Assembly: GCA_963765495.1 (NCBI GenBank) | Contig: CAVXWP010000001.1 | Span: 864,001-928,000, forward strand | Source of the DNA: Blastocatellia bacterium | GTDB lineage: Bacteria > Acidobacteriota > Blastocatellia > UBA7656 | Length of the DNA: 64,000 nucleotides | Direction: 5' to 3' | In this document: piece after piece, positions 1-64,000 of the stretch | Layout: every line of letters starts with the position of its first letter | How positions within the stretch are numbered: position 1 is the stretch's first letter | Made by a program: the position numbers and the translations under genes | The notes under the pieces: generated by a model | Database searches by the model: none | What the model was told of the DNA's origin: nothing | The model's input: the letters and a program-made list of their open reading frames with translations, nothing else

Positions 1-956
1 TTTCGGCGGCGATCACAGCGAAGCGGAATAATCTCAGGTATGTAGCCCTCGAACAGTCTAAGGTGCTGAGGACGATTCGAGCCTATCCGGCGGGCAAAGA
101 ACTTCACTTCAAGCCCGACACCCTGAGGGCAGATGCCGGGATGGATGTTCCGCCTTCGGGTGAGAAGCGGGAGAAGAGATTGAAAGAGGTAGTGCTCGAC
201 AACTGGCTGCGCGCCATCAAAGAAAACGATCTGGTGGTGAATGAAGACGAAACCTGCAAGGACATCAGGCGCGAAGGAAATATAATCTCTATCATCACGG
301 AAAGAGGCGAAGAGAAAGAGGAGGTGGTTTACAGGGCGCGCAGGGCTGTTCTGGCCATAGGCAATCGTGGAGCGCCGCGAAAGCTGAATGTTACGGGCGA
401 GGATTTGAAACTATATGTGATGCCCGATGATACGACCGCCGGGTTATGCCGGAAATGCGGTGCGCGAGGCCGCCCGGATGCGAGATTTTGCCCCGGTTGC
501 GGGGCCGGTATCAGACCGGGCACAAAAGCGGTCTATCTTGACAACAGAGTTAAGTACAAGCTCGCGGACCCGGAATATTACTTCAACAAGAAATGCATGG
601 TCGTTGGCGCGGGCAATTCGGCCATCGAAGCGGCTGTCGCCTTGAGCGGTTTTGAGCGAAAAGGTGAGCAGATTACTTTTAACGGGAGTAACGAAGTGAC
701 TCTCTTAATCAGAAGTGATTTCAAGATAGACCTGAAGTTTGGCAACAAGATGAACATCTTTGATTGCATCGATGCGGGCCGGGTGAGGGTGATCTACAGG
801 GCCGAGATTAAAGAGATCAAAGAGGGTGAAGTGGTCCTGAAAAGCACCGTGACCGGAGAAGAGATGCCGCCTCTGCCAAACGATTATGTCTTTGCATTGA
901 TAGGAAGCGAAAAGCCTACAAAGTTTTTGCATCAACTGGGGATAAAGATAATTTGA
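1..956 (+). CDS. NAD(P)/FAD-dependent oxidoreductase (thioredoxin-reductase-like), 5'-truncated by window edge, with zinc-ribbon insertion
   Basis: Frame open from position 3 (SAAITAKR...VALEQ, tail of FAD-binding GxGxxG helix); VLAIG, VVGAGNSAIEAA NADPH-binding motif, YVFALIG; CxxC-x10-CxxC insert at 447-500. Confidence 0.8.
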   Translation, partial: SAAITAKRNNLRYVALEQSKVLRTIRAYPAGKELHFKPDTLRADAGMDVPPSGEKREKRLKEVVLDNWLRAIKENDLVVNEDETCKDIRREGNIISIITERGEEKEEVVYRARRAVLAIGNRGAPRKLNVTGEDLKLYVMPDDTTAGLCRKCGARGRPDARFCPGCGAGIRPGTKAVYLDNRVKYKLADPEYYFNKKCMVVGAGNSAIEAAVALSGFERKGEQITFNGSNEVTLLIRSDFKIDLKFGNKMNIFDCIDAGRVRVIYRAEIKEIKEGEVVLKSTVTGEEMPPLPNDYVFALIGSEKPTKFLHQLGIKII

Positions 957-1117
957 GATGGCGGTAGCATTTGATGCGTGAGACAAACAGGTCTGAGTTT
1001 TCAAATCTCAGAGGAGTGCTATCCGCTGACTGATCAGTCAGCTTCTTTTCCATTATGCTGAGTATCTGAGCCCATATGTGTTCATCTGCGGTTGTTTCCC
1101 CTCTTTTCTCCAAGACA

Positions 1118-3073
1118 CTAATCTCCTCGTCGGGTCGCAACCCCGATGCGCCGCGCAAGATCGGCAAACCTCGGGTCCGGGCGCAGGCCATCGAAAATTG
1201 GGTCTGCTCCGATATATATGATCCTGTATGAACGCTCCTCGTATGCTTTTTCAAGCCATCTTAGCGTCTCATCTCTGTTGCCAAGCCCAATATGGATCAT
1301 CGCTATCTCGTAGGCCGGCGCAGCACCGCGCTTCGACTTTGTCTGCAACTCGTCGAGAACTCTCAAAGCTTCGTCTCTGTTGCCTGACATGGCATATGCG
1401 TATCCAAGCGATGCCTTGATCGGGGAACGATCTCCAATAAGGGCAACCGATTTCTCGAAGCTGGCGATGGCTTCTTCGTGCATCCCTTTTTGCACGTAGA
1501 CAAATCCGAGCGTGAAATGTGCCGCCGCGAAGTTTCGGTTCAAATCCAGTGTCTTTTGCAACTGCTCTATCGCCTGGTCGTACTGTCGGGCGAAGTAATG
1601 TATCCTTGCTTTGTCCCTGTTGATGATGAGTGAGAGAGGGTTGAGTTTTCTGGCCTGTTCCACCTCCCGCAACGCCTCTTCGATCCGTCCCGTCACCGCC
1701 AAGCAGTCGGCATACCACTGGCGCGCAGAGGCATAATTCGGATTGATCTCGATGGCGCGCTGGAACTCGTTTTCGGCGGCTGCCATGTCGTGATCGTAAG
1801 CCATCCTGACAAGCCCCAGCGAGGCATGGGCCTCAGCGAGATGGTCGTCGAGTTCCAGCGCGCGCATCGCTGCCGATCTCGCTTTGGGCATCACCGTACT
1901 TGCGGGCAGTCGAAGCCCTCCGCCAAGCACATAGCTGTCGGCAAGGCCCGCGTAAGCCAGCGCGTAAGTCGGGTCTTTGCCGAGCGCTTTTTCGAAATAC
2001 TCAATGCCTTTGCGCAGCCCTTCCTGACTTCTCTTATTCCAGAAGTAACGGCCTTTGAGATAGAGTTCATAAGCCTCGGTGTTGTGGGTGTAGCGTTTGG
2101 TCAGAAGCCCTCTTTCTTCGCCGCTCAATTCCAGTGTCAGCGCCCGCGTCACCTGTTCGCTTATCGAATCCTGCACGGCGAATATGTCCGTAAACTGCTC
2201 GTCGAACTTCTCCGCCCATAGCGTTTTGCCGTCGGGAACGCTTATGAGTTGAACGGTCACTCGAATTCGGGCGCCCAATCTTTGGACGCGACCGTCAAGC
2301 AGCGAGTCCACGCCAAGCTCGCGACCGACCTCAAGCAGATTCTGTCGGGGATCGTCATACCCACTGACGGCGCTCGTGGGGCAGATAGACATCTCCTTTA
2401 TGCGGCTCAGACCCGTTATGAGCGCGTCGGCCATACCCAGACCCAGAGACTCATCGCTTCCGTCATCGCTCATAGGTTTGAAAGGCAGCACGGCCAGCGA
2501 TCTCGGCTTCGCGGCAGGCGCGCGCTCGTTGGATTTGTCCGCGAAGAAACGATACGAGGCCCCGGCAACAAGCAATATCAGAAGGATGCCTGCGGCGGCA
2601 GCGATTCGGCGCGGCGTCAAGATAGCTTCTGGCGTAGTCGCTCTACTCGCTAATTGCGAAGTCTGTGCGGAGCGGTCTTCTTCCTCCTCGGTGATAATAC
2701 GCGACCTCGTGAAGCTCGCTACTATTAACCCGTCATCATTATCTGTCGAAATGCTAACCGGAGCCACAAAGCGATAGCCTCGCTTCGGCACAGTCTCTAT
2801 ATACCTGCTCTGGCCGGGCGTCTCGCCAAGAGCCTTTCTCAAAGTGGAAATGTTGCGGTTGAGATTGCCTTCTTCAACGACAGTATCGCGCCAGACCAGG
2901 CGCATCATTTCGTCCTTTTCAACTACCCGGCCCCGGTTTTCGACAAGCGCCAGAAGTATATCGAACACCTTTGGAGTCAGCGGCACCGTCTCTCCACCGC
3001 GCAGCAGAACCCGTTCGGTAGCATCTAACCAGTATTCATGGAATATGTATAAATGCTTTATTTGCTTGTTCAT
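1118..3073 (-). CDS. Transmembrane transcriptional regulator: OmpR/PhoB (CadC/ToxR-like) winged helix + TM + TolB-like domain + TPR repeats
   Basis: LTPKVFDILLALVENRGRVVEKDEMMRLVW...YIETVPKRGYRF wHTH; TM AAAAGILLILLVAGA; SLAVLPF TolB-N/adenylate-cyclase-associated motif; many TPRs. Confidence 0.9.
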   Translation of the reverse strand: MNKQIKHLYIFHEYWLDATERVLLRGGETVPLTPKVFDILLALVENRGRVVEKDEMMRLVWRDTVVEEGNLNRNISTLRKALGETPGQSRYIETVPKRGYRFVAPVSISTDNDDGLIVASFTRSRIITEEEEDRSAQTSQLASRATTPEAILTPRRIAAAAGILLILLVAGASYRFFADKSNERAPAAKPRSLAVLPFKPMSDDGSDESLGLGMADALITGLSRIKEMSICPTSAVSGYDDPRQNLLEVGRELGVDSLLDGRVQRLGARIRVTVQLISVPDGKTLWAEKFDEQFTDIFAVQDSISEQVTRALTLELSGEERGLLTKRYTHNTEAYELYLKGRYFWNKRSQEGLRKGIEYFEKALGKDPTYALAYAGLADSYVLGGGLRLPASTVMPKARSAAMRALELDDHLAEAHASLGLVRMAYDHDMAAAENEFQRAIEINPNYASARQWYADCLAVTGRIEEALREVEQARKLNPLSLIINRDKARIHYFARQYDQAIEQLQKTLDLNRNFAAAHFTLGFVYVQKGMHEEAIASFEKSVALIGDRSPIKASLGYAYAMSGNRDEALRVLDELQTKSKRGAAPAYEIAMIHIGLGNRDETLRWLEKAYEERSYRIIYIGADPIFDGLRPDPRFADLARRIGVATRRGD

Positions 3074-3080
3074 AATGGCC

Positions 3081-3124
3081 TTCGGAACTTTTTCGGGGAA
3101 ATTTCGGAAGTATTTCCAGAGTTC
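3081..3124. promoter_or_regulatory. Four 11-bp-periodic direct repeats, candidate wHTH operator
   Basis: ttcggaacttt / ttcggggaaat / ttcggaagtat / ttccagagttc at 3081, 3092, 3103, 3114, immediately upstream of the wHTH gene start. Confidence 0.6.
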
Positions 3125-3307
3125 TGCAAAGACTTAAGGCCGCATTCGAGTTATTGTCTGCCGAGTGATCAGAATTCGACGGAAGCCGATCTATCGTACC
3201 TATTGTAATAAAAGGGGACAGTGAAGGCAACGCCTGTCGGTAGTCGATGTTCAGTCGTCAGAAAGCAATCATCTCGGGGCGATTTGCTTTCTACACTTGG
3301 AGTCGGT

Positions 3308-3562
3308 GTGAAGAAAAAGCGCAAAACAGAGATCACTATAGAAACAGCGCGAGTCCTGGTAATAAAAAAATCAGGGAAATCCGTTTCGGCCTGGTGCCCG
3401 CAATGCTTGCAGCGTGTCGCAATGATCACGCCCGAACAGGCTATGGTAGTTGCGGGCGTCAACTGGCGCACGATATACCGCTGGGCTGAGGCCGGTAGTA
3501 TACACTCTACCGAAACCCCCGAAGGCTTTCTGCTCATCTGCCTCGATTCGCTCTCCCCATAA
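3308..3562 (+). CDS. Small HTH protein (excisionase/MerR-like) with CxxC motif
   Basis: GTG at 3308 after ggag; WCPQC then ITPEQAMVVAGVNWRTIYRWAEAGSIH HTH pattern; C-terminal LICLDSL. Confidence 0.7.
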   Translation: MKKKRKTEITIETARVLVIKKSGKSVSAWCPQCLQRVAMITPEQAMVVAGVNWRTIYRWAEAGSIHSTETPEGFLLICLDSLSP

Positions 3563-3611
3563 TTTAAGAGGTTCGCATAATTTAAGAGGTTCGCATAATT
3601 TAAGAGGTTCG
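3558..3611 (+). repeat. Perfect 18-bp tandem repeat x3 (cataatttaagaggttcg)
   Basis: Units at 3558, 3576, 3594; first contains the HTH stop codon, last supplies aagagg RBS before ATG 3613. Confidence 0.95.
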
Positions 3612-3612
3612 A

Positions 3613-6600
3613 ATGAAAAGCAGATTTTCACTTCCAACAATCATTCGATTACCATTGATGATCAAGCGTCGAATTTGCCGGGCTCGATTCCAATTTATCC
3701 TCGCCTTCCGGCCCTGCTCGACCGGGGCCGCCTTCGCGTTGATTGCAGTTCTGCTTATAGGAGCGGCAACCGCGATAGCCGATTTGAAAAGCGCCGAACA
3801 GGCTCAAAGCGCTTCGCCCGATCTCAATCACTCCTATCTCGGCAAACTTGAGCCGGGTACAAGCATCAAGCGTGAGATCGCAGGTGGTAAGACACACTCA
3901 TATCGCGTCACGCTCGCATCAGATCAGTTTTTACGAGCCGTCATCCATCAACGTGATATTGATGTCAGTGTCAGACTGATCGGGCCGGATGGGATTCAGA
4001 TCACAGAGGCGAGAAACATCCTTGACACGGCGCGACCGGAGCGGATTTCTTTCGTGGCGGATAAATACGGCGATTACAGCCTGGAGGTGGTCGCAATAGG
4101 TAATGAAGAGGATGTGGGCAATTATGAAATGCGCGTCGAAGAGTTGCGAATCGCCACACCAGAAGACCGTAGTCTCACCGCCGCCGAGAAACTCTATCGG
4201 GAAGCAGAGCGGCTGCATGCGCAACCGAATCCGCGGTCGCGGCGCGAAGCCATAAAGAAATACGAACAGGCGCTACCGCTATGGCAGCAAGCCCGTGATC
4301 TGCGTGGGGAGGCCGACACGCTTCAGTATCTTTCGAACGCTTACTACTTGCTTGGTGAATCGGAAAAGGCGGTTGAATACCTCACCCGGGCACGTCCGCT
4401 CTATCGAGCCGCCGGGGACAGCCACGGAGAATCGCTGACCCTACAGGGGCTTGGTTTGATGAATCACCTGTCGGGTAACCTGCACAGGGCGCTCGAATAC
4501 TATAAGCAGGGGCTGGAGCTGCATAGAGAGCTCAGGGACAGATGGGAAGAAGCCGGGACGCTCAACAACATAGGCGGAGTTTATTCCTATATGGGAGAGC
4601 ACCAGAAGGCGCTCGAATACTATAAACTCTCGCTTCCCTTGCACCGGGATTTAAAGGATCAAAGGGGCGAGGCCGTCACGCTCAACAACATCGGCGAGGT
4701 TTATCGCATCCTGGGCGATAACCAGAGGGCGCTCTCATATTACGAGAAATCCTTGCCGCTCCGGCGGCGAGTGAAAGACCTTCGCGGGGAAGCTGTCACG
4801 CTCAATAATATAGGTCTGGTATACATGGCGATGGGCGAGTATCGCAAAGCCCTTGAGCGAATGGATGAATCATTGAAGCTTAAGCGCGAGGTGGGATACC
4901 GCTTCGGAGAAGCCTCCACGCTCAATGGTATTGGGGCCATCTATCATAAGCTGAACGACTACGAAAAGGCGCTTGAGATTCTCAACCAGGCGCTCGAATT
5001 GAGGCGGGCCGTGGGAGATCGCAGGGGAGAAGCCAATACTCTCTACACCCTCGGCTCGGTCTATTTCTCGATGGGCAAACCGGCCAGGGCAATGGAGTAT
5101 TTCAACCGGGCGCTGCCGTTGAGCAGGTCCGTCTGGGACCGCATCCTGGAGATGGCGATTCTTTACAGCATTGCCGACATCGAGCGCGAGCGGGACAACC
5201 TCCTTGAGGCCCGCTCGCGGGCCGATGAGGCGCTGGCAATCATCGAGTCATTGCGTTCGAATGTGGCGGGCCAGGAATTGCGCGAGTCCTTCTTTGCGTC
5301 AAAACAGAATCATTATGAGCTATACGTTGACGTGCTGATGCAACTTCACCATCAGAGCGGGTCCGACCGATATGACGTGAAAGCCTTCGAGGCAAGCGAA
5401 CGCGCCCGTGCTCGTTCTTTGCTGGATACGTTGAGCGAAGTTTGCGCCGGCATCCGTCAGGGGGTTGACCCTGCGCTATTTGAACGCGAGCGGAGATTAC
5501 AGCAACAACTAAATGGCAAAGAGGCGCTTCGAATGCAATTGCTCAGGCGCAAGAACGCCGAAAAGAAGATCGAGGCGATGGAGCGCGCGATCAACGACCT
5601 GCTCAATCAATATAGAGAAATCCGAACGCGAATACGAATAGAGAGCCCGCGCTACGCGGCGCTTTCCGACCCGCAGCCGCTCAACCTCGAAGAAGTCCAG
5701 CGTCTCGTTCTCGATGATGAAAGCCTCCTGCTTGAATACTGGCTTGGAGAGAAAAGGAGCTATCTGTGGGCTGTTACTACCTCTTCGATTACAGGCTACA
5801 CTCTGCCTGCGCGCGCTGAAATAGAATCTGCGACGCGGCGCGTTTACGAATTGCTTACGGCCCGCAACGAGCGCCCGAAGGGTGAAACCCCCAGACAGAG
5901 ACAATCGCGCGTAGCGAGAGCGGATGGTGAGTACATGGCAGCAGCCCGCCGCTTGAGCCGTATGCTGCTTGGGCCGGTTGCTGCTCGGCTCGGCAACAGA
6001 CGGCTGCTGATCGTAGGCGACGGCGCATTGCATTACTTACCTTTCGGGGCACTGCCTTTGCCACAGGTTCGGGAGGCGGCTGCCGTTGATAAACTTAAAG
6101 GCGGCAGAAAAGATGCGACCGGTTTATATAAGCCGCTGGTAATTGAACACGAAATAGTGACCCTCCCATCGGCTTCGGTGCTGGCAGTTCTCAGACGAGA
6201 AATAAACGGACGCAAGCCTGCTCCAAAGCTTGTGGCCGTGCTGGCCGATCCGGTATTCAGGAGCAACGATCCTCGCATAAATATCAAACCAGTAGAATCG
6301 GTGGACGATCCAATCAAGCGGAGCCGGACCACTACAGGATTGCAGGTTTCAAATTCGGAATCTGTTCGTCCGATCAACGAATCGGAGAAAAACAGCTTCA
6401 GACGGCTCCGCTTCAGCCGCCAGGAAGCCAATGCAATTATAGCCCTCGTCCCGGCAGAAAAGAGCCTCAAAGCGATTGACTTCGCCGCCAGTCACGCGAT
6501 GGCCATGGGAACTCAACTGGAAAAGTATCGCATTCTCCACTTCGCCACACACGGATTGCTCGATAGTCGTCACCCGGAGCTATCAGGGATCGTGCTCTCG

Positions 6601-6975
6601 CTCGTAGATGAACAGGGCCGTCCGCAGGATGGTTTCTTGAGATTACATGAAATCTACAACCTCAAGCTCAATGCCGACCTCGTTGTGTTGAGCGCGTGTC
6701 AGACGGCTCTGGGCAAAGAGATAAAAGGAGAGGGCCTTGTCGGGCTTACCCGAGGTTTCATGTACGCGGGAGCGCCTCGGGTGGTGGCGAGTCTCTGGAG
6801 CGTAGAAGACCGAGCTACGGCAGAACTGATGAAGCGATTTTATGAGGCGATGTTGAGCAAGGGCATGACGGGGGGGGCGGCGCTCAGGGCGGCGCAGGTG
6901 GAGTTGTGGAAAGAACGCCGGTGGCAATCGCCTTATTACTGGGCCGGATTCGTGCTTCAGGGAGAATGGAAATAA
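3613..6975 (+). CDS. Exported TPR-CHAT domain protein (caspase-like clan CD peptidase) with N-terminal PPC-like domain
   Basis: Hydrophobic N-terminal segment AAFALIAVLLIGAATAIA; PPC-like GKTHSYRV...LIGPDG; ~40-aa TPRs (GEAxTLNNIG); CHAT dyad LHFATHG and VVLSACQT; C-terminal SPYYWAGFVLQGEW. Confidence 0.93.
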   Translation: MKSRFSLPTIIRLPLMIKRRICRARFQFILAFRPCSTGAAFALIAVLLIGAATAIADLKSAEQAQSASPDLNHSYLGKLEPGTSIKREIAGGKTHSYRVTLASDQFLRAVIHQRDIDVSVRLIGPDGIQITEARNILDTARPERISFVADKYGDYSLEVVAIGNEEDVGNYEMRVEELRIATPEDRSLTAAEKLYREAERLHAQPNPRSRREAIKKYEQALPLWQQARDLRGEADTLQYLSNAYYLLGESEKAVEYLTRARPLYRAAGDSHGESLTLQGLGLMNHLSGNLHRALEYYKQGLELHRELRDRWEEAGTLNNIGGVYSYMGEHQKALEYYKLSLPLHRDLKDQRGEAVTLNNIGEVYRILGDNQRALSYYEKSLPLRRRVKDLRGEAVTLNNIGLVYMAMGEYRKALERMDESLKLKREVGYRFGEASTLNGIGAIYHKLNDYEKALEILNQALELRRAVGDRRGEANTLYTLGSVYFSMGKPARAMEYFNRALPLSRSVWDRILEMAILYSIADIERERDNLLEARSRADEALAIIESLRSNVAGQELRESFFASKQNHYELYVDVLMQLHHQSGSDRYDVKAFEASERARARSLLDTLSEVCAGIRQGVDPALFERERRLQQQLNGKEALRMQLLRRKNAEKKIEAMERAINDLLNQYREIRTRIRIESPRYAALSDPQPLNLEEVQRLVLDDESLLLEYWLGEKRSYLWAVTTSSITGYTLPARAEIESATRRVYELLTARNERPKGETPRQRQSRVARADGEYMAAARRLSRMLLGPVAARLGNRRLLIVGDGALHYLPFGALPLPQVREAAAVDKLKGGRKDATGLYKPLVIEHEIVTLPSASVLAVLRREINGRKPAPKLVAVLADPVFRSNDPRINIKPVESVDDPIKRSRTTTGLQVSNSESVRPINESEKNSFRRLRFSRQEANAIIALVPAEKSLKAIDFAASHAMAMGTQLEKYRILHFATHGLLDSRHPELSGIVLSLVDEQGRPQDGFLRLHEIYNLKLNADLVVLSACQTALGKEIKGEGLVGLTRGFMYAGAPRVVASLWSVEDRATAELMKRFYEAMLSKGMTGGAALRAAQVELWKERRWQSPYYWAGFVLQGEWK

Positions 6976-7042
6976 AGATCGGCGCGCGGTGGCCGATGGT
7001 TAAGCATATCGTAGAGTTAAATTGATCTCTTGCCGATTCCGT

Positions 7043-7072
7043 ATTTGAGATCTCAGATCTCAAATCTCAGAT
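7043..7072. repeat. Heptamer short tandem repeat (atctca(a/g)/tttgaga)
   Basis: atttgagatctcagatctcaaatctcagat; same family at 14591, 17255, 55424. Confidence 0.7.
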
Positions 7073-7124
7073 GAGCGAAAGTGAAATATATCAATCTCTG
7101 ACCACCGACCGCCGATCACTGCTT

Positions 7125-7150
7125 TGAAATGTTTTCGCAAATTTTGACAG
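7125..7150 (+). promoter_or_regulatory. Candidate ECF promoter P1 (TGAAAT-N15-GACAG) upstream of the sigma gene
   Basis: tgaaat gttttcgcaaatttt gacag; one of four same-spacing copies. Confidence 0.7.
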
Positions 7151-7219
7151 CTACGGGTGAGGCGGTACGGGAAGACTGCGCGCGGCCAGGGCGCGTTGTG
7201 TTAATGGAGTATTGGAGAC

Positions 7220-7804
7220 GTGAGTAAGGCTGTGCTGCAAGAAAAAAAATGGGTCTTAACGCAACGCGCGTTCGACAAGTTTCTCGCCTGCCTAGACTCG
7301 GATCGGGAGCGAGCGGGACGGCAGTACGAGATGATCCGCTCTAAACTCATAAGCTTTTTCGAATGGCGCAACTCGCCGTTTCCCGAAGATCACGCCGATG
7401 AAGCAATCAACAGAGTCGTCAGAAAGATTGATGAAGGAGTTCAATTGCGCGATCCTTCCACTTACGTCTTTGGCATCGCCCGTATGCTACTTCTTGAGAT
7501 CGCAAAAGAGCAGCACAAGAAATGGGCAGCAACCGATCATCTGGCCAGGTCTGTCCCTCCTCTTGAACTTGCGGATGGATCCGAATCGAAAGTTGAGTGC
7601 TTGAGACGTTGCCTCGCGGAGTTGCCCACAGAGAGCCGCGAGTTGATCACACAGTATTATCAGGGAGAGAGACGGGAGAAGATAATAAACAGAAGACGTT
7701 TGACCGAAAGACTTGCAATACCCATCAATGCGTTGAGGATCAAGGCTTGCAGGATAAGGGAAAAGCTCGCAGGTTGCCTCGATCATTGTATGGAAAAGCG
7801 TTGA
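7220..7804 (+). CDS. ECF-type sigma-70 factor
   Basis: 194 aa; region-2-like PEDHADEAINRV...YVFGIARMLL; region-4-like CLRRCLAELPTESRELITQYY...LAIPINALRIKACRIREKL. Confidence 0.85.
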   Translation: MSKAVLQEKKWVLTQRAFDKFLACLDSDRERAGRQYEMIRSKLISFFEWRNSPFPEDHADEAINRVVRKIDEGVQLRDPSTYVFGIARMLLLEIAKEQHKKWAATDHLARSVPPLELADGSESKVECLRRCLAELPTESRELITQYYQGERREKIINRRRLTERLAIPINALRIKACRIREKLAGCLDHCMEKR

Positions 7805-7832
7805 GCAGGGTAAGGGACGAAAGGCCGAAGAG

Positions 7833-7858
7833 TGAAACGGATTTGAGATTCCTGTCAG
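7833..7858 (+). promoter_or_regulatory. Candidate ECF promoter P2 (TGAAAC-N15-GTCAG) upstream of the anti-sigma gene
   Basis: tgaaac ggatttgagattcct gtcagta in the 80-bp gap. Confidence 0.65.
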
Positions 7859-7884
7859 TACCGGATAGGCGAGGGTTGAGCGAA

Positions 7885-8916
7885 ATGGACCGACAAACGG
7901 ATGAAAAACTGATAGCCCGATTTCTGCTGGGAAATTTGGCAGAGCAGGATCGCGTTGCTCTCGAAGAGCGATTCTTTGCCGATGACGATTTCTACTCGCA
8001 AATGCTCGCTATCCAGGAAGAGTTAGCCGACGATTATGTGTGCGGCGATCTTTCTGAAAGCGAGCGCGAGCAGTTTGAGCGGCGTTTCTTAACATCTCCT
8101 TACAGGCGAAGGAGAGTAGAATTCGCTGCGACCCTGGCAAAGGCGCTCCCAGAAATGCGTGATGAACAGGCGAAATCTGCTACGAGCGCGTGGGACGTTT
8201 CCTGGTGGCGCGCCCCGCTTGGATTCCTGCGAACGCAAAGCCCGGCTTTCACTCTGGCCATTTATGCGGCGATATTCTTGTTGTTGTTCGGGATTACGTG
8301 GCTTGAGATTGAGAACCGGCGGTTGGACGCGCAGCTTGAACGAGCGCGTGACGAGCAAGGCCGGTTTTCAAAGCAGGCTCAGGCGGATCGTGAAGAGTTC
8401 GAGCGAGAAGAGAAAAAGCGCCGTCAGCAGATGATTGAGCTGCAATCTCAAAGAGACGAAAAGGATGCGAAGCTTCGAGACGAACGGCGCAGGGTTGAGG
8501 AGATTGAGCGAAGAGCGGCAAGTGAACATCGTCGAAATGAGCTCCGTCCGTCGGACAACCTCGTCTCGTTCGCGCTTCTTCCAGGACTTGTAAGGGGAAG
8601 CGGCAATGAACCCGCAGATGAGCCTGAGAAGATCGTTATTCCACCAAAGACAAACTCTATCAGGCTGCAACTCGAACTCGATAAGGAAGAGAATTATCGG
8701 AGTTATCGCACCGAACTGCGAACAGCGGGCGGCAATCTTGTATGGAGCCAGACTCTACTGGCTCCTAAACAGAGCGGCGGCTCGCAGGTTGTGCCTGTAA
8801 CTCTTCCGGCCAGTATTCTCTCTCAGGGCGAATATGAAGTGACGCTTGCGGGAGTAAACCGGGATGGCGCCCGCGAAGTCATAAGCTATTATTACTTTAT
8901 CGCGCTGAAGAGGTAG
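7885..8916 (+). CDS. Putative membrane anti-sigma factor (degenerate ASD N-terminus, TM, coiled coil, C-terminal beta-sandwich)
   Basis: ATG 7885 after gaggg; LIARFLLGNLAEQDRVALEERFF...DYVCGDLSESEREQFERRF anti-sigma-like N-terminus; TM FTLAIYAAIFLLLFGITWL; directly downstream of the ECF gene. Confidence 0.75.
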   Translation: MDRQTDEKLIARFLLGNLAEQDRVALEERFFADDDFYSQMLAIQEELADDYVCGDLSESEREQFERRFLTSPYRRRRVEFAATLAKALPEMRDEQAKSATSAWDVSWWRAPLGFLRTQSPAFTLAIYAAIFLLLFGITWLEIENRRLDAQLERARDEQGRFSKQAQADREEFEREEKKRRQQMIELQSQRDEKDAKLRDERRRVEEIERRAASEHRRNELRPSDNLVSFALLPGLVRGSGNEPADEPEKIVIPPKTNSIRLQLELDKEENYRSYRTELRTAGGNLVWSQTLLAPKQSGGSQVVPVTLPASILSQGEYEVTLAGVNRDGAREVISYYYFIALKR

Positions 8917-8921
8917 TTTTC

Positions 8922-8998
8922 CAACGAAAAAGAGAGAGGGCGCAAAGAGATGACGCAGATGATTCGTCATCCTTTTGCGCCCTCTCTCTTTTTCGTTG
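8922..8998. terminator. 34-bp inverted repeat, likely intrinsic terminator
   Basis: caacgaaaaagagagagggcgcaaagagatgacg / cgtcatccttttgcgccctctctctttttcgttg, 2 imperfect positions, 9-nt loop, right after the anti-sigma stop. Confidence 0.8.
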
Positions 8999-9060
8999 AA
9001 CCCTGCGCCTGTCCGCAGAAGCCCGCCTTTGACCGCAGCCGGAAATCGAGAAAGTTATTG

Positions 9061-9086
9061 TGAAATGTTTTTATGATCATCGCCAG
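9061..9086 (+). promoter_or_regulatory. Candidate ECF promoter P3 (TGAAAT-N15-GCCAG)
   Basis: tgaaat gtttttatgatcatc gccagta, upstream of the 9241 unit. Confidence 0.7.
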
Positions 9087-9240
9087 TAGAGGTGAAAGAA
9101 GGATTTGAAGCAGGTTGGCTTAGATAAGAGTCCCGCTCGAAGCCGGGCTTCTTATCCAGGTCGGGGGATAGAGTTATTGACTCCTTGCCTGATCAAGCCA
9201 AAACGAGGCGCAAAATGATTTCAGATTAAGGGGAAAAATC

Positions 9241-9450
9241 ATGAAGAGCGTTTTCAGATCAAGACGCATTTCAAGGACTCTCGCGGCGTTTCTATTCGTT
9301 TCTGCGCTCTCTCTTTTTGGAGTGACCGCGCCTGTGGCATCAGCTCAGAGCTTCCCCGATCTTACCTTTTCTGCTGCCGGGCAGAATTGCAGCAAGTTCC
9401 GAAATCAACCCATCGCCCTTATAAGCACAAGGGCGTGCCGGATCGAATGA
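9241..9450 (+). CDS. Small secreted peptide or truncated CARDB-type gene
   Basis: aagggg RBS; clear signal peptide ending ASA-Q; mature QSFPDLTF...C...C, 34 aa. Confidence 0.55.
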   Translation: MKSVFRSRRISRTLAAFLFVSALSLFGVTAPVASAQSFPDLTFSAAGQNCSKFRNQPIALISTRACRIE

Positions 9451-9463
9451 GACGAGGAGGGTT

Positions 9464-10246
9464 ATGAAAAGTGCGCTCAAGACAATTGCGATAAGAACTT
9501 TGCCGACCGCTCTTGTGACGCTCGGTCTCGCAATACAAATCTGCGCCAACACAAGGACTATTGAATCCCGTTTCGCGTTGTCGGCCGATATCCGAAGCGA
9601 ATTCAGCACACGGTTTAATGCCCTCAGCCCCGGGAGGATCCTGATGGAAGGCACATGGACTGCCGCAGGTCCCGGCTCCGTTTCTGTTGCCTTGAAACTT
9701 ATGCTGATTCGACCCGACGGGACCGAAGCGGCCCGCAAGCAGGGTCCGGCTCCGCTCAGGCTCGAATATCGTGTATCTGAACAGGAGATAGATTCCTTTA
9801 TCGCCAGAGGCCGGACCTTTTGGACCATCAAGGTCATAAACAGCGCCGATGCGAACAGGCGAGAGGTGGGGGGCAAACTGAGAGTGACGGTTCCCACATT
9901 GAGCCGCAAAGTCTTAGACACGCAATTCACACTGCTCGGGTCGAGCAACGCTCAGGAAATACCTTTCCTTGTCCCCGCGCCCGGAAAGATAGTTGTAGGA
10001 GCCGAATGGGCAGGCGATCCGCTATCGGCCTCCGAACAGCAAGGAGTGTCAATAACGGTCAGTTTGATCCATCCCGGCCAGGCGAGGACTTACGCGCGGA
10101 GGCAGGGCACAAGTCCTCTCAGGATAGAGCATCAGGTGACGGATCGCGAACTCGATAAGGGGACCCGTTGGATTGTCAGGGTCCAGAACGATAATCAGGT
10201 GAAGATAAAAGGCAGGGTCAAGGTTACATACACGCCAAGCCTTTAA
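9464..10246 (+). CDS. Secreted protein with two tandem PPC/jelly-roll-like domains
   Basis: gaggaggg RBS; signal peptide; internal repeat PG(R/K)I..W...LI(R/H)P...AR(K/R)QG..PLR(L/I)E..V...E(I/L)D...W...V.N. Confidence 0.8.
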   Translation: MKSALKTIAIRTLPTALVTLGLAIQICANTRTIESRFALSADIRSEFSTRFNALSPGRILMEGTWTAAGPGSVSVALKLMLIRPDGTEAARKQGPAPLRLEYRVSEQEIDSFIARGRTFWTIKVINSADANRREVGGKLRVTVPTLSRKVLDTQFTLLGSSNAQEIPFLVPAPGKIVVGAEWAGDPLSASEQQGVSITVSLIHPGQARTYARRQGTSPLRIEHQVTDRELDKGTRWIVRVQNDNQVKIKGRVKVTYTPSL

Positions 10247-10309
10247 GGTGAAACCGCTCCGCCGCTTTTTTACCGGCGGGTAGATTTTGATCAAAGAAAG
10301 GAGAACGCA

Positions 10310-11128
10310 ATGAAACGCATTATGATCTGCATGCCGGTATTGCTTGCTGTATTCCTGCTGAATGCAGCCTACTCGATCCCGTGTACTGCCGCACTCGCTG
10401 AATCAAGGATGTCGGCCTTTCAGCTCTCATCGGGGGGGTCATCGGGTTCATGCCCGGATCTGCCCGCGCAGGTTGTTCAACTCGATGTTGCTCCCGCTTT
10501 GCTTGCGTCCAAGTACAGCATAAAGACCGCCTGGAGCGCGAACGCGCCTCAGTGCTTCACTATAAGGCGGTTCATAGTAAAAGCGAATATAACATTCGCA
10601 AACGGCCAGACAAAAAGCATACAAAAGTCGCTCTCCCCTTCTCAGACAAGCTTTCAGGGAGATGTGCCCGGCGCGGGCTCGCTGCCCAGGTTTGCCGATG
10701 TCACCATCACGGCGATAGCGACCGCCCCCGCATCGGGGATCGTGGCTTCCCCGTCAGGCATAGGACTTTCCGGAAATTGCCCGAGCATACCTGTGCATAT
10801 CACGCAGACCCTCTTCAACGGTCTTCAGCCTATTCCCAACCGCCCCGGCGATTATTATCCCAAGGTCAAAGTGGTCTGGAATGTAAACGGGTTGCTTCCG
10901 TGCATTGCGGTCAAGGAGTTCAAATTGACCGTCAGAGTAGGGGCTGATGGAAAAGAGCATCAAAGGACGGTGACTCTTCCCAGCAATCAACTCTCGGCAG
11001 ATGTGGTCATAACATCTGTGGCGGTAGGCTCAGGTTTTACGCCCCAACAGGTCAAATCACAGATCCAGGCTTCGGGCACGGCCCGCATAGAAGGAACCGC
11101 CCTGAAGAAAATACGGATCAACCGATGA
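10310..11128 (+). CDS. Secreted beta-rich protein with two Cys-paired repeated domains
   Basis: aaggag RBS; signal peptide; repeats CPDLP...W...C-F.I..F and CPSIP...W...C-I.V..F. Confidence 0.75.
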   Translation: MKRIMICMPVLLAVFLLNAAYSIPCTAALAESRMSAFQLSSGGSSGSCPDLPAQVVQLDVAPALLASKYSIKTAWSANAPQCFTIRRFIVKANITFANGQTKSIQKSLSPSQTSFQGDVPGAGSLPRFADVTITAIATAPASGIVASPSGIGLSGNCPSIPVHITQTLFNGLQPIPNRPGDYYPKVKVVWNVNGLLPCIAVKEFKLTVRVGADGKEHQRTVTLPSNQLSADVVITSVAVGSGFTPQQVKSQIQASGTARIEGTALKKIRINR

Positions 11129-11292
11129 TGCTCTCCCGCCGTTCGCGCGCCGATGGCAGGCGAGCATCTTACCGCAAACTCTGGATGTGACCGTTTCCCG
11201 GACTCTACCAATGTCGTTCAACAGAGTGCCGTCACAAAGACGGTCGTAGTCAGAGAAACGTTCGGACAGCCCTGTGCTGTAGGCAATTTTCG

Positions 11293-11318
11293 TGAAATGT
11301 TTTTTCATAATCTGCCAG
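11293..11318 (+). promoter_or_regulatory. Candidate ECF promoter P4 (TGAAAT-N15-GCCAG)
   Basis: tgaaat gttttttcataatct gccag, upstream of the 11424 unit. Confidence 0.7.
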
Positions 11319-11423
11319 GAAGAGTGATGTGAGAAATCAAGACATCAACGGATTAAAGAATCGCCCGCCAGGCGAGTCGCTCATCCGGGCCGAGAATTTT
11401 CCAGCAAAGAAAGGAGTAACGAG

Positions 11424-12218
11424 ATGAAGAACCAGTCTATCTTCAAGTCAGCTATAACGTTAACCGCAACAATGTTGTTTATGATTATGCTTGGAGCAAG
11501 CCAGAGCGCCAGCGCGCAATTCGGGCAGAAACCGGACTTGAGGGTCGCCAGAATTGATACGCCGGGAGGGCTCTGCGTCGGAAACAAGAGCAAGATCAGG
11601 GCTACCATAAACAACTCGCAGAACATCGGCGTCAGACAAGCCTTCAAGGTCCTGCTCAACATACAGTTTCCCAACGGCGGGCAGGGAGCTTACGAGGCGA
11701 CAATAAGCGGCATAGGACCCAACGGCAATCAAGCCGCCTGGTTCCAAAACGTCAGCCTGCCAAGCGCCGGGTATTATGCGATGAAGGTGTTTGTTGACCC
11801 GAAGAATAACATTGCCGAAACTGTCGAGAGCAACAATGACAGAGGTCAAGGTTTCAATGTGACGAAGTTCTGCGACGCGCCCACTCCTGTGCAGACATAC
11901 ACACTCACAGTGAAAGTCCACGAGAGCGGCACCTGGAGCGGGGGACAGGGGCAATGGATTCAGGGCGTAACGGTTCTTCTCGAAGACCTGGCCTCCCCGC
12001 ACCAATTCAGTTCTCGCACGGCGACGACCAATAGCCAGGGGGTGGCGACCTTTAATAACGTGCCGCCCAGCAAGCCGGGGAAAAACTTCAAGATCACGGC
12101 TTCGAAATCGAGATGCGCGCAGGTGTCCGGCAACCCCGCGCTTGCTCCCTCAATCAAACAGTTCAAAATGGGCGCATACAACTCGACGCAGCATCTGGCC
12201 CTCGACTGCGATCAGTGA
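11424..12218 (+). CDS. Secreted CARDB-domain protein with C-terminal transthyretin/carboxypeptidase-regulatory-like domain
   Basis: Signal peptide ASA-Q; PDLRV...VDPKNNIAETVESNN CARDB signature; GVTVLL...TTNSQGVATFNNVP. Confidence 0.8.
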   Translation: MKNQSIFKSAITLTATMLFMIMLGASQSASAQFGQKPDLRVARIDTPGGLCVGNKSKIRATINNSQNIGVRQAFKVLLNIQFPNGGQGAYEATISGIGPNGNQAAWFQNVSLPSAGYYAMKVFVDPKNNIAETVESNNDRGQGFNVTKFCDAPTPVQTYTLTVKVHESGTWSGGQGQWIQGVTVLLEDLASPHQFSSRTATTNSQGVATFNNVPPSKPGKNFKITASKSRCAQVSGNPALAPSIKQFKMGAYNSTQHLALDCDQ

Positions 12219-12243
12219 TCTTCACTCAAAGAGTCTCACCACG

Positions 12244-12300
12244 GTTGCGAGAATCAACCGAAAGGCAAAATCACTTCAGCACAGGGTTGGCTCTCGCAAC
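12244..12300. other. Intergenic 16-bp hairpin between the CARDB and barrel genes
   Basis: gttgcgagaatcaacc ... ggttggctctcgcaac. Confidence 0.5.
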
Positions 12301-12362
12301 TGAAACCAAAACAATGAGGCCGGACCAGGAACACCGGCTTCATAAAGGCGAGGGAAATAGAG

Positions 12363-14561
12363 ATGTTTAGAAAAACGAGATCAATCCCGCGCAGGCCGGG
12401 CACGATCCTGGCCCTCAGCCTGGCGACTTTGCTCGCCTGTGCCAACGCTGTCTTGCTTGCCCGGGCCGATTCACAGGATATTAGCGCCACAGCCAGCTTC
12501 TCAGATAAAGGATCGCTCGCTCTCGGCGAAAGGCTTTCCTTCAGCCTCAATCGCCCTCTCCAACCCGATGAGGGGGTGCTTGCAGCCCTCATCGGCTCGA
12601 CAGATATAACCGCCCTGTCGAGCGTGGATAAAAACGGTCTGAGTTATGATACGGCGATACTGCCTTTGCCTGCGGGTGAAACCGTGGCGGTCCTCTATCT
12701 GGTCACGCCAGACAACCGGTGGACAGAGATAGCCCGATTCCCTCTGCGCATCGAGCCCGACATCGCCGCAGCGCCCGTCACCCAACAGCAACCCCCCGCA
12801 GATTCCACTCAGCAGTCCGTAAATGTTCAAAAGAAATGGGGATTTGACAGAGCCAACATAACTCCATCGCTGACCATAGGGATGAAGTCACAGTTTGCAG
12901 AAAAAGCGTTCCCCGACACAAGCGCTTCCGAGCGGCCCACTTATAATGACCTCACATTGCAGGGTAGCCTTCAAACCGACATCGCTCGCGGGGCTTTTAA
13001 CTCGCAAACTCAATTCGATATCGTAGGCTCAAGCTTTCGAAAGGAAGCGATCCGTTTCGATCAACTGGGCGATGCCGCCCCTCATGTAGACCTGTCGAGT
13101 TACCTTGTACAGTTCCAGGCGGGCAAAGCCAAAGTGCAGGTAGGTCATGTGGCATTCGGCGCGAATCGCCATCTCATCAACAGCTTTTCGAGCCGTGGCA
13201 TAACGGTTACCTTTCCCGTCACTTCGCGCGCGGACTTTTCGCTCGCGGCCATGAACGGTACGAGCATAGTCGGCTGGAGCAACTTCTTCGGTCTGAATCG
13301 TCGCAAGCATCAGATCATAAGCGGCGCTTTCGGATATGAGATCATCCCAAGCCGCCCGGGCGCGCTCAGAATCGAGACCTCGATAATGCACGGGTCGGTT
13401 CTTCCCTTGAGCAACTTCAATCAGGGAGTCGTAAACGACGCGGAGCAGAGCAAGGGGGTGAGCGTGCGCGTTGTGGCAAGCGACAAGACCGAGCGTTTTC
13501 GCCTCGATGGCGGAATGGCCCGAAGCCGCTTCAATAACCCCGCCGATCCTTTGCTCCAGCAAGGACTCAATATCGTTCCGGTTCGCGAGACGGCTCGCAA
13601 CGCGCGCTACCTGGACGCAAGCTACCACATATTGCGCAATCTCCCCTTGAGTGCATCAAAGAACGTCAATCTCACCTTAAATTATCGCCACGAGAGGGTG
13701 GCTCCATTGTTTCGCAGCGTGGCGGCCTTTACGCAGGCTGATCGGTTCGACAATCAATTCGAGATCGTCAGCGGCATCGGCGAAATCATGGCTACCTTCG
13801 CTCATGGCCGGTCCAACGATAATCTCGATGACATTGCTTCGATCCTCAAGACTTTCACACGGCGCACGGGCCTCATTTTGGGCGTGCCGCTTGGCTCGCT
13901 CTTTGGCGATCAGGCGAGCCCTTCGCCCTGGCTTCCGAGAGTCTCATACAATTTTGACCGAACGCATCAGTTCGGCAAGGCACTTCCTGTAAACGGCGGC
14001 TTCGATAGCGCGAGCCAGATACCCGATCAGATCAGCACAAATCAGAGCCTTCTCGCCGAGTGGCAATTCGAGAAGTGGCGCTTCGGTTATCGCATCAATC
14101 ATTCGTTTCAAAATAACCGGCAGCCGGGAAGAGAGCTTGCCGATCTGAAAAATTTCATTCACGGTTTCACGTTCGGCGTGACGCCTGTTCCGGCTTTCGA
14201 TTTGAGTTTCGACCTCGGCAGGGAAAGCGCCGATAACAGAGAACAAAATCGCACTGATAACACTCTTCGCATAGGCTCGACAATCAACTGGCGAATGACT
14301 CAAAAAACCGCTCTTGCCGCGACCGTTTCAACCACTCTGGCCGGAGACGTTGCTGATACAAGCCGCAGTCGCAATGCCGAGCTTGACTTGCAATGGTCTT
14401 ACAGGTTCGACATGGAAAAGAGCCGGTTCAGAAAGATCAGCGGCCAGTTCTTTATCAGGTATGCGAACCGCTACGCGAGGATGCGAGACAGGTTGTTAGG
14501 ATTCAGTAACCTGACGAAGATCCAAACGCTCAATACTGGAATCAGTTTTACCTTTTTCTAA
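12363..14561 (+). CDS. Putative outer-membrane beta-barrel protein with N-terminal periplasmic Ig-like domain
   Basis: Signal peptide; Q/P linker; many alternating amphipathic strands; C-terminal LNTGISFTFF BAM-type Phe signal. Confidence 0.75.
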   Translation: MFRKTRSIPRRPGTILALSLATLLACANAVLLARADSQDISATASFSDKGSLALGERLSFSLNRPLQPDEGVLAALIGSTDITALSSVDKNGLSYDTAILPLPAGETVAVLYLVTPDNRWTEIARFPLRIEPDIAAAPVTQQQPPADSTQQSVNVQKKWGFDRANITPSLTIGMKSQFAEKAFPDTSASERPTYNDLTLQGSLQTDIARGAFNSQTQFDIVGSSFRKEAIRFDQLGDAAPHVDLSSYLVQFQAGKAKVQVGHVAFGANRHLINSFSSRGITVTFPVTSRADFSLAAMNGTSIVGWSNFFGLNRRKHQIISGAFGYEIIPSRPGALRIETSIMHGSVLPLSNFNQGVVNDAEQSKGVSVRVVASDKTERFRLDGGMARSRFNNPADPLLQQGLNIVPVRETARNARYLDASYHILRNLPLSASKNVNLTLNYRHERVAPLFRSVAAFTQADRFDNQFEIVSGIGEIMATFAHGRSNDNLDDIASILKTFTRRTGLILGVPLGSLFGDQASPSPWLPRVSYNFDRTHQFGKALPVNGGFDSASQIPDQISTNQSLLAEWQFEKWRFGYRINHSFQNNRQPGRELADLKNFIHGFTFGVTPVPAFDLSFDLGRESADNREQNRTDNTLRIGSTINWRMTQKTALAATVSTTLAGDVADTSRSRNAELDLQWSYRFDMEKSRFRKISGQFFIRYANRYARMRDRLLGFSNLTKIQTLNTGISFTFF

Positions 14562-14661
14562 GCGCCTCATTCTAAGCGCCCCTGATTTTCGATTTGAGAT
14601 TTGAAATCTGGATTCGGGGGTTAGAGATGAGCGAATCAAGACACGCAGCGAGGTTAAGATT

Positions 14662-15918
14662 ATGAAGCGACTGCTACTCATCCCCGCACTTCTCTCTCTT
14701 TTATTAACAGACAGCGCGGCGCAACAACAGATCAAGGTCAACCCTTCGGGTGTCAATGTCAACGCAAGCGGCGCGACCACGGTCTTTCTTACATTCGGCA
14801 GTCTGCTCAACAAGCGACCGGCTGAAGCCACGTGGTGCGGCGAGTTGATGTCGGCTGCGCCCGACATAGGCTTCAAGTGCAACCCCGCGACCATATTCGG
14901 CCAACTCCCGTCGCGCTTCGACCAATCCCGCTTGAGCGGCTCGAATGCGTTTACCGACATAATGTCTATACCGCCTTCGGTTGCGAGGCGGGCCTATCAG
15001 GCTGCGCAGGACGGGCAGCAGTCGTCGTTCTTTTACGTCCGGCGATTCGTTAATCCTTCGGGTGGAGCCGATGAGTATGTCCCGGTTACCTGCCGCATGA
15101 CGGGCGGGGGGGCGCGCACTCCTTTTGCGCTGACCGATGTGCGGCTATCGTTCTCAATTGATAAATCCGTTCTGCTGGTAGGACCCGGCCAGAAGATGCC
15201 TGCGTTGAAAGCCGAAATAGCTTACAACGGCACGGGCCGTCTGAAGGGTCGCTGGGAAGTCGTACTGCCGGGTGAAGAACCGCCTTCCGAGCGCGACCTG
15301 CTGACAGAAGCAACGCTTCCCATCGAAGAGCGGGGATTGCAACGACGTTACACCGAGTTGAAAAGGTTCAACATCTTCTTGCCTCCGACCGGGAAGTACA
15401 CACTGCCCGGACCTGATCCGGCGCGTCTGCCAAACGAGGTCAATGGTCAGTACCTCGTGTTGTTGCGCATAGAAGCTTCGGATGATAAGGAAGCCGATTC
15501 CAGCCTCGCAAGCGTCGGGGCCGGAGCGGGTGTCGTTCATAGCGGCGCGGTAGCAGGCTTTCCACTGCCGCCCCTGCGCTACTACGTCGGAAGCGGCAGC
15601 AGCAACATTGCGGCTCAACCGGCAGGAAAGCTCGTACAACTTCTGCCCGAAGCCAATTTCATCGTCCCCTCAGGCGCGCCCGTGGATTTCAGATGGCAAG
15701 AAATAGAGCAGGGGAGCTTTTACCGAATAGAGATAAGCAACGCGCAGCAAGAGATAGTCTTGTCGGCGCTGATGCCGCCCGGCACCGGATATTATCGTGC
15801 TCCATCGTGGTTGAAGGACAAAGCCGGAGACGGAAGCTTGCGCTGGCGAATAGTTGCCTTAGATCGAGCAGGAAAGCCGATTGGCGAAACTCCCTGGCGC
15901 TTTCTGCGACTCATGTAA
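14662..15918 (+). CDS. Secreted/periplasmic multi-Ig-like protein, probable partner of the barrel
   Basis: gaggt RBS; signal peptide SAA-Q; Cys-containing N-domain; YNGTGRLKGRWEVV; FN3-like C-terminus (FRWQE...YRIEI...WRIVA). Confidence 0.75.
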   Translation: MKRLLLIPALLSLLLTDSAAQQQIKVNPSGVNVNASGATTVFLTFGSLLNKRPAEATWCGELMSAAPDIGFKCNPATIFGQLPSRFDQSRLSGSNAFTDIMSIPPSVARRAYQAAQDGQQSSFFYVRRFVNPSGGADEYVPVTCRMTGGGARTPFALTDVRLSFSIDKSVLLVGPGQKMPALKAEIAYNGTGRLKGRWEVVLPGEEPPSERDLLTEATLPIEERGLQRRYTELKRFNIFLPPTGKYTLPGPDPARLPNEVNGQYLVLLRIEASDDKEADSSLASVGAGAGVVHSGAVAGFPLPPLRYYVGSGSSNIAAQPAGKLVQLLPEANFIVPSGAPVDFRWQEIEQGSFYRIEISNAQQEIVLSALMPPGTGYYRAPSWLKDKAGDGSLRWRIVALDRAGKPIGETPWRFLRLM

Positions 15919-15991
15919 CCGCGCAGATTCAGCCACAAAAAAGCAGGAACCCAAGGTGATGAGTGACGAGTGACGAGAATCGGGATTCTTT

Positions 15992-16064
15992 GACAGGATT
16001 AACAGGATTAAAAAGATTCCCGCAAGATTGTTGGGAAAATCTTGCTAGCCCTGTTAATTCTGTC
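15992..16064. repeat. Imperfect inverted repeat of the 9-mer (g/a)acaggatt family between convergent genes
   Basis: gacaggattaacaggattaaaaagatt ... aatcttgctagccctgttaattctgtc. Confidence 0.7.
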
Positions 16065-16092
16065 TGAGTCTTTGTTGCCGATCTCACATCTG

Positions 16093-17232
16093 CTACAAGA
16101 CGGCGGCGCGTTTCGGCAACAGGACCACTCGTTCTATCTCGAATACCTTCTCGTCGAAACTCGACTCAAACAAATCCACGCCCCGATTGATTAATGCGCC
16201 GGGTCTTTCGTTCTTTACGGCTACAAGGTGGAACCGCGCGATACCGGCCTGGTCGTTGTGATCTCGCTTTTCCAGTATGCGCGAGGCCGCGTAAAGCGTG
16301 TCGCCCGCAAGCACAGGCGCGGGGTGGCTGCCCCGGTCATAGCCGATTTCCCAGAGCGCGCTCGCCGTCGTGTCGCGGCAGGCAAGCGCGCACGCCCAGC
16401 CAAAGACCAGTCCCCCTTCGACCACTCGAGTTCCGGCGAAACTCTGCTTGCGGCAATACACTTCGTCATAGTGCAGGGGGTGGCTGTTACGCGAAAGCGT
16501 TGCAAGCTGCATGTGCTCGCTTTCTCCGATGGTTCGCCCCGCATCGTGAAGTATCGTATCGCCCTCTTCGAAATCTTCGAATAACCCTCGCGGACGCCCC
16601 GGCCATCTCGAAGCTTTGATGCCCTGAGCAAGCTCCATCGGCAGATGTTCCTGCTCTCTGGCCGGAGTCATATGCGGCGCGTTCGCGGCATATGCGGGAG
16701 CGTAGTGCGCGGGGGCCTGCGGGTCATTAAATTCTCTGAGAGGCGGATGAGCGCGGCCCGACAGTCTGCCCGCCGGGATCAAAGCCTTTCGCTCGAAACA
16801 GACCACAATCGCCCTGTCCTGATTGAGCGCGGTTGTTCGTACGTGGACGATTCCGCGATCAGGCTTCGATTTCGACGGGCGCGCAGAGATGACCTCCGAT
16901 GTCGTCTGTATCGTGTCGCCGGAATAGGCCGCGTTTGGAAACCTCATATTCATGTAGGCGAGGTGCGCGATGGTCTGTTCGGAAACATCGTGGACCGAGA
17001 AGCTGAGCGCAAGATTCATCAGGACTACAGGCGGGATCACTCGGTCTCGAAAGCCCATCTCTCTCGCAAAACGGCGGCTGGAATAGAGCGGATTCGGATC
17101 GAGAAACGACGCGGCAAACATCGCAAGCATCCCGTCATCAATCGTCACTTCCCACGGGTGATGATAGACCTCGCCTGTTCTGAAATCATCAAGCAAGCGC
17201 CCGTATTTCGGCTCTCTTGTATTACCGCCCAT
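16093..17232 (-). CDS. Double-hotdog MaoC-family (R)-hydratase, mesaconyl-CoA hydratase-like
   Basis: Two MaoC halves: GRLLDDFRTGE...DPNPLY and GLFEDFEEGD...NSHPLHYD, PVLAGDTLYA. Confidence 0.8.
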   Translation of the reverse strand: MGGNTREPKYGRLLDDFRTGEVYHHPWEVTIDDGMLAMFAASFLDPNPLYSSRRFAREMGFRDRVIPPVVLMNLALSFSVHDVSEQTIAHLAYMNMRFPNAAYSGDTIQTTSEVISARPSKSKPDRGIVHVRTTALNQDRAIVVCFERKALIPAGRLSGRAHPPLREFNDPQAPAHYAPAYAANAPHMTPAREQEHLPMELAQGIKASRWPGRPRGLFEDFEEGDTILHDAGRTIGESEHMQLATLSRNSHPLHYDEVYCRKQSFAGTRVVEGGLVFGWACALACRDTTASALWEIGYDRGSHPAPVLAGDTLYAASRILEKRDHNDQAGIARFHLVAVKNERPGALINRGVDLFESSFDEKVFEIERVVLLPKRAAVL

Positions 17233-17254
17233 ATTCGCCCCTCCACATCTTTGG

Positions 17255-17286
17255 AAATCTCAGATTTGAGATTTGAGATTTGAGAT
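17255..17286. repeat. Heptamer tandem repeat gatttga
   Basis: aaatctcagatttgagatttgagatttgagat. Confidence 0.75.
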
Positions 17287-18293
17287 CATCCGTCAATCAG
17301 GCCAAGCTCTCGGGCTAACGCTTCGTCGATTCGGCCAAGCGCGTAAGCCGTCCTGAGCGTATTGCGATTTACGCGGTCGGTTGCGCGGTCGGCCATTCGG
17401 CCCGCGATCATAGTCGCGCCCCGCCCCGCCGATTCGGCCTCAAGAAACAGCTTTGCCTCTTCGATGGCGCGCTTGATCTCTTCATCGGGGAGTTGAAATA
17501 TTTCGACCGCAATCCTCGATTGCTCGGGTATGCCGGTCCATTTGCCCGCAAACCCGAAATCGAGCGCAAGCAGGCAATCGCGGCGAAACTCTTCCAGTGC
17601 TGTCTGCCGTTCCGTTTCGCTTTTATCCCGTGTAGGGTAGTTTGTCGTCATCTCGGCAATTGCGGGAATCCCAACCGAGGCGGCTGCCTTCACTACGCGC
17701 CCGCGCGCCTGGTTGATGAGCGGGTGGTTTGAGTGGTACGTGGCCTGACGCAGCCCAAGCGATGCCCAGTAATCGAAAGAGCCGAATATCAACCCGACCA
17801 GGCGGCGCGATGACCGGGCTATCTCGAATGCCCGCTCTTCGGCTGAGACCGATTCTATCAGGACTTCGATTCGAATGCCGCCTGCGGGAAGCCCAAAACG
17901 GCGTTCGAGCGCGCTGAGTGTTTCGTCTATCGAGCGAACTTCGTCGGCGTTTTCGATCTTTGGATAAACAAGCCCGTCAAGATGCGCACCTGCCCCTTCG
18001 ACTATGACCGCTATGTCTTCGTGCGAGGGGTCAAGCTCGGCTCCTCGCGGGCGGAAAAAGCGGAGCCGCCTGTCCCAGTCAAGCTCCTTAAGCGCGCGGA
18101 TAATATTTGCCCGTCCGTCGGCCAGAAGCGCGGCATTTCCGCGAGGGATGGAGTCTTCCAGATCGAGCATGACAAGGTTGGCGAAGGATTTTGTAACCGC
18201 GCCTTCGATATATTTCCAGACCGTGGCGGGCACGGTGAGGTGGGCCATCTGGATCAGATATTTCGGCTCAAGTTCTATCAGATCATTGCTCAT
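17286..18293 (-). CDS. CitE/HpcH-HpaI superfamily CoA-ester lyase (malyl-/citramalyl-CoA lyase-like)
   Basis: VMLDLEDSIP, GLVYPKIE, VLIES, LIFGSFDY, GFAGKW, MIAGRMAD motifs. Confidence 0.85.
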   Translation of the reverse strand: MSNDLIELEPKYLIQMAHLTVPATVWKYIEGAVTKSFANLVMLDLEDSIPRGNAALLADGRANIIRALKELDWDRRLRFFRPRGAELDPSHEDIAVIVEGAGAHLDGLVYPKIENADEVRSIDETLSALERRFGLPAGGIRIEVLIESVSAEERAFEIARSSRRLVGLIFGSFDYWASLGLRQATYHSNHPLINQARGRVVKAAASVGIPAIAEMTTNYPTRDKSETERQTALEEFRRDCLLALDFGFAGKWTGIPEQSRIAVEIFQLPDEEIKRAIEEAKLFLEAESAGRGATMIAGRMADRATDRVNRNTLRTAYALGRIDEALARELGLIDG

Positions 18294-18379
18294 CTTTTCT
18301 AAATCATAACGCTGAATACTGGTAGAAATGAATTTGAATAGTTAGGAAAACAGTAATAGCCCAACCAACATGGTGCGTT

Positions 18380-19948
18380 TCAGGCTTGCTCCTTCGCCCG
18401 TTCGCGTTCGACGAGGACGCGGCGCAGGATTTTGCCGGATGCCGTTTTTGGAATCTCATCAACTATTTCGAGCCGCCGGATCTTCTTGTGCGGCGCGACA
18501 TGCTCGGCTACGAACAGGATTATCTCGTCGGGCGTAGCCTCTGCCTTCAGGACTACGAATGCTTTCGGTATCTCTCCTGCCTCTTCGTCCGGGCTTGGTA
18601 TGACCGCCGCATCCGAAATGGCCGGATGAGTGAGCAGTACGGCTTCAAGTTCGGCCGGGGCCACCTGCATGCCTTTGTACTTTATCAGTTCTTTGACGCG
18701 GTCCACGATGTAAAAGAATCCATCTTCGTCGGCGTAGCCGATATCGCCCGTATGCAGCCACCCGTCTTTATCAACCGTGAAAGCGGTGGCTTCGGGGTTG
18801 TTGAGATAGCCTTTCATCACCTGCGGGCCGCGAATCCAGACTTCGCCCTTTCGGTTTGGGCCGAGGTCTTCGCCGGTCGAATAATCCACGATCCGGGATT
18901 CGGTGTTGGGGATCAACCGGCCCGAAGCCCCCGATTTGATCTCCGCCGTATCGTCGGGGCTCATGTGAGTTATGGGGCTTGTTTCCGTCAGGCCGTAACC
19001 TTGTTTGATCAGACAATCCAACCGCTCGGATGCGGCTGCGGCCACATCGGCTCCGAGGGGGGCGGCCCCCGAATTTATCATTTGCAGGCTCGACAGATCG
19101 AACCTATCTACAAGCGGATGCTTGGCCAGCGCAAGCACTATCGGCGGCACAAGAAAGGCTCGCGTCACATGATAGTCTTGAATTACGCGGAGGAATTGTT
19201 CGAGGTCAAAACGCGGCATGCTGACTATGGTCTGGCCTTTGTAAAGCCCTATGTTGAGGATGACCACCATGCCGTAAATATGAAAGAAGGGCAGCACGCC
19301 GATCAGCACCTCTTGATCAGTAGATGTATCGACACCGCAAGCCTGACAGATATTTGCGACTATGTTGTAATGCGTCAGCATCACGCCTTTTGGAAAGCCG
19401 GTTGTCCCGCTTGAGTAGGGAAGGGCTACAAGATCGTTGCGCGGATCAATCTCTACGTGGGGGACGGGGCCGGAGCTTTCGAGGAGCGCGGCAAAGGGCG
19501 TAGCGCCTTCGGCGTCTCCGAATACAAAGACTTCTTCGACACCTGAGAGCCGGGCGGCTTCGAGCGCCTTATCCAAAAACTGCGGAATGGTGATGAGGTA
19601 TCGCGCGCGTGAATCGTTCAATTGAAAGACGAGTTCTTCGACAGTGTAGAGCGGATTCACCGTTGTATTGATGCCGCCAAGCAGCGAGACGGCGTGAAAG
19701 ACGACTCCGTATTCGGGAATATTAGGGCTGTAGATGGCAAAGACATCGCCTTTTTTGAATCCGCGCCGGGCGAGCCCCACGGCTGCGCGATTGACCATCT
19801 CAGAGAGCCGTCCGAAGCTGATTGCGCGTCCGTCTGTTGCGTCAATCAAGGCGGGTTTATCCGCTAGGTCTGTGAATCGTTCAAAGACGAACCGGGTCAA
19901 CGGGATTTCCGGTATCGTTACATCCGGGTACGGGCTGCGAAAGATCAT
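18380..19948 (-). CDS. AMP-forming acyl-CoA ligase (4-coumarate--CoA ligase family)
   Basis: YSSGTTGFPKGV, QGYGLTET, GEVWIRGPQVMKGY, LHTGDIG, IPKTASGKILRR. Confidence 0.92.
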   Translation of the reverse strand: MIFRSPYPDVTIPEIPLTRFVFERFTDLADKPALIDATDGRAISFGRLSEMVNRAAVGLARRGFKKGDVFAIYSPNIPEYGVVFHAVSLLGGINTTVNPLYTVEELVFQLNDSRARYLITIPQFLDKALEAARLSGVEEVFVFGDAEGATPFAALLESSGPVPHVEIDPRNDLVALPYSSGTTGFPKGVMLTHYNIVANICQACGVDTSTDQEVLIGVLPFFHIYGMVVILNIGLYKGQTIVSMPRFDLEQFLRVIQDYHVTRAFLVPPIVLALAKHPLVDRFDLSSLQMINSGAAPLGADVAAAASERLDCLIKQGYGLTETSPITHMSPDDTAEIKSGASGRLIPNTESRIVDYSTGEDLGPNRKGEVWIRGPQVMKGYLNNPEATAFTVDKDGWLHTGDIGYADEDGFFYIVDRVKELIKYKGMQVAPAELEAVLLTHPAISDAAVIPSPDEEAGEIPKAFVVLKAEATPDEIILFVAEHVAPHKKIRRLEIVDEIPKTASGKILRRVLVERERAKEQA

Positions 19949-20000
19949 CGGGCGTTACCTCTTTCTCAAGTGTCTGGTTATTAGAGAGTGATGCGATCTC

Positions 20001-20100
20001 TGATGCGTGATTCGTGATGCGTGACCCGGATTTATGAGACAGGTGGTTTATAAATACCTCCGGCTGAAAAGTCACGAATCACGCATCGCGAATCACGCAT
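20001..20100. repeat. Inverted heptamer array (tgatgcg/tgattcg vs cgaatca/cgcatca)
   Basis: tgatgcgtgattcgtgatgcgtgac ... gtcacgaatcacgcatcgcgaatcacgcat; family recurs at 49893 and 59357. Confidence 0.8.
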
Positions 20101-20210
20101 GGAGACAAGGAAGATAGCCTTTCGGCTTTGCCGGATGCAAGCAGGCTTTAAGATATTGGGAGTTTTAGCAAAGGGGAAAGAGGTTCGGGCGTGTGGGGAG
20201 GGCAGGAAAG

Positions 20211-20245
20211 AGAGGCGGGCAGACCGTCAGATCATGCCCGCCTCT
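20211..20245 (-). terminator. Hairpin downstream of the cold-shock gene
   Basis: agaggcgggca ... tgcccgcctct, 11-bp stem. Confidence 0.6.
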
Positions 20246-20251
20246 ATATCT

Positions 20252-20461
20252 TTAGACTTGAGACGCGGTAACGTTGCTCGCGGCCAAACCTTTTGGACCC
20301 TGACTGATGGTGAACTCGACCTGCTGGCCTTCGTTCAGAGTCTTGTATCCGTCGGTCTGGATGGCTGAATAGTGTACGAACACATCATCGCCGCTCGAAC
20401 GGGTGATGAACCCATAGCCTTTTGTGGCGTTAAACCACTTTACTGTTCCTATTTCTCTCAA
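20252..20461 (-). CDS. cspA: Cold-shock protein (CspA family)
   Basis: GTVKWFN, KGYGFI (RNP1), VFVHYSAI (RNP2), GPKG; TTG start after aaggag. Confidence 0.95.
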
Positions 20462-20608
20462 TGCTTTCTTCTCCTTTTCATCTAGAGTGAATCGCGTAGT
20501 GATGATCGGAGCTAAAGCAAAGAGCGTTCGCGGTCAAACTTACAAACGCGCAAAACCTTAACTTCAACTTCAGTCCTCCTCACACTACTGCTAAATCAAA
20601 ACTCGCAC

Positions 20609-20637
20609 ATCCTACACGGCGGCTTGCAAACTGTCAA
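20609..20637 (-). promoter_or_regulatory. Sigma-70 promoter of the csp gene, implying a ~140-nt 5' UTR
   Basis: TTGACA-N17-TAGGAT on the minus strand. Confidence 0.7.
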
Positions 20638-20691
20638 CTGAAATGAGCAAGCCGCCGTGGTGAGTTTTTTGGCCTGTTTCATCAATCGGTT

Positions 20692-23043
20692 TTACTTCGA
20701 CAGGGCCGTAACCTCATTGGATTGAATACCATTCGGATTGGTGATCCTGATGTGCAACTGCGTTCCCGAGGGCGGAGCCGCCCCCGCGCTGATTTTAACT
20801 TTGATGGCGGTTGCACTGTTGACCGATACGGATTTGAGCGTGAGCGGCTGACTGTTCCCGTCAAGCACCGAAGCGGTCGCGCCGTTTACGAAATTAGTTC
20901 CCGTCATCTTTAACAGCAACAATCCCGACCCTTTCTTCTTCACTTTGACCGCGTTGATCTCAGGCCCCGTCAGGTGCCCGGCTATGATCTCAGCCGACAG
21001 ATCCGACGGCGGATTGGTATTGCGCACGCGAACCGCAAGCGGCCCCACAGTGTTGCGGACCGTTGGGTTGTCGTCAAGCTCGACTATGCGCCGCGTGGCG
21101 GCAAGCCCGGCGTCTGCCGGGATTCTGGAAATGACCGGCGTGCCGTTTATGAGAACTTGAGTATCCTGACGATAACCTGATCCGTTTATCGTCAGGCGGA
21201 TGCCGCTTTGACCCGCCGCCGCTTCCGTGACCGTCTGGCCGTTTACCGATAGCCCGACCGCATCGAGCGTGGGCGCGGGCTCAGGGTCGGGTGGCATCAT
21301 GCCTAGACGCTCGGAGAGCTTCCTGCCGCTGAAGATATAAACATTGCCCGTATCGAGTCTGTCGTTAAAGTGCCCGTCACCGTGCATGGCGTTTGCGACG
21401 TAGTCTATAAATCCGTCGCCGTCAACATCGCCGCCCGCAAGCCTGTAAGACATCTCATCGCCGTCCCGGCTTATTGAATCGTCCTCGCCGTGCGCGGCCG
21501 CAAGCCGGAACACTCGCAGGCCCGGCGGCAGGGCGTACAGCTTTATGACGGAGGGGAGAAAATCGTGCTGGCCGTAAATAAATTTGGTGTCGCCCGCGTC
21601 CTCGCGCTCATCGAGACCGTTTAAGTCGTCGCTTTTCAGAGTGTGTTCGGGGCTGCCGATAAACAGATCAGACATCCCATCTCCGTTTATATCGAAAGAG
21701 CGGACCGAATCGCCGCCGCAATCCTGATCATGTTCGCCATAGATGGCCGTTATGTGGAACGGGTAGGCGTCGGGTGTGGCCAGGTCGATGGTCGCGCCCT
21801 GCAACGCCTGATCGCCGTAGATGACATAGACGGCTCCCGTGCGGCCTTTATTATCAGGGGCCAGCGCCTGGAGCGCCCCGATTATCAGGTCTCTCTTGCC
21901 GTCGCCGTTGAGGTCTGCGCTGTGAATCTGTGAGCCGAGCAGATCAAGTTCGTGCGCGCCTATCACGCGGGTCGAGCCTGCGGGCGGAGTTCTGAGGTCT
22001 ATATTGGCAGGGATGTTTGCCGAACCGTAAAGCACATAGGCTTCGCCGCAACGAGAGCGCTGCCCACCGAAACTTGCTCCCCTGTTGTCGTGGCCGCTGT
22101 CCTCATCATCAGGCGAGACATAAGAGGCCGAATCGCGGAAGATCGAACCGCCGAACACCATGTCGCCGAATCCGTCGTTATTTATATCGCCTACGTGGAC
22201 GGCCGCGCCCCAGTGCTCTTCGGCTCCCGATCCTTTTACCTGCGTCATGCGGACGCCAGCGGGCGGATTGGCGAGATCTATAACCTGGGGCAGGGAAGGC
22301 GAGCCGAAGATTACGCAGCCGCCGCCTACGTGATGGCCCGCGTCGGAGTTGAGTTGATCCGCGCCCATGACTATATCGGCGTATCCGTCGCCGTCCAGGT
22401 CGCCTACGTCAACCCAGATGCCAGTCCGGCCTCCGAGCTGGCTGCCGTAAAAGACTATTACGCCCGGAGAGGGAGTTCCATCGGGCTGGACAAGTTCTAT
22501 ATTAGGATTGAAATCCTGATTTCCGAGCAGCAGATATACCGCGCCGGAATTTGTGCGCCCGTTGTTGAGGCCGTCATCCCCGGCCGCGCCCAAGGCTATA
22601 TCGGCCAGCCCGTCGCCGTTTACATCTCCTGTGGCGATGGATGTTCCAAGCAAATCGCCGCCGTCTACTCCGTGGACGAACTTTATCTGGGGTGGATTTT
22701 GATTGGCGTCAACGACGCCTGTATCGCTCCCGTCGCTCAAATAGATGTTGACCTGTCCGTTGTTTCTGCGAGAGAAGGCACCGGCGTACATCTGGCAAAA
22801 CATGACATCCGAGCGCCCGTCGCCGTTTACGTCGCCCGCGCCCACGGGCATGCCTATAAATCCGCCATTTCGCTCTTTTCCGAAGAGCACGAGCAGACCG
22901 TCCTGATTGAAATTGGCAAGATCGACCGCCAGTTCTATCTTATTATTGACCTGAGCCACGGCTGAAAACAGCCCTGCCGTAACCAGCATCGAAATGATTC
23001 CGAGCGCCAGAACGGAGCGCAAAACAGTACCCCTTTTGCTCAT
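20692..23043 (-). CDS. Secreted FG-GAP (integrin-alpha-like) beta-propeller protein with two C-terminal IPT/TIG-like domains
   Basis: Signal peptide; seven GD(V/L/I)(N/D)GDG-type Ca-binding blades with GAVY motifs; C-terminal LTINGSGY and MTGTNF...ITNPNG. Confidence 0.88.
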   Translation of the reverse strand: MSKRGTVLRSVLALGIISMLVTAGLFSAVAQVNNKIELAVDLANFNQDGLLVLFGKERNGGFIGMPVGAGDVNGDGRSDVMFCQMYAGAFSRRNNGQVNIYLSDGSDTGVVDANQNPPQIKFVHGVDGGDLLGTSIATGDVNGDGLADIALGAAGDDGLNNGRTNSGAVYLLLGNQDFNPNIELVQPDGTPSPGVIVFYGSQLGGRTGIWVDVGDLDGDGYADIVMGADQLNSDAGHHVGGGCVIFGSPSLPQVIDLANPPAGVRMTQVKGSGAEEHWGAAVHVGDINNDGFGDMVFGGSIFRDSASYVSPDDEDSGHDNRGASFGGQRSRCGEAYVLYGSANIPANIDLRTPPAGSTRVIGAHELDLLGSQIHSADLNGDGKRDLIIGALQALAPDNKGRTGAVYVIYGDQALQGATIDLATPDAYPFHITAIYGEHDQDCGGDSVRSFDINGDGMSDLFIGSPEHTLKSDDLNGLDEREDAGDTKFIYGQHDFLPSVIKLYALPPGLRVFRLAAAHGEDDSISRDGDEMSYRLAGGDVDGDGFIDYVANAMHGDGHFNDRLDTGNVYIFSGRKLSERLGMMPPDPEPAPTLDAVGLSVNGQTVTEAAAGQSGIRLTINGSGYRQDTQVLINGTPVISRIPADAGLAATRRIVELDDNPTVRNTVGPLAVRVRNTNPPSDLSAEIIAGHLTGPEINAVKVKKKGSGLLLLKMTGTNFVNGATASVLDGNSQPLTLKSVSVNSATAIKVKISAGAAPPSGTQLHIRITNPNGIQSNEVTALSK

Positions 23044-23214
23044 AATCTCCCTTCCCTGGATTGAATTGAAGTTGTGAATTATACAATGCGCGTGGCAAAG
23101 ATGGCGACCCCCGTTCCCGCGAAAAGATATTACAACTATGTTGTTTCAAGGACATGTCGGTTTTTCAACAAGTAGATCGGGGAAATGGGAATAGGTTGGG
23201 ACGGCCGCGGATGC

Positions 23215-23310
23215 TCGACCCCGGAGGGGTCGAAGTAAGGTAGCCAGAGGCAAGCCAAAGGCGCAGCCTCTGGAATGAATTGCAATTCAATGTGCGCCCT
23301 TCCAGGGCGC
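23215..23310. repeat. Multi-hairpin REP-like element
   Basis: tcgacccc-gga-ggggtcga; gtagccagagg...cctctgg; tgaattgcaattca; gcgccct-tcc-agggcgc. Confidence 0.55.
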
Positions 23311-23320
23311 GCTCCATTGC

Positions 23321-23421
23321 GTAACATCGGTTAGTAAAACACGTCTATGAATAATTCCGTGTTGTTATGGCCCGACGAGTTTGGTTAGAGTGCGGAAGAA
23401 AAACCGGGCAAGCCTCGTCTA
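23321..23421 (+). promoter_or_regulatory. Two tandem candidate ECF promoters (GTAAC-N16-CGTCTA at 23321; GGAAG-N17-CGTCTA at 23394)
   Basis: Typical ECF AAC/CGT-type elements directly upstream of the ECF gene at 23438. Confidence 0.55.
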
Positions 23422-23437
23422 ATATGCGAATATAGGG

Positions 23438-24037
23438 ATGACAATGCTTATGGAGCAACTCGCGACAATGGAGAAACGCGAAAGCGAAGCACAAATCATC
23501 GAAGCTTGTCAGCGGGGCGACCGGGCGGCTTTTCAGCTATTGTTTGAAGCCCATAAGGACAGGGTTTATTCGATAGCTCTGCATTACGGCAATGATGAGG
23601 CGCTGGCGAAAGATGTTACCCAACAGGTCTTTTTAAAGCTCTTCACTACCATAACGCAATTTCGCCATCAGTCCGAATTCACCACCTGGCTCTATCGAAT
23701 CGTAGCAAATACTTGCGTGGACGAGCAGCGCAAGCGAAAAAGGTTCGTCCCGCTCGGCGAAGATGTAGAGGTCAGAGATATGTCAGGCAAAGATTCACAG
23801 GAAGAGGTTTTCATGAGGCGACAACTGGCCGATTCGGTCAGGGCCGCTATCGCCGATCTCTCACCGAAACTGCGGATGCCCATCCTGCTCAAGTATGTCG
23901 AGGAACTCTCTTACGATGAGATCGCCGAAGCCCTCGGCTGCTCGACCGGGACCGTAGGGTCGCGACTCAACAGGGGGCACAAGATATTGGCGCGTAAGCT
24001 CGGCCATTTGCGTGGCGCGCTTACGGCAGAGGAATGA
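23438..24037 (+). CDS. ECF sigma-70 factor (SigW/RpoE-like)
   Basis: GDRAAFQLL, AKDVTQQVFLK, FTTWLYRIVAN, LSYDEIAEALGCSTGTVGSRLNRG. Confidence 0.93.
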   Translation: MTMLMEQLATMEKRESEAQIIEACQRGDRAAFQLLFEAHKDRVYSIALHYGNDEALAKDVTQQVFLKLFTTITQFRHQSEFTTWLYRIVANTCVDEQRKRKRFVPLGEDVEVRDMSGKDSQEEVFMRRQLADSVRAAIADLSPKLRMPILLKYVEELSYDEIAEALGCSTGTVGSRLNRGHKILARKLGHLRGALTAEE

Positions 24038-25134
24038 TGATGTTCGACAGACACGTTTCAAAAAAGCTTTCCGCATATTGCCACGGCGAGATTTCAAGAG
24101 AAGAGACCCGCCGTGTGACAGAGCATTTGTCAAAGTGCGGTCGTTGCCGCGAGGAGTGCGAAGATATAAAACTCGGTATAAATCTGGCAAAACAACTCCC
24201 GCACGTAACGGCTCCCGAATCGCTCTGGAGCGAAATAGAATCCGCCCTGGACGGGCGCGCCGCCTCGCCCGCCTTACGGTCTGATCGGGCGCGTTCATTC
24301 TTTGGCGGGGGCTGGCCCCGCTTTGCGACTGCCACAGCCGCGCTCCTCTTTGTGGTGGCTTCGTTTGCCATCTGGTACTTTGTGCGCCCGACGGGGCCGT
24401 ACTGGTCGGTCGAAAACCTTGCGGGCTCGCCACGAGTCGGCTCTGATTACATAAAAGAGACGGGCCGCATAGGGGTAGGCCAGGTGCTTGTCACCGACGA
24501 TGAGTCGCGCGCAAGGATCAGCGTAGGCATGATAGGTCAGGTAGAGGTTGATCCGAATTCGCGCGTCAGATTGCTTGATGCGCATCTGTCGGAAAATCGT
24601 CTGGAACTTGAGCGGGGAAGATTAAAGGCAAAGATCTCTGCGCCGCCGCGTCTGTTTTTTGTCAACATCCCGTCGGCAGAAGCCGTGGATTTGGGATGCG
24701 CCTACACGCTTGAAGTTGACGATGCGGGTCGGGGGCTTCTACACGTCACAAGCGGGTGGGTGGCACTTGTGCGTGACGGGCGCGAATCGTTCGTGCCCAT
24801 AGGCGCAATGTGCGAGTCGCGCCCGCAATCAGGCCCGGGCACTCCTTATTTCGACGACGCAAGCGACACTTTCAGAGAGGCTCTTGAAAGATTCGATTTT
24901 GAAAACGGAGGCGACGCGGCGCTCTCTCAGATACTTGAAGAGGCGCGCGACCGTGACACTTTTACGCTCTGGCATCTCTTCTCGCGCGTAGACGAAGAGC
25001 GCCGCGCGCGCGTCTTTGACCGCATGGTAGGGCTTGTCGGGCTGCCCAAAGGCATCACGCGAGATGGTATAATGCATCTCGATAAAGGGATGCTTGAATT
25101 GTGGAAAGACGAACTCGATCTTGTCTGGTTCTGA
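24034..25134 (+). CDS. Anti-sigma factor, zf-HC2 + TM + FecR-like domain
   Basis: HLSKCGRC zinc motif; TM helix; FecR-like strands (LELERGRL...AVDLGCAYTLEVD); ATGA overlap with sigma. Confidence 0.88.
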   Translation: MMMFDRHVSKKLSAYCHGEISREETRRVTEHLSKCGRCREECEDIKLGINLAKQLPHVTAPESLWSEIESALDGRAASPALRSDRARSFFGGGWPRFATATAALLFVVASFAIWYFVRPTGPYWSVENLAGSPRVGSDYIKETGRIGVGQVLVTDDESRARISVGMIGQVEVDPNSRVRLLDAHLSENRLELERGRLKAKISAPPRLFFVNIPSAEAVDLGCAYTLEVDDAGRGLLHVTSGWVALVRDGRESFVPIGAMCESRPQSGPGTPYFDDASDTFREALERFDFENGGDAALSQILEEARDRDTFTLWHLFSRVDEERRARVFDRMVGLVGLPKGITRDGIMHLDKGMLELWKDELDLVWF

Positions 25135-25182
25135 TCCACAGTGAAAAGGACGCCAGTAAAAGTGTGACGGAGGTAACGTTAG

Positions 25183-25668
25183 ATGAAGAGATTTTTGAAA
25201 TGGGCGGGGCTTGCGCTTGTGGTTCTATTCGTAGCCGCGCAATTTTATCGGCCTGAGAAGACCAACCCGCCCGTTGACGCTTCGCAATCTATCGAAGCGC
25301 ATGCGCAAATGACGCCCGAAGTCGAGGCCATACTCAAGCGCTCCTGTTACGATTGCCATTCAAACGAGACGCGCTGGCCCTGGTACACCAATGTAGCGCC
25401 TTCCTCCTGGTTTGTGATCGATCACGTAAACGAGGCGCGCAGGCATTTGAATTTTTCCGACTGGATGAAGGTCAAGAGACGCACGAACAAACCCGACCCC
25501 GAAGGCCAGCTCGAAGAGATTACCGAACAGGTCGAAGAAGGCGAAATGCCGCTCGAATCCTATCTGCTGCTCCACCCAGATGCAAAGCTTTCCGATCAGG
25601 ATAAAAAGGTGCTCACCGACTGGGCGAAGGCCGAAAAGGAACGCCTCGCCTCGCTCTCAAAAGAGTAG
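25183..25668 (+). CDS. Heme-binding domain protein (Haem_bd, monoheme cytochrome c-like)
   Basis: SCYDCHS heme motif, WPWY, LNFSDW, EMPLESYLLLH. Confidence 0.88.
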   Translation: MKRFLKWAGLALVVLFVAAQFYRPEKTNPPVDASQSIEAHAQMTPEVEAILKRSCYDCHSNETRWPWYTNVAPSSWFVIDHVNEARRHLNFSDWMKVKRRTNKPDPEGQLEEITEQVEEGEMPLESYLLLHPDAKLSDQDKKVLTDWAKAEKERLASLSKE

Positions 25669-25750
25669 ACAGGATTAACAGGATTTAGAGGGACTCAACA
25701 AGATTCTCTTTTAATCTTGTTGAGTCCCTCTAAATCCTGTTAATCCTGTC
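25668..25750. repeat. Perfect 38-bp inverted repeat (9-mer acaggatt family), terminator-like
   Basis: gacaggattaacaggatttagagggactcaacaagatt-ctctttt-aatcttgttgagtccctctaaatcctgttaatcctgtc. Confidence 0.9.
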
Positions 25751-25799
25751 CACGTATCACTCGTGCTTGAGTTTCGAGGCCGGGATTATCTATGATTAG

Positions 25800-27578
25800 G
25801 TGGAGATGAGAAGTTCCCCATCGCAATCATTCAGTAGAAAACTGATCTGGTTTTTTCTCAGTTGCACGCTTGCCTCTCAGGCGCTCGCGCACGACGCGGC
25901 AAACGGCGATATGGGAGTCCGGTTCATAGACGTAGCGCAGAAGTCGGGAATAACGGCTCGAACGATTTTCGGGGACGAGCGCAAGAATCGTTACCTGCTT
26001 GAGACTACGGGTTGTGGCGCGGCCTTTCTCGACTATGATAATGATGGCCGTCAGGACATTTTCATAGTCAACGGCACGCGGCTCGACGGATTGTCGAAAG
26101 ATCAAATTCCTACCAATCACCTCTACCGCAACAAAGGCGACGGCACTTTCGAAGATGTGACCGAACGCGCAGGACTCATCCGCACAGGCTGGGGCCAGGG
26201 CGTATGCGTCGGAGATTACGACAACGACGGGCGCGAAGATATATTCATCAGTTATTTCGGAAAGAATGCCCTGTATCACAACAACGGCAACGGAACCTTT
26301 ACCGATGTGGCCGAGCGCTCAGGCGTGGCCAATAATCGCACCCGCTGGGGATCGGGCTGCGCTTTTCTCGATTATGACAAAGACGGGACGCTCGATCTGT
26401 TCGTAGCCAGTTATATCGATCTCGATCTCAAGACCGCGCCTCTGCCCGAAACCGGCCCCTGTCTATACAAAGGCGTGATGGTGGCCTGCGGCCCTCCGGG
26501 ACTTACTGGAGGCACAAACACTCTCTACCACGGCAAAAGTGACGGCACTTTTGCCGATGTTTCAGAGAAGGCCGGGATAACCAAAACCAACGGCACTTAC
26601 GGCCTGGGCATACTGGTGATGGATTTCGATAACGACACCTGGCCCGATGTTTATGTGGCAAACGATTCGGCACCCGCCGCGCTCTTCCACAACAACCAGA
26701 ACGGCACCTTCACAGATATAGGCATCGAAGCCGGCTGCGCCTTCAGCATAGACGGAAAGCCGCAGGCAGGCATGGGTGTTTCGGCGGGCGATTACGACCG
26801 TGACGGCCTGCTCGATATTTTTAAGACCAACTTTTCCGGCGACACCTCCACGCTCTATCACAACGCGGGAAAGAAGGTGTTTGACGATACCACCTTCGCC
26901 GCCGGAATAGGCATCAACACGCGATGGCTCGGCTGGGGCTGCGGTTTTGTAGATGTGGATAATAACGGCTGGCTCGATATTTTTCTGGTCAACGGTCACG
27001 TCTACCCGGAAGTGGAAAAACTCACAACCGAAGCCGGGTACGCGCAGCGAAAGGTGCTCTATAGAAACCTGCAAAACGGCCATTTCGAGGACGTTTCGGA
27101 AAAGATCGGCGGAGCGGTAATCTCGCCCGCGCCTTCGCGTGGCTGTGCCTTTGGCGATTACGATGATGACGGAGACATAGACATAATCATCAATCCCGTG
27201 AACGCCGTGCCCGAACTCCTCAGGTGCGAATCCACGAACCAAAATAACTGGATCAAGATAAAGACCATCGGCGTGAAGTCGAATCGAAGCGGGATAGGCG
27301 CTCGCATCAAATGCGTGACCGATGACGGAACCCAGATAGACGAAGTGCGAAGCGGCGGGAGCTACTATTCTCAAAATGATCTGCGCGTACACTTCGGGCT
27401 GGGAAAGGCGCAAAAGGTAAAGATGATCGAGGTAACATGGCCTAGCGGACAGATAGACACCCTCCGCGATGTGACGGCCAACCAGCTTGTCGTAGTGAAG
27501 GAAGGAGCCGGAGCGGCGAGCGCCGACCCTGTCAAGCCTGTCAAATCCGTCAAGCCTGTCAAAAAGGAGAAGAAGTAA
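25800..27578 (+). CDS. CRTAC1-family (FG-GAP/VCBS + ASPIC/UnbV) secreted protein, paralog 1
   Basis: Signal peptide; DYDNDG repeats; SNRSGIGARI...SGGSYYSQNDLRVHFGLG...WPSG. Confidence 0.92.
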   Translation: MEMRSSPSQSFSRKLIWFFLSCTLASQALAHDAANGDMGVRFIDVAQKSGITARTIFGDERKNRYLLETTGCGAAFLDYDNDGRQDIFIVNGTRLDGLSKDQIPTNHLYRNKGDGTFEDVTERAGLIRTGWGQGVCVGDYDNDGREDIFISYFGKNALYHNNGNGTFTDVAERSGVANNRTRWGSGCAFLDYDKDGTLDLFVASYIDLDLKTAPLPETGPCLYKGVMVACGPPGLTGGTNTLYHGKSDGTFADVSEKAGITKTNGTYGLGILVMDFDNDTWPDVYVANDSAPAALFHNNQNGTFTDIGIEAGCAFSIDGKPQAGMGVSAGDYDRDGLLDIFKTNFSGDTSTLYHNAGKKVFDDTTFAAGIGINTRWLGWGCGFVDVDNNGWLDIFLVNGHVYPEVEKLTTEAGYAQRKVLYRNLQNGHFEDVSEKIGGAVISPAPSRGCAFGDYDDDGDIDIIINPVNAVPELLRCESTNQNNWIKIKTIGVKSNRSGIGARIKCVTDDGTQIDEVRSGGSYYSQNDLRVHFGLGKAQKVKMIEVTWPSGQIDTLRDVTANQLVVVKEGAGAASADPVKPVKSVKPVKKEKK

Positions 27579-29476
27579 TGTGCGGCAATTGTAGGGGCGG
27601 GGCTTGTCCCTGCCCGGATCGCCCGAAGGGCGATGACTGCCATCGCGTTAAGGCGCGACCCGAGCAGGGACAAGCCCGCGCCGCGCGAAAGGGCATATTG
27701 CGCCACTCATCCCTGCGCTCAATCGGAATCTGGTTTATTGTCGGCCTGCTTCTTCTCAGCCTACTTCTTCTCGGCTCGTCTGTCGCAGAGGGACAGCGAA
27801 AGGCTTCCGTTACTGCCGAACAGCATTACAATAAGGCTCTCACACTGCTCGAAAAACAAGAGACCGATCCTGCCATCGCGGAATTGAAGGCGGCCATAAG
27901 GCTCAAGCCCCGATACGCCGACGCCCATAATGTTCTCGGGCTTGCGCTTGCGCGTAAGGGAGACATCCCCGGTGCTATTCAATCTTTTCGCAAGGCGATT
28001 GCGCTCGACCCATCCCAGTACAAAGCCCATCGCAACCTCGGCATAGCGCTTCAACAATCCTCTGATCTTGACGGCGCGATTGCGGCCTTCAAGAAATCGC
28101 TTTCGCTCAAGCCGGATGATGCCGAAACGCGCATGCTGCTCGCCCTGGCCCTGCATCAGAAAGGCGATGTCGAGGGCGCGATAAATGAATACCGCGAATC
28201 GGCCCGATTGAAGCCCGATCTTGCAGAGCCGCATTTCTATCTGGGTTATCTGCTCGCCGCAAAGGGGGAGCTGAAAGACGCGGTCTCGGAATTTGAAGAG
28301 GCCATAAAACTCAGACCCGATTACGCCGAGGCATACTATTACCTGGGGACGGCCCTGTGGTTTTCAAACGATGTGGAGGGCGCAATCAAGGCGCTAAAGA
28401 CATCGACTCGTTTGATGCCCAATCACGCCGATTCTCATTACTATCTCGGACAGGCGCTCAAGAAAGAGGGCGATCTCGACTCGGCCATAAACGAGTTTAC
28501 AACCGCCGCCCGCCTGTCTCCTGATATGGCCGAGCCTCGACACGCCATGGGGCAGGCGCTCGAAGAAAACGAAGACCTGGATGGAGCCATCGAAGCGTTT
28601 CGGATGGTGATAAAGCTGAAGCCCGATTTCATCCAGGCCTACAACGATCTTGGTCTGGTGTATGTGAGAAAACGCGACCCCGACGCGGCTATCGAGGCGT
28701 TCAACGGGGCCTTGAAACTCGACCCAAACAACATCGTAGCGCATCACAATCTGGGAATGGCCTTTATTCAAAAGAGCGATTACGCGGCCGCCATAGCCGA
28801 GTATCAAAAGTTGATCGCGCTAGTTCCCGACAATGCCGAGGCGCATTACAACCTGGGCCTCGCCTATAAGAATAAGGACGATTTCGATCAGGCCGTGGCC
28901 GAATTGACGAAGGCCGCAACCCTGCAACCCTCTTTGCGCGAGGCTCACTACACGCTCGGCGTTATCTACTTGCAGCAGTCGAAGCTAAACGAGGCCGCGA
29001 CCGCCTTCCGCGCCGCCATAACGGCGAAACCCGATTACGCGGAAGCCCACTATGCGCTTGGCACGGTCTTGCAGCAGCAATCGGATCTCGACGGCGCTAT
29101 AGCGGCATTTCGCGAGGCGATGCGATATTCGCCCAACGCTCCCGAGATTCACAACACGCTAGGGACGGCCCTGCGCCAGAAAGGCGATATGGAAGCGGCG
29201 CGGGCGGAGTTTCAAGAGGCCGCCCGGCTCAATAAATTAAAGTCGGACATGCAGGCCGCGATGTTTGCGTTCAATACGGGGATGGCGCGTCTGAAGGCTG
29301 GCGATCTCGACGCCGCAATCGAAAGGTTTGAGGCCGCAATAAAACTGACTCCCGATAGCGCCGAGGCTCATTATAATCTGGCCCGCGCGCTAAAGCAGAA
29401 AGGCCGGGTTGAGGCCGCGCGCGTGGAGTATGAAAAGGCTAAGGGACTCGACCCGCGCTTGAAGCCGATTGAATAG
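27578..29476 (+). CDS. Large exported TPR protein (start at ATG 27578 or TTG 27698)
   Basis: Hydrophobic leader WFIVGLLLLSLLLLG; about 15 TPRs of AEAHYNLG type. Confidence 0.88.
   Translation: MCGNCRGGACPCPDRPKGDDCHRVKARPEQGQARAARKGILRHSSLRSIGIWFIVGLLLLSLLLLGSSVAEGQRKASVTAEQHYNKALTLLEKQETDPAIAELKAAIRLKPRYADAHNVLGLALARKGDIPGAIQSFRKAIALDPSQYKAHRNLGIALQQSSDLDGAIAAFKKSLSLKPDDAETRMLLALALHQKGDVEGAINEYRESARLKPDLAEPHFYLGYLLAAKGELKDAVSEFEEAIKLRPDYAEAYYYLGTALWFSNDVEGAIKALKTSTRLMPNHADSHYYLGQALKKEGDLDSAINEFTTAARLSPDMAEPRHAMGQALEENEDLDGAIEAFRMVIKLKPDFIQAYNDLGLVYVRKRDPDAAIEAFNGALKLDPNNIVAHHNLGMAFIQKSDYAAAIAEYQKLIALVPDNAEAHYNLGLAYKNKDDFDQAVAELTKAATLQPSLREAHYTLGVIYLQQSKLNEAATAFRAAITAKPDYAEAHYALGTVLQQQSDLDGAIAAFREAMRYSPNAPEIHNTLGTALRQKGDMEAARAEFQEAARLNKLKSDMQAAMFAFNTGMARLKAGDLDAAIERFEAAIKLTPDSAEAHYNLARALKQKGRVEAARVEYEKAKGLDPRLKPIE
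27591..27682. repeat. GTAG-type REP doublet (REPIN-like), right copy degenerate
   Basis: gtaggggcggggcttgtccctgcccgg ... ccgagcagggacaagcccgcgcc, with internal hairpins. Confidence 0.7.
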
Positions 29477-29515
29477 TTTGGCCACGAATTCTCACAAATC
29501 ATTTCTCAGGAAATT

Positions 29516-29584
29516 CTTTGCGTACTTCGCGTCTTTGCGCCTTTGCGAGCGACAGGTTCTCGCAAAGGCGCGAAGTACGCAGAG
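29516..29584. repeat. Octamer-based inverted repeat between convergent genes (bidirectional terminator candidate)
   Basis: ctttgcgtacttcgcgtctttgcgcctttgcgag ... ctcgcaaaggcgcgaagtacgcagag. Confidence 0.75.
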
Positions 29585-29663
29585 TCTTTTATCTGGCAAT
29601 CAACGGTTTCCTGCGGTGAAGGCGGAGGCGGTTCCCACCCTTTCATATTCGATCAACGAATCG

Positions 29664-30470
29664 TCATTTGATCTTCTTTAGCAGATTCTTCCATCTGACC
29701 CACGCTTCGTCGTGCGCCTTCTTGTTTCCCTCGACCGTGTTTGAAGGGTCTTCACCCGCGCGCATGAACCCGTGGCCCGCTCCGTCATAAGTGACCGGCT
29801 CGTATGTCTTGCCGGCCTCTTTCATCATCTCTGAGGTCTTGGCTACCGTAGAGGTTACGCGAGCATCATTGCCGCCATAGAAACCATAGACCGGGGCTTT
29901 TATCCTCTTGAGATCATCCACAGACCCCGGCCCCGTGCCGTAAAAGACAAAGGCCGCGGAGAGTGCCGGGCGGTTGGTCGCAAAACGGAAGGATTGACCT
30001 CCCCCCCAGCAAAAGCCCGCCACGGCGACCTTGCCGTTAGCGGAGGGGAGCTTGGCTACATAATCTGCCACCGCCTTCAAATCGGCGGTGACCTGGTCGG
30101 GGGGCAGCTTGCCTACTGCCTGCGTGACCGAATTGCGATCAGTGAAGGCGCTGGAACCGCCTCCGTCGGGCCCCATGCCGGAAAGCAGATCGGGAGCTAT
30201 GGCGATGTAGCCCGCTTCGGCCAGCTGGTCGCAAACGGTTTCGACCCATTCGGTCATTCCAAAGATTTCGTGAATCACTACGACGGCCGTCGCCTTATTC
30301 TTCACCTCCGGGTAGACGATGAAAGAATTAACAGCCCTGTTTCCATTCTTGACCTGTACCCATTCCTGATGGCGTGGCGATTTCTCAAGACGCTGCTTCG
30401 CCCAGTCCTGCGCTGACGCGGGTGCGATCACTAAGAGCGTCAGTGTAATAATGAAAAAAGCTTTCTTCAT
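29664..30470 (-). CDS. Secreted dienelactone hydrolase family protein
   Basis: ATG 30470 after ggaggag; signal peptide; VIHEIFG, GFCWGG nucleophile, GAGHGF. Confidence 0.9.
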   Translation of the reverse strand: MKKAFFIITLTLLVIAPASAQDWAKQRLEKSPRHQEWVQVKNGNRAVNSFIVYPEVKNKATAVVVIHEIFGMTEWVETVCDQLAEAGYIAIAPDLLSGMGPDGGGSSAFTDRNSVTQAVGKLPPDQVTADLKAVADYVAKLPSANGKVAVAGFCWGGGQSFRFATNRPALSAAFVFYGTGPGSVDDLKRIKAPVYGFYGGNDARVTSTVAKTSEMMKEAGKTYEPVTYDGAGHGFMRAGEDPSNTVEGNKKAHDEAWVRWKNLLKKIK

Positions 30471-30616
30471 TTCTCCTCCGTTTTTCGTCCACAACATCCG
30501 GTTCGGCTAATATTAATACTTCGAAAGTGATAATGATACTGCGTCAGAGGGCGGGAATAAACCCTTTAACCGCCGAATCGGAGCCGATGTTTCTTTGAGG
30601 CGGGAAGAGGTTTTAA

Positions 30617-31678
30617 TCAGTGTTTATTGCGCAACTCCTTTATAGTTGAGCGCAGGCGGTCGGCGTCGGGCGCTTGAGGCGACAGCTTCAAGTAGGTTTC
30701 CAGTTCGTCTGCGGCCCGACCATACTCTCTCTTGCCCCAGTAGATTCCCCCGAGATAATAATGGGCCATACTCACATCATCTCGCCCGGACTTAACCGCC
30801 TTTTGAAGCTCGTTTTCGCTTTCGTCCAACCGGCGCAGCCTCATCAGCGACACGCCCAGATACAGATGCGCCAGCGCGGATGCGTCATTCTTCTTTACCG
30901 CTTCCCGGCACTGTTTTTCGGCTTCGGCAAATTCCTTTTTCTGGATCAATGCTATTCCATAATTGAGTCGTCCAATATAGTTTTCCGGCTCGAACTTGAC
31001 CGCCTGTTTAAGCGTCTCAACAGCGTTGTCGACCTGATTGAGCTTCAGGTATTGCACGCCGAGTTCGTTTAATGCCTGTGGGAATTCCGGATAAATCGCA
31101 ATCGCGCTCTTCAGATTCTCGACCGCCGCCGCAGAGTCGTTCTTTCTTGATGCTTCAATCCCTTTTTCATAAAGCTCAAGGGCGGGTTTCGGCACTTTTG
31201 CAAGCGAAGCGTCAACTGTGCCCGTCTTCATCTCGGAACCGCTTGCCGTGCCCTTTCGCCGAAGGTAGATCGGAACCGTCAAAATGCGCGGTGAGCTTAT
31301 TGTGACAAACCCCTGTCTATCTATCGTGATAGGTTCTCTGTACGGCTCATAGTCTTTGTCTCCATCAATGATGATGGTGTAGTTGCCCGCCTGTAGACCG
31401 CTGAACCTGAACGAACCGTTCACATCGCTTATAGTGCTGAGATTGGCCATGTCCATGCTTTCAAGCCTCACCTTTATCCGAACCTCTCCGGCCGGGCCTG
31501 TGGGCAGATAGATACGACCTTGAATCGTATTGTTCCCGCCTGTCCCCGTTGTATCGATTCCGCCGCCGCTTTGAGCCCTGCCTGCCGAACAAAGAAGCAG
31601 AAGCATCAGCGAAGAGATCAGGATTTTAAGCCGGGAACCAGTCTTTTTCTGAGCCATTATGCCGAAACAGGAATGCAT
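30617..31678 (-). CDS. Secreted carboxypeptidase-regulatory-like domain + TPR protein
   Basis: ATG 31678 after aaggagg; signal peptide; IQGRI...SDVNGSFRFSGLQAGNYTI; TPRs. Confidence 0.85.
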   Translation of the reverse strand: MHSCFGIMAQKKTGSRLKILISSLMLLLLCSAGRAQSGGGIDTTGTGGNNTIQGRIYLPTGPAGEVRIKVRLESMDMANLSTISDVNGSFRFSGLQAGNYTIIIDGDKDYEPYREPITIDRQGFVTISSPRILTVPIYLRRKGTASGSEMKTGTVDASLAKVPKPALELYEKGIEASRKNDSAAAVENLKSAIAIYPEFPQALNELGVQYLKLNQVDNAVETLKQAVKFEPENYIGRLNYGIALIQKKEFAEAEKQCREAVKKNDASALAHLYLGVSLMRLRRLDESENELQKAVKSGRDDVSMAHYYLGGIYWGKREYGRAADELETYLKLSPQAPDADRLRSTIKELRNKH

Positions 31679-31777
31679 ATGAGCGCCTCCTTTCAAAGCT
31701 TATTTGTATAGAGCGAGTTTATCGAGAAAACCTGATGTAGAGTCTAACTTTATCAGAATGATCGGGCAAAACAAAAA

Positions 31778-31849
31778 TGAGAGAAGCGCTTTTTAAAAGA
31801 GCGCTTCTCTCAAAGACTTCTCAGACGCGCTTTGAAGCGCGTCTGAGAA
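31778..31849 (-). terminator. Two tandem hairpins downstream of the TonB-dependent receptor
   Basis: tgagagaagcgct...agcgcttctctca (31778-31812) and ttctcagacgcgctt-tg-aagcgcgtctgagaa (31818-31849). Confidence 0.7.
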
Positions 31850-31857
31850 AGGTTGAC

Positions 31858-34800
31858 TTAGAATTGGAACTTAACTCCCAGGCGAAGTGAGGATGGGAAC
31901 TGGAAGATGGTTCCGGTTCCATAAAATGGATTCGGAACATTCGGCTCGCCCGAAGCGCCGGTCGTAATCTCGAATGTTTCATCGACTCTGATTGCGCGCT
32001 GTGTGTTGAACACATTGAACCAGTCGAGCTGGAGCTTCAACTGCTTGCTCTCAGACAACTTGATCGGGTAGTACGCGCCGAGGTCGAGCGAGGTCGTCGT
32101 CGGAGTGCGTCCGGCTGAGCCTCGCGGAACGGCGAATCCTTCATTGTTGCCGTAGACCGGATGCGGTATCAACTCGTTGATCGGAATCCCCGATTGCGCG
32201 CGGAACGATGCGCTCAGCAAGAGAGCAATCGGCGTACGGTAACTGCCGTCGAACTTGAACTGATGCGGGCGGTCATTGGGCAACCGTCCGTAGGTGTTGT
32301 TAAGCAGGCTGACGAGATCGAACAGCGAGGTGATATTCGGGTCGGATTGCCCGTTGTCGTTACGGAACAACCCTTCGTAGTTGCCGATCAGGCTTGAGTA
32401 GGTGTAAGAAGCGATGAACTGATAGTTATCGCGGAAGTTCTTTTGCGCATTGATGACGAGCGCGCGATAGTAGCGGCGGGCGCGGCCAAAGCATCCCACA
32501 TCGGGGTTGGCGCAGGCCAATCGCTCAGTTTCGCTTTCGCCCGGATTGAACAGGAAGTAATTGTTGCCGTCATCGAACGAACCGTCTTCGATAACGTGAC
32601 CCTGTGCGCGGTAGATTCCTCGAACGCCGAGCACCAGGTCTTTCATCACTCCATATTCGAGTCCGACGGTCGCTTCGTGCACTGTCTGCGGTTTGATGTC
32701 GAAATCTATCGGTGTTGCGGAAGCGCCAAGATTTACGCCGCCAATGGTCGGATCAGCGCTGATTCCCGGAATGACGGTCGCATTCGAAGGAGCGTTGAGC
32801 CGGTTTACGTTGAAGTTCTTGTCGGTCTGGCTGTCGCCGCCGCCTGCTCGCACGTTGATGTCGAGCGGAATGGGCGTTTCGACGTAGTAGGCGTAGTTTG
32901 CAAAGAGCTTGCTTCGCCCGTCGCCGAGGAAGTCCCAGCTAAAGCCGACGCGTGGCTGCATGTTGTACCAGAATTTGTCGAGCTTCAGATACGCGTCGCC
33001 ATCGGCGTTATAGGCTTGCTGGAAGTCCCAGCGCAGTCCGCCGATGAGCAGGAAGTTTGGTGTTACCTTCCAATCATCCTGAACATAGAAGCTCTCGGTG
33101 TTGGAGTGTGTGTCGGCATTGAGCTTGAAATCACGAACACGCACGGAACTCAAAACCAGGAAAGGATTGTGCAGCGCCTCCTCAGGCGTGATCGATCCCT
33201 GTACGGCTCCGGCAAACCCTGCCTGTGCCGCAATCAGATTTGCCCGACCCACCGCAGTTGCGCTCGGGCAGACGATCTGGTTGCCGCGCGTAGTGCAGAC
33301 GAGGAATCGGTTGCTGATGCGAACGCCGTTTGTCTGGTTGACATCCGAACCGTTGATGAAGTCCAGCCCCAGCGGGTTCCCGTAGGTATTCGCGGCGCCG
33401 GTTGAGGTCGTGCCGATGTTATATGTGTTACGACCGTATTCAAAGCCGTACTTGATTGTGTGCGGACCGAAATTATTTGCGAGCTTTGCAGCAAATTCAT
33501 AACGGTTGCGGTCTTGATTTCCAAAGAGGCCGAAGCCCTGATCTACGAAATTGCGATCAAGTGTGCCTCCTCCGCCCGGTGCCCTTACATACGAGACTAA
33601 GAGCCCCAGGCTGGTCTGCGCATTGGTTTGCGTAGGAGTGATGACCTGACCATTCTTTACGATGTTAAACGTATCGGCGACAAGCGGTATATCCGCCACG
33701 TCGGCGCTCGGAATGGTGTTGAACCTCTGGAAATGGAGACCGAATGAAAATTCGCCGATCATATTCGGCGTAAAGCTCGAATTGAGGCGAAAAGCGTAGT
33801 TATGGCCGCCTCTTTCAATCGTTCCATCGAAGCTGTTGACGTTAGCGCCAAACCCCGAGCCGCCAAACAGGAACCCTTCTTCCTTGTTGAAATCACCAAA
33901 GGTCGAAAAGGTGAAGGTGTGATTCTGGCTGATCGAGTAGGTGAGTTTGCCCGCGTAAAACGGCGTAGTCACCTTGTTTTCAACTTCGTCGCGGAAGGTC
34001 TGTGTAAGGAAGAAATTCTTGCGACGCTGGGGATTGAACGCGCCAAAGAACCAGAGACGGTCTTTGATGATCGGGCCGCCAACGTCCACGCCTGCGTCTA
34101 CTTCCGAAAAACCGTCAGGAGCAGAGCCTGTGAACGGGAAATTCTTGGTGTCTCGAACGAAGCTCTTCGCGGAGAAATAAGCAAACGCATCGCCGTGGAA
34201 CTCATTGCCGCCGCTCTTGGTGATGACGTTAAAGATTCCACCGGTCGCCTTGCCGTACTCAGCGCCAAACGCGCCGGTCTTGATCTCGACTTCCTGCACG
34301 AATTCAAACGGCAGGTTCGCTCCCGAACCGCCAAAGGCCGGGTCGGTCGTGTTGACCCCATCGAGGATGTAGTTGTTTTCGGGACCGGAAGCGCCGCCAA
34401 CCGACGGATCACGGTCGCGACCCGAAGAATCGCGCAGCCCTGAGCGCGCAACTGTCGGTGCTATTGTGTATAGCGACTGGACCGTGCGTTGTGTCGGGAA
34501 GTTTGAAAACTGCTCGGTGGAAACGTTCGTCCCGGTAGTGTTGCTGGTCGCGTCGATAACATCACCAGCCGTAGCCGTGACCGTCACGCTTTCAGCAGAG
34601 CCTTCCGGGCGAAGAGTTATCTCAACCGTAGAAGTTTTTGACAGATTCACTTCCACGTCCGTACGCTCGAACCGGGCAAATCCCTGTGCCGCTTCGATTG
34701 CAACGCTATATCTTCCTGGAGGGAGATTCGCTATTCTGTAGCTACCATCACTGTTGGTCGTAGCCGATTGAGAGCGAATAAGGTTTGGACTTGTAACTAC

Positions 34801-34953
34801 TACCACTGCTCCCGGCACAACCGCGCCGTTAGCATCGGTTACGGTGCCTTCTATGGTGCCCGTCGTTGACGTTTGCGCAAATGCACTCATCCCGGGGAGC
34901 GCAATGAACAAAGCCAGCATCACGGCGAACACTCTGACAGAGTACTTCTTCAT
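31858..34953 (-). CDS. TonB-dependent receptor (Oar-like, N-terminal carboxypeptidase-regulatory-like domain)
   Basis: GTIEGTVTDANGAVVPGA; NNYILDG; AEYGKATGGIFNVITKSGGNEFHG; C-terminal LGVKFQF. Confidence 0.93.
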   Translation of the reverse strand: MKKYSVRVFAVMLALFIALPGMSAFAQTSTTGTIEGTVTDANGAVVPGAVVVVTSPNLIRSQSATTNSDGSYRIANLPPGRYSVAIEAAQGFARFERTDVEVNLSKTSTVEITLRPEGSAESVTVTATAGDVIDATSNTTGTNVSTEQFSNFPTQRTVQSLYTIAPTVARSGLRDSSGRDRDPSVGGASGPENNYILDGVNTTDPAFGGSGANLPFEFVQEVEIKTGAFGAEYGKATGGIFNVITKSGGNEFHGDAFAYFSAKSFVRDTKNFPFTGSAPDGFSEVDAGVDVGGPIIKDRLWFFGAFNPQRRKNFFLTQTFRDEVENKVTTPFYAGKLTYSISQNHTFTFSTFGDFNKEEGFLFGGSGFGANVNSFDGTIERGGHNYAFRLNSSFTPNMIGEFSFGLHFQRFNTIPSADVADIPLVADTFNIVKNGQVITPTQTNAQTSLGLLVSYVRAPGGGGTLDRNFVDQGFGLFGNQDRNRYEFAAKLANNFGPHTIKYGFEYGRNTYNIGTTSTGAANTYGNPLGLDFINGSDVNQTNGVRISNRFLVCTTRGNQIVCPSATAVGRANLIAAQAGFAGAVQGSITPEEALHNPFLVLSSVRVRDFKLNADTHSNTESFYVQDDWKVTPNFLLIGGLRWDFQQAYNADGDAYLKLDKFWYNMQPRVGFSWDFLGDGRSKLFANYAYYVETPIPLDINVRAGGGDSQTDKNFNVNRLNAPSNATVIPGISADPTIGGVNLGASATPIDFDIKPQTVHEATVGLEYGVMKDLVLGVRGIYRAQGHVIEDGSFDDGNNYFLFNPGESETERLACANPDVGCFGRARRYYRALVINAQKNFRDNYQFIASYTYSSLIGNYEGLFRNDNGQSDPNITSLFDLVSLLNNTYGRLPNDRPHQFKFDGSYRTPIALLLSASFRAQSGIPINELIPHPVYGNNEGFAVPRGSAGRTPTTTSLDLGAYYPIKLSESKQLKLQLDWFNVFNTQRAIRVDETFEITTGASGEPNVPNPFYGTGTIFQFPSSLRLGVKFQF

Positions 34954-35077
34954 CTAGAGTTCTCCTATATTTGGTTAATTGATCCTTCTACTTTGAGATT
35001 CCCACACGGTTGGAATCTTATTCCTCACAATGATTGTGAGACATGGAAATCATCTGAATCCACTATGTTAAATACTT

Positions 35078-35093
35078 TGCAAGCACCAGTCCA
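35078..35093 (-). promoter_or_regulatory. Candidate sigma-54 promoter for the TonB receptor
   Basis: TGGACTGGTGCTTGCA, GG-N10-GC spacing, about 125 bp upstream of the ATG. Confidence 0.5.
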
Positions 35094-35210
35094 TTGATTG
35101 GCACAATGTATGAATGGGGGTCTGTAAACCGCTGTAAACGCAAGGGTAAGCCTGCTGCGGCAAAAGGAAGAGAAGCTACGAAACGCTCAAGAAACAAAAT
35201 GAGAAAATAG

Positions 35211-35237
35211 GAAATTATGGATAATATCCATAATTTC
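35211..35237. promoter_or_regulatory. Perfect AT-rich 13-bp palindrome, candidate operator/UAS
   Basis: gaaattatggata-a-tatccataatttc. Confidence 0.55.
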
Positions 35238-35388
35238 GGAGATCAATATTAGATTCAATTTTTTGAATCTGCCGAACTCGAATTCATGAATCTTTGTTCC
35301 GGCAGATGGATAGCCCTTTGGCGCGGCAAGGGTGGAAAGTCGAGCCGTCCAGTTTCATTTGTTTCCAGGTTTTGACCTGGAGGCGCAT

Positions 35389-37209
35389 CTACTTCCTGCC
35401 TGTTGAATCCCTCCGCCCGGCGCCTTCTTTTATAGTCACGATCTGGTTGGCCGCGATGTCTTTTATAGTCTCTTTCTCCCCGTTCGGCCAGCGTATCTCT
35501 ATCTGATCGGCCTGCTTGTTTACGCCCAGACCGAAATGCAGCCGCAGGTCGTTGTGCGAATAATAACTCGACTGGCTCGTGACTTCCTGAGTCGCGATGC
35601 CCGTTTGGGTCTTCAATACGACGCGAGCGCCTATGGCCGAACGGTTCGATTTCGTGCCAACAAGCTTCAGCTTGAGCCAGTTGTTTGCCGCGCGGCTCTT
35701 TGAGCTTATTAAGTCGTTGCGCAGCAGCGACGGCGGCTCGTTCATATTCATAATCAGAACGTCTATGTCACCGTCGTTATCGAAATCACCAAAGGCGCAA
35801 CCCCGGCTCGAATGCGGGGTGGTCACTCCCGGTCCGCTTTGGGCCGAAACGTCTTTGAAGCGTCCATTGCCCAGATTTTGATAGACAAGGCGCGGGCTTT
35901 CGTGCGGGTATTCTTTGAATAATTTTTCAACCTCTGGATAGACGTTCCCCGTGACGGTCAGGATGTCGGGCCATCCGTCGTTGTCGAGGTCCACCATCCC
36001 CGTCCCCCATTGAATGTAGCGCGTGTGGTCGAACCCGGCGGCCCTGGATGCGTCTTCGAAAAAGCCGCGCTCGTTGTTTTTGTACAGCACCGGCAGATCG
36101 TCGGCAAAATGCGTCTTGAATATATCGGGGCGTCCGTCACCGTTGTAATCGCCTACGGTTACACCCATGCCTGCCTGCGGCTGTCCGTCTTCGTTATAGG
36201 CCGCGCCCGTCTCAAGCGCCACGTCGCTGAAGGTGTTGTCCCGGTTGTTGCGATAAAGAATGCTTGCCGTCGAATCACAGGCCACATAGATGTCGGGCCA
36301 CCCGTCGTCGTTATAATCGGTCACGATGGCCGTCATCGAATAATGATTCTTCACCTTGCCGACGCCCGAGGCGTCCGTCACATCGACGAATGTGCCGGAG
36401 CCTGTGTTGTGATACAAAAGATTCGTATCGGTCGGCAGTCCTTTGGGCCCGCAATTGACCGGCACGCCTTTCCAGAGACAATTAGGGCCTTTGCCCGGCT
36501 CAGGCACCTTATCAGGGTCGAAGATCAAATAATTCGCCACGAACAGATCGAGTTTGCCGTCGCGGTCATAATCAATAAACGTGCAGCCCGACCCCCATCG
36601 CGTCCCTTTTGTCGAAAGCCCGGCCTTCGATGTGACATCGGTGAATTTGCCGTTGCCGTCATTGTGATAAAGCGCATTCTGCCCCCAGTAGGTTATAAAC
36701 AAATCGTCGTATCCGTCATTGTCGTAATCGCCCGCGCAGACTGCCGATGCCCATCCGGTTCGAGCGAGCCCCGATTGCGCGGTCACGTCTTTGAAAGTGC
36801 CGTCGCGGTTGTTTCGATACAGGCGGTTGGTAGGAGGGCTGCCTTTTGGAAAGCCTTCGAGGCGGGTTCCCGCGAGCAGGAAAATATCCATCCAACCGTC
36901 GTTGTCATAATCCGTAAAGGCTACGCCGCAGCCGTTTGTCTCGATGATATATTTCTTTTTATCGACGCCGCCGTATATGATCGGCTCGACAAGACCCGCG
37001 CTCGCCGCTACGTCTGTGAGCGTGACCGCAAAATCGCCCGCGCTCTTTTCACTCTCTCGCTTTTCACCCTCTCGCGTTTGAGCCGTGTTGCGGGCGGAAG
37101 CAATCGAGTTTAAGGGGATAGCGGTTAAGGCCAGCGCGCCTGCCAGCAGGGATATGGTAAGCATGCGAATGGGTGTGAAGGAGAGTCCCTGTTTTATTGC
37201 TGACGGCAC
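35389..37209 (-). CDS. CRTAC1-family secreted protein, paralog 2 (start GTG 37209 or ATG 37164)
   Basis: Signal peptide MLTISLLAGALALTA; KYIIETNGCG; DYDNDG repeats; SYYSHNDLRLHFGLG...WPNG. Confidence 0.9.
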   Translation of the reverse strand: MPSAIKQGLSFTPIRMLTISLLAGALALTAIPLNSIASARNTAQTREGEKRESEKSAGDFAVTLTDVAASAGLVEPIIYGGVDKKKYIIETNGCGVAFTDYDNDGWMDIFLLAGTRLEGFPKGSPPTNRLYRNNRDGTFKDVTAQSGLARTGWASAVCAGDYDNDGYDDLFITYWGQNALYHNDGNGKFTDVTSKAGLSTKGTRWGSGCTFIDYDRDGKLDLFVANYLIFDPDKVPEPGKGPNCLWKGVPVNCGPKGLPTDTNLLYHNTGSGTFVDVTDASGVGKVKNHYSMTAIVTDYNDDGWPDIYVACDSTASILYRNNRDNTFSDVALETGAAYNEDGQPQAGMGVTVGDYNGDGRPDIFKTHFADDLPVLYKNNERGFFEDASRAAGFDHTRYIQWGTGMVDLDNDGWPDILTVTGNVYPEVEKLFKEYPHESPRLVYQNLGNGRFKDVSAQSGPGVTTPHSSRGCAFGDFDNDGDIDVLIMNMNEPPSLLRNDLISSKSRAANNWLKLKLVGTKSNRSAIGARVVLKTQTGIATQEVTSQSSYYSHNDLRLHFGLGVNKQADQIEIRWPNGEKETIKDIAANQIVTIKEGAGRRDSTGRK

Positions 37210-37231
37210 TTGAAAACCTGTTTTTGAAGAC

Positions 37232-38296
37232 TTATCTGTCGGAGCCTGTTCGCAATCGGTCGGCAAGCTCAAACTCTTTTTTTGCTTCTTCGGCTTTATT
37301 CCCCTGCTGAAGCACCTGTGCGAGCAGGTGATGACCAGAGTAGTTATTAGGGTCCATCTGTAGCGCACGTCTGAGCAGCGCCTCTGCATTGGCGAGGTCG
37401 CCCTTCTTAAGATAAACCTTTCCGAGCACGATGTAAGGCCCGCTAAAGAACGGGTTCAACCAGATCGATTTTTGAAGCGGCGCGCGGGCTTCATCCCATT
37501 TGAGCTGGCGCGTGTAGGCTTCGCCGAGCATGTAATAGGCCATCGCAAATCCCGGATTGATCTCGATCTCTTTCTTTAAAAGCTCTATTCCGGCGTCGAG
37601 GTTGGCCTTGTAAACAGCCATCTCGCCGAGCAGAAAATGGACCTGCGGCAGACGCGGGTCCAACTCGAGCGCGCGTTCGAGCTCCTTTTCGGCATACTCT
37701 TCGAATTGCTGTCTTATCATCATCTGGGCATTCAGCAGATAGGCAGATGCCGAGTCGGGCGCAACTCCGTACATACGGGCAAAGGATTTGCGCGCGCCCT
37801 CAGGGTTATGGTCCTGAATGTGGCTGACGCCAAGCACATAGGCTATCTCTACGTTGTCGGGGTCCCACGTCATGACCTGTTCGAGATAGGGGATGGCCTC
37901 TTTTATGTGCCCCAGAAAGTAATGCGACATTCCGAGCAACTGCACGCTTCCCTGATATTGCTTGCTGTCGACGAGCGCCTGCTTCACGGCGAGCGTGAGG
38001 TACTGGACCGCATTTGTATAATCTGTCTTTTGATAATAGGCGAGTCCAAGCAGATGATTTATCTGCAAGGCGTTCAATTCGGTTTTCGGGATGCCTGAGA
38101 GCAGCTTTATAACTTCGTCGGGTTTACCATCGCTCAAAAGTTTCTGCGCCTGCTGGATCGAGGCGGCGTCGGATTGAATCGGTTCCTGCCCCTTCTGATC
38201 CTGATTGGTTTGAGTTTGCGCCGAGGGTTGCGCAAAGGCAGGCGATGCCCCCGCGCACAAGAAAAACAGCAGATATGAGACCCTTATTATTGACAT
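37232..38296 (-). CDS. Secreted TPR protein
   Basis: Signal peptide AFA-Q; multiple TPRs. Confidence 0.88.
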   Translation of the reverse strand: MSIIRVSYLLFFLCAGASPAFAQPSAQTQTNQDQKGQEPIQSDAASIQQAQKLLSDGKPDEVIKLLSGIPKTELNALQINHLLGLAYYQKTDYTNAVQYLTLAVKQALVDSKQYQGSVQLLGMSHYFLGHIKEAIPYLEQVMTWDPDNVEIAYVLGVSHIQDHNPEGARKSFARMYGVAPDSASAYLLNAQMMIRQQFEEYAEKELERALELDPRLPQVHFLLGEMAVYKANLDAGIELLKKEIEINPGFAMAYYMLGEAYTRQLKWDEARAPLQKSIWLNPFFSGPYIVLGKVYLKKGDLANAEALLRRALQMDPNNYSGHHLLAQVLQQGNKAEEAKKEFELADRLRTGSDR

Positions 38297-39393
38297 ACTT
38301 GCTTGATCCGATTAGCGCCGCAGGATTCGCGGACTATGAGTTTGCAGGAGAGGAAGATTTCGCGGACCGGCATGTCCGGTTGCGTGATGCGCTCTATCAT
38401 TGCTTTCATAGCGGCAGCGCCTATGTGGCGGCAAGGTTGCTGCAATGTCGTCAGCGGTACGCGCAAAAGCCTCGCATATTTGACATCGTCAATCCCGACG
38501 ATGCCCACATCTGCCGGGAGCTTTACGCCCAGCCCGTCGAAGGTGTGCATCAGGTTTGCCGCCGTATGGTCGTTTGCGCAGACAAAGGCTTCGGCTCCTG
38601 TCTTTTCCAGCATCTGTGAAACAAAGGCGCGGTCTGAGGGGTCGCCTCGGCATATCCACTTGCAATCGGGATTTATGCGGTACTGGCGCAGCGCGTCATA
38701 ATAGCCCGCCAGTCGGCTTTCAACGGTCTCGGCCGAATCGGGCCGCCCAAAGAAGGCTACGCGTCGGCATCCGAGCTTCAGCAGGTGCTCGGTTACGATG
38801 TATCCGGCGCGGCGGTTGTTTATGCCTACCAGATCAAAGTGACTGCGGCGCGGATACTCGTAGATGTCGCGGTCGAGCAGGACCACTGGTATTTGCGCGC
38901 GGTCCAGGGCATCGAGGATGCGGCGGTTCACTTTATCTTTGTGCGGGGTCAGTTCAAGCGGCGCAAAAAAGACGCCCGATACCTTTCTAATTATGTACTG
39001 CTCGCAGAGGCGTTCGGCCATCTCTTCCTTGTCGTATGCCTCGTCGGTCGTATCTCCCCAGAGCAATGCGTGAGGGGTAGCCTCGGAATAGCGAGACATT
39101 TCCCGGCAGATGGGTTCGAATATCTCGGTCTCGCCCAGTCCCGGGATGATGAGCCCAAACAGGTCGCTGCGCAGGAGAGGAATCTGGCGAACAAAGGTGC
39201 CTGAGCCCACGCGCCTTTCTATCAATCCCTTGTGTTGCAGGTCGCGCAGGGCACGCGCTACGGTTGGTCTTGATGTTGAAAACTGTTCGACAAGCTCGGC
39301 CTCGCTTGGCAGCCGCTCTCCCTGTTTGTACTCGCCGCTCGTGATGGCGCGATGCAATTCGTTGAAGATGCCTGTGTGTTTTGCTTTCTTCAT
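38287..39393 (-). CDS. AraR-type regulator: GntR HTH + LacI-family sugar-binding domain
   Basis: GERLPSEAELVEQFSTSRPTVARAL...RRVGSGTFV; FVCAND, GIVGIDD, LTTLQQP, LIVRESC. Confidence 0.92.
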   Translation of the reverse strand: MKKAKHTGIFNELHRAITSGEYKQGERLPSEAELVEQFSTSRPTVARALRDLQHKGLIERRVGSGTFVRQIPLLRSDLFGLIIPGLGETEIFEPICREMSRYSEATPHALLWGDTTDEAYDKEEMAERLCEQYIIRKVSGVFFAPLELTPHKDKVNRRILDALDRAQIPVVLLDRDIYEYPRRSHFDLVGINNRRAGYIVTEHLLKLGCRRVAFFGRPDSAETVESRLAGYYDALRQYRINPDCKWICRGDPSDRAFVSQMLEKTGAEAFVCANDHTAANLMHTFDGLGVKLPADVGIVGIDDVKYARLLRVPLTTLQQPCRHIGAAAMKAMIERITQPDMPVREIFLSCKLIVRESCGANRIKQVCQ

Positions 39394-39449
39394 TGCGAAC
39401 CGGTAAGAATATTACTTCCACTGGTGTCTTCGGGAAAATTGGCAACCTG

Positions 39450-39478
39450 ATATTACAACTTATGGGCGGCGCGTTCAA
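39450..39478 (-). promoter_or_regulatory. Candidate sigma-70 promoter of the GntR/LacI regulator
   Basis: TTGAAC-N17-TAATAT on the minus strand. Confidence 0.5.
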
Positions 39479-39636
39479 TGAATTCTTTTCCCGCCTGTCC
39501 GGGGGAACCTCTCTTGCGCGTCTCTTATGCGCGTGAAAGCACTCAAATAAAGGGCTTAATTACTGGAAAGCGATGCTGAAATCAATAGCGATATAGCCAG
39601 TCAGAGGTAGATCGCCCGCGCTTAGACCATCTATTC

Positions 39637-39665
39637 TTGACAGTCTCCCGGCAATTTGATATAGC
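39637..39665 (+). promoter_or_regulatory. Candidate sigma-70 promoter for the second TonB receptor
   Basis: TTGACA-N17-TATAGC with TG just upstream of the -10. Confidence 0.4.
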
Positions 39666-39933
39666 ATATACCCCGTTTTATTTTACATATTTAGGAGTCA
39701 GTTCCGGCGGGCAACTGTTTTACCCAATCCCTTGGCAGTTTTTGAGCGTTACGTATCACAGATGCCCCGAATCGTTTCTCAGGTAAAAACCAGGGTGATT
39801 AATTGCCCCCTAACTTCGTCATTATAAAGATGCGGCCGTCCTGATACGATAATATTTGATCCTGGCGCAGGCGTCCGGGAAGGCACTAAATTAGAGGCAT
39901 AGTTTAGTAAGGTTGCTCAACGAAGGAAACCCC

Positions 39934-40024
39934 TTGAGGAGAACTCATTGAGGGGAACTCATTGAGAGCCGGTTTTTGAAATAGGACCAGAGGCCAAAAC
40001 TCAGAAGCTCAAAACTCAGAAGCT
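39934..40024 (+). repeat. Two short direct duplications in the receptor leader
   Basis: ttgagg(a/g)gaactca x2 from 39934; caaaactcagaagct x2 at 39995-40024. Confidence 0.75.
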
Positions 40025-40039
40025 ATGGAGGCACCAACA

Positions 40040-43000
40040 ATGCAAAAAAGCAAGTTATTAATGCTTGTATGCAGCCTTGCGTTAGTACTGTCTGCGCTCT
40101 CCGCAAACAGTATGGCGCAAGCTGTTTATGGGAGCATAATCGGTTCGGTTACTGACCCGCAGGGGGCCGCAATCGTAGGCGCGACGGTAACCGTTACCGA
40201 CCTGACTAAGAATATCTCCACAACCGTGCAGACCAATGAATCAGGCAACTACACCGTAACACACCTCATTCCTGGTCAGTACAGCATTAAAATTGAAGCG
40301 GAGGGTTACAAGAGTACAAACCAGGAAGTCCAGGTAAAGGCCGATGTTGCCGCACGCACGGACTTCGGGTTAGAGGTCGGAGCGGTGACTGAACAGGTCA
40401 CTATATCGGCCACTGCCGAAAACCTTTCTCTGAAGACTGACCGCGCCGATGTTGCTACAACCTTCAGCGCACGGCAACTTGAGGAATTACCCATTCTCGA
40501 CCGCAACTTCACAAAGTTTCTGTTGCTCACGCCCGGCACACAACAGCTCGGCTGGCAGCACGCCTCAAGCGAGAACCCGCAAGGCTCGGTTCAGATCATG
40601 GTAAACGGGCAGCACTTCAGCGGGACCTCATTCCAACTCGACGGCACTGACAATCAGGATCCGATCTTGGGAATCATCGTCATCAACCCGACGCTTGAGT
40701 CTGCAATCGAATCTAAGATAACAACTCAAAATTATGACGCGGAGTTTGGCCTGGCCATAGCCGGTATTGTTACAGCGCAGACCAAATCCGGGAGCAACGA
40801 TTTTCATGGAAGCCTGTTTGAGTTCCGGCGCAATGACGAAACATCGGCGCGCAATCCCTTCTCGCAATCCACGGTGAACTCACTTACGGGCAAGGCAATC
40901 CCCGATACGCTCTGGAATCAGTTTGGCGGCTCGGCCGGTTATCGAATCAAGAAGGACAAGAACTTCATATTCGGCGACTTTCAGGGCACGCGCCGCAAGA
41001 ACGGCGGTTCAATACTGACGACCGTTCCGACGGCAAGGGCGCGCACGGGTGATTTGAGCGAGTATGGCAGAACTATCTATGACCCGCTGACGGGTTCTGC
41101 AAACGGCGTTGGGCGCTCGGCATTTGCCGGAGCGCGCGTCCCGTCCAATCGTCTATCGCCGCAGGCTTTGACACTGATCAATCTGCTGCCGCTGCCAAAC
41201 CTGCCCGGGATAGAGAATAATTACACGGCGTCCGGTATCGAAGCGTTCAACAGTGATCAGTTCAACGTTCGCGACGATCACTACTGGAGCGAGAAACTGC
41301 ACATCTTTGGTCGCTACAGCTTTGCGCGCTATGATAAATCAGGACCGGGCGCATTCGGGACGCTGCTTGGCGGTCCCGCCTTCGACAATATTTTCTTCTC
41401 CGGCACTTCATCGGTTCGCAATCAGTCAATTGCTGGTGGCTTCGACTACACTGTGAGCACGAAGACGATCACGGACTTCCGATTCGGTTTCTTCCGTTAT
41501 CGAGTTGCCGTGCTTCCGGGCGGCGTAGGAACAACGCCAGCGGCTGATGCAGGCGTGCCGGGCCTAAACGTTGACGACTTCTTCACCTCCGGCATGCCCG
41601 ATTTCGGGATACGCGGAGTCGGCGGATTCAAGTTCGGCTATTCGCTTGATGTCAATCAGTGCAACTGCCCGCTTGATCAGCAGGAACAACAATTCCAGTT
41701 TGTCAACAACTGGAGCTTTATCCGCGCCAACCACACCTATAAGACTGGTGCTGATATTCGTTATGCAATGAATCTGCGTGTTCCTTCGGACGCGCATCGC
41801 GCCGGGCAGTTGCGATTCGAGCCGAGTCGGACCTCGGATTTCAACGCGGACGGCACGATCAATGATGAAGGGCTGGGAATAGCTACGTTCCTTCTTGGTG
41901 ATGTCAGCAGCTTCCAGCGTTACGTAGGCAGAACCACAAGCGCGGCCGAAAGACAGCGCCGATGGTTTTTCTACGGCCAGGACACCTGGCGCGCGACCCA
42001 GAAACTCACAGTCAATTACGGTCTGCGCTGGGAGTTGATATTCCCTGAAAGAGTTAAGCAAGATGGTGACGGAAGCCTGCTCAACCTCGAAAGCGGGGAC
42101 CTGTTTGTAGGCGGAGTCGGCGATGTCAACCGCCATTTCAATGTCAAGCCCACTTACAAGGCATTCGCGCCGCGACTCGGCATAGCTTACCAGTGGTCGG
42201 ACAAGACCGTTATTCGGGCAGGCTATGGCCGCAGCTTTGACATAGGCGTGTTTGGCTCTCTGTTTGGTCATACAGTCACCCAGAACCTGCCGGTTCTTTC
42301 GGCTCAGGACCTCTCGACATCGGGCTTCAACCGGGTATTCACTCTCAACTCGGGGCCGCCACCTCCGATCTTCCTCGACGTGCCTTCCGATGGTCGTCTG
42401 CCTTTGCCAAACGGCGTATTTGCGCGGGCACGCCCCTTCACTCAGAGACTACCCACGGTTGATGCCTGGAACATAACGGTTCAGCATCAGTTGTGGAATA
42501 ATACTTCGGTTGAAGCCGGTTACGTGGGCAACAAGGGAACACACGTGTTCGCCGGTAATGGCCCGGCCTTTAACATCAATCAGCCCATCAGTGATCTATC
42601 TCAGCCGAATGCTGATCTTCGCAAGCCGTTCTTCAGCAATTACGGATGGACACAGGGGATAGACTTCTTCTGCAACTGCGCCGACAACCGTTATAACGCA
42701 TTGCAGACGAAGTTCGAGACCCGTTTCGGCGGCCTCTCGATACTGGCCCACTATACGCTCGCGGCGGCAAGATTCAATGACGCCGATTACTTTATCTATG
42801 ACAGATCGGTGGGTCGCGGACCGACCGATGAAGACCGAAAACATGTCTTCCTCTTCTCCAACGTGTGGGATCTGCCGATTGGTCGCGGCAAGGCACTTTT
42901 GGGGAACTCTTCCAAGACAGTCGACCTCATACTTGGTGGCTGGCAGCTAAACACTATAACCACCTGGCAGAGCGGTCTGCCGTTCACCCCGGCCGTATCG

Positions 43001-43396
43001 GGAGGGAACTGCTCTGTTAACTCCGGTCCCTGCCGTCCTGATCTGGTAGGCGACCCGAGTGTGAGCAATCCTGATCGCAACCTGTGGTTTGCGGTTGGAA
43101 TAGGGAATGGAACCCCCTGGGCAAAGGCTGCTCCGGGGCAATTCGGCAACGTGGGCCGCAACACGCTTCGAGGTCCCAGATTCTTGAATACGGATGCTTC
43201 TTTGTTCAAGAACTTCCATATAAGCGAAAGCAAGAAGCTGGAATTTCGAATCGAGGCATTCAATCTGTTCAACCATGTCAACCTCGGTCTGCCCGACAGT
43301 TGCGTTGATTGCAGCAGCAACGCCGGGAAGATAAACGGCCTGTCTCCGGGCGCATTGATGCGTCAGTTCCAGTTTGGCCTGAGGTTCACTTACTAA
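40040..43396 (+). CDS. TonB-dependent receptor (Oar-like)
   Basis: ATG 40040 after ggagg; GSIIGSVTDPQGAAIVGA; TKSGSNDFHGSLFEFRRN; FRIEAFNLFNH; C-terminal QFGLRFTY. Confidence 0.93.
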   Translation: MQKSKLLMLVCSLALVLSALSANSMAQAVYGSIIGSVTDPQGAAIVGATVTVTDLTKNISTTVQTNESGNYTVTHLIPGQYSIKIEAEGYKSTNQEVQVKADVAARTDFGLEVGAVTEQVTISATAENLSLKTDRADVATTFSARQLEELPILDRNFTKFLLLTPGTQQLGWQHASSENPQGSVQIMVNGQHFSGTSFQLDGTDNQDPILGIIVINPTLESAIESKITTQNYDAEFGLAIAGIVTAQTKSGSNDFHGSLFEFRRNDETSARNPFSQSTVNSLTGKAIPDTLWNQFGGSAGYRIKKDKNFIFGDFQGTRRKNGGSILTTVPTARARTGDLSEYGRTIYDPLTGSANGVGRSAFAGARVPSNRLSPQALTLINLLPLPNLPGIENNYTASGIEAFNSDQFNVRDDHYWSEKLHIFGRYSFARYDKSGPGAFGTLLGGPAFDNIFFSGTSSVRNQSIAGGFDYTVSTKTITDFRFGFFRYRVAVLPGGVGTTPAADAGVPGLNVDDFFTSGMPDFGIRGVGGFKFGYSLDVNQCNCPLDQQEQQFQFVNNWSFIRANHTYKTGADIRYAMNLRVPSDAHRAGQLRFEPSRTSDFNADGTINDEGLGIATFLLGDVSSFQRYVGRTTSAAERQRRWFFYGQDTWRATQKLTVNYGLRWELIFPERVKQDGDGSLLNLESGDLFVGGVGDVNRHFNVKPTYKAFAPRLGIAYQWSDKTVIRAGYGRSFDIGVFGSLFGHTVTQNLPVLSAQDLSTSGFNRVFTLNSGPPPPIFLDVPSDGRLPLPNGVFARARPFTQRLPTVDAWNITVQHQLWNNTSVEAGYVGNKGTHVFAGNGPAFNINQPISDLSQPNADLRKPFFSNYGWTQGIDFFCNCADNRYNALQTKFETRFGGLSILAHYTLAAARFNDADYFIYDRSVGRGPTDEDRKHVFLFSNVWDLPIGRGKALLGNSSKTVDLILGGWQLNTITTWQSGLPFTPAVSGGNCSVNSGPCRPDLVGDPSVSNPDRNLWFAVGIGNGTPWAKAAPGQFGNVGRNTLRGPRFLNTDASLFKNFHISESKKLEFRIEAFNLFNHVNLGLPDSCVDCSSNAGKINGLSPGALMRQFQFGLRFTY

Positions 43397-43649
43397 CTAC
43401 CTGCGGCTGAAAAGCTGCAATTCTTCGGTGGCTGGTCTGAGGCCGAATCAGGCTTCAGATCAGCCACTTCACAATCTTCAAACACAATAAAGGCAAAGCA
43501 CCGAATCCTGCGTAGAGGGTATCCACCTTTTCGACTATTTGAACCTGCACACAAGTTACTCCCGCTCTTGTAGAGCATTTCACAGGAGTGAGAGAAACAT
43601 ATTTGGGATAGCAAATACGAATCCAGCGAAACTCTATGGAGGTCGCAAA

Positions 43650-44681
43650 ATGCCCTGGCTGCCCGGCGACAAGTATCTGTGGGATTTCTGGTTTGCCTGG
43701 AGGGAGACGGAGCTTCATCTGTTCTATCTTCAAGCCTCTCGCCTTGATTGTCATTACAACCCCGACCTCAGACACAACAAATCCTCTGTGGGCCACGCCC
43801 GCCTTACCTCTTTGGGCTGGAAAGAAATTGATGGGGCACCGGCATTTGAAAAAGGCGAGGCGGGTGCCTGGGATGACCTCTCAATCTGGACCGGCAGCAT
43901 CATTGAAGCAGAAGGCGGGGCTTACTATATGTTCTATACCGCGCGCTCGAGCGAAGACGCGCCGGTCTGGACGCCTCACGAATGGCAGCGGCCTCAAAAT
44001 ATTGGACTGGCCGTATCCGACGATCTCCGGTCGTGGAGGCGAACCGAAATTTCAAAGGCATCTCCGGTTATCGCCAACCCGGGAACGGCATCCATTTATG
44101 ACGGGGTCTCGTGGCGAGACCCTTACGTAGTGCGCGGCGAGGAGGGGGATTTTTTCGCCTTTATCTGCGCCCGCCTAAAGCCGAAAGAAGAGGCTTCAAT
44201 AGACGCGGGCGGCGCGGTCGTATATCTGAAATCCCGCGATCTGGAAAAGTGGGATAGCCGGGCGGCGCAACCGCTCGTTCATTCCGATGAGTTCTATCAA
44301 ATGGAAGTTCCTCAGGTCTTCTGGCGAAAGACCGCCGAAGGCAAGAGGCTTTATCTGCTGTTTTGCGCTCAAGAGAAGGATTGCTCGCGCGCGAGGCGAG
44401 TTCGTATGCCGGAGGCTGAATGCCGGACCGGGACATATTACATGATGAGCCGTCTTTTGCCGCTCGATTACGGAGAGATGCCTTCACTTGAAGAACCGGC
44501 CCGATTGCTTGCGCCCGCGCTCTATGCCGGGAAACTCCTGAATCCTGACACCGAAGACGAGCCGGTTTTTTTTGGCTTTCCCTGGAGCGACGCGGGCGGA
44601 CATTTCACAGGCGGATTGAGCGACCCGATCAGGACGAGTTTTAACCAGGACGGCAGCCTTGATCTTGTGGAAGAGGTTTAG
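43650..44681 (+). CDS. Cytoplasmic beta-fructosidase-like five-bladed propeller (GH32/GH68 clan J)
   Basis: ATG 43650 after ggagg; LWDFWF nucleophile, WTGS, WRDP, MEVP acid/base; no signal peptide. Confidence 0.85.
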   Translation: MPWLPGDKYLWDFWFAWRETELHLFYLQASRLDCHYNPDLRHNKSSVGHARLTSLGWKEIDGAPAFEKGEAGAWDDLSIWTGSIIEAEGGAYYMFYTARSSEDAPVWTPHEWQRPQNIGLAVSDDLRSWRRTEISKASPVIANPGTASIYDGVSWRDPYVVRGEEGDFFAFICARLKPKEEASIDAGGAVVYLKSRDLEKWDSRAAQPLVHSDEFYQMEVPQVFWRKTAEGKRLYLLFCAQEKDCSRARRVRMPEAECRTGTYYMMSRLLPLDYGEMPSLEEPARLLAPALYAGKLLNPDTEDEPVFFGFPWSDAGGHFTGGLSDPIRTSFNQDGSLDLVEEV

Positions 44682-44725
44682 CGTGAAGAGATGAATTTGC
44701 ATCTGTGCAGAAAGAGAGAGAATTT

Positions 44726-44792
44726 GCCACAGAGACACAAAGACACAGAGATTTTTTTGTAATTTTTCTCTGTGCCTCTGTGCCTCTGTGGC
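44726..44792. repeat. Octamer-based palindromic element, copy A
   Basis: gccacagagacacaaagacacagaga ... tctctgtgcctctgtgcctctgtggc. Confidence 0.85.
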
Positions 44793-44809
44793 TATTGCTG
44801 AGCGCCTAC

Positions 44810-45733
44810 ATGGATTCCAAAGAGTACAACATAGTCGGCCTGGGCGAGATACTCTGGGATTTGCTGCCCGGTGGAAGGAAACCCGGCGGCGCGCCTGCCA
44901 ATTTCGCATATCATGCCTTCAGGCTTGGGAATCGCAGCCGGATCGCAAGCCGCGTCGGAACCGATGTGCTCGGATGCGAGGCGATTGACAGGCTCAAGGC
45001 ATTGGAGCTTTCTGCCGACTGCGTGCAGGCCGATCACAGACACCCTACCGGAACCGTTTACGTCGAGGTTGACCCGAAGGGACAGCCGCACTACACCATC
45101 ACGGAAGATGTCGCCTGGGACCATCTGGAATGGACGCCCGAATGGCAGGAACTGGCTGCCGGGGCAGATGCCGTCTGCTTCGGATCGCTTGCCCAGCGTT
45201 CCGCGTGCTCGCGCCAGACGATACACCGCTTTTTGCGGGCAACTCGCAAGGATGCTCTGCGGATTTTCGATGTGAATCTCAGACAGTCATTCTATTCGTG
45301 GGAAGTGCTCAAGCAATCACTGAAGCTTGCGCGGATAGTAAAGCTCAACGATCAGGAACTGCCGGTGGTGATAGAGTTGCTCGGCTTCGATTACGGAAAT
45401 CAGAAAGCCTCGGCTCGCCGGTTGCTCGAAGTCTTCGATCTCGATCTCGTATGCGTGACGCGAGGCTCTTTGGGAAGCCTGCTCGTCTCTGCGGATGAAA
45501 TGTTTGAGCACCCCGGAATCAATATTAAAGTGGCAGATACTGTAGGAGCGGGCGATGCCTTTACGGCGGCGCTTGCGCACTATTACCTTCACGGCAAATC
45601 TCTCGAAGTGATCAGCGATGCGGCCAACCGTCTTGGCGCGTGGGTAGCCTCGCAGGTGGGAGCTACGCCGGTCATCAAGCAGTGCGAGTTGAAGCGAATA
45701 GTCGAAGGAGCGGACAAGTCATGGCAGACGTGA
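44810..45733 (+). CDS. PfkB-family carbohydrate kinase (fructokinase-like)
   Basis: GLGEILWD, PGGAPANFA, FDVNLRQ, VKLND, DTVGAGDAF. Confidence 0.92.
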   Translation: MDSKEYNIVGLGEILWDLLPGGRKPGGAPANFAYHAFRLGNRSRIASRVGTDVLGCEAIDRLKALELSADCVQADHRHPTGTVYVEVDPKGQPHYTITEDVAWDHLEWTPEWQELAAGADAVCFGSLAQRSACSRQTIHRFLRATRKDALRIFDVNLRQSFYSWEVLKQSLKLARIVKLNDQELPVVIELLGFDYGNQKASARRLLEVFDLDLVCVTRGSLGSLLVSADEMFEHPGINIKVADTVGAGDAFTAALAHYYLHGKSLEVISDAANRLGAWVASQVGATPVIKQCELKRIVEGADKSWQT

Positions 45734-46833
45734 CGCTAAAACACGTGTCAAAGATTTATTCGGGAGGGGTTCGGGCCGTTTCGGATGTAAACGTAGAGAT
45801 TGCCGATGGTCAGTTCATCATACTTGTAGGTCCGTCGGGCTGCGGAAAGTCTACGCTGCTGAGGATGATTGCGGGTCTTGAGACGATCTCGGAAGGAGAG
45901 CTTTACATTGATAAGAAGCTGGTCAATGATGTGGCCGCCAAAGACCGCGACATCGCCATGGTCTTTCAAAACTATGCCCTCTATCCGCACATGACGGTCT
46001 TTGAAAACATGGCCTTTGGTCTGAAGATGAGAAACTTTCCCAAAGACGAAATCGCCCGCCGGGTGCGCGAAGCCGGAGATGTTTTGGATCTGACTCGCTA
46101 TCTGGAAAGAAAACCAAAGGCGCTTTCGGGCGGGCAGAGGCAGAGGGTCGCGGTGGGTCGGGCCATCGTGCGGCAGCCGAGCCTCTTTCTCTTTGATGAG
46201 CCGCTCAGCAATCTTGACGCAAAGCTCAGGGTCGCAATGCGCGCCGAGTTGATAAGGCTGCACAAACGGCTTCGGGCGACGATGATCTATGTCACGCACG
46301 ACCAGATGGAAGCCATGAGCATGGGCGATATGCTGATCGTGCTAAAGGACGGCGTAGTGCAACAGAAAGGGCCGCCGCTTGAAATCTATAACTGGCCTGC
46401 CAACACCTTTGTAGCCGGTTTCATCGGCAGCCCGGCGATGAATTTTCTAACGGGCGAAATCACAGGCCGCAATGGAGGACAGGTATTCGACACCGGCTCG
46501 CTCCAGCTTGACGCTTCCGTGCTGGGCGGGGGGCTCGCGGGCAGGCGCGTGACCATAGGGGTCAGGCCCGAATGGATGCGAGTGGATAAAGCCCGATCCG
46601 AAACCGACGTTCTTTTTCCGGCTCGCGTCGAAGTCATCGAGCGCATGGGAAGCGACACGTTTGTAAATATTTCGGCGGGCGCGCACGAACTGGTTGCGCG
46701 GATTGATCCTCAAATAGCGATCAGCATGGAAGAGACGCGAAACTTTTCCTTCGATATGCGCGAGGCGCGGCTTTACGACGGCGAGACCGGCATTTTGCTG
46801 AAAGGGAACGGAGAGCAGGGTGCTACAAATTGA
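45721..46833 (+). CDS. Sugar ABC transporter ATPase (MalK/MsmX/UgpC family)
   Basis: GPSGCGKS, VFQNYALYPH, LSGGQRQR, FDEPLSNLDAKLR; TOBE C-terminus. Confidence 0.95.
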   Translation: MADVTLKHVSKIYSGGVRAVSDVNVEIADGQFIILVGPSGCGKSTLLRMIAGLETISEGELYIDKKLVNDVAAKDRDIAMVFQNYALYPHMTVFENMAFGLKMRNFPKDEIARRVREAGDVLDLTRYLERKPKALSGGQRQRVAVGRAIVRQPSLFLFDEPLSNLDAKLRVAMRAELIRLHKRLRATMIYVTHDQMEAMSMGDMLIVLKDGVVQQKGPPLEIYNWPANTFVAGFIGSPAMNFLTGEITGRNGGQVFDTGSLQLDASVLGGGLAGRRVTIGVRPEWMRVDKARSETDVLFPARVEVIERMGSDTFVNISAGAHELVARIDPQIAISMEETRNFSFDMREARLYDGETGILLKGNGEQGATN

Positions 46834-48106
46834 GGCTAAAGGCTTGCGAGCCGGTTTGCTGCTGCTCATTTTAGTGTTGCTCGTCTTGTGCGCGATGATG
46901 CTGGCCTGTTCGGCCACCCGAGGCGGCGACGGACGCATCCGCGTCACCTTCTGGCACGGGATGGAATCGGGCGTCAACAACCAGGTGTTGCAATCCAAGA
47001 TAGATGCCTTTAACCATCGGCATCCCGACATACTCATAGACGCTCAGGTGTACGGCGCGGCGGATCAGTTGAGTCCAAAGCTCGACGCGGCGGTCGCCGG
47101 GCGCACTCCGCCCGATCTGCTCTGGTGGGCTCCGGCCTTTTTCCCAAAGTATGCCGAGGCGGGCGCGCTCCGCAGCGTAGACGATTTTATAGCTCAAGAC
47201 GCCCGCTTCAACCGGGATGATGTATACGATTTTCTGTGGGAGATGGGTAGCTTCGAGGGTCATATCTATGCCACGCCTTTTTCAGCAAACGATCTGGCGA
47301 TGTATTACAACAAGCAGATGTTTGCCGATGCCGGAATCACCGCTCCGCCTCAAGACTGGGAGCAGTTCAAGACCGTGGCCGCGCGCCTCACTCAAGGCGA
47401 TGTTCACGGCTTTCTTTTGCCGATAGGCAGTTCGGAGTGGACCGTCTGGACGTGGCAATGTTTTCTCTGGCAGGCGGGCGGCGAAATACTCACGCCCGAC
47501 AAACACGGCGCAGCCTTCAACAGCCCTGCCGGAGTTGCGGCGCTCGATTTCTGGAAGTCTATGCTTGATGACGGCTCGGCAGTCTTTTCAGAGACCGACG
47601 CGGGGTACAAAACCGATGCCCTTTTATCCGCGCGCGTGGCGATGACTATCAACGGCCCGTGGAACTACTCTCTGCTCAAAGATCAGACCGAGGTTGACGT
47701 AGGCGTTTTCCCGTTGCCCGCAAAAGAGCGCGCGGCTACGAATATCGGCGGCGAATCGCTCTTTTTATTCAAGTCGAACCCGGAAAAAGAGCGGGCCGCG
47801 TGGGAGTTTATGAAGTACGTCATGAGCCCCGACTTTCAGGTGGACTGGGCGATCGACACCGGCTATTTGCCGGTGTCGAAATCTGCCGCCGCAAGCAAAG
47901 AGTATCAATCATTTTTAGAGCGGAATCCTTTCATGAAAATCTATAACGAGCAGATGTCGGCCGGGAAAACACGTCCGTCAATCCCCGAGTATCCGGCGCT
48001 ATCGGCCACGCTCGGCAAATATCTCGAGGCCGCGCTCTACGGCAAATATTCGTCGAAGGAAGCACTGGACAAAGCGGCAGAGGAAGTCAACAGGTTGCTC
48101 GAATGA
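46820..48106 (+). CDS. Sugar ABC transporter substrate-binding lipoprotein (CUT1)
   Basis: Lipobox LLAC-like (MLAC); VTFWH, PPDL, MYYNK, AAWEFMKY, TGYLP. Confidence 0.9.
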   Translation: MLQIEAKGLRAGLLLLILVLLVLCAMMLACSATRGGDGRIRVTFWHGMESGVNNQVLQSKIDAFNHRHPDILIDAQVYGAADQLSPKLDAAVAGRTPPDLLWWAPAFFPKYAEAGALRSVDDFIAQDARFNRDDVYDFLWEMGSFEGHIYATPFSANDLAMYYNKQMFADAGITAPPQDWEQFKTVAARLTQGDVHGFLLPIGSSEWTVWTWQCFLWQAGGEILTPDKHGAAFNSPAGVAALDFWKSMLDDGSAVFSETDAGYKTDALLSARVAMTINGPWNYSLLKDQTEVDVGVFPLPAKERAATNIGGESLFLFKSNPEKERAAWEFMKYVMSPDFQVDWAIDTGYLPVSKSAAASKEYQSFLERNPFMKIYNEQMSAGKTRPSIPEYPALSATLGKYLEAALYGKYSSKEALDKAAEEVNRLLE

Positions 48107-48975
48107 CAGGCGCAAGAAAAGATACACTGACGGCCTATCTCTTTATCCTTCCGGCGCTCGCGCTGCTGGGCATTTTCGTCATTTATCCGGTGGTGAATCT
48201 GCTGTGGGTCAGCCTGAATCAATGGAACATTCTGAAAGACGAGATGCGTTACGTAGGGGCGGCGAATTTCAGCGCTATTCTTTCGGAAGAGGGTTTTTGG
48301 AATGCGCTCTGGAACACATTTTATTATGTAATAGCCACCGTGCCGCTCGGGATGGCGATCTCGCTCGGGCTCGCGTTGTTGCTGAATGAGCGCATCAGGG
48401 GGGTGAGCCTGTTTCGGACGGCGATCTTCACGCCGGTTGTGACATCGACCGTAGCGGCGGGCGTAATCTTTATTTGGCTTATGGATTACGATCAGGGCCT
48501 GCTCAACCGCTTTTTGATGGGAATAGGTGTGAATAAAATCAACTGGCTGCAAAGCCGCGAGTGGGCCATGCCTGCTGTAGTCCTGATGACTCTGTGGAAG
48601 CAGGCGGGTTACAACATGGTGCTATTTCTTGCGGGGCTGCAAGGCATACCGGATATGTACTATGAAGCGGCGGCCATTGACGGGGCCGGAAGCGGGTGGC
48701 AGACCTTTCGCTACGTTACGTGGCCGCTGCTGTGGCCCACCACTTTTTTTGTGATGGTCGTGTCAATCATCTTTGCGTTTCGCGGCTTTGAATCAATGTA
48801 TGTCATGACGCGCGGAGGCCCCGTAGGCGCTACGACCACGCTGGTCTATTACATTTTTGACAAGGCGTTCAAGTTCGGCAACATGGGGCAGGCGGCAGCG
48901 GTGTCGGTATTGATGGTAGTGATAGTTCTGGGCATCACGTGGGTGCAGTTTCGATGGCAGAAAAGCGAAGTCTGA
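48103..48975 (+). CDS. Sugar ABC permease (MalF-like)
   Basis: AYLFILPA; EAA loop YYEAAAIDGA; MTRGGP. Confidence 0.92.
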   Translation: MTGARKDTLTAYLFILPALALLGIFVIYPVVNLLWVSLNQWNILKDEMRYVGAANFSAILSEEGFWNALWNTFYYVIATVPLGMAISLGLALLLNERIRGVSLFRTAIFTPVVTSTVAAGVIFIWLMDYDQGLLNRFLMGIGVNKINWLQSREWAMPAVVLMTLWKQAGYNMVLFLAGLQGIPDMYYEAAAIDGAGSGWQTFRYVTWPLLWPTTFFVMVVSIIFAFRGFESMYVMTRGGPVGATTTLVYYIFDKAFKFGNMGQAAAVSVLMVVIVLGITWVQFRWQKSEV

Positions 48976-48990
48976 AACCGAAGGAAATAA

Positions 48991-49048
48991 CCACCGAGGC
49001 ACAGAGAAATAATTACAAAAAAACTCTGTGTCTTTGTGCCTCTGTGGC
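48991..49048. repeat. Octamer-based palindromic element, copy B (inverted relative to copy A)
   Basis: ccaccgaggcacagagaaataattacaaaaaaactctgtgtctttgtgcctctgtggc. Confidence 0.8.
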
Positions 49049-49070
49049 AACCCTTCTCCCTTTTTGAGCA

Positions 49071-49889
49071 ATGACATCATCAGCCTTCAGCAGAGTGATT
49101 AAATATGCGGTGATCGTAGTGGTCGCGTTGATTTTTCTGCTGCCGCTTATTTCAATGCTCACGACATCGCTCAGAGCGCCGAATGAAGCGGCCTCCGGGT
49201 TTTCGCTGCTCCCGCGCGGTTTCCACTGGCAGAATTATGCCGAAGCGTGGCGCGCTACGAACTTTCCCCGGCAGTTTGTCAACAGTCTGATCATGTCGCT
49301 TGGCGTAACGTTCGGCCAGATCATCACATCGCTTATGGCCGGGTACGCATTTGCCCGCATGGAGTTTCTGGGCAAAAACATCGTCTTTCTGATATTGCTC
49401 TCGACGATGATAATCCCGTTTCAAATTCTCGTGATTCCAATCTTCATCATCCTTGTCAAACTGAGCTGGATCAACACCTACTGGGCGCTCATAGTGCCTT
49501 CGCTTGCGAATGCGTTTGGCATATTTTTGTTCACGCAGTTTTTCAAGACCATTCCATACGAACTGGAAGAAGCGGCCTATCTGGACGGGGCCAGCCGGTG
49601 GACCGTGTTATGGCGCATAATGGTGCCGCTCGCGCGCCCGGCCATCGCTACGCTATTTTTATTCACCTTTATCGCCGAGTGGAACGATCTGTTCAAGCCG
49701 CTGGTCTTTACAAGCACAAAGGACATGCGGACGGTGCAGCTTGGGCTGACCGTTTTTCAAGAGCAATTCAAAGTAGATTACACGCTTCTTATGGCGGCGG
49801 TCGTTTTTGTGACCGTGCCGAGCGTGCTCATATTTTTCATCGGGCAAAAACAGTTCATCAAAGGCGTGGCCACAAGCGGGCTGAAATAA
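49071..49889 (+). CDS. Sugar ABC permease (MalG-like)
   Basis: LEEAAYLDGA; WNDLFKPL; QKQFIKGV. Confidence 0.92.
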   Translation: MTSSAFSRVIKYAVIVVVALIFLLPLISMLTTSLRAPNEAASGFSLLPRGFHWQNYAEAWRATNFPRQFVNSLIMSLGVTFGQIITSLMAGYAFARMEFLGKNIVFLILLSTMIIPFQILVIPIFIILVKLSWINTYWALIVPSLANAFGIFLFTQFFKTIPYELEEAAYLDGASRWTVLWRIMVPLARPAIATLFLFTFIAEWNDLFKPLVFTSTKDMRTVQLGLTVFQEQFKVDYTLLMAAVVFVTVPSVLIFFIGQKQFIKGVATSGLK

Positions 49890-49892
49890 TAG

Positions 49893-49994
49893 GTGATCCG
49901 TGATGCGTGATTCGTGATTGACAAGACCTATAAGTTCGCTGTCACAAACAGGTTCCATTAAAGTCACGGATCACGGATCACGATTCACGCATCA
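49893..49994. repeat. Inverted heptamer array between convergent genes
   Basis: gtgatccgtgatgcgtgattcgtga ... tcacggatcacggatcacgattcacgcatca. Confidence 0.8.
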
Positions 49995-50001
49995 TTCCCA
50001 T

Positions 50002-50736
50002 TTAGTTTCGAGCCTTCTCTGACTCTCGCAGCATCTCAGAAATAACCTCTATGTTATGCGTAGCCCGCGCCTCGCTGTCGTGGTCGCCAAGGACTCGAAA
50101 AATGGGCAGGGCCTGATTATAAGCGTCCATCGCTTTTTGCAGTTCCTTTTTGTCGGTATAAATCTGGGCAAGCGCGCTCAAGGCGATGGCTGTGCTTTTG
50201 CGCTCGCCCTCTTTTTGCGATAGCGCGAGGGCCTCGTTGAACAGGTCGAGCGATTTGTCTAACTCCTTGGCCCCGTAGTGCGCGGCGGCGCAATTGAGAA
50301 GCGCGTCTATCTCTCCCGGGCGATGTTTGATTTTTCGATACAGGTTGAGCGCCCCCTGAAAATGGCGGAGCGCCTCGTGATCCTGTCCCAGTTGTCTCAG
50401 CACAAAACCTGCTCCGAGCAACGCCACGGCCTGCTTGCCGTAGGCCTGTGCCTCGTTGAAATCGCTGGCCGCCCGTCGAAAAAAGTCGAGGGCTTCGGGC
50501 AGATCATCAGGGTTTTTTCTGTTGTAAAGCGACAGCGCGTGAGTTAAGAGCATCTGGCCGCTCGCTTCCATCGATCTTGAGGCGCGCTCTGTTGCCCGCG
50601 TCTGACTGAGTGCGGTGCTGGAAATGCAGGCAATCGAGATCACCGATAATGCGAGAAAATTTCTTCCGCGAAGGTGGCTTCTGATGGTTGCGTCAGGCAT
50701 CTGAAAACATCCTTTCCGGGTTGATCCCTCGCTCAC
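50002..50736 (-). CDS. Secreted TPR protein (40-aa TPR type)
   Basis: Hydrophobic leader FLALSVISIACIS; repeats like ALRHFQGALNLYRKIKHRPGE; GTGA overlap with upstream gene. Confidence 0.75.
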   Translation of the reverse strand: MSEGSTRKGCFQMPDATIRSHLRGRNFLALSVISIACISSTALSQTRATERASRSMEASGQMLLTHALSLYNRKNPDDLPEALDFFRRAASDFNEAQAYGKQAVALLGAGFVLRQLGQDHEALRHFQGALNLYRKIKHRPGEIDALLNCAAAHYGAKELDKSLDLFNEALALSQKEGERKSTAIALSALAQIYTDKKELQKAMDAYNQALPIFRVLGDHDSEARATHNIEVISEMLRESEKARN

Positions 50737-53438
50737 TTTTTAGAAAGCAGAGGGATGACAAACTCTCGCCGGACATATCTGTCGCCCGGCCCTTCAAAAC
50801 TCAGAATCAATTGCGCGGTATTGGTCGGGCTCTTCTTTACGCCCTCCGTCTCGCCAAAATCCCGCCCTGTGCGTATGCCGATTGTGTAAGCGTGCCCGCC
50901 GAGCCCTTCAGCCGTCAGGTATAAAGCATCTTTGTCGGCGTGTGAGCGAAGCAGGCGAAGCCCGCTGTTGCTTGCGCCCGGCGCGGGAACTTCCGGCTCG
51001 ATAAAAACGTCGGTTCCTTCGTCGTAGACATAAACTATTTCCGTTCTCGGTCCCGCGTTTTCAATAATGACTTCGGCTCGCTGTACGTCGCCCGTGCGCG
51101 CGATCTGAAACTTCATCGCTCGACCGTTGACGATCACAGAGCGAACCTCGGCGTCGAGCGGGAAGGCGGGAGAGACGATTAAACGGTTTGCCCCGCCCTG
51201 TGGGTTTTGCTCTCGCGGTTGATCGCGCTCGGCGAGAATCTCCATGCGCCCCCTGAGATTCTTAAGCGTCAAATCATAATGAGACACGCCTGCCGCGATC
51301 TTTCGCGCCGTCAGGCCACTCCAATTGGCGGGCAGTTGCGGCGCGAATATCAGGGTCTTGCCCGCGTCCCTCGCTTCGATGCCGAGCAGCCCCCGCATCA
51401 ACGGGGTTACCACCATCGCTTCCGACCATATCTGATGATGAGACGAGCGCCCGAACGCGGTGTTGAAATCACCCGACAATAGCTCTGTCACATAGCCGAG
51501 CGCGCCCTGATAGGTGAGCAAGGCATTTGCCGTCAGCGCCTGATAGCCTACGTGCGGACGCCCGTAGCGATAGGCCCCCACTGATGTCCAGCCGGTGAAG
51601 AGCGCCCAGACCGAGCCGTAATGATAAGAGAGCGGGTCGTAGAGGCGGCTGCGATTCGAAATAATTCGCGCCCCCCAATCCGTAGCCATCTCTCCGCTGC
51701 CGAGATGATCTATCTCCGACTGCGCCCGTCCGTCCTCAAGCGTGTGCCACCAAAGCGGGACGGCGGGCAACACCGTGTCTTCGTCAATCAATCGCTTGCG
51801 GTCGAGTTCATTTATACGCTGCTGGCGAATCTCTCTATTCGGCCCCGGCTCGGCCGTGCGCGACTCCGCCCGCGGGAGGTTTGTTGCAAAGGCGTAATAA
51901 CCCTGATCGGCAAGCCAGTAGGTTTGTTCGGTAGCTTTGCGTGTGCGCTCGGCCTCGGCTCGCGCCCTCTGAGCCAGGGGCGCGTCTTTTATCGCGTCGG
52001 CCATCTCGGCAAGGCGTTCGAGAGCCTCCATCCAGACGCCCTGCATGTATATCTCTTCGTGCGGAGGATAGAGAGCGCCGCCTTCTACCCAGCCGTGGCC
52101 GAATTTTGTATTTTCGATCAACCCGTTGTTGTCCGTGTCGGTCGCCGATGTAAAGCGATAGGCTTTCAGGATGGAGTCCCAGTTCTTCTTTATGAAATCC
52201 AGATCGCCCGACGAGCGCCAGTAATCGCCGTGAGCGATTATGTAAAGCGGGGTCGCGTCGGCGCTCGCCCATGGATAACCGTAATCTTTGAACCACGGAA
52301 GAAGGCCCGCGCTCTGCGAAATCTCGTGCGGAATCTTTCCGTCTTCGCGCTGGAATTGCTTGAGAAAATCGAGCGCCTGTCGCGTAGAGGCAAAGTCGCC
52401 ATACGAGGTGACGGCAAAGGATGTCCAGAGCGCGTCACGCCCGAAAAACCAGGCAAAACCGGGCCTCTCGCTTTCGCCCGACGTGCGAAACCCGGCCAGT
52501 AAACCCGTGCCGAGCATGGGGTTTGTGGCAATCCCCTTATCAACTCCTACCTTCGCCCACGCGAATGCGCGGGTGAGCCTGTCATCGGGCGTCGTGATGT
52601 TTGCGGTCTCGTCGAGCAGGCGTCTGTAATAGGTCACGTTCTTTTCATAAAGCGGCCTGATGGAGGCCAGCATACTTTCATAGGCGGCTTTTGCCTTATC
52701 GCGCCCCTCGACGCTGCCCGCGATGATTATGGGGATCAGGCTCGCTTTCATTACGTCGAGCGATGCTTCGATGACAAAACGGTTTGGAACATCGCGCGGC
52801 TCTTCCTGATAAGGCATGACGGAAATGTCGCGGGCAAGGGGTGAGCCGATCACGCCCGCAAATCGGTTAGTCTCTTCGCTGATAGTGTAAGTGTGTGAGG
52901 TTTCATCCCAGCCGATATAGCCGGTCATCAATCCGGCGGGCCACATCAATCGCAGCTTTGGCCTGAACGCGCCCGTGATGGTCATAGGCAGCACGCTCTT
53001 GACATCGAGCAACATCACTATGCCCGGCTCTTCGATTGGCGCAAAGATTATTTGTCTGACGGTGAAAGCCGCGTGCGAGTAAGTGAAGATCGTGGCTTCG
53101 GGCCGCACGGTGATGCCCGTCATAATGTCCGGTCCGTAGATGTCGAGCGGGTAGCCTTCAAGCCGGAATGACAGCGTGAAATCGTCCAGCAATTTCATCG
53201 GATAGACCCAGGCTTCGAAGGGGCGATTCTCGTAACCGAATACGGCTGACTTGCGACCCACTACGTCAAAGAAAGAGCCGACCTCGGAGTGCCGGTCGAG
53301 TTCCAATCCGCTCGCGTTCAGATTGAATTTCTGTGGCAGCGGGGATGTGGTTTGCGCGGCTTCCGTGAACGCGGCGCATAGGTTGAATGTGATTATCAGA
53401 CAGCAGATCAAGCGTATATGGATTGAATAAATCCTCAA
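50733..53438 (-). CDS. Secreted amylo-alpha-1,6-glucosidase/GDE-like (alpha/alpha)6 glycoside hydrolase
   Basis: Signal peptide; WFFGRDALW, DGKIPHE, SADATPLY, YHYGSVW, ELLSG, QIWS. Confidence 0.82.
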   Translation of the reverse strand: MRIYSIHIRLICCLIITFNLCAAFTEAAQTTSPLPQKFNLNASGLELDRHSEVGSFFDVVGRKSAVFGYENRPFEAWVYPMKLLDDFTLSFRLEGYPLDIYGPDIMTGITVRPEATIFTYSHAAFTVRQIIFAPIEEPGIVMLLDVKSVLPMTITGAFRPKLRLMWPAGLMTGYIGWDETSHTYTISEETNRFAGVIGSPLARDISVMPYQEEPRDVPNRFVIEASLDVMKASLIPIIIAGSVEGRDKAKAAYESMLASIRPLYEKNVTYYRRLLDETANITTPDDRLTRAFAWAKVGVDKGIATNPMLGTGLLAGFRTSGESERPGFAWFFGRDALWTSFAVTSYGDFASTRQALDFLKQFQREDGKIPHEISQSAGLLPWFKDYGYPWASADATPLYIIAHGDYWRSSGDLDFIKKNWDSILKAYRFTSATDTDNNGLIENTKFGHGWVEGGALYPPHEEIYMQGVWMEALERLAEMADAIKDAPLAQRARAEAERTRKATEQTYWLADQGYYAFATNLPRAESRTAEPGPNREIRQQRINELDRKRLIDEDTVLPAVPLWWHTLEDGRAQSEIDHLGSGEMATDWGARIISNRSRLYDPLSYHYGSVWALFTGWTSVGAYRYGRPHVGYQALTANALLTYQGALGYVTELLSGDFNTAFGRSSHHQIWSEAMVVTPLMRGLLGIEARDAGKTLIFAPQLPANWSGLTARKIAAGVSHYDLTLKNLRGRMEILAERDQPREQNPQGGANRLIVSPAFPLDAEVRSVIVNGRAMKFQIARTGDVQRAEVIIENAGPRTEIVYVYDEGTDVFIEPEVPAPGASNSGLRLLRSHADKDALYLTAEGLGGHAYTIGIRTGRDFGETEGVKKSPTNTAQLILSFEGPGDRYVRREFVIPLLSKK

Positions 53439-53583
53439 AGCGAACCTCCGGGTAGAAAGCGGTTGATTGGATGGGCTGCATTTTATGCGGGCAGGCCCGA
53501 CAGTTCAAGTCTATGCTGTCGGCGCAGATGCTTTGATCGAAATAGGCGGAGTCTTCGGTCTTCCTCCAAACTCACTTTTGATA

Positions 53584-55425
53584 TTATTTGCTCACAACGC
53601 CTTTGCCCTCGGCGATTGTCAGCACGCGATCTATGCCGGGTATTTTTATCGTCTCGGTCTGGCCGTCGGGCCACTTCACTTCCAGTCGATCAACCTTGCT
53701 GCTCGACCCCAGGCCGAAATGCAGCCGCCTGTCATTTTGCGAAGCGAAACCGGCTCCGCTGATTACGTCCTGTCGCTGGCGGGTCTTGCCCGTGGTCACA
53801 TAGGCAATAGCCCCGGTTGCATCGAGCGGGCTTTTCTTTGCCGTGTCGCCGATCAGTTTCAGCGAGAGCCAGTGGCTTGAATTCTTTGTGACGTTCTTTA
53901 GCACCGAAGGCGGCGAGTCCATATTGTTGATCACAACGTCGAGCAGCCCGTCTCCGTCGAGGTCGCCTACGGCAAGCCCGCGCCCGCGTGTGGCTATAGC
54001 CAGCCCGCTCCCCGCTGCCGCGCCCGCGCGCTCGAATTTGCCAGTGCCGAGATTGCGAAACAGCAACGGTTGTTGCGCGTAGCTGGTTCCCCACTGATGT
54101 TTGTCTACGCCGGGATAGACGTGCCCGTTGGCGATTATTATGTCTTCCCATCCATCGTTGTCATAGTCTATAAAACTGACTCCCCAGCCGAGAAAAGGCA
54201 GGGTTATCTCTCCGTGCCCGGTTTGATATGTGAGGTCTATGAAGTTGCCGTCGCCTTCATTATGATAGAGCGTATTCGAGTCGTCCGAAAAATTTGTCAC
54301 ATAAACATCCATGCGGCCATCGTTGTCGTAATCGCCCAGCCCCACACCCATACCGGCCTGCTCGCGCCCGCTCTCGCTTAAGGCCAGGGCCGACTCGTAG
54401 CCCTTCTCTTCAAATGTGCCGTCGCCTTTGTTGACATAGAAAAGATTTGCGGTCGAGTCGTTTATCACGATCAGGTCGAGATAATCGTCTTCATTGAGAT
54501 GAGCGAACGCCGATGAAAACCCGTAGAATTTTTGCGGGTCATTCACACCCGCCTTTATGCTTACATCTTCAAACGTGCCGTCTGTTTTCTGGTGATAGAG
54601 CGTATCCCCTTCGCCCGTCAGACCGCGCGGCCCACACATCACCGGCTCGCCGCGAAACTGGCAGAACTTGCCCAGATTTTCTTTGTCGCTCGCCTTTGCG
54701 GGCGAGGGCGGAAGGCTTTTGAGATCGAACACCAGATAGCCGGGAACGAAGAGGTCCAGCCGCCCGTCGCCGTCATAATCTCCCCAGCTTGCTCCAGTGC
54801 TCCATCCCTTTCGCGCCACGTTGAGCTTTTCGGCCACATCCGTAAACGTGCCGTCGCCGTTGTTGTGATAAAGGCGAGAGACGCCGTAGTTGCCTACGTA
54901 CATATCGAGCCGCCCGTCGTTGTCGTAATCGGCGACGGCTACGCCAAAGCCCCATCGCTCGTTTGCTACTCCGGCCTTTTCCGTCACGTCTTCAAACTTC
55001 CAGTTGCCCAGATTGTGATAGAGCGCCGCGTGCGGCGGTTTCTCTTTGCCTTCGAGCGCGGGAATCGTCGAGCCGTTGAGCAGATAAATATCGACAAGCC
55101 CGTCGTTGTCGTAATCAAACAGGGCTACGCCGCCCGAAGGAGTGTCGATAATATACTCTTTTGCGGGGCTGCCCGACCTGTGCATGAATTTTGCGAGCGC
55201 GGTCTTTGCCGTCACGTCTTCGTAGATAACGGGGGCCTTTGGATCGGTGATGCCTGTGGTCCTGAGCGATGTGTAAGCCCGCGCCGCGCCGGTCGAAACG
55301 CCGCCCATGCCCTGAGACTTTTCAGACTGCTCCTGATAAAGGCGCACGCTCGACGGCAAAAGCAATAGACCCGCCGCAAGATATAAAAACAACAAAACAG
55401 GTTTTAACATAATCTCTGGTTTCAA
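53584..55425 (-). CDS. CRTAC1-family secreted protein, paralog 3 (start TTG 55425 or ATG 55410)
   Basis: Hydrophobic leader; DYDNDG repeats; FCQFRGEPVMCGPRG; SQNDRRLHFGLG...WPDG. Confidence 0.92.
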   Translation of the reverse strand: MKPEIMLKPVLLFLYLAAGLLLLPSSVRLYQEQSEKSQGMGGVSTGAARAYTSLRTTGITDPKAPVIYEDVTAKTALAKFMHRSGSPAKEYIIDTPSGGVALFDYDNDGLVDIYLLNGSTIPALEGKEKPPHAALYHNLGNWKFEDVTEKAGVANERWGFGVAVADYDNDGRLDMYVGNYGVSRLYHNNGDGTFTDVAEKLNVARKGWSTGASWGDYDGDGRLDLFVPGYLVFDLKSLPPSPAKASDKENLGKFCQFRGEPVMCGPRGLTGEGDTLYHQKTDGTFEDVSIKAGVNDPQKFYGFSSAFAHLNEDDYLDLIVINDSTANLFYVNKGDGTFEEKGYESALALSESGREQAGMGVGLGDYDNDGRMDVYVTNFSDDSNTLYHNEGDGNFIDLTYQTGHGEITLPFLGWGVSFIDYDNDGWEDIIIANGHVYPGVDKHQWGTSYAQQPLLFRNLGTGKFERAGAAAGSGLAIATRGRGLAVGDLDGDGLLDVVINNMDSPPSVLKNVTKNSSHWLSLKLIGDTAKKSPLDATGAIAYVTTGKTRQRQDVISGAGFASQNDRRLHFGLGSSSKVDRLEVKWPDGQTETIKIPGIDRVLTIAEGKGVVSK

Positions 55426-55449
55426 CTCTCAAATCTCAAATCTCAAATC
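55424..55449. repeat. Heptamer tandem repeat aatctca
   Basis: aactctcaaatctcaaatctcaaatc. Confidence 0.7.
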
Positions 55450-57219
55450 CTATTTCTCAACGATTGTGTGATAGCGATCTATCGCCGGATTTTCGATCAA
55501 TTGAGTGCGTTTGCCCGGCCAGCGAATCTCCACAGAGCGGACGCTTTCGTCTGCGCCGAGCCCTATCAAAATGCGCTGATCGTTTGATGACAGATAACTG
55601 CCCGCGTTTGTCGCGTCGAATATTCTCTTGCGACCGTCTGCCCGCACAATCGTAATGCGAGCCCCTATCGCGCTGCGGTTCGATTTCGTGCCCGCAAGCG
55701 ACAGCCCTATCCAGTGATTCTTTGTGCCGAGGTTTCGCAACACGACCGGCGCGCCGTCAAGCACGCCCATGACGATGTCTGTGTCGCCGTCGTTATCCAG
55801 ATCGCCAAAAGCTGCCCCGCGCGCGGCCACGGCCACCTTGAACGCCGCTCCCGCCGAAGCGGAGACATTGACAAAGCCTTTGCCGAACCGGCGCATGAGC
55901 AGAGGCGGCTGTTTGTATTTCAGATAGCTCGATGTCTTCTCAATCGTATCGAGCACGTGGCTTTGAGCTACGAAGATGTCCGACAGCCCGTCGTTATCGG
56001 CATCGATGAAATGGACTCCCCAGCCCGAATTCAGCAGCGTGATCTGAGCTACGCCCGAAGTATTGGTCACATAGCTGAAAGAATCGTCGCCGTTGTTGTG
56101 ATACAGGGGGTAGGTTTCATTTGACAGCGCCGTGATTATTATGTCGGGGTTGCCGTCGTCGTCATAGTCAGCCGCGTCTACGCCCATGCCTGCGAAGGTC
56201 TTGCCGTTTTCGTCGTAAGCCACACCCGAGGGCAAGGCCGTATCTTCAAACGTGCCGTCGCCGTTATTGCGGTAAAGCGATTGACGAACGCTGTCGTTTG
56301 CGACTATCACATCCATCCATCCATCGCCGTCGAAGTCGGCAAAGGCCACTCCAAGCCCCTTGCCCTCCGGGTCTGCGACCCCGGCTTTGACGCTCACATC
56401 TTCAAAGGTTCCATCCGCCTTTTGATGAAAGAGCAGGTTCCCGACTCCCTTGAAATTATCGGGATGGCAATAGGCGCGAAACCCGGGCCGCGTGTCGCCG
56501 CAATAGATCGAACCGCGCTCGAAATCCCAATCCAGATAGCGCGCAACGAACAGGTCCAATCTTCCATCGTTGTCATAATCAAACCAGCCCGCGCTTGTTG
56601 ACCACCCGCCGCCCGTCACGCCCGCCCGCTTTGTCACATCAGAAAATCGGCCGTCGCCGTCGTTGTGATAGAGCGTGTTTCGGCCATAGCCGGTCACGTA
56701 AATATCCGGGCGGCCATCATTATCGTAATCGCCTACGGCCACGCCCATGCTGTAACCCTCGCCTTTTACCCCCGCACGCGCGGTTGTGTCTTCAAACGTG
56801 CCGTCGGCCTTTTGATGATAGAGGCGGTTCCAATACTTCGCATCGCTCTTGTCGGGCATCGCGCCCTCTGGCATAGGGTCTTTTAGCTCGGCCCCGTTAG
56901 TAAAAAACAGGTCCAGCCGACCGTCATTATCATAGTCGAGCAGCCCCACGCCGCCGCCCATGGTTTCGAGCAGATACTTTCGCGATGTTTGGGATGCCGC
57001 CTGTTTGAAGACGATGCGGGTTTCGGTAGTGATGTCAGCGAAAGTTACCGGCGAGGGAGATTGCGGCGCTGCGGGAGGCGGCTTTTTTACCTCACCCGTA
57101 TCATAAGACCGGCCCCGTCGCTCGGGCGGCGGAGGCTGTTGTCCTTGAAGTCCGAAAACATTGCTCAAAGGCAATAGAGCGACTGTGAAGATAATGATCG
57201 TGCGACACAGAGTTTTCAT
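55450..57219 (-). CDS. CRTAC1-family secreted protein, paralog 4
   Basis: Signal peptide; KYLLETMGGG; RAYCHPDNF; SNRSAIGARI...SYLSSND...WPG. Confidence 0.92.
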   Translation of the reverse strand: MKTLCRTIIIFTVALLPLSNVFGLQGQQPPPPERRGRSYDTGEVKKPPPAAPQSPSPVTFADITTETRIVFKQAASQTSRKYLLETMGGGVGLLDYDNDGRLDLFFTNGAELKDPMPEGAMPDKSDAKYWNRLYHQKADGTFEDTTARAGVKGEGYSMGVAVGDYDNDGRPDIYVTGYGRNTLYHNDGDGRFSDVTKRAGVTGGGWSTSAGWFDYDNDGRLDLFVARYLDWDFERGSIYCGDTRPGFRAYCHPDNFKGVGNLLFHQKADGTFEDVSVKAGVADPEGKGLGVAFADFDGDGWMDVIVANDSVRQSLYRNNGDGTFEDTALPSGVAYDENGKTFAGMGVDAADYDDDGNPDIIITALSNETYPLYHNNGDDSFSYVTNTSGVAQITLLNSGWGVHFIDADNDGLSDIFVAQSHVLDTIEKTSSYLKYKQPPLLMRRFGKGFVNVSASAGAAFKVAVAARGAAFGDLDNDGDTDIVMGVLDGAPVVLRNLGTKNHWIGLSLAGTKSNRSAIGARITIVRADGRKRIFDATNAGSYLSSNDQRILIGLGADESVRSVEIRWPGKRTQLIENPAIDRYHTIVEK

Positions 57220-57441
57220 AGCTTGATAGTGGTCTCAGGGTTTACGACAAATATTCTTATGATTATTGCTGCGAAGATCAAGGCCGGTTCGACAGGCTCC
57301 GTCGATTATGTAAATATAAGGGCGACACGATTCGGCTCGCTATTCCTGCAAGGTCAGCTGTAGCCGAATGGGTTGTATATTGTTGATCGTAGCGGCTGGC
57401 ATAGTGCTCAACTTGCTGGCCCGAAAACATCCATCCTTATT

Positions 57442-59352
57442 ATGAGAAGACATATCCACTTTACTAAATTGCTCGTTCAAGCCGCAACAATGCTTGCGCT
57501 GCTTTTTGGCGGGGCGTCAATCTGTCTGGCTCAGGGCGCTCCTGAAATCCTAAAGGTCGAGCCGCCAAACTGGTGGGCGGGTCACACGATCAACCCTGTG
57601 CGCGTTATGATCCGAGGCCGCAACCTCGCAGGCGCAAGCGTCCAGTCGGGCAACGAGGGCATCAGCCCGGTCGGCCCCGTGAAGGTCAACAATCGGGGCA
57701 CGTATCTTTTCGTTGACGTAGCCATAAACCCTGCGGCCACTCCCGGCAAGCGCGTTCTGAAAGTCTTGACGCCCGGCGGAAGCGTTGATGCTCCGTTCGA
57801 AGTCTCGGCACCGCTCGCGCGTGCCGGGCGGTTTCAGGGAGTGACGACCGATGACGTGATCTATCTGCTGATGCCCGACCGTTTCAGCGACGGGGACACC
57901 TCGAATGACGACCCCGCAAAGTCAAAAGGATTGTTCAACCGCTCCGAGCCCCGTTATTATCACGGCGGCGATTTGCGCGGCGTAATCGAGCGATTGCCTT
58001 ATCTGAAAGACCTGGGCGTTACGGCCATATGGCTCAATCCGTGGTATGACAACAATGATCATCTGAACGAACGCGAGATGCCCGAAGGCAAACCCATAAC
58101 GGATTATCACGGCTACGGCGCTACGGATTTCTACGCCGTAGACGAGCACTTCGGCGACCTTACGACACTGCGAGAGATGGTCGATGCCGCGCACGCGCTC
58201 GGGATAAAAGTAGTTCAGGACGAGGTAGCCAATCACACCGGCCCGTATCATCCGTGGGTGACGGATGCGCCTACCGAGACGTGGTATAACGGGACCGAAG
58301 CCAGTCACATAGACGAGACGTGGCAGACGTGGCTGTTGAAGGACGCGCACGCGACTCCTGAAACGCTGCGGCCCGTGCTCGACGGGTGGTTCCTCAACAT
58401 CCTGCCCGATCTCAACCAGAACGATGAGGAGACAAGCCGTTACATCATTCAAAACACGCTCTGGTGGATAGGCGTTTCAGGGCTCGACACCGTTCGACAA
58501 GACACTCTGCCTTATGTGCCTCGCCGGTTCTGGCGCGACTGGACGCGGGCCATCAAGAGCGAGTATCCGCACGTAAACGTTATAGGCGAGACCTATGACG
58601 GCGACCCGGCTCAGGTCGCTTTTTTTCAGGGGGGCGTGCCGAGGTTTGACGGCGTAGATTCGGGCATCGACACGGAATTTGACTTCCCGCTCTTTTACGC
58701 GATACGTACCGCTTTCGCCAGTGGCAAGTCCATCAAAGCGATACCTGAAATGCTCTCGCGCGATTATCTGTATCCGAACCCTGATATCCTCGTGCCGTTT
58801 CTCGGTCTGCACGACATGCTGCGCTTCATGAACGAGCAGGGCGCAACGCGTCAGGGGTTGATGCTCGCGCAGACCTTTCTGATGACGACTCGCGGAATCC
58901 CTCTGATCTATTACGGCGACGAGATAGCGATACAGGGCGGAAACGACCCCGACAACCGGCGCGACTTTCCGGGCGGTTTCCCGGGCGATGCGCGCAACGC
59001 ATTCACAGACGAGGGGCGCACCGGCGACGAGCGCGAGGTATTCAATCACCTTCGACTGGTCGCAAACCTTCGCAAAGAATTGACCCCTCTGCGGCGGGGC
59101 GGTCTTGTGACGCTCGGCTTCACGGATGACCAGTACGCTTTCGCGCGCACTACCCTGAGCGACTGGGTTGTCGTCGTATTCAATAACGCTTCCGCGTCGG
59201 CTCAGGTAGAATTGGATTTGTCGCCGTTGAAAGCTGCGCCGGGCACGGTGCTTACCGACAGGCTCGGCGCAACCGGAGACATACGAGTAGATGGGAATAA
59301 GGCGCGCATCACTTTGCCTGCGCGCTCGGCGGCAATACTGGTAAGGAAGTGA
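57442..59352 (+). CDS. Secreted GH13 cyclomaltodextrinase/neopullulanase-like enzyme
   Basis: Signal peptide; KVEPPNWW N-domain; YLLMPDRF, HGGDLRG, VANH, RQDT, IGE, LHD catalytic regions. Confidence 0.9.
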   Translation: MRRHIHFTKLLVQAATMLALLFGGASICLAQGAPEILKVEPPNWWAGHTINPVRVMIRGRNLAGASVQSGNEGISPVGPVKVNNRGTYLFVDVAINPAATPGKRVLKVLTPGGSVDAPFEVSAPLARAGRFQGVTTDDVIYLLMPDRFSDGDTSNDDPAKSKGLFNRSEPRYYHGGDLRGVIERLPYLKDLGVTAIWLNPWYDNNDHLNEREMPEGKPITDYHGYGATDFYAVDEHFGDLTTLREMVDAAHALGIKVVQDEVANHTGPYHPWVTDAPTETWYNGTEASHIDETWQTWLLKDAHATPETLRPVLDGWFLNILPDLNQNDEETSRYIIQNTLWWIGVSGLDTVRQDTLPYVPRRFWRDWTRAIKSEYPHVNVIGETYDGDPAQVAFFQGGVPRFDGVDSGIDTEFDFPLFYAIRTAFASGKSIKAIPEMLSRDYLYPNPDILVPFLGLHDMLRFMNEQGATRQGLMLAQTFLMTTRGIPLIYYGDEIAIQGGNDPDNRRDFPGGFPGDARNAFTDEGRTGDEREVFNHLRLVANLRKELTPLRRGGLVTLGFTDDQYAFARTTLSDWVVVVFNNASASAQVELDLSPLKAAPGTVLTDRLGATGDIRVDGNKARITLPARSAAILVRK

Positions 59353-59356
59353 ATCA

Positions 59357-59438
59357 TGATGCGTGATTCGTGACGCGAGCAGGCTTGCAAATTGTCTTTA
59401 ACAGGCGAACTACCTGAAGATCACGCATCACGATTCAC
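59357..59438. repeat. Inverted heptamer array
   Basis: tgatgcgtgattcgtga ... atcacgcatcacgattcac. Confidence 0.7.
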
Positions 59439-59459
59439 TTTGGAAAGGCGATAAAGGCT

Positions 59460-60896
59460 ATGGAGAAACCGCGTCTGAGTTTCTGGCAAATCTGGAATAT
59501 GAGCTTCGGCTTTCTGGGGATACAGTTTGGCTGGGGTTTGCAACTTGCCAATATGAGCGGCATTTACACCTATCTTGGCGCTAAACCGGACAAGATACCT
59601 ATTTTGTGGCTGGCCGGGCCGGTGACGGGACTTCTGGTGCAGCCGATCATAGGCTCCATGAGTGATCGCACGTGGAATCGGCTGGGCCGCCGCCGCCCTT
59701 ACTTTCTCGTAGGCGCTATCCTTTCAAGCATCGCGCTCTTTTTCATGCCCGATTCATCGGCGCTATGGATGGCCGCCGGGTTGCTCTGGATTTTAGACGC
59801 GAGCATCAATATCAGCATGGAGCCGTTTCGCGCTTTTGTGGCCGACAAGCTGAACGTCGATCAGCGTACCGCCGGATTCGTAATGCAGAGCTTCTTTATC
59901 GGTGTAGGCGCGTCTCTGGCTAATGCGCTGCCTTACATCTTCAACGCGTATGGAGTTGATGAGGGCTATAAAAGTCAGGCCGCATCTCAGCTTGCGACGG
60001 GAGCCGCGCGGACGAATGTTATTCCTCCGAGCATCATCTATTCGTTCAAGATCGGCGCGGCTGCATTTTTGCTCGCGGTGCTGTGGACAGTCTTTACTTC
60101 AAAAGAATATCCCCCGGCGAATATGGAAGAGTTCGAGCGCAAGCGCAGCGAGCATAAAGGTATAGGCGCGGCTCTGAGGGAAGTATCATCGGCCTTCAGC
60201 GAGATGCCTCAGACGATGAAGCAACTGGCCGTGGTTCAACTCTTCACGTGGCTCGGCCTGTTTTGCATGTGGATGTTTTTTGGGCTGACCACGTCATATC
60301 ACATATTCGGCGCGACAAGCGATAAGGACCCGGCCTTTGTCGAAGGACAGGCGTGGGGCGGAATCTCGTTCGCCGTTTATTCGATAGTCTGTTTCGCGGT
60401 CGCCTTCCTTTTGCCTATGGCCGCGAAGGCTACGAGCCGTAAGACCGTGCACGCGGCGGCGCTCGTTTGCGGCGGAATCGGGTTGCTTTCGGTCTATTTT
60501 ATCCACGATAAAAACGTGCTGCTTTTGACGATGATCGGCGTAGGAATCGCGTGGGCCTCGATTCTTTCAATGCCTTACGCGATCTTGTCGGGAGCCCTGC
60601 CCCCGGCGCGAATGGGCGTCTACATGGGCATATTCAATTTCTTTATCGTCATCCCCGAGATCATCGCATCGCTCACATTCCAGCCGCTTGTAAAATACGT
60701 CTTCAACAACAACCCGCTCTATGTAGTGATGCTTGGCGGAGCGTCGATGCTGACGGCGGCCGTTCTGGTCGGATTCGTGCGTGATGTATCGGATCAAAGC
60801 CTGCCGGGCGCTGTGCTGAAGGCCGATGAGAAAGAACCGTTCATAGTTCCTGAATCCGCGCAGCCCGTGCCGAGCACAGGGCTTGTCGATGAGTAG
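59460..60896 (+). CDS. MFS maltose/sucrose-H+ symporter-like transporter
   Basis: [48 protein letters not shown]; about 12 TM helices. Confidence 0.92.
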
Positions 60897-60934
60897 TTGT
60901 GCGCTAATTCCAATATGTAGATCAGGCGAATAGA

Positions 60935-60961
60935 AATAGGCCGCGGCATTCGCGGCCTGTT
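60935..60961 (+). terminator. Hairpin after the MFS gene
   Basis: aataggccgcgg-cat-tcgcggcctgtt. Confidence 0.55.
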
Positions 60962-61104
60962 ACGGCAGCCCTTATATCTATTCTGGGGAAACCAGAATAG
61001 TCGTAATTCTGCTGCCGGTTCTTATTCCCTTTTCGCAAAATACGGGCTGGCCGAAGTTCGCGCCTGCCGGTAAACTGCCTGACGGAAAAGGAGATTTATC
61101 GCCT

Positions 61105-62508
61105 ATGTTGAAAACTACCCGCTCGCGTTCTTTCGTCGCTTTGCTTATCGCACTTTTTCTCGCTTTGTCCTCGGTTTCTGTAGCGGCGCAAAACAATCAA
61201 CGGGATTTCTCAAAAGAACCGGCGCGGTCTTCGCCTGATTGGGTGCCGTCGGGCGTTATCTACGAGATCAATACGCGCACCTTTTCGCCCGAAGGCAATT
61301 TCAACGGCGTCACCGCGCAACTCGACCGTTTGAAAAAGCTCGGCGTCACGATTCTCTGGCTCATGCCGATTCATACCGTAGGCCAGAAAAATAAGAAAGG
61401 CTCTATCGGCAGCCCCTACGCCGTGCAGGATTACTACGCGATAAACCCCGATTACGGTACAAAGGAAGACCTCAAGCGGCTGGTAGCCGAAACCCACAGG
61501 AGCGGCCTCAAGATCATCATCGACATAGTCGCAAACCACACGGCATGGGATTCTGTGATGATGAAAACGCCCGCCTTTTACACCCACGACGCGAGCGGAA
61601 AGATTGTCCCGCCCGTGCCGGATTGGGCCGATGTGGCCGACCTCAATTATGAAAATGCCGACCTGCGCCGCTACATGACGGACATGCTCAAATACTGGCT
61701 GAAGGAATTTGACCTGGACGGGTTCCGCTGCGATGTGGCCGGGTTTGTGCCTACGGATTTCTGGGATCAGGCGCGGGCGGAGCTTGAAAAGATAAAGCCC
61801 GACATCGTTATGCTTGCCGAATGGAACGAGCCTGACCTGATGGTCAAAGCCTTTGACCTCGACTATGCGTGGCCGTTTCACAGCGCGCTCACGCGAGTCA
61901 TCGAAAACGGAGCGCCCGCGACATCTCTGCGCGCCGTGTGGGAAGAGGAGCGCGCCCGTTTTCCTCGCGGCGCAATGCACATGCGTTTTTCGGATAATCA
62001 CGATGAGGAACGCGCCATCGCCAGATTCGGAGAGCGCGGCGCGCTTGCCGCGTCGTTTCTGGTCTTTACTATGGACGGCGTGCCGATGCTCTACAACGGC
62101 ATGGAGGTGGGCGACACTACGGAATCGGGCGCGCCCGCGCTTTTCGAGCGCCTGCCCGTCTTCTGGCAGATAGCTGAGCGCCGCCCGGAATTTCCTCGCT
62201 TTTACGATCAGATTATTGAGTTGCGGCGAAAGCACGCGGCCCTTCAGCAGGGCGAAACCGAATGGCTTCGCAATTCGGATGACTCGCGCGTATTGACTTA
62301 CACTCGCCGGGCGGGAAACGAGGAGTTTCTCGTGGCGGTCAATCTTTCGAGCCGCCCCTTCGTAGGTCTTGTCGAAGCGGCAGACGGAGCCGGATTCAAA
62401 GACGTGACTCCATTGCTTGACGATGCGCAAAAGCGCCCGGCAGTCAGTCTGCCCGCGCTTGCTCTTGACGGGTGGGATTTTCGCCTCTACACACGTTCAA
62501 TAAAATAG
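61105..62508 (+). CDS. Secreted GH13 alpha-amylase family hydrolase
   Basis: Signal peptide; LWLMPIH, GSPYAVQDY, DIVANH, GFRCDVA, LAE, DNHD. Confidence 0.92.
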   Translation: MLKTTRSRSFVALLIALFLALSSVSVAAQNNQRDFSKEPARSSPDWVPSGVIYEINTRTFSPEGNFNGVTAQLDRLKKLGVTILWLMPIHTVGQKNKKGSIGSPYAVQDYYAINPDYGTKEDLKRLVAETHRSGLKIIIDIVANHTAWDSVMMKTPAFYTHDASGKIVPPVPDWADVADLNYENADLRRYMTDMLKYWLKEFDLDGFRCDVAGFVPTDFWDQARAELEKIKPDIVMLAEWNEPDLMVKAFDLDYAWPFHSALTRVIENGAPATSLRAVWEEERARFPRGAMHMRFSDNHDEERAIARFGERGALAASFLVFTMDGVPMLYNGMEVGDTTESGAPALFERLPVFWQIAERRPEFPRFYDQIIELRRKHAALQQGETEWLRNSDDSRVLTYTRRAGNEEFLVAVNLSSRPFVGLVEAADGAGFKDVTPLLDDAQKRPAVSLPALALDGWDFRLYTRSIK

Positions 62509-62603
62509 AAAGCAGAAGCATGAACAGGGCCGTTCAGTTTTTGAATTATGGGCAATATTCGTCAGGCATTTTTGCAGGTTAATTTGAACGAAAGGCGATT
62601 TGG

Positions 62604-62706
62604 AATAGGCCGCGGATGACGCGGATGCGGCGGATTTTCGCGGATCTGAACCTGATATGGTCTAATCCGTGTAAATCCGCCGCATCCGCGTCATCCGTGG
62701 CCTATT
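62604..62706. repeat. Long inverted repeat built from (c)gcggat 9-mers, between convergent genes
   Basis: aataggccgcggatgacgcggatgcggcggattt ... aaatccgccgcatccgcgtcatccgtggcctatt. Confidence 0.85.
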
Positions 62707-62750
62707 TTCGATTTTCTTCTCTACATTTTGGGAAAACTGAATGGCCCTGA

Positions 62751-62800
62751 GGATGAAAGATCAATTTCATCCTTCATCTTTCATCTTTCATCTTTCATCC
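62751..62800. repeat. Heptamer tandem repeat ttcatc(c/t) with short inverted copy
   Basis: ggatgaaa ... tttcatccttcatctttcatctttcatctttcatcc. Confidence 0.8.
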
Positions 62801-62806
62801 TTTCTC

Positions 62807-63628
62807 TTACCACGTCCAGGTGACGCTGTAGATTTGCGCCAGTTCATTCAGGTGATTGCGCAAGCTGGCCCAATCGTTTTGCGCCTGCACGCTCAAGGGG
62901 TGGCGATTCATGAATACATTTATTCTGGCCGCCCGGTTGAGGACCGATTCTACGGTGCCCGTAGCCGCGTCTCTATCATCGAAACGATCTTTTAATTGAT
63001 CGGTCGCGGCTTCAAAGTCTTTTACAAACTGGTTGATGTCGTCTTCGCGGTTTGTGCCGTCGAGACGGCTGCGGTCGAGCGCGCTGTCCAGACTGTTGCG
63101 GAAATGGTCGGACTCTTCTTCAATGGCTCCGAGCAGGTTTTTTACGCGGTCCTGGCTCACGCGATATGGATGGTTGGTAACCCCGGTCCACGTCCAGCCT
63201 ACGTTATAAGCCTGCGCCAGTACGTCGAGATTTGCGCGCACTCTCATCCAATCCTGTCTGGTACGTTCGTTCACCGGATGAGTTATGACGAAATTGTCTA
63301 CGCTTGCTGCGCGCCTCAGAACTTCTTCTACGTTACCGGCTGCCGAGTTGTTTTCATCGAAGCGATCTTTCAGGCGATCAGTCGCCTGCGCGAAGTCCTT
63401 CATGAACTGATTTATGTTGTCTTCGGTCTGTGTTCCGTCAAGGCGAGAGTGATCAAGCGAATGATCGAGATCTTTGCGAAACATGTCTGCGTCTCTCTCA
63501 ATCCTTTGCAACAAATTCTTTAATTCCTTTTCGGTCATGCGGTGCGCGTATTGCGCTTGAACGCTTGTGAAACACCCTATGATCGAGAAGACTGCTACGA
63601 TGGCTATCAAATTCCTTACCTTTTTCAT
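62807..63628 (-). CDS. Secreted hypothetical protein with two tandem ~120-aa helical repeats
   Basis: ATG 63628 after ggaggg; signal peptide VQA-Q; repeats each with SRLDGT..ED.INQF..DF..ATD.LKDRFD and ending WTW. Confidence 0.85.
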   Translation of the reverse strand: MKKVRNLIAIVAVFSIIGCFTSVQAQYAHRMTEKELKNLLQRIERDADMFRKDLDHSLDHSRLDGTQTEDNINQFMKDFAQATDRLKDRFDENNSAAGNVEEVLRRAASVDNFVITHPVNERTRQDWMRVRANLDVLAQAYNVGWTWTGVTNHPYRVSQDRVKNLLGAIEEESDHFRNSLDSALDRSRLDGTNREDDINQFVKDFEAATDQLKDRFDDRDAATGTVESVLNRAARINVFMNRHPLSVQAQNDWASLRNHLNELAQIYSVTWTW

Positions 63629-63722
63629 TTTACCCTCCTGTTCGATTATCAAAGCCTTTATGCCGTATGGATACATAGTCTGTATGGTTAGGCTGCATCC
63701 GAAGTATCTCTACCCGTAAAGC

Positions 63723-63739
63723 TGCAACCACCGTGCCAG
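63723..63739 (-). promoter_or_regulatory. Sigma-54 (-24/-12) promoter
   Basis: CTGGCACGGTGGTTGCA, matches YTGGCACGRNNNTTGCW, 95 bp upstream of ATG 63628. Confidence 0.8.
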
Positions 63740-63947
63740 TACCGTGGGTGAGCCGCTCATTCCTGTTCAGGCTTGGTTCGTCACTTTATATGAACGGTTG
63801 GTTCCAAATCCGATGACAGGCGTTGTCGATCCTTGTAGACTGTACGGTGGCCGGTACTGCCCTCTGGAAAGCCAGTTGAACCGGCCTTGCAGGCAAAATC
63901 AATCAACATTTCGGCCCTGTGTCGTTACGTCCGGCAGGATAGATCAG

Positions 63948-64000
63948 ATGGAAATCATGAGAGATTCTTTTACCCGAAAGATAATATTTGTCCTCGCGCT
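63948..64000 (+). CDS. Possible start of a secreted protein cut by the window edge
   Basis: MEIMRDSFTRKIIFVLA..., signal-peptide-like; too short to verify. Confidence 0.3.
   Translation, partial: MEIMRDSFTRKIIFVLA

Follow-up and report, generated by a model that had tools for sequence, protein, structure and literature searches.

Closest described systems

To our knowledge, DdvA of Myxococcus xanthus is the only studied anti-sigma factor with a periplasmic CHAT domain. This domain has so far been proposed to act as a site-1 protease ahead of RseP (PMC11506125). The DdvA linker V129-P140 faces the dyad of the partner (PDB 8rot, 8rw5), dyad mutants behave like the wild type, and phage Mx4 triggers no self-cleavage; the authors consider the self-cleavage hypothesis not testable until the signal is found, leave the cut residue unnamed, and report DdvA-like proteins in Myxococcota and one Comamonas only (PMC11506125).

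Three other systems share parts of this plan. In Craspase (Csx29, Csx30, CASP-sigma), a TPR-CHAT protease that its TPRs activate allosterically cleaves a sigma inhibitor; the complex is cytoplasmic, triggered by RNA, bound to Cas7-11, and cuts after Met or Leu (PMC10028731). HetF of Anabaena is a bacterial CHAT protein without a sigma factor, its TPRs lying across the membrane from a CHAT domain that acts on a cytoplasmic regulator; cleavage of PatU3 after R117, followed by a small residue, has been demonstrated and sets a precedent for CHAT cleavage after Arg (PMC9457339). In ECF54 of Actinobacteria, an ECF sigma factor has a conserved neighboring TPR-CHAT, and proteolytic control has been proposed (PMC7826278 supplement; review PMC8999054); within the part of that supplement covered here, CHAT is named only under ECF54, a group with genes for a subtilase and a carboxypeptidase-regulatory-like protein, without a transmembrane (TM) anti-sigma, and with the promoter GTATCAG/CTCC.

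The locus considered here lies in the 7.3 Mb genome of a Blastocatellia bacterium (Acidobacteriota; GCA_963765495.1, contig CAVXWP010000001.1, positions 864,001-928,000). Coordinates are those of the window, meaning this whole 64 kb stretch, and every gene, residue, and promoter below is on the plus strand unless stated otherwise. A sequence-only reading had laid out eleven elements on the plus strand, all of which are where it placed them, and likened the system to Craspase while finding no characterized system of such layout. The closest known system, however, is not Craspase but DdvA/DdvS, a characterized, envelope-located relative (PMC11506125), and among ECF sigmas a CHAT-linked group, ECF54, has also been described. 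The window system is a two-gene form of DdvA/DdvS in which a protease cut at one nearly invariant arginine of the inhibitor probably turns on a set of secreted proteins.

Both systems combine an ECF sigma factor, a single-pass ZAS-type anti-sigma, and a periplasmic TPR-CHAT with a His-Cys dyad. Whereas DdvA is a single polypeptide, protease and anti-sigma are separate genes in the window, and the anti-sigma differs in its coiled coil and Ig-like cap and in its lack of zinc ligands. Fused relatives join a ZAS-like domain to a periplasmic TPR-CHAT as DdvA does, zinc ligands excepted; their profile matches DdvA (8rot_B 72-280, E 7e-9; whole profile, E 2e-14), and their Arg sits where the DdvA linker meets the dyad. 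No close relation of the window sigma family to DdvS is detectable (the profile search gave no DdvS match), and its predicted targets comprise a barrel and exported proteins, in contrast to the CBASS and CRISPR targets of DdvA/DdvS. Unlike ECF54, the locus has a TM anti-sigma and a TGAAAY-N16/17-CA(G/C/T)T motif; three ECF54-like loci with cytoplasmic CHATs do occur in the same genome, and the window sigma has no BLAST match to them at E 1e-4. Cas7-11, Csx30, Csx31, and a CRISPR array were not found at the locus (PADLOC on the eight main proteins; genes up to 25.7 kb), PADLOC returned TPR-type matches only and thus no support for a defense role, and the window has no Rfam match.

A conserved trio of protease, sigma factor, and anti-sigma

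The exported TPR-CHAT protease (3613..6975; 1120 aa) comprises a signal segment, an N-terminal beta domain, TPRs, and a CHAT domain at residues 777-1118 that exceeds its Pfam cut-off by far (E 4e-70; 236.9 bits against 24); the TPRs are matched as well. Passing this cut-off and carrying a dyad in conserved motifs, the protein belongs with the CHAT (clan CD) peptidases. The dyad proposed from the sequence is intact, with His980 in LHFATHG (6550..6552) and Cys1029 in LSACQT (6697..6699), each invariant in 40/40 split CHATs. Proteolytic activity and a preferred P1 residue are suggested by this conservation and by analogy with HetF. The proposed export signal also holds: residues 39-56 form a hydrophobic segment ending in an A-x-A site, as read from the sequence, and such a segment is present in 40/42 related split CHATs, against a hydropathy of 0.6-1.1 in three CHATs of this genome that are cytoplasmic. 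The suggested PPC identity of the beta domain fares less well, as 6/40 relatives match (best E 1e-4) but the window protein does not, leaving it weakly PPC-like.

Next to it is a divergent ECF (group 4) sigma factor of 194 aa (7220..7804). The window protein itself has no Pfam sigma match, and its NCBIfam matches all fall under cut-off; among 41 relatives, Sigma70_r4_2 is matched by 23 and r2 by three, and the family profile matches SigL of M. tuberculosis (E 1e-4). A fold search with the sigma model gave nothing at E 0.001 or better; its top matches are nevertheless ECF sigmas (SigE, SigH, SigW, AlgU; best E 2e-3). The assignment as ECF sigma is upheld by these lines taken together, and the protein has sigma2 and sigma4 domains alone in about 200 aa, as the group does. 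With up to 13 matches per genome, this is an ECF family that standard profiles overlook.

The single-pass anti-sigma (7885..8916; 343 aa) has the predicted architecture: a helical, ZAS-like N-terminal domain (1-90), one TM segment (121-140), a coiled coil (141-215), and an Ig-like domain (226-342). Helices at the N-terminus of the model, one TM, and a sigma gene next door are the marks of Class I (ZAS-type) anti-sigmas, and zf-HC2 is matched by 31/57 relatives; the zinc ligands (HxxxCxxC) are missing, with no His or Cys conserved in the alignment. This domain is predicted to bind and inhibit the sigma factor.

The trio is a conserved unit. Across 80 loci around sigma relatives, an anti-sigma domain is adjacent to the sigma gene in 79 and a CHAT lies within the fetched stretch in 64, compared with a background of CHATs within 10 kb of 9/46 ECF-like genes of the same genome. 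Gene order differs among loci and linkage is kept in several orders; in 11/80 loci anti-sigma and TPR-CHAT are joined as one gene, and one paralogue in the same genome fuses anti-sigma, TM, and TPR-CHAT. Outside the class Blastocatellia, the anti-sigma is found in 19/20 loci and CHAT in 11/20. The genes downstream vary freely from locus to locus, whereas anti-sigma and CHAT stay linked and fuse.

Arginine 237 as the candidate cleavage site

A cut by CHAT in the anti-sigma had been postulated, and a residue suited to it exists. Arg237 (8593..8595), the candidate P1 residue, is kept in 57/58 anti-sigmas, the sole such periplasmic arginine, and by eye in 15/15 from outside the class. It lies in a loop (residues 232-247; pLDDT of about 66-75) that connects strand 1 of the Ig-like domain to strand 2. 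The dyad is intact in all 218 anti-sigma::TPR-CHAT fusions; where fusions carry the Arg, it sits about 38 residues past the TM, in a linker without an Ig-like domain. The residue that follows the Arg is mostly small.

Evidence also comes from the protease side of these fusions. Glu938 (6424..6426) is invariant in 40/40 split CHATs, and its equivalent is kept in 206/206 fusions having the linker Arg; among the 11 scorable fusions without the Arg, which fall into two separate branches, nine have lost it, and it is lost nowhere else. Of 71 conserved columns, no other is lost both times. Retention with the linker Arg and loss only without it point to a cut after R237, on a co-variation that rests on two evolutionary events. 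Glu938 is a candidate arginine-binding (S1) residue, a role in the pocket suggested by this pattern and by the topology of clan CD. It does not alone set the preference for arginine, since three fusions without the Arg retain it (P0230, P0306, P0342), as does the neighboring CHAT in 7/9 pairs with a second anti-sigma family of these genomes, one that has Met or Leu in the comparable loop (12 loci covered of 52 listed matches). Asp1066 of the W-x-V-x-D motif was considered as the main pocket residue and dropped, as Arg-bearing fusions have Ser or Thr there. Its position changes to Val or Ala in the Leu branch of fusions. Leu/Gln-branch fusions are seen in L078, L088, and L090, and Arg/Glu fusions in L092 and L095.

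Modeling of CHAT with the periplasmic part of the anti-sigma, a check that the earlier reading had put forward, answers in part. The complex of CHAT 258-1120 with anti-sigma 208-343 scored 0.38, the best of three controls 0.00, with at least 75% contact agreement between runs and partner pLDDT of at least 73. The mark used is reached by 116/157 solved complexes and 2/215 mismatched pairs, but scores past it and at or below 0.60 comprise 18 of those solved complexes and both mismatches, so that the prediction lends weak support to the interaction.

The reading we favor, and consider rather likely to be correct, is a two-gene switch of the DdvA/DdvS type in which CHAT cuts the anti-sigma after R237 and frees the sigma factor for the exported-protein array. 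At rest, the anti-sigma would use its cytoplasmic ZAS-like domain to keep the sigma factor at the inner membrane, while the TPR-CHAT would be exported to the periplasm in an inactive state. A ligand, probably some protein or peptide that the TPRs bind, would align the His980/Cys1029 dyad; active CHAT, its Glu938 contributing to arginine binding, would then cut the cap after Arg237, within the exposed loop that joins strands 1 and 2. As R237 is 97 residues away from the TM, an additional trimming step must be assumed: loss of the cap would lead to trimming and to intramembrane cleavage by an RseP-type protease, releasing the sigma factor. A gene for an M50 protease of RseP size is present in the genome, as it is in all 14 control genomes.

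A different use of the same contact is unlikely, but it accounts equally well for the linkage, the fusions, the conservation and co-variation of the Arg, and the weak complex score. Here the Arg loop would be a pseudo-substrate or grip in the CHAT active site; TPR-CHAT would shield the anti-sigma as a co-sensor, or be held off by it, until a signal parted the two and a general periplasmic protease made the first cut. RseB shields RseA in such a manner. DdvA offers some encouragement, its dyad mutants having no resting phenotype and its TPR-CHAT sterically blocking RseP (PMC11506125). A docking partner would, however, sit uneasily with a His and Cys kept in every fusion and split CHAT, and with a mostly small residue after the Arg, as at the HetF site R117-S118.

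We find it highly doubtful that CHAT nicks the strand 1-2 loop without any signal, the pieces staying together as one Ig-like domain until ligand or force separates them, as reported for self-cleaving RsgI anti-sigmas. In the predicted model R237 separates strand 1 from the remaining sandwich, so that a nicked domain could keep its fold, and autoproteolysis of RsgI is published (PMC10328401). The fusions, though, carry their Arg in a linker without an Ig-like domain, and full-length DdvA is stable in cells (PMC11506125).

For the favored switch, R237 allows the mechanism, which for DdvA is so far a proposal, to be tested precisely. The DdvA cleavage question can be addressed here both in vitro and in a laboratory host, since the protease is soluble, the substrate small and separate, the P1 residue and the promoter are predicted, and natural variants have other P1 residues. 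If the reading is true, a clan CD cysteine protease joins the known site-1 proteases, and DdvA-type signaling reaches past defense and past Myxococcota.

A probable promoter motif of the sigma family

The shared promoter motif noted earlier, TGAAAY-N17-CAG, was seen at three sites, all predicted promoters: P1 (7125..7160; TGAAAT) before the sigma gene, P3 (9061..9096) before the secreted-protein array, and P4 (11293..11328). The strict pattern has three copies in the whole genome, all in the cluster, a circular result in that it was drawn from these sites; a matrix built from 20 sites of other genomes, however, ranks the same three in the top four of the window. The fourth is a copy that had been missed, P2 (7833..7861; TGAAAC), between sigma and anti-sigma genes, with the second-best score (18.2) and the same position in relatives. 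P3 scores best and has similar sites in L031, L035, and L169. No motif precedes the CHAT gene or directly precedes the barrel in the window scan.

In relatives the motif takes the form TGAAAY-N16/17-CA(G/C/T)T and behaves, in placement and recurrence, like the promoter of this sigma family, as had been suggested. TGAAAY occurs near the sigma stop in 49/83 relatives (antisense 5; shuffles 11.6), often overlapping the stop codon: a TGA stop followed by AAY is found in 30/71, against 101/2121 ORFs of the genome. The -10 word follows at spacer 16/17 in 20/52, against 0-6 at shifted offsets, and the motif recurs behind the anti-sigma in 16/90 (antisense 4; shuffles 1.0). Unseeded sampling behind anti-sigmas gave a T-rich word only; fixing the regions at the sigma stop brought out the motif. 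Scans for sigma-70 promoters and for terminators did no better than chance. The -35 words of paralogous sigmas are different, and the sites could also be read by three close paralogues in this genome.

Transcription from these sites would complete the switch. The freed sigma factor would read TGAAAY-N17-CAG promoters, giving positive feedback at its own, shut-off at that of the anti-sigma, and, from the two array promoters, expression of the exported proteins up to the barrel and its partner.

The exported array and its barrel

A long inverted repeat after the anti-sigma stop (8923..8997), read from the sequence and missed by a simple terminator scan, is a probable terminator parting the anti-sigma from its target array. 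The array begins with a putative 69-aa ORF (9241..9450) with a signal peptide and two Cys. Exported proteins of 260 aa (9464..10246; no family), 272 aa (10310..11128; two Cys-flanked repeats, no family), and 264 aa (11424..12218; CARDB and carboxypeptidase-regulatory-like domains) follow, the first of these having homologues upstream of barrels in L031, L035, L112, L113, L138, and L139. The last two genes encode a probable outer-membrane beta-barrel (12363..14561; 732 aa) with a small N-terminal beta domain and an exported partner (14662..15918; 418 aa), both of unnamed families; the partner lies directly behind the barrel in 38/40 loci. The six exported proteins of the sequence-only reading are thus in place as genes, but the sixth is the 69-aa ORF, without homologue in loci L031-L115, and the barrel call depends on some 25 amphipathic strands together with a terminal Phe, not on a fold.

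The barrel cluster was also taken to be integral to the regulon, a view not borne out: 5/40 barrel loci have the sigma/anti-sigma pair, and 11/40 a winged-helix (Trans_reg_C) TPR regulator of the family encoded divergently here (1118..3073, minus strand). By its neighborhoods the cluster appears to be a recruited target of the sigma system, the winged-helix regulator possibly being the older one. These counts bear on a very unlikely alternative, CHAT as an output or independent partner that processes array proteins or an outside peptide while ordinary site-1 proteases degrade the anti-sigma: the array encodes many small exported proteins, the motif precedes the CHAT gene in L104, and one fifth of loci (16/80) have no CHAT in the fetched stretch, the Arg still being present in most of them, but anti-sigma and CHAT remain linked and fuse while downstream genes vary, the Arg and a CHAT residue co-vary within one polypeptide, and barrel arrays are mostly without CHAT (present in 8/40).

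More tentatively, and with doubt outweighing confidence, caspase-like switches in the periplasm may form a large family of paralogues in Acidobacteriota. Each TPR-CHAT would respond to a ligand of its own and cleave its own anti-sigma at one coded residue, in most cases Arg but in some branches Leu or Met, the pocket changing to match. Fused and split forms would interconvert, and the sigmas would drive interchangeable exported arrays whose products leave the cell by an export or assembly system of barrel and partner that is new to description.

Barrel and partner have no sequence match in Pfam, NCBIfam, or PDB, and the ESM Atlas gives unnamed clusters only. A chaperone-usher reading of the pair was rejected at the sequence level: PF00577 and PF00345 both lack a match in the genome, and comparison of the barrel profile with four acidobacterial ushers gave a probability of 0.6%. 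The two form a separate unnamed family that merits structure determination, the barrel being found in 43/151 genomes of the class Blastocatellia.

Genes of the locus

The locus in the window is a real, conserved and uncharacterised signalling unit, and it most probably works like the Myxococcus anti-sigma/ECF pair DdvA/DdvS, except that separate genes encode its protease and its anti-sigma. On the plus strand lie genes for a TPR-CHAT protein (3613-6975, 1120 aa), a sigma factor (7220-7804, 194 aa) and a single-pass anti-sigma (7885-8916, 343 aa), together with six ORFs whose products begin with a signal-like stretch (69, 260, 272, 264, 732 and 418 aa). The CHAT protein had been read as exported with an intact His/Cys dyad, and this holds: a Pfam search gives the CHAT domain 236.9 bits, the dyad is His980 and Cys1029, and its N-terminus carries a hydrophobic segment that is shared by 40 of 42 related split (two-gene) CHATs but is absent from three cytoplasmic CHATs encoded in the window's genome. 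Its TPR label also stands; the PPC label is weak, with matches in 6/40 relatives and none in the window protein.

The window sigma has no sigma-family match in Pfam; its assignment as an ECF factor is borne out by a predicted model resembling ECF sigmas (Foldseek, best E 2e-3), a family profile matching SigL (E 1e-4) and Sigma70_r4_2 in 23 of 41 relatives. The predicted anti-sigma model runs from a helical N-domain through a TM and a coiled coil to an Ig-like domain, consistent with the coiled coil and beta domain first described. Matches to zf-HC2 occur in 31/57 anti-sigma relatives, despite which zinc ligands are not kept in their alignment.

Other features lie close by. Three perfect 18-bp tandem copies (3558-3611), each containing an AAGAGG-like word, end 2 bases short of the CHAT start codon; they may act as a tunable leader or else come from assembly stutter. 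A small BldC/excisionase-like HTH gene (3221-3562, plus strand) is divergent from a winged-helix-TPR regulator, a pairing seen again in this genome and upstream of CHAT in L031, the closest locus from another genome. At 23438-25134 there is another ECF sigma, of canonical type, paired with a zf-HC2/FecR anti-sigma and followed by a haem-binding protein gene.

Co-conservation of sigma, anti-sigma and CHAT

The window sigma is matched in 33 of 41 related genomes, with as many as 13 matches in one genome, and phylum-wide in 30/201. The proposed neighbourhood survey covered about 20 kb around each of 80 of the 150 listed matches, taken roughly by rank and blind to neighbours, with longer contigs preferred and the window's genome excluded. 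It upheld the association: an anti-sigma domain was present at 79/80 loci and CHAT at 64/80, in differing gene orders, and at 19 and 11, respectively, of 20 loci outside Blastocatellia; for comparison, CHAT lies within 10 kb of 9/46 ECF-like genes of the window's genome (true associates counted in), and all these linkage figures are counts, not a test, because kin loci are not independent. A single polypeptide of about 1200 aa unites the anti-sigma domain with TM and TPR-CHAT at 11 of the 80 loci and in a paralogue from contig C2; 302 proteins match the fusion profile at E 1e-50.

The C2 paralogue (136191-140523; sigma plus a 1212-aa fusion) is DdvA-like though outside Myxococcota. Elsewhere on C2 (305664-308915), a fusion-type TM-TPR-CHAT with intact dyad has neither anti-sigma domain nor linker Arg, and no ECF-like sigma was found within 10 kb. 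Two further CHAT paralogues appear broken (C9 675588-678578 and C6 66105-68077), one stopping inside the CHAT domain and the other spanning two ORFs.

Comparison with known systems

The view that no characterised system has this layout survives for the split unit, of which full-text literature searches found none (subscription papers or supplements may hold one), but not for periplasmic TPR-CHAT anti-sigmas in general. DdvA of Myxococcus xanthus is an anti-sigma that spans the membrane and carries a TPR-CHAT on the periplasmic side; its authors propose linker self-cleavage by CHAT as the site-1 step, show that truncated forms depend on RseP, observed no resting phenotype in dyad mutants, and report DdvA-like proteins only from Myxococcota and one Comamonas (PMC11506125). 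Fusion profiles match DdvA (8rot_B) at E 7e-9 across residues 72-280 and E 2e-14 overall, the TPRs supplying part of the score. The window unit, with separate genes and no zinc, falls outside the DdvA family as defined.

Nor is the unit a member of ECF54, a CHAT-linked group described with a subtilase and a carboxypeptidase-regulatory-like gene and without an anti-sigma (PMC7826278 supplement, PMC8999054). Three ECF54-like loci do occur in the window's genome (C9 798-803 kb, C15 10-17 kb, C2 400-406 kb), an acidobacterium, whereas descriptions of the group confine it to Actinobacteria; they comprise sigma, zinc-finger protein, cytoplasmic CHAT and probable subtilase, and by eye the zinc-finger proteins carry Arg in a loop joining two predicted strands. 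Neither is the unit a member of Craspase, whose Csx29 and Csx30 are cytoplasmic (PMC10028731).

A candidate cut site and its partner residue

We consider signal-dependent cleavage of the anti-sigma after R237 reasonably probable. R237 is the best conserved periplasmic residue of split anti-sigmas (57/58), placed by the predicted model in a lower-confidence loop from strand 1 to strand 2 of the Ig-like domain; Arg occupies the position in all 15 full-length relatives outside Blastocatellia, judged by eye. Fusions have no Ig-like domain and carry T-R-G about 38 residues past the TM; in DdvA the stretch closest to the partner's dyad lies 37-48 residues past it (PMC11506125), and PatU3 is cut by HetF after R117 (PMC9457339).

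Co-variation was examined in fusions because each pairs substrate and protease without doubt. The set held 218 full-length proteins (132, plus 86 from a further search; 49 shorter matches excluded), and the dyad is intact in every one. A glutamate equivalent to E938 of the window CHAT is present in 206/206 fusions having the linker Arg; P0186 was scored as Arg by the first alignment and misplaced by the second. Among non-Arg fusions, Gln stands at this position in eight proteins of one branch, whose linker residue is Leu or Tyr, and Gly in the separate P0301 (Leu); three (P0230, P0306, P0342) still have Glu, and one further protein has neither anti-sigma domain nor motif. Of 71 columns with conservation of 95% or more among the Arg-bearing fusions, that of E938 is the sole one lost in both events, and E938 is invariant among 40 split CHATs. 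Its position, on the helix behind the first core strand, we take to be the acidic S1 residue site of metacaspases and MALT1.

In a second anti-sigma family, which adjoins exported CHATs (L181-L192), the loop reads Leu-Met-Gly/Ser; L192 has Leu there and L185 has Arg. Ten of these 12 loci have a scorable CHAT: Glu is kept beside the single Arg member, and also in 7/9 Met/Leu-loop pairs (Gln in 2), which counts against Glu-Arg coupling. Thus Glu is never lost with Arg present, yet Glu does not imply Arg. The loop variants form a natural series for P1 tests.

A predicted complex of CHAT 258-1120 with anti-sigma 208-343 lends weak support to the proposed contact, giving no interface: it scored 0.38 (best control 0.00), with at least 75% of contacts agreeing between runs and partner pLDDT of at least 73. 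The mark it reached is attained by 116/157 solved complexes vs 2/215 mismatches, and its low range (at most 0.60) holds just 18 of those solved complexes and both mismatches; resemblance to the structures of DdvA or of Csx29-Csx30 may play a part. Docking of CHAT on the anti-sigma without cleavage, with which such a contact would also be consistent, seems unlikely beside the conserved dyad. A constitutive nick at the same site, or a CHAT that acts elsewhere, strikes us as quite improbable, each to the same degree. For cleavage after R237, a named residue pair, natural P1 variants and a predicted promoter make the mechanism testable.

The promoter motif

TGAAAY occurs in 49 of 83 regions anchored at sigma stop codons (antisense 5; shuffles mean 11.6, maximum 20), and a TGA stop followed by AAY in 30/71 sigma genes, other-class loci included, vs 101/2121 long ORFs of the window's genome. 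A CA(G/C/T)T-type word stands at spacer 16-17 in 20/52 sites vs 0-6 at shifted offsets; some sigma paralogues have other -35 words. A matrix trained on 20 stop-anchored sites, none from the window's genome, scores at least 12 behind the anti-sigma at 16/90 loci (antisense 4, shuffles 1.0). The shared motif of the sequence-only reading is confirmed: the matrix's top four window sites are, in order, 9061, 7833, 7125 and 11293. The 7833 site, an addition, precedes the anti-sigma gene and implies a built-in shut-off loop. From this placement, we infer that the window sigma would read the motif.

The exported array

Residues 165-732 of the 732-aa protein contain about 25 amphipathic strands (TPR-CHAT control, 18 in 1120), and 37/39 relatives end in Phe. 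No convincing match was found among the families or structures searched; usher identity was ruled out at sequence level. This probable barrel family is present in 43/151 genomes of the class. At 40 fetched barrel loci, variable small exported proteins lie upstream, and the 418-aa partner comes after the barrel in 38; nearby are a winged-helix-TPR regulator (11), CHAT (8) and a window-type sigma/anti-sigma pair (5).

The barrel cluster had been read as integral to the regulon, which the counts contradict: the pair occurs at those 5/40 barrel loci and the barrel at 3/80 sigma loci. In L138 and L139, near kin of the window array lie directly 3' of a winged-helix-TPR gene, with triad and motif absent. 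Since such kin exist and triad loci are few, the array is a module taken up by different regulators; it has come under the triad in the lineage of the window, L031, L035, L037 and L169.

Across L136-L175 and at C7 760552-766706 in the window's genome, barrel and partner stand last in series of small exported proteins that vary from locus to locus. Many of these proteins end in a beta-strand with Gly-x-Phe, several recurring unnamed families are among them, and the arrays look like a system of their own. Where the window has its 69-aa ORF (9241-9450), L031 carries the 260-aa family a second time (1639-2469), so the short ORF may be a remnant and not a signal peptide.

Follow-up and report, generated by a model that had tools for sequence, protein, structure and literature searches.

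Introduction

Well-studied ECF sigma switches, such as RpoE-RseA of E. coli, SigW-RsiW of B. subtilis (ECF245), ECF116 and ECF30, combine a sigma factor made of sigma2 and sigma4 only with a single-pass anti-sigma factor encoded at position +1, and in their promoters the -35 hexamer and the -10 tetramer lie 16 nt apart. Their -10 elements read CGTA, CGTC or TCAAA, and for ECF245 and ECF116 the relevant passages of PMC7826278 give a TGAAAC-type -35. In Myxococcus xanthus, the ECF sigma DdvS and the membrane anti-sigma DdvA, a single fused protein with a zinc site (CHCC), are linked to an extracytoplasmic TPR-CHAT protease; DdvS targets CRISPR/CBASS, and four local sigma-dependent promoters (GTAA-n16-CGT) are present at its own locus (PMC6061681, PMC11506125). 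Release of the sigma by the CHAT protease is proposed, not shown, in the passages of PMC11506125 dealing with DdvA. Among the surveyed supplement passages of PMC7826278, ECF54 is the sole group with TPR-CHAT neighbours; as described there, it occurs in Actinobacteria only, lacks an anti-sigma and has the promoter GTATCAG / CTCC.

The locus described here lies in a 64-kb stretch of DNA (the window) from a 7.3-Mb genome and shares with the canonical switches the two-domain sigma, the position and predicted single membrane pass of the putative anti-sigma, the promoter spacing and, with ECF245 and ECF116, the type of -35. In contrast, its -10 is (G)YCAG with an A at the usual T position, its sigma2 has diverged beyond the reach of Pfam Sigma70_r2, its sigma4 carries a short insertion, its anti-sigma is devoid of a zinc motif, and the constant promoter of the family lies downstream of the sigma gene and not upstream. 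The module resembles a split DdvS/DdvA: protease and anti-sigma have a gene each, and an Ig-like domain forms the C-terminus of the anti-sigma. It differs from DdvS/DdvA in its promoter (TGAAAYG-N14-GNCAG) and in its targets, which would be exported proteins, and it is unlike ECF54 as portrayed in those passages. A literature search, in which subscription journals were mostly uncovered, yielded no paper on this sigma family or motif. While the mechanism proposed below is textbook, the group and the consensus are new.

Results

Four equally spaced sites at one locus

Searching both strands of the window for TGAAAYG-N14-GNCAG gave four exact matches, all on the + strand and all in intergenic regions, upstream of the genes at 7220, 7885, 9241/9464 and 11424:

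7125..7150, + strand: P1, predicted promoter upstream of the sigma gene; -35 TGAAAT, -10 ACAG; predicted start ~7159; 25.6 bits
7833..7858, + strand: P2, predicted promoter between sigma and anti-sigma genes; -35 TGAAAC, -10 TCAG; predicted start ~7867; 23.0 bits
9061..9086, + strand: P3, predicted promoter of the first output unit (9241-9464-10310); -35 TGAAAT, -10 CCAG; predicted start 9094/9095; 31.4 bits
11293..11318, + strand: P4, predicted promoter of the second output unit (11424-12363-14662); -35 TGAAAT, -10 CCAG; predicted start 11326/11327; 25.6 bits

These are the four coding-strand copies of identical spacing on which the preliminary description was built, and the GnnTT that it reported downstream of the -35 hexamer is present in 4/4. 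No fifth exact match occurs on either strand in the rest of the window, and shuffled sequences contained a mean of 0.06 matches, with 0/100 shuffles reaching 4. P3 is conserved in a related locus (L041). The site at 7833 lies within a mechanically called open frame starting at 7597; the alignment of anti-sigma homologs begins at the ATG at 7885, which is preceded by a ribosome-binding site.

A divergent ECF sigma and its putative anti-sigma

The genes between and around P1 and P2 are the following:

3613..6975, + strand: 1120-aa TPR-CHAT (caspase-like) protease, predicted to be exported; Pfam CHAT 4.3e-70 plus TPRs, hydrophobic stretch at residue 33, His and Cys motifs
7220..7804, + strand: divergent ECF sigma, 194 aa; T81 in sigma2, I174 and C177 in the sigma4 recognition helix; TIGR02989 E 2.9e-10, below cutoff
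7885..8916, + strand: 343 aa, predicted membrane anti-sigma with a single TM (at about residue 118); the cytoplasmic domain is helical and has no zinc motif, and further parts are a coiled coil and an Ig-like domain at the C-terminus
8922..8998, + strand: long hairpin, its 3' arm rich in U, behind the anti-sigma gene; -56.7 kcal/mol, z -11.9

The structural model of the 7220 sigma aligned with sigma2 of 5uxx (Z 7.6, 76 residues, rmsd 2.5) and with sigma4 of 2h27 (Z 8.1, 69 residues, rmsd 2.5), and its top Foldseek rows were ECF sigmas (best E 1.4e-3). Judged by the model, it is a short protein with sigma2 and sigma4 and without sigma3, the architecture of ECF (group 4) sigmas. The family profile matches solved ECF sigmas at E 1e-4 to 2e-2, Sigma70_r4_2 matches 27/71 members, Pfam Sigma70_r2 matches 0/71, and the 7220 sigma falls below the cutoffs of both TIGR02937 and TIGR02989. 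We read these failed sigma70 models as divergence and not as a different fold. With E values up to 1e-30, the family comprises 2,149 clusters at 50% identity; it belongs to soil Acidobacteria, is expanded in soil Blastocatellia and reaches 13 copies per genome. It appears as a large unclassified ECF family, set apart from ECF206, ECF226, ECF268, ECF277 and ECF278 by anti-sigma type or promoter as given in passages describing those groups. DdvS was not among the PDB sequence or fold matches listed; the two sigmas may still be related.

An anti-sigma homolog is encoded 3' of the sigma gene in 114/129 loci, and the zinc motif HxxxCxxC was found in 0/60 family anti-sigmas. The modelled complex of the 7220 sigma with the 7885 protein scored 0.76, compared to 0.01 for the best control; the mark for a pass was reached by 116/157 solved pairs and 2/215 mismatched pairs, and the runs share at least 74% of contacts, with a partner pLDDT of at least 80. 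This supports the view that 7885 behaves like an anti-sigma binding the 7220 sigma, with a score that may mirror likeness to solved sigma/anti-sigma pairs.

The folding energy of the 8922-8998 hairpin bears out its earlier prediction, and it is probably a terminator; a simple terminator scan did not pick it up, Rfam gave no match in window positions 1-20000, and a different hairpin occupies the equivalent place in L041. The hairpin is single-copy in the genome, so that its being a dispersed repeat was ruled out.

A probable promoter behind the sigma gene is the constant of the family

A motif search upstream of orthologous genes, suggested earlier as a check, was run as unseeded Gibbs sampling on sigma/anti-sigma intergenic regions of homologous loci and recovered the element in 6/8 runs. 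The coding part had been trimmed from the input because an untrimmed run locked onto anti-sigma coding sequence. An element of at least 8 bits lies between the two genes in 111/129 homologous loci; among distant paralogs, a site above threshold was present in only 24/62 non-redundant loci. The position of P2 is the family constant. Sites equivalent to P1 were found upstream of the sigma gene in L001, L002, L003, L042 and L199 and are confined to the I174/T81 clade (0/161 other loci), which makes the sigma's own promoter clade-specific. All four proposed promoters do precede the units named for them, but P1, which had been presented on a par with the others, is a feature of one clade. On the cautionary side, the TGA within the -35 serves in many paralogs as the sigma stop codon too, which is not so in the window.

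A search of the region after the anti-sigma gene that ignored the diagnostic bases found a second site in 20/98 loci compared to 2/98 control windows. It carried the variant of the first site of its locus in 20/20 cases at motif positions 3-4 and in 18/20 at position 26. In addition, among 133 weighted sites, 83% have a pyrimidine-purine step at motif positions 34/35, compared to 4-27% elsewhere in positions 32-47. The peak at a fixed distance agrees with the idea that transcription starts downstream of CAG, but it places the predicted start about 8-9 nt after CAG and not the few nucleotides expected before.

Promoter bases vary with DNA-reading residues of the sigma

The top mutual-information pairs of sigma residue and motif position were 174/4, 177/4, 174/3, 42/4, 81/26 and 89/26; residue 42 is not a known DNA contact, and its high score is therefore a sign of clade effects. 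In held-out loci, the -35 bases could be told from sigma4 residue 174 in 49/50 cases, and sigma2 residue T81 went with G in 5/5 and the other residues with no G in 45/45 (together 50/50), in a set where 45/50 loci belong to one residue class. Residue 174 is presumably the equivalent of RpoE Ser172, according to an alignment with SigW and the RpoE numbering. Ser172 has been assigned to -34/-33 (Todor et al., Table S1, PMC7776599), which are motif positions 3-4, so the -35 link agrees with that rule. The -10 link differs, since the same table assigns the Thr72 position, here residue 81, to -7 and not to the flipped base (PMC7776599).

Exceptions in the main set are L001 (E81) and L047 (Q81), which carry the G, and L121 (T81), which is without it. 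Among distant paralogs the -10 rule does not hold, T81 going with G in 0/3 loci; M174 went with TG in 0/2. Quick trees offered 2-4 independent contrasts on supported branches, all in the right direction, and a tree test of coevolution cannot reach significance because such contrasts are few. Taken at the level of sequence, the elements look like bipartite -35/-10 promoters whose bases depend on canonical specificity residues, a pattern that broadens the ECF recognition code to include a -10 with an A. As the promoter letters change with the DNA-reading residues, the small target set of each copy should be predictable from sequence.

Specificity of the sites within the genome

A genome-wide scan, also called for at the outset, used a scoring matrix whose 28 training sites all came from other genomes. 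The four window sites took ranks 1-4 in 7.3 Mb (31.4, 25.6, 25.6 and 23.0 bits) and were the only ones in the genome at or above 21 bits, and this answers the worry that the motif had been derived post hoc. The next-best score, 20.7 bits, belongs to an intergenic sequence on contig C2 (C2:81125) that ends in CAT, and spacer-shifted control matrices gave 0-3 genome matches of at least 21 bits. Outside the sigma cluster, the strict pattern is at background. Neither the pattern nor the matrix revealed a genome-wide regulon beyond the locus; the regulon is confined to the 7220 locus.

The four sites are very probably bipartite -35/-10 promoters read by RNA polymerase carrying the 7220 sigma, and the assignment of the motif to this sigma, made earlier, gains from conservation, residue covariation, the in-step second site and the fixed initiator distance. 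That one of the paralogs, on contigs C6 and C2, is the chief reader of the sites, or reads them as much as the 7220 sigma does, is improbable. Three family members are encoded in this genome, all with a YGAAAY-type -35 at their own anti-sigma promoter, and cross-talk is possible because of this similarity; however, T81 is found only in the 7220 sigma and CAG sites only at its locus, the sites belonging to the paralogs terminate in CAC/CAT (C6) or CAAT (C2), and all top-scoring CAG sites adjoin 7220. Even less probable is an operator of the adjacent BldC-like HTH protein (3221) or winged-helix TPR regulator (1118-3073) that overlaps promoters of another sigma. Winged-helix TPR matches do occur at 47/129 loci, but the small HTH occurs at only 8/129, the motif is bipartite without symmetry and keeps a set distance to the initiator, its bases follow residues of the 7220-family sigma itself, and no good sigma-70-type consensus coincides with the sites on the coding strand. 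Post-hoc chance or leftovers of local duplication devoid of promoter function are largely refuted and hardly credible, since, although the strict pattern as such is at background genome-wide (15 matches compared to 5-15 with other spacer lengths), the external matrix picks out the four sites, BLAST found no mutual similarity among the intergenic regions carrying them, and homologous loci hold the same element in locus-specific variants.

Proposed mechanism

With the four sites taken as promoters of the 7220 sigma, the sigma4 helix (I174, C177) would read the TGAAAY -35, the end of the sigma2 loop (T81) would select the G of the CAG -10, and transcription would begin about 9 nt past CAG. At rest, the membrane anti-sigma 7885 would hold both sigma domains. 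Freed sigma would raise its own level via P1, supply extra anti-sigma via the separate promoter P2 as a brake, and drive via P3 and P4 two operons for exported proteins beyond the terminator. We infer transcription at P1-P4 and the signs of the feedback, including the negative loop through P2 and the terminator function of the hairpin.

A candidate activator of the switch is the TPR-CHAT protease encoded at 3613. A CHAT match is present in 93/129 loci, the anti-sigma is fused to TPR-CHAT in 8/114 (one of them in this genome), and no cognate promoter was found upstream of the 3613 gene. That this exported neighbour cuts the outer part of the anti-sigma, followed by intramembrane proteolysis, is a plausible route of release that we neither favour nor disfavour on balance. 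With the promoter known, release of a sigma by an exported caspase-like protease becomes directly testable, and for the expanded sigma family of soil Blastocatellia the 7220 locus supplies a reporter that can be used as it stands and a regulon prediction.

Standard ECF surveys probably miss this family because it fails the sigma2 model and has its constant promoter behind the sigma gene, a place not covered by searches of upstream regions. More tentatively than the release step, we suggest a large ECF family missed by sigma2 models, with a promoter behind each sigma gene, two to three residues that re-tune specificity, up to 13 copies running separate local regulons, and an exported TPR-CHAT protease that opens the switch in trans as the first-cut protease. 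If true, self-cleavage of DdvA, an unproven model, could be tested here more cleanly than anywhere else, and the paralogs would form a natural collection of orthogonal sigma/promoter pairs.

Genes of the two output units

The units behind P3 and P4 encode the following proteins, and PADLOC gave no match among the six:

9241..9450, + strand: 69-aa ORF with signal peptide; leader and signal peptide shared with a 276-aa gene of L041/L001, then diverging
9464..10246, + strand: 260 aa, predicted to be secreted, without a family; also present at related loci
10310..11128, + strand: predicted secreted protein, 272 aa, no family
11424..12218, + strand: predicted secreted CARDB-domain protein, 264 aa (CARDB 5.1e-10)
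12363..14561, + strand: 732-aa protein, predicted to be exported; may be an outer-membrane beta-barrel (weak BBP2 match below cutoff, E 0.027)
14662..15918, + strand: 418 aa, predicted to be secreted; member of an Acidobacteriota family without a name

The frame at 9241 had been taken as the first gene of its unit; P3 does lie upstream of it, but it is only a 69-aa ORF, possibly the remnant of a gene of about 280 aa or a small secreted peptide. The 9464 protein shows a weak resemblance to the N-terminal domain of the CHAT protein (hhalign probability 15%; Atlas 0.88), which we regard as a lead only.

Proteins encoded by the locus

The locus comprises, in this order, genes for a TPR-CHAT protease, a sigma factor and a single-pass membrane protein, a hairpin, and then genes for six predicted exported proteins.

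Features of the locus (genes are named by their start positions in the window)
3613-6975: predicted exported TPR-CHAT protease (CHAT, E 4e-70)
7220-7804: ECF sigma factor (family profile and structure model)
7885-8916: predicted single-pass membrane protein, putative anti-sigma factor (model)
8922-8998: strong hairpin, present as a single copy in the genome
Starts 9241, 9464, 10310: predicted exported proteins, first group (hydrophobic N-termini)
Starts 11424, 12363, 14662: predicted exported proteins, second group (hydrophobic N-termini)
7125-7150, 7833-7858, 9061-9086, 11293-11318, + strand: sites TGAAAYG-N14-GNCAG
7159, 7867, 9094/5, 11326/7: predicted transcription starts (pyrimidine-purine step)

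The 7220 protein passed none of the curated sigma models, and Sigma70_r2 was matched by 0 of 71 sigma family members. The profile of its family matched solved ECF sigma factors, and a structure model with a pLDDT of 86.5 could be aligned to sigma2 and sigma4 domains at an rmsd of 2.5. Of 31 related genomes, 24 contain homologs, including 18 of 18 from the same family, with 2-13 matches per genome; in a phylum-wide sample, homologs are present in 21 of 121 genomes. Titled relatives belong chiefly to Blastocatellia/Pyrinomonadaceae. The family profile collected 2,149 clusters at E values up to 1e-30, and the window's genome encodes three members. Nine family proteins (P0132, P0136, P0140, P0154, P0157, P0166, P0170, P0217 and P0265) carry N-terminal extensions of about 140 residues that match no Pfam family, and P0265 also has a C-terminal zf-HC2 region, resembling a sigma/anti-sigma fusion.

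In the model of the 7885 protein, the N-terminal domain is helical, followed by a transmembrane helix, a long coiled coil and an Ig-like end; HxxxCxxC is absent in 60 of 60 homologs. Modelling of the sigma factor together with residues 1-100 of 7885 gave a complex score of 0.76, compared to 0.01 for the best control, the mark for this score being attained by 116 of 157 solved pairs and by 2 of 215 mismatched pairs. Contact agreement between runs was at least 74%, partner pLDDT was at least 80, and the modelled interface comprises sigma residues 80-88 and 170-187, i.e. the promoter-reading surfaces. The complex model supports the predicted binding of sigma and anti-sigma factor, and its score may reflect likeness to solved pairs of this kind.

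Among the six exported proteins, only 11424 matched a curated family (CARDB), and none had a PADLOC match. ORF 9241-9450 encodes a signal peptide followed by about 35 residues with two Cys; it has its leader and signal peptide in common with a 276-aa gene of a homologous locus (L041) but ends at 69 aa, and represents either what is left of a secreted paralog (about 280 aa) of 9464 or an exported small peptide. The 9464-10246 product shows a weak profile likeness (15% probability) to the N-terminal beta domain (residues ~73-182) of the TPR-CHAT protein, possibly a decoy or a feedback link. The two exported no-family proteins of 12363-15918 occur together, have a paralog pair in the same genome (G000 C7:764044-760567), and their type also adjoins this sigma family in loci L004, L005 and L017.

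A bipartite, probable promoter motif

After removal of duplicates, 131 of 136 homologous loci were left, 129 of them with a usable sigma/anti-sigma intergenic region. In 6 of 8 runs, unseeded Gibbs sampling of this DNA arrived at a single bipartite motif that includes site 7833. The motif is present at loci of homologous sigmas, reaching at least 8 bits in 111 of 129 loci; the remaining 18 were dropped. Its -35 element varies between TGAAAT, TGTGAT and CGACAT and its -10 element between CAG, CAC and CAT. In many distant loci (e.g., L244, L270, L221, L240) the -35 starts exactly at the TGA stop codon of the sigma gene, and therefore stop codon and promoter have bases in common.

A scan of the 64-kb window found the exact pattern at the four described positions and nowhere else, always on the + strand; shuffled windows contained a mean of 0.06 copies, and four were attained in 0 of 100 shuffles. 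Across the 7.3-Mb genome, the strict pattern was at background (15 matches versus 5-15 with other spacer lengths) and is special only as a local cluster in the window. In order to remove the post-hoc bias of the pattern, a matrix was trained exclusively on other genomes, using 28 sites chosen by a loose motif version plus position or T-tract, in genomes with an I174, T/E81 sigma. This matrix ranked the four sites first to fourth genome-wide (31.4, 25.6, 25.6 and 23.0 bits; next 20.7), with 0-3 matches at ≥21 bits for spacer-shifted controls. The site at 20.7 bits (G000 C2:81125, +) is intergenic, has the -35 and T-run of the window sites and CAT as -10, and may be a distant target for one of the paralogous sigmas.

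In 83% of 133 weighted sites, a pyrimidine-purine step occupies motif positions 34/35; a start there places the variable G at -9 and an A at -10. When framed as TGAAAY-N16-YCAG, the motif has the spacing of SigW promoters. By its sequence, the motif looks like a promoter. The positions -9 and -10 are those of two pocketed bases in RpoE numbering, according to the available part of PMC6648896.

DdvS/DdvA could be ruled out as identity of the system, its promoter being given in the accessible text as GTAA-n16-CGT (PMC6061681), unlike the window motif. ECF54 was rejected on its partial description (PMC7826278), and none of the Acidobacteria-containing ECF groups compared fits, as far as their available descriptions set them apart. 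No description of this sigma family or consensus was found in the literature searched. The ECF promoter consensus is real and probably unpublished.

Motif bases track sigma residues

Mutual information over all residue-base pairs was highest for residue 174 and motif position 4 (z 13.7), followed by 177~4, 174~3, 42~4, 81~26 and 89~26. I/V/L174 pairs with AA at positions 3-4, M174 with TG and S174 with AC, and T81 pairs with G at position 26. By alignment to SigW and in RpoE numbering, residues 174, 177 and 81 correspond to RpoE Ser172, Phe175 and Thr72. T81 adjoins the equivalent of Trp73, which in RpoE makes a base pocket (PMC6648896, in part). The bases that Todor et al. attribute to Ser172, -34 and -33, are motif positions 3 and 4; their table, as available, ties Thr72 to -7 (PMC7776599), and the -10 link of residue 81 therefore has no textbook match.

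The held-out set started from 80 metagenome loci; the DNA sufficed in 76, and removing near-duplicates and low-scoring sites left 50. Residue 174 correctly predicted positions 3-4 in 49/50, with 45/50 loci belonging to one class; T81 predicted G in 5/5 and other residues non-G in 45/45. With positions 3, 4 and 26 masked, a strong second site was found after the anti-sigma gene in 20 of 98 loci (window included) versus 2 of 98 control windows, and it agreed with the first site in 20/20 cases at positions 3-4 and in 18/20 at position 26. The 54 TGTGAT/CAC-class loci contained 45 extra cognate sites versus 13.5 at other spacers, non-cognate variants being at or below background. Trees built without the trait columns gave only 2-4 independent pairs, which point in the predicted direction, a number with which significance is unreachable; for T81, 2.9/4 pairs went the same way and 0 the opposite way (cross-domain controls ~0.2-0.3).

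Another 70 loci, most of them distant, comprised 62 that were non-redundant, and a site exceeded the threshold in 24; in this set, A at position 4 was retained with I/V/L174 in 18/19 cases. M174 with TG (0/2) and T81 with G (0/3, all three with N89) failed there; the residue code is therefore context-dependent and only partly readable. The proposal that the motif is the target of the 7220 sigma is well supported, among others by the held-out tracking of residue 174; the failure of the T81 rule in distant loci speaks against it.

Proposed wiring of the regulon and its activation

The anti-sigma promoter is the family constant. Of the 17 I174/T81-type loci, 5, the window among them, have a cognate site ≤260 nt upstream of sigma, compared with 0 of the 161 other loci; a looser scan added L042, and in L004 placed a site before the CHAT gene. 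By default, therefore, a sigma of this family seems to produce its own inhibitor, and the I174/T81 clade would add self-activation. Of the autoregulation proposed earlier, the separate anti-sigma promoter holds family-wide and the sigma-upstream site in that clade only. The feedback logic itself is already known, since RpoE autoregulation acts as negative feedback according to the part available of PMC12633294.

A T-run follows the -35 in 16/20 output promoters versus 13/111 anti-sigma promoters, the window showing the same pattern, which suggests graded promoter strengths. Away from the anti-sigma position, 165 loci contain 68 cognate sites, 53 of them before an ORF; a hydrophobic N-terminus was found in 33/53 of these ORFs. 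Pfam families were detected in 9 of the 29 output ORFs scanned (of 48 listed), namely subtilases, trypsin, ankyrins, beta-propeller/HYR, hydrolase and phosphatase, and none in the other 20.

The locus probably works like a canonical ECF switch. CHAT matches occur in 93/129 loci, and both catalytic motifs were matched in 42/50 upstream and 28/31 downstream stand-alone copies. In 8 of 114 cases, one of them in the window's genome, the anti-sigma is fused to TM-TPR-CHAT in a protein of ~1,200 aa, as in L025:5707-9321 (G000 C2:136906 onward), whose residues after the catalytic His motif depart from the usual pattern, and in L027, L117, L127, L128, L131, L133 and L038. These acidobacterial fusions have the layout of DdvA; for such homologs, the available text of PMC11506125 reports no hosts beyond Myxococcota and one Comamonas. 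For DdvA, the same source proposes self-cleavage followed by RseP, not validated. There is an even chance that a protease triggers the release of sigma.

A second ECF sigma/anti-sigma pair (23438-25134) looks conventional by its translations and has no motif copy nearby. Short dispersed intergenic repeats at ~7040-7100 and 15960-16070 have dozens of similar genome copies (68 and 101 BLAST rows), and an 18-base unit occurs three times head-to-tail, the last partial, directly before the TPR-CHAT gene (~3563-3612). A winged-helix/TPR regulator (1118-3073, -) is divergent from a BldC-like HTH protein (3221-3562, +), and such pairs appear repeated on contigs C2, C6, C13 and C16 of the same genome.
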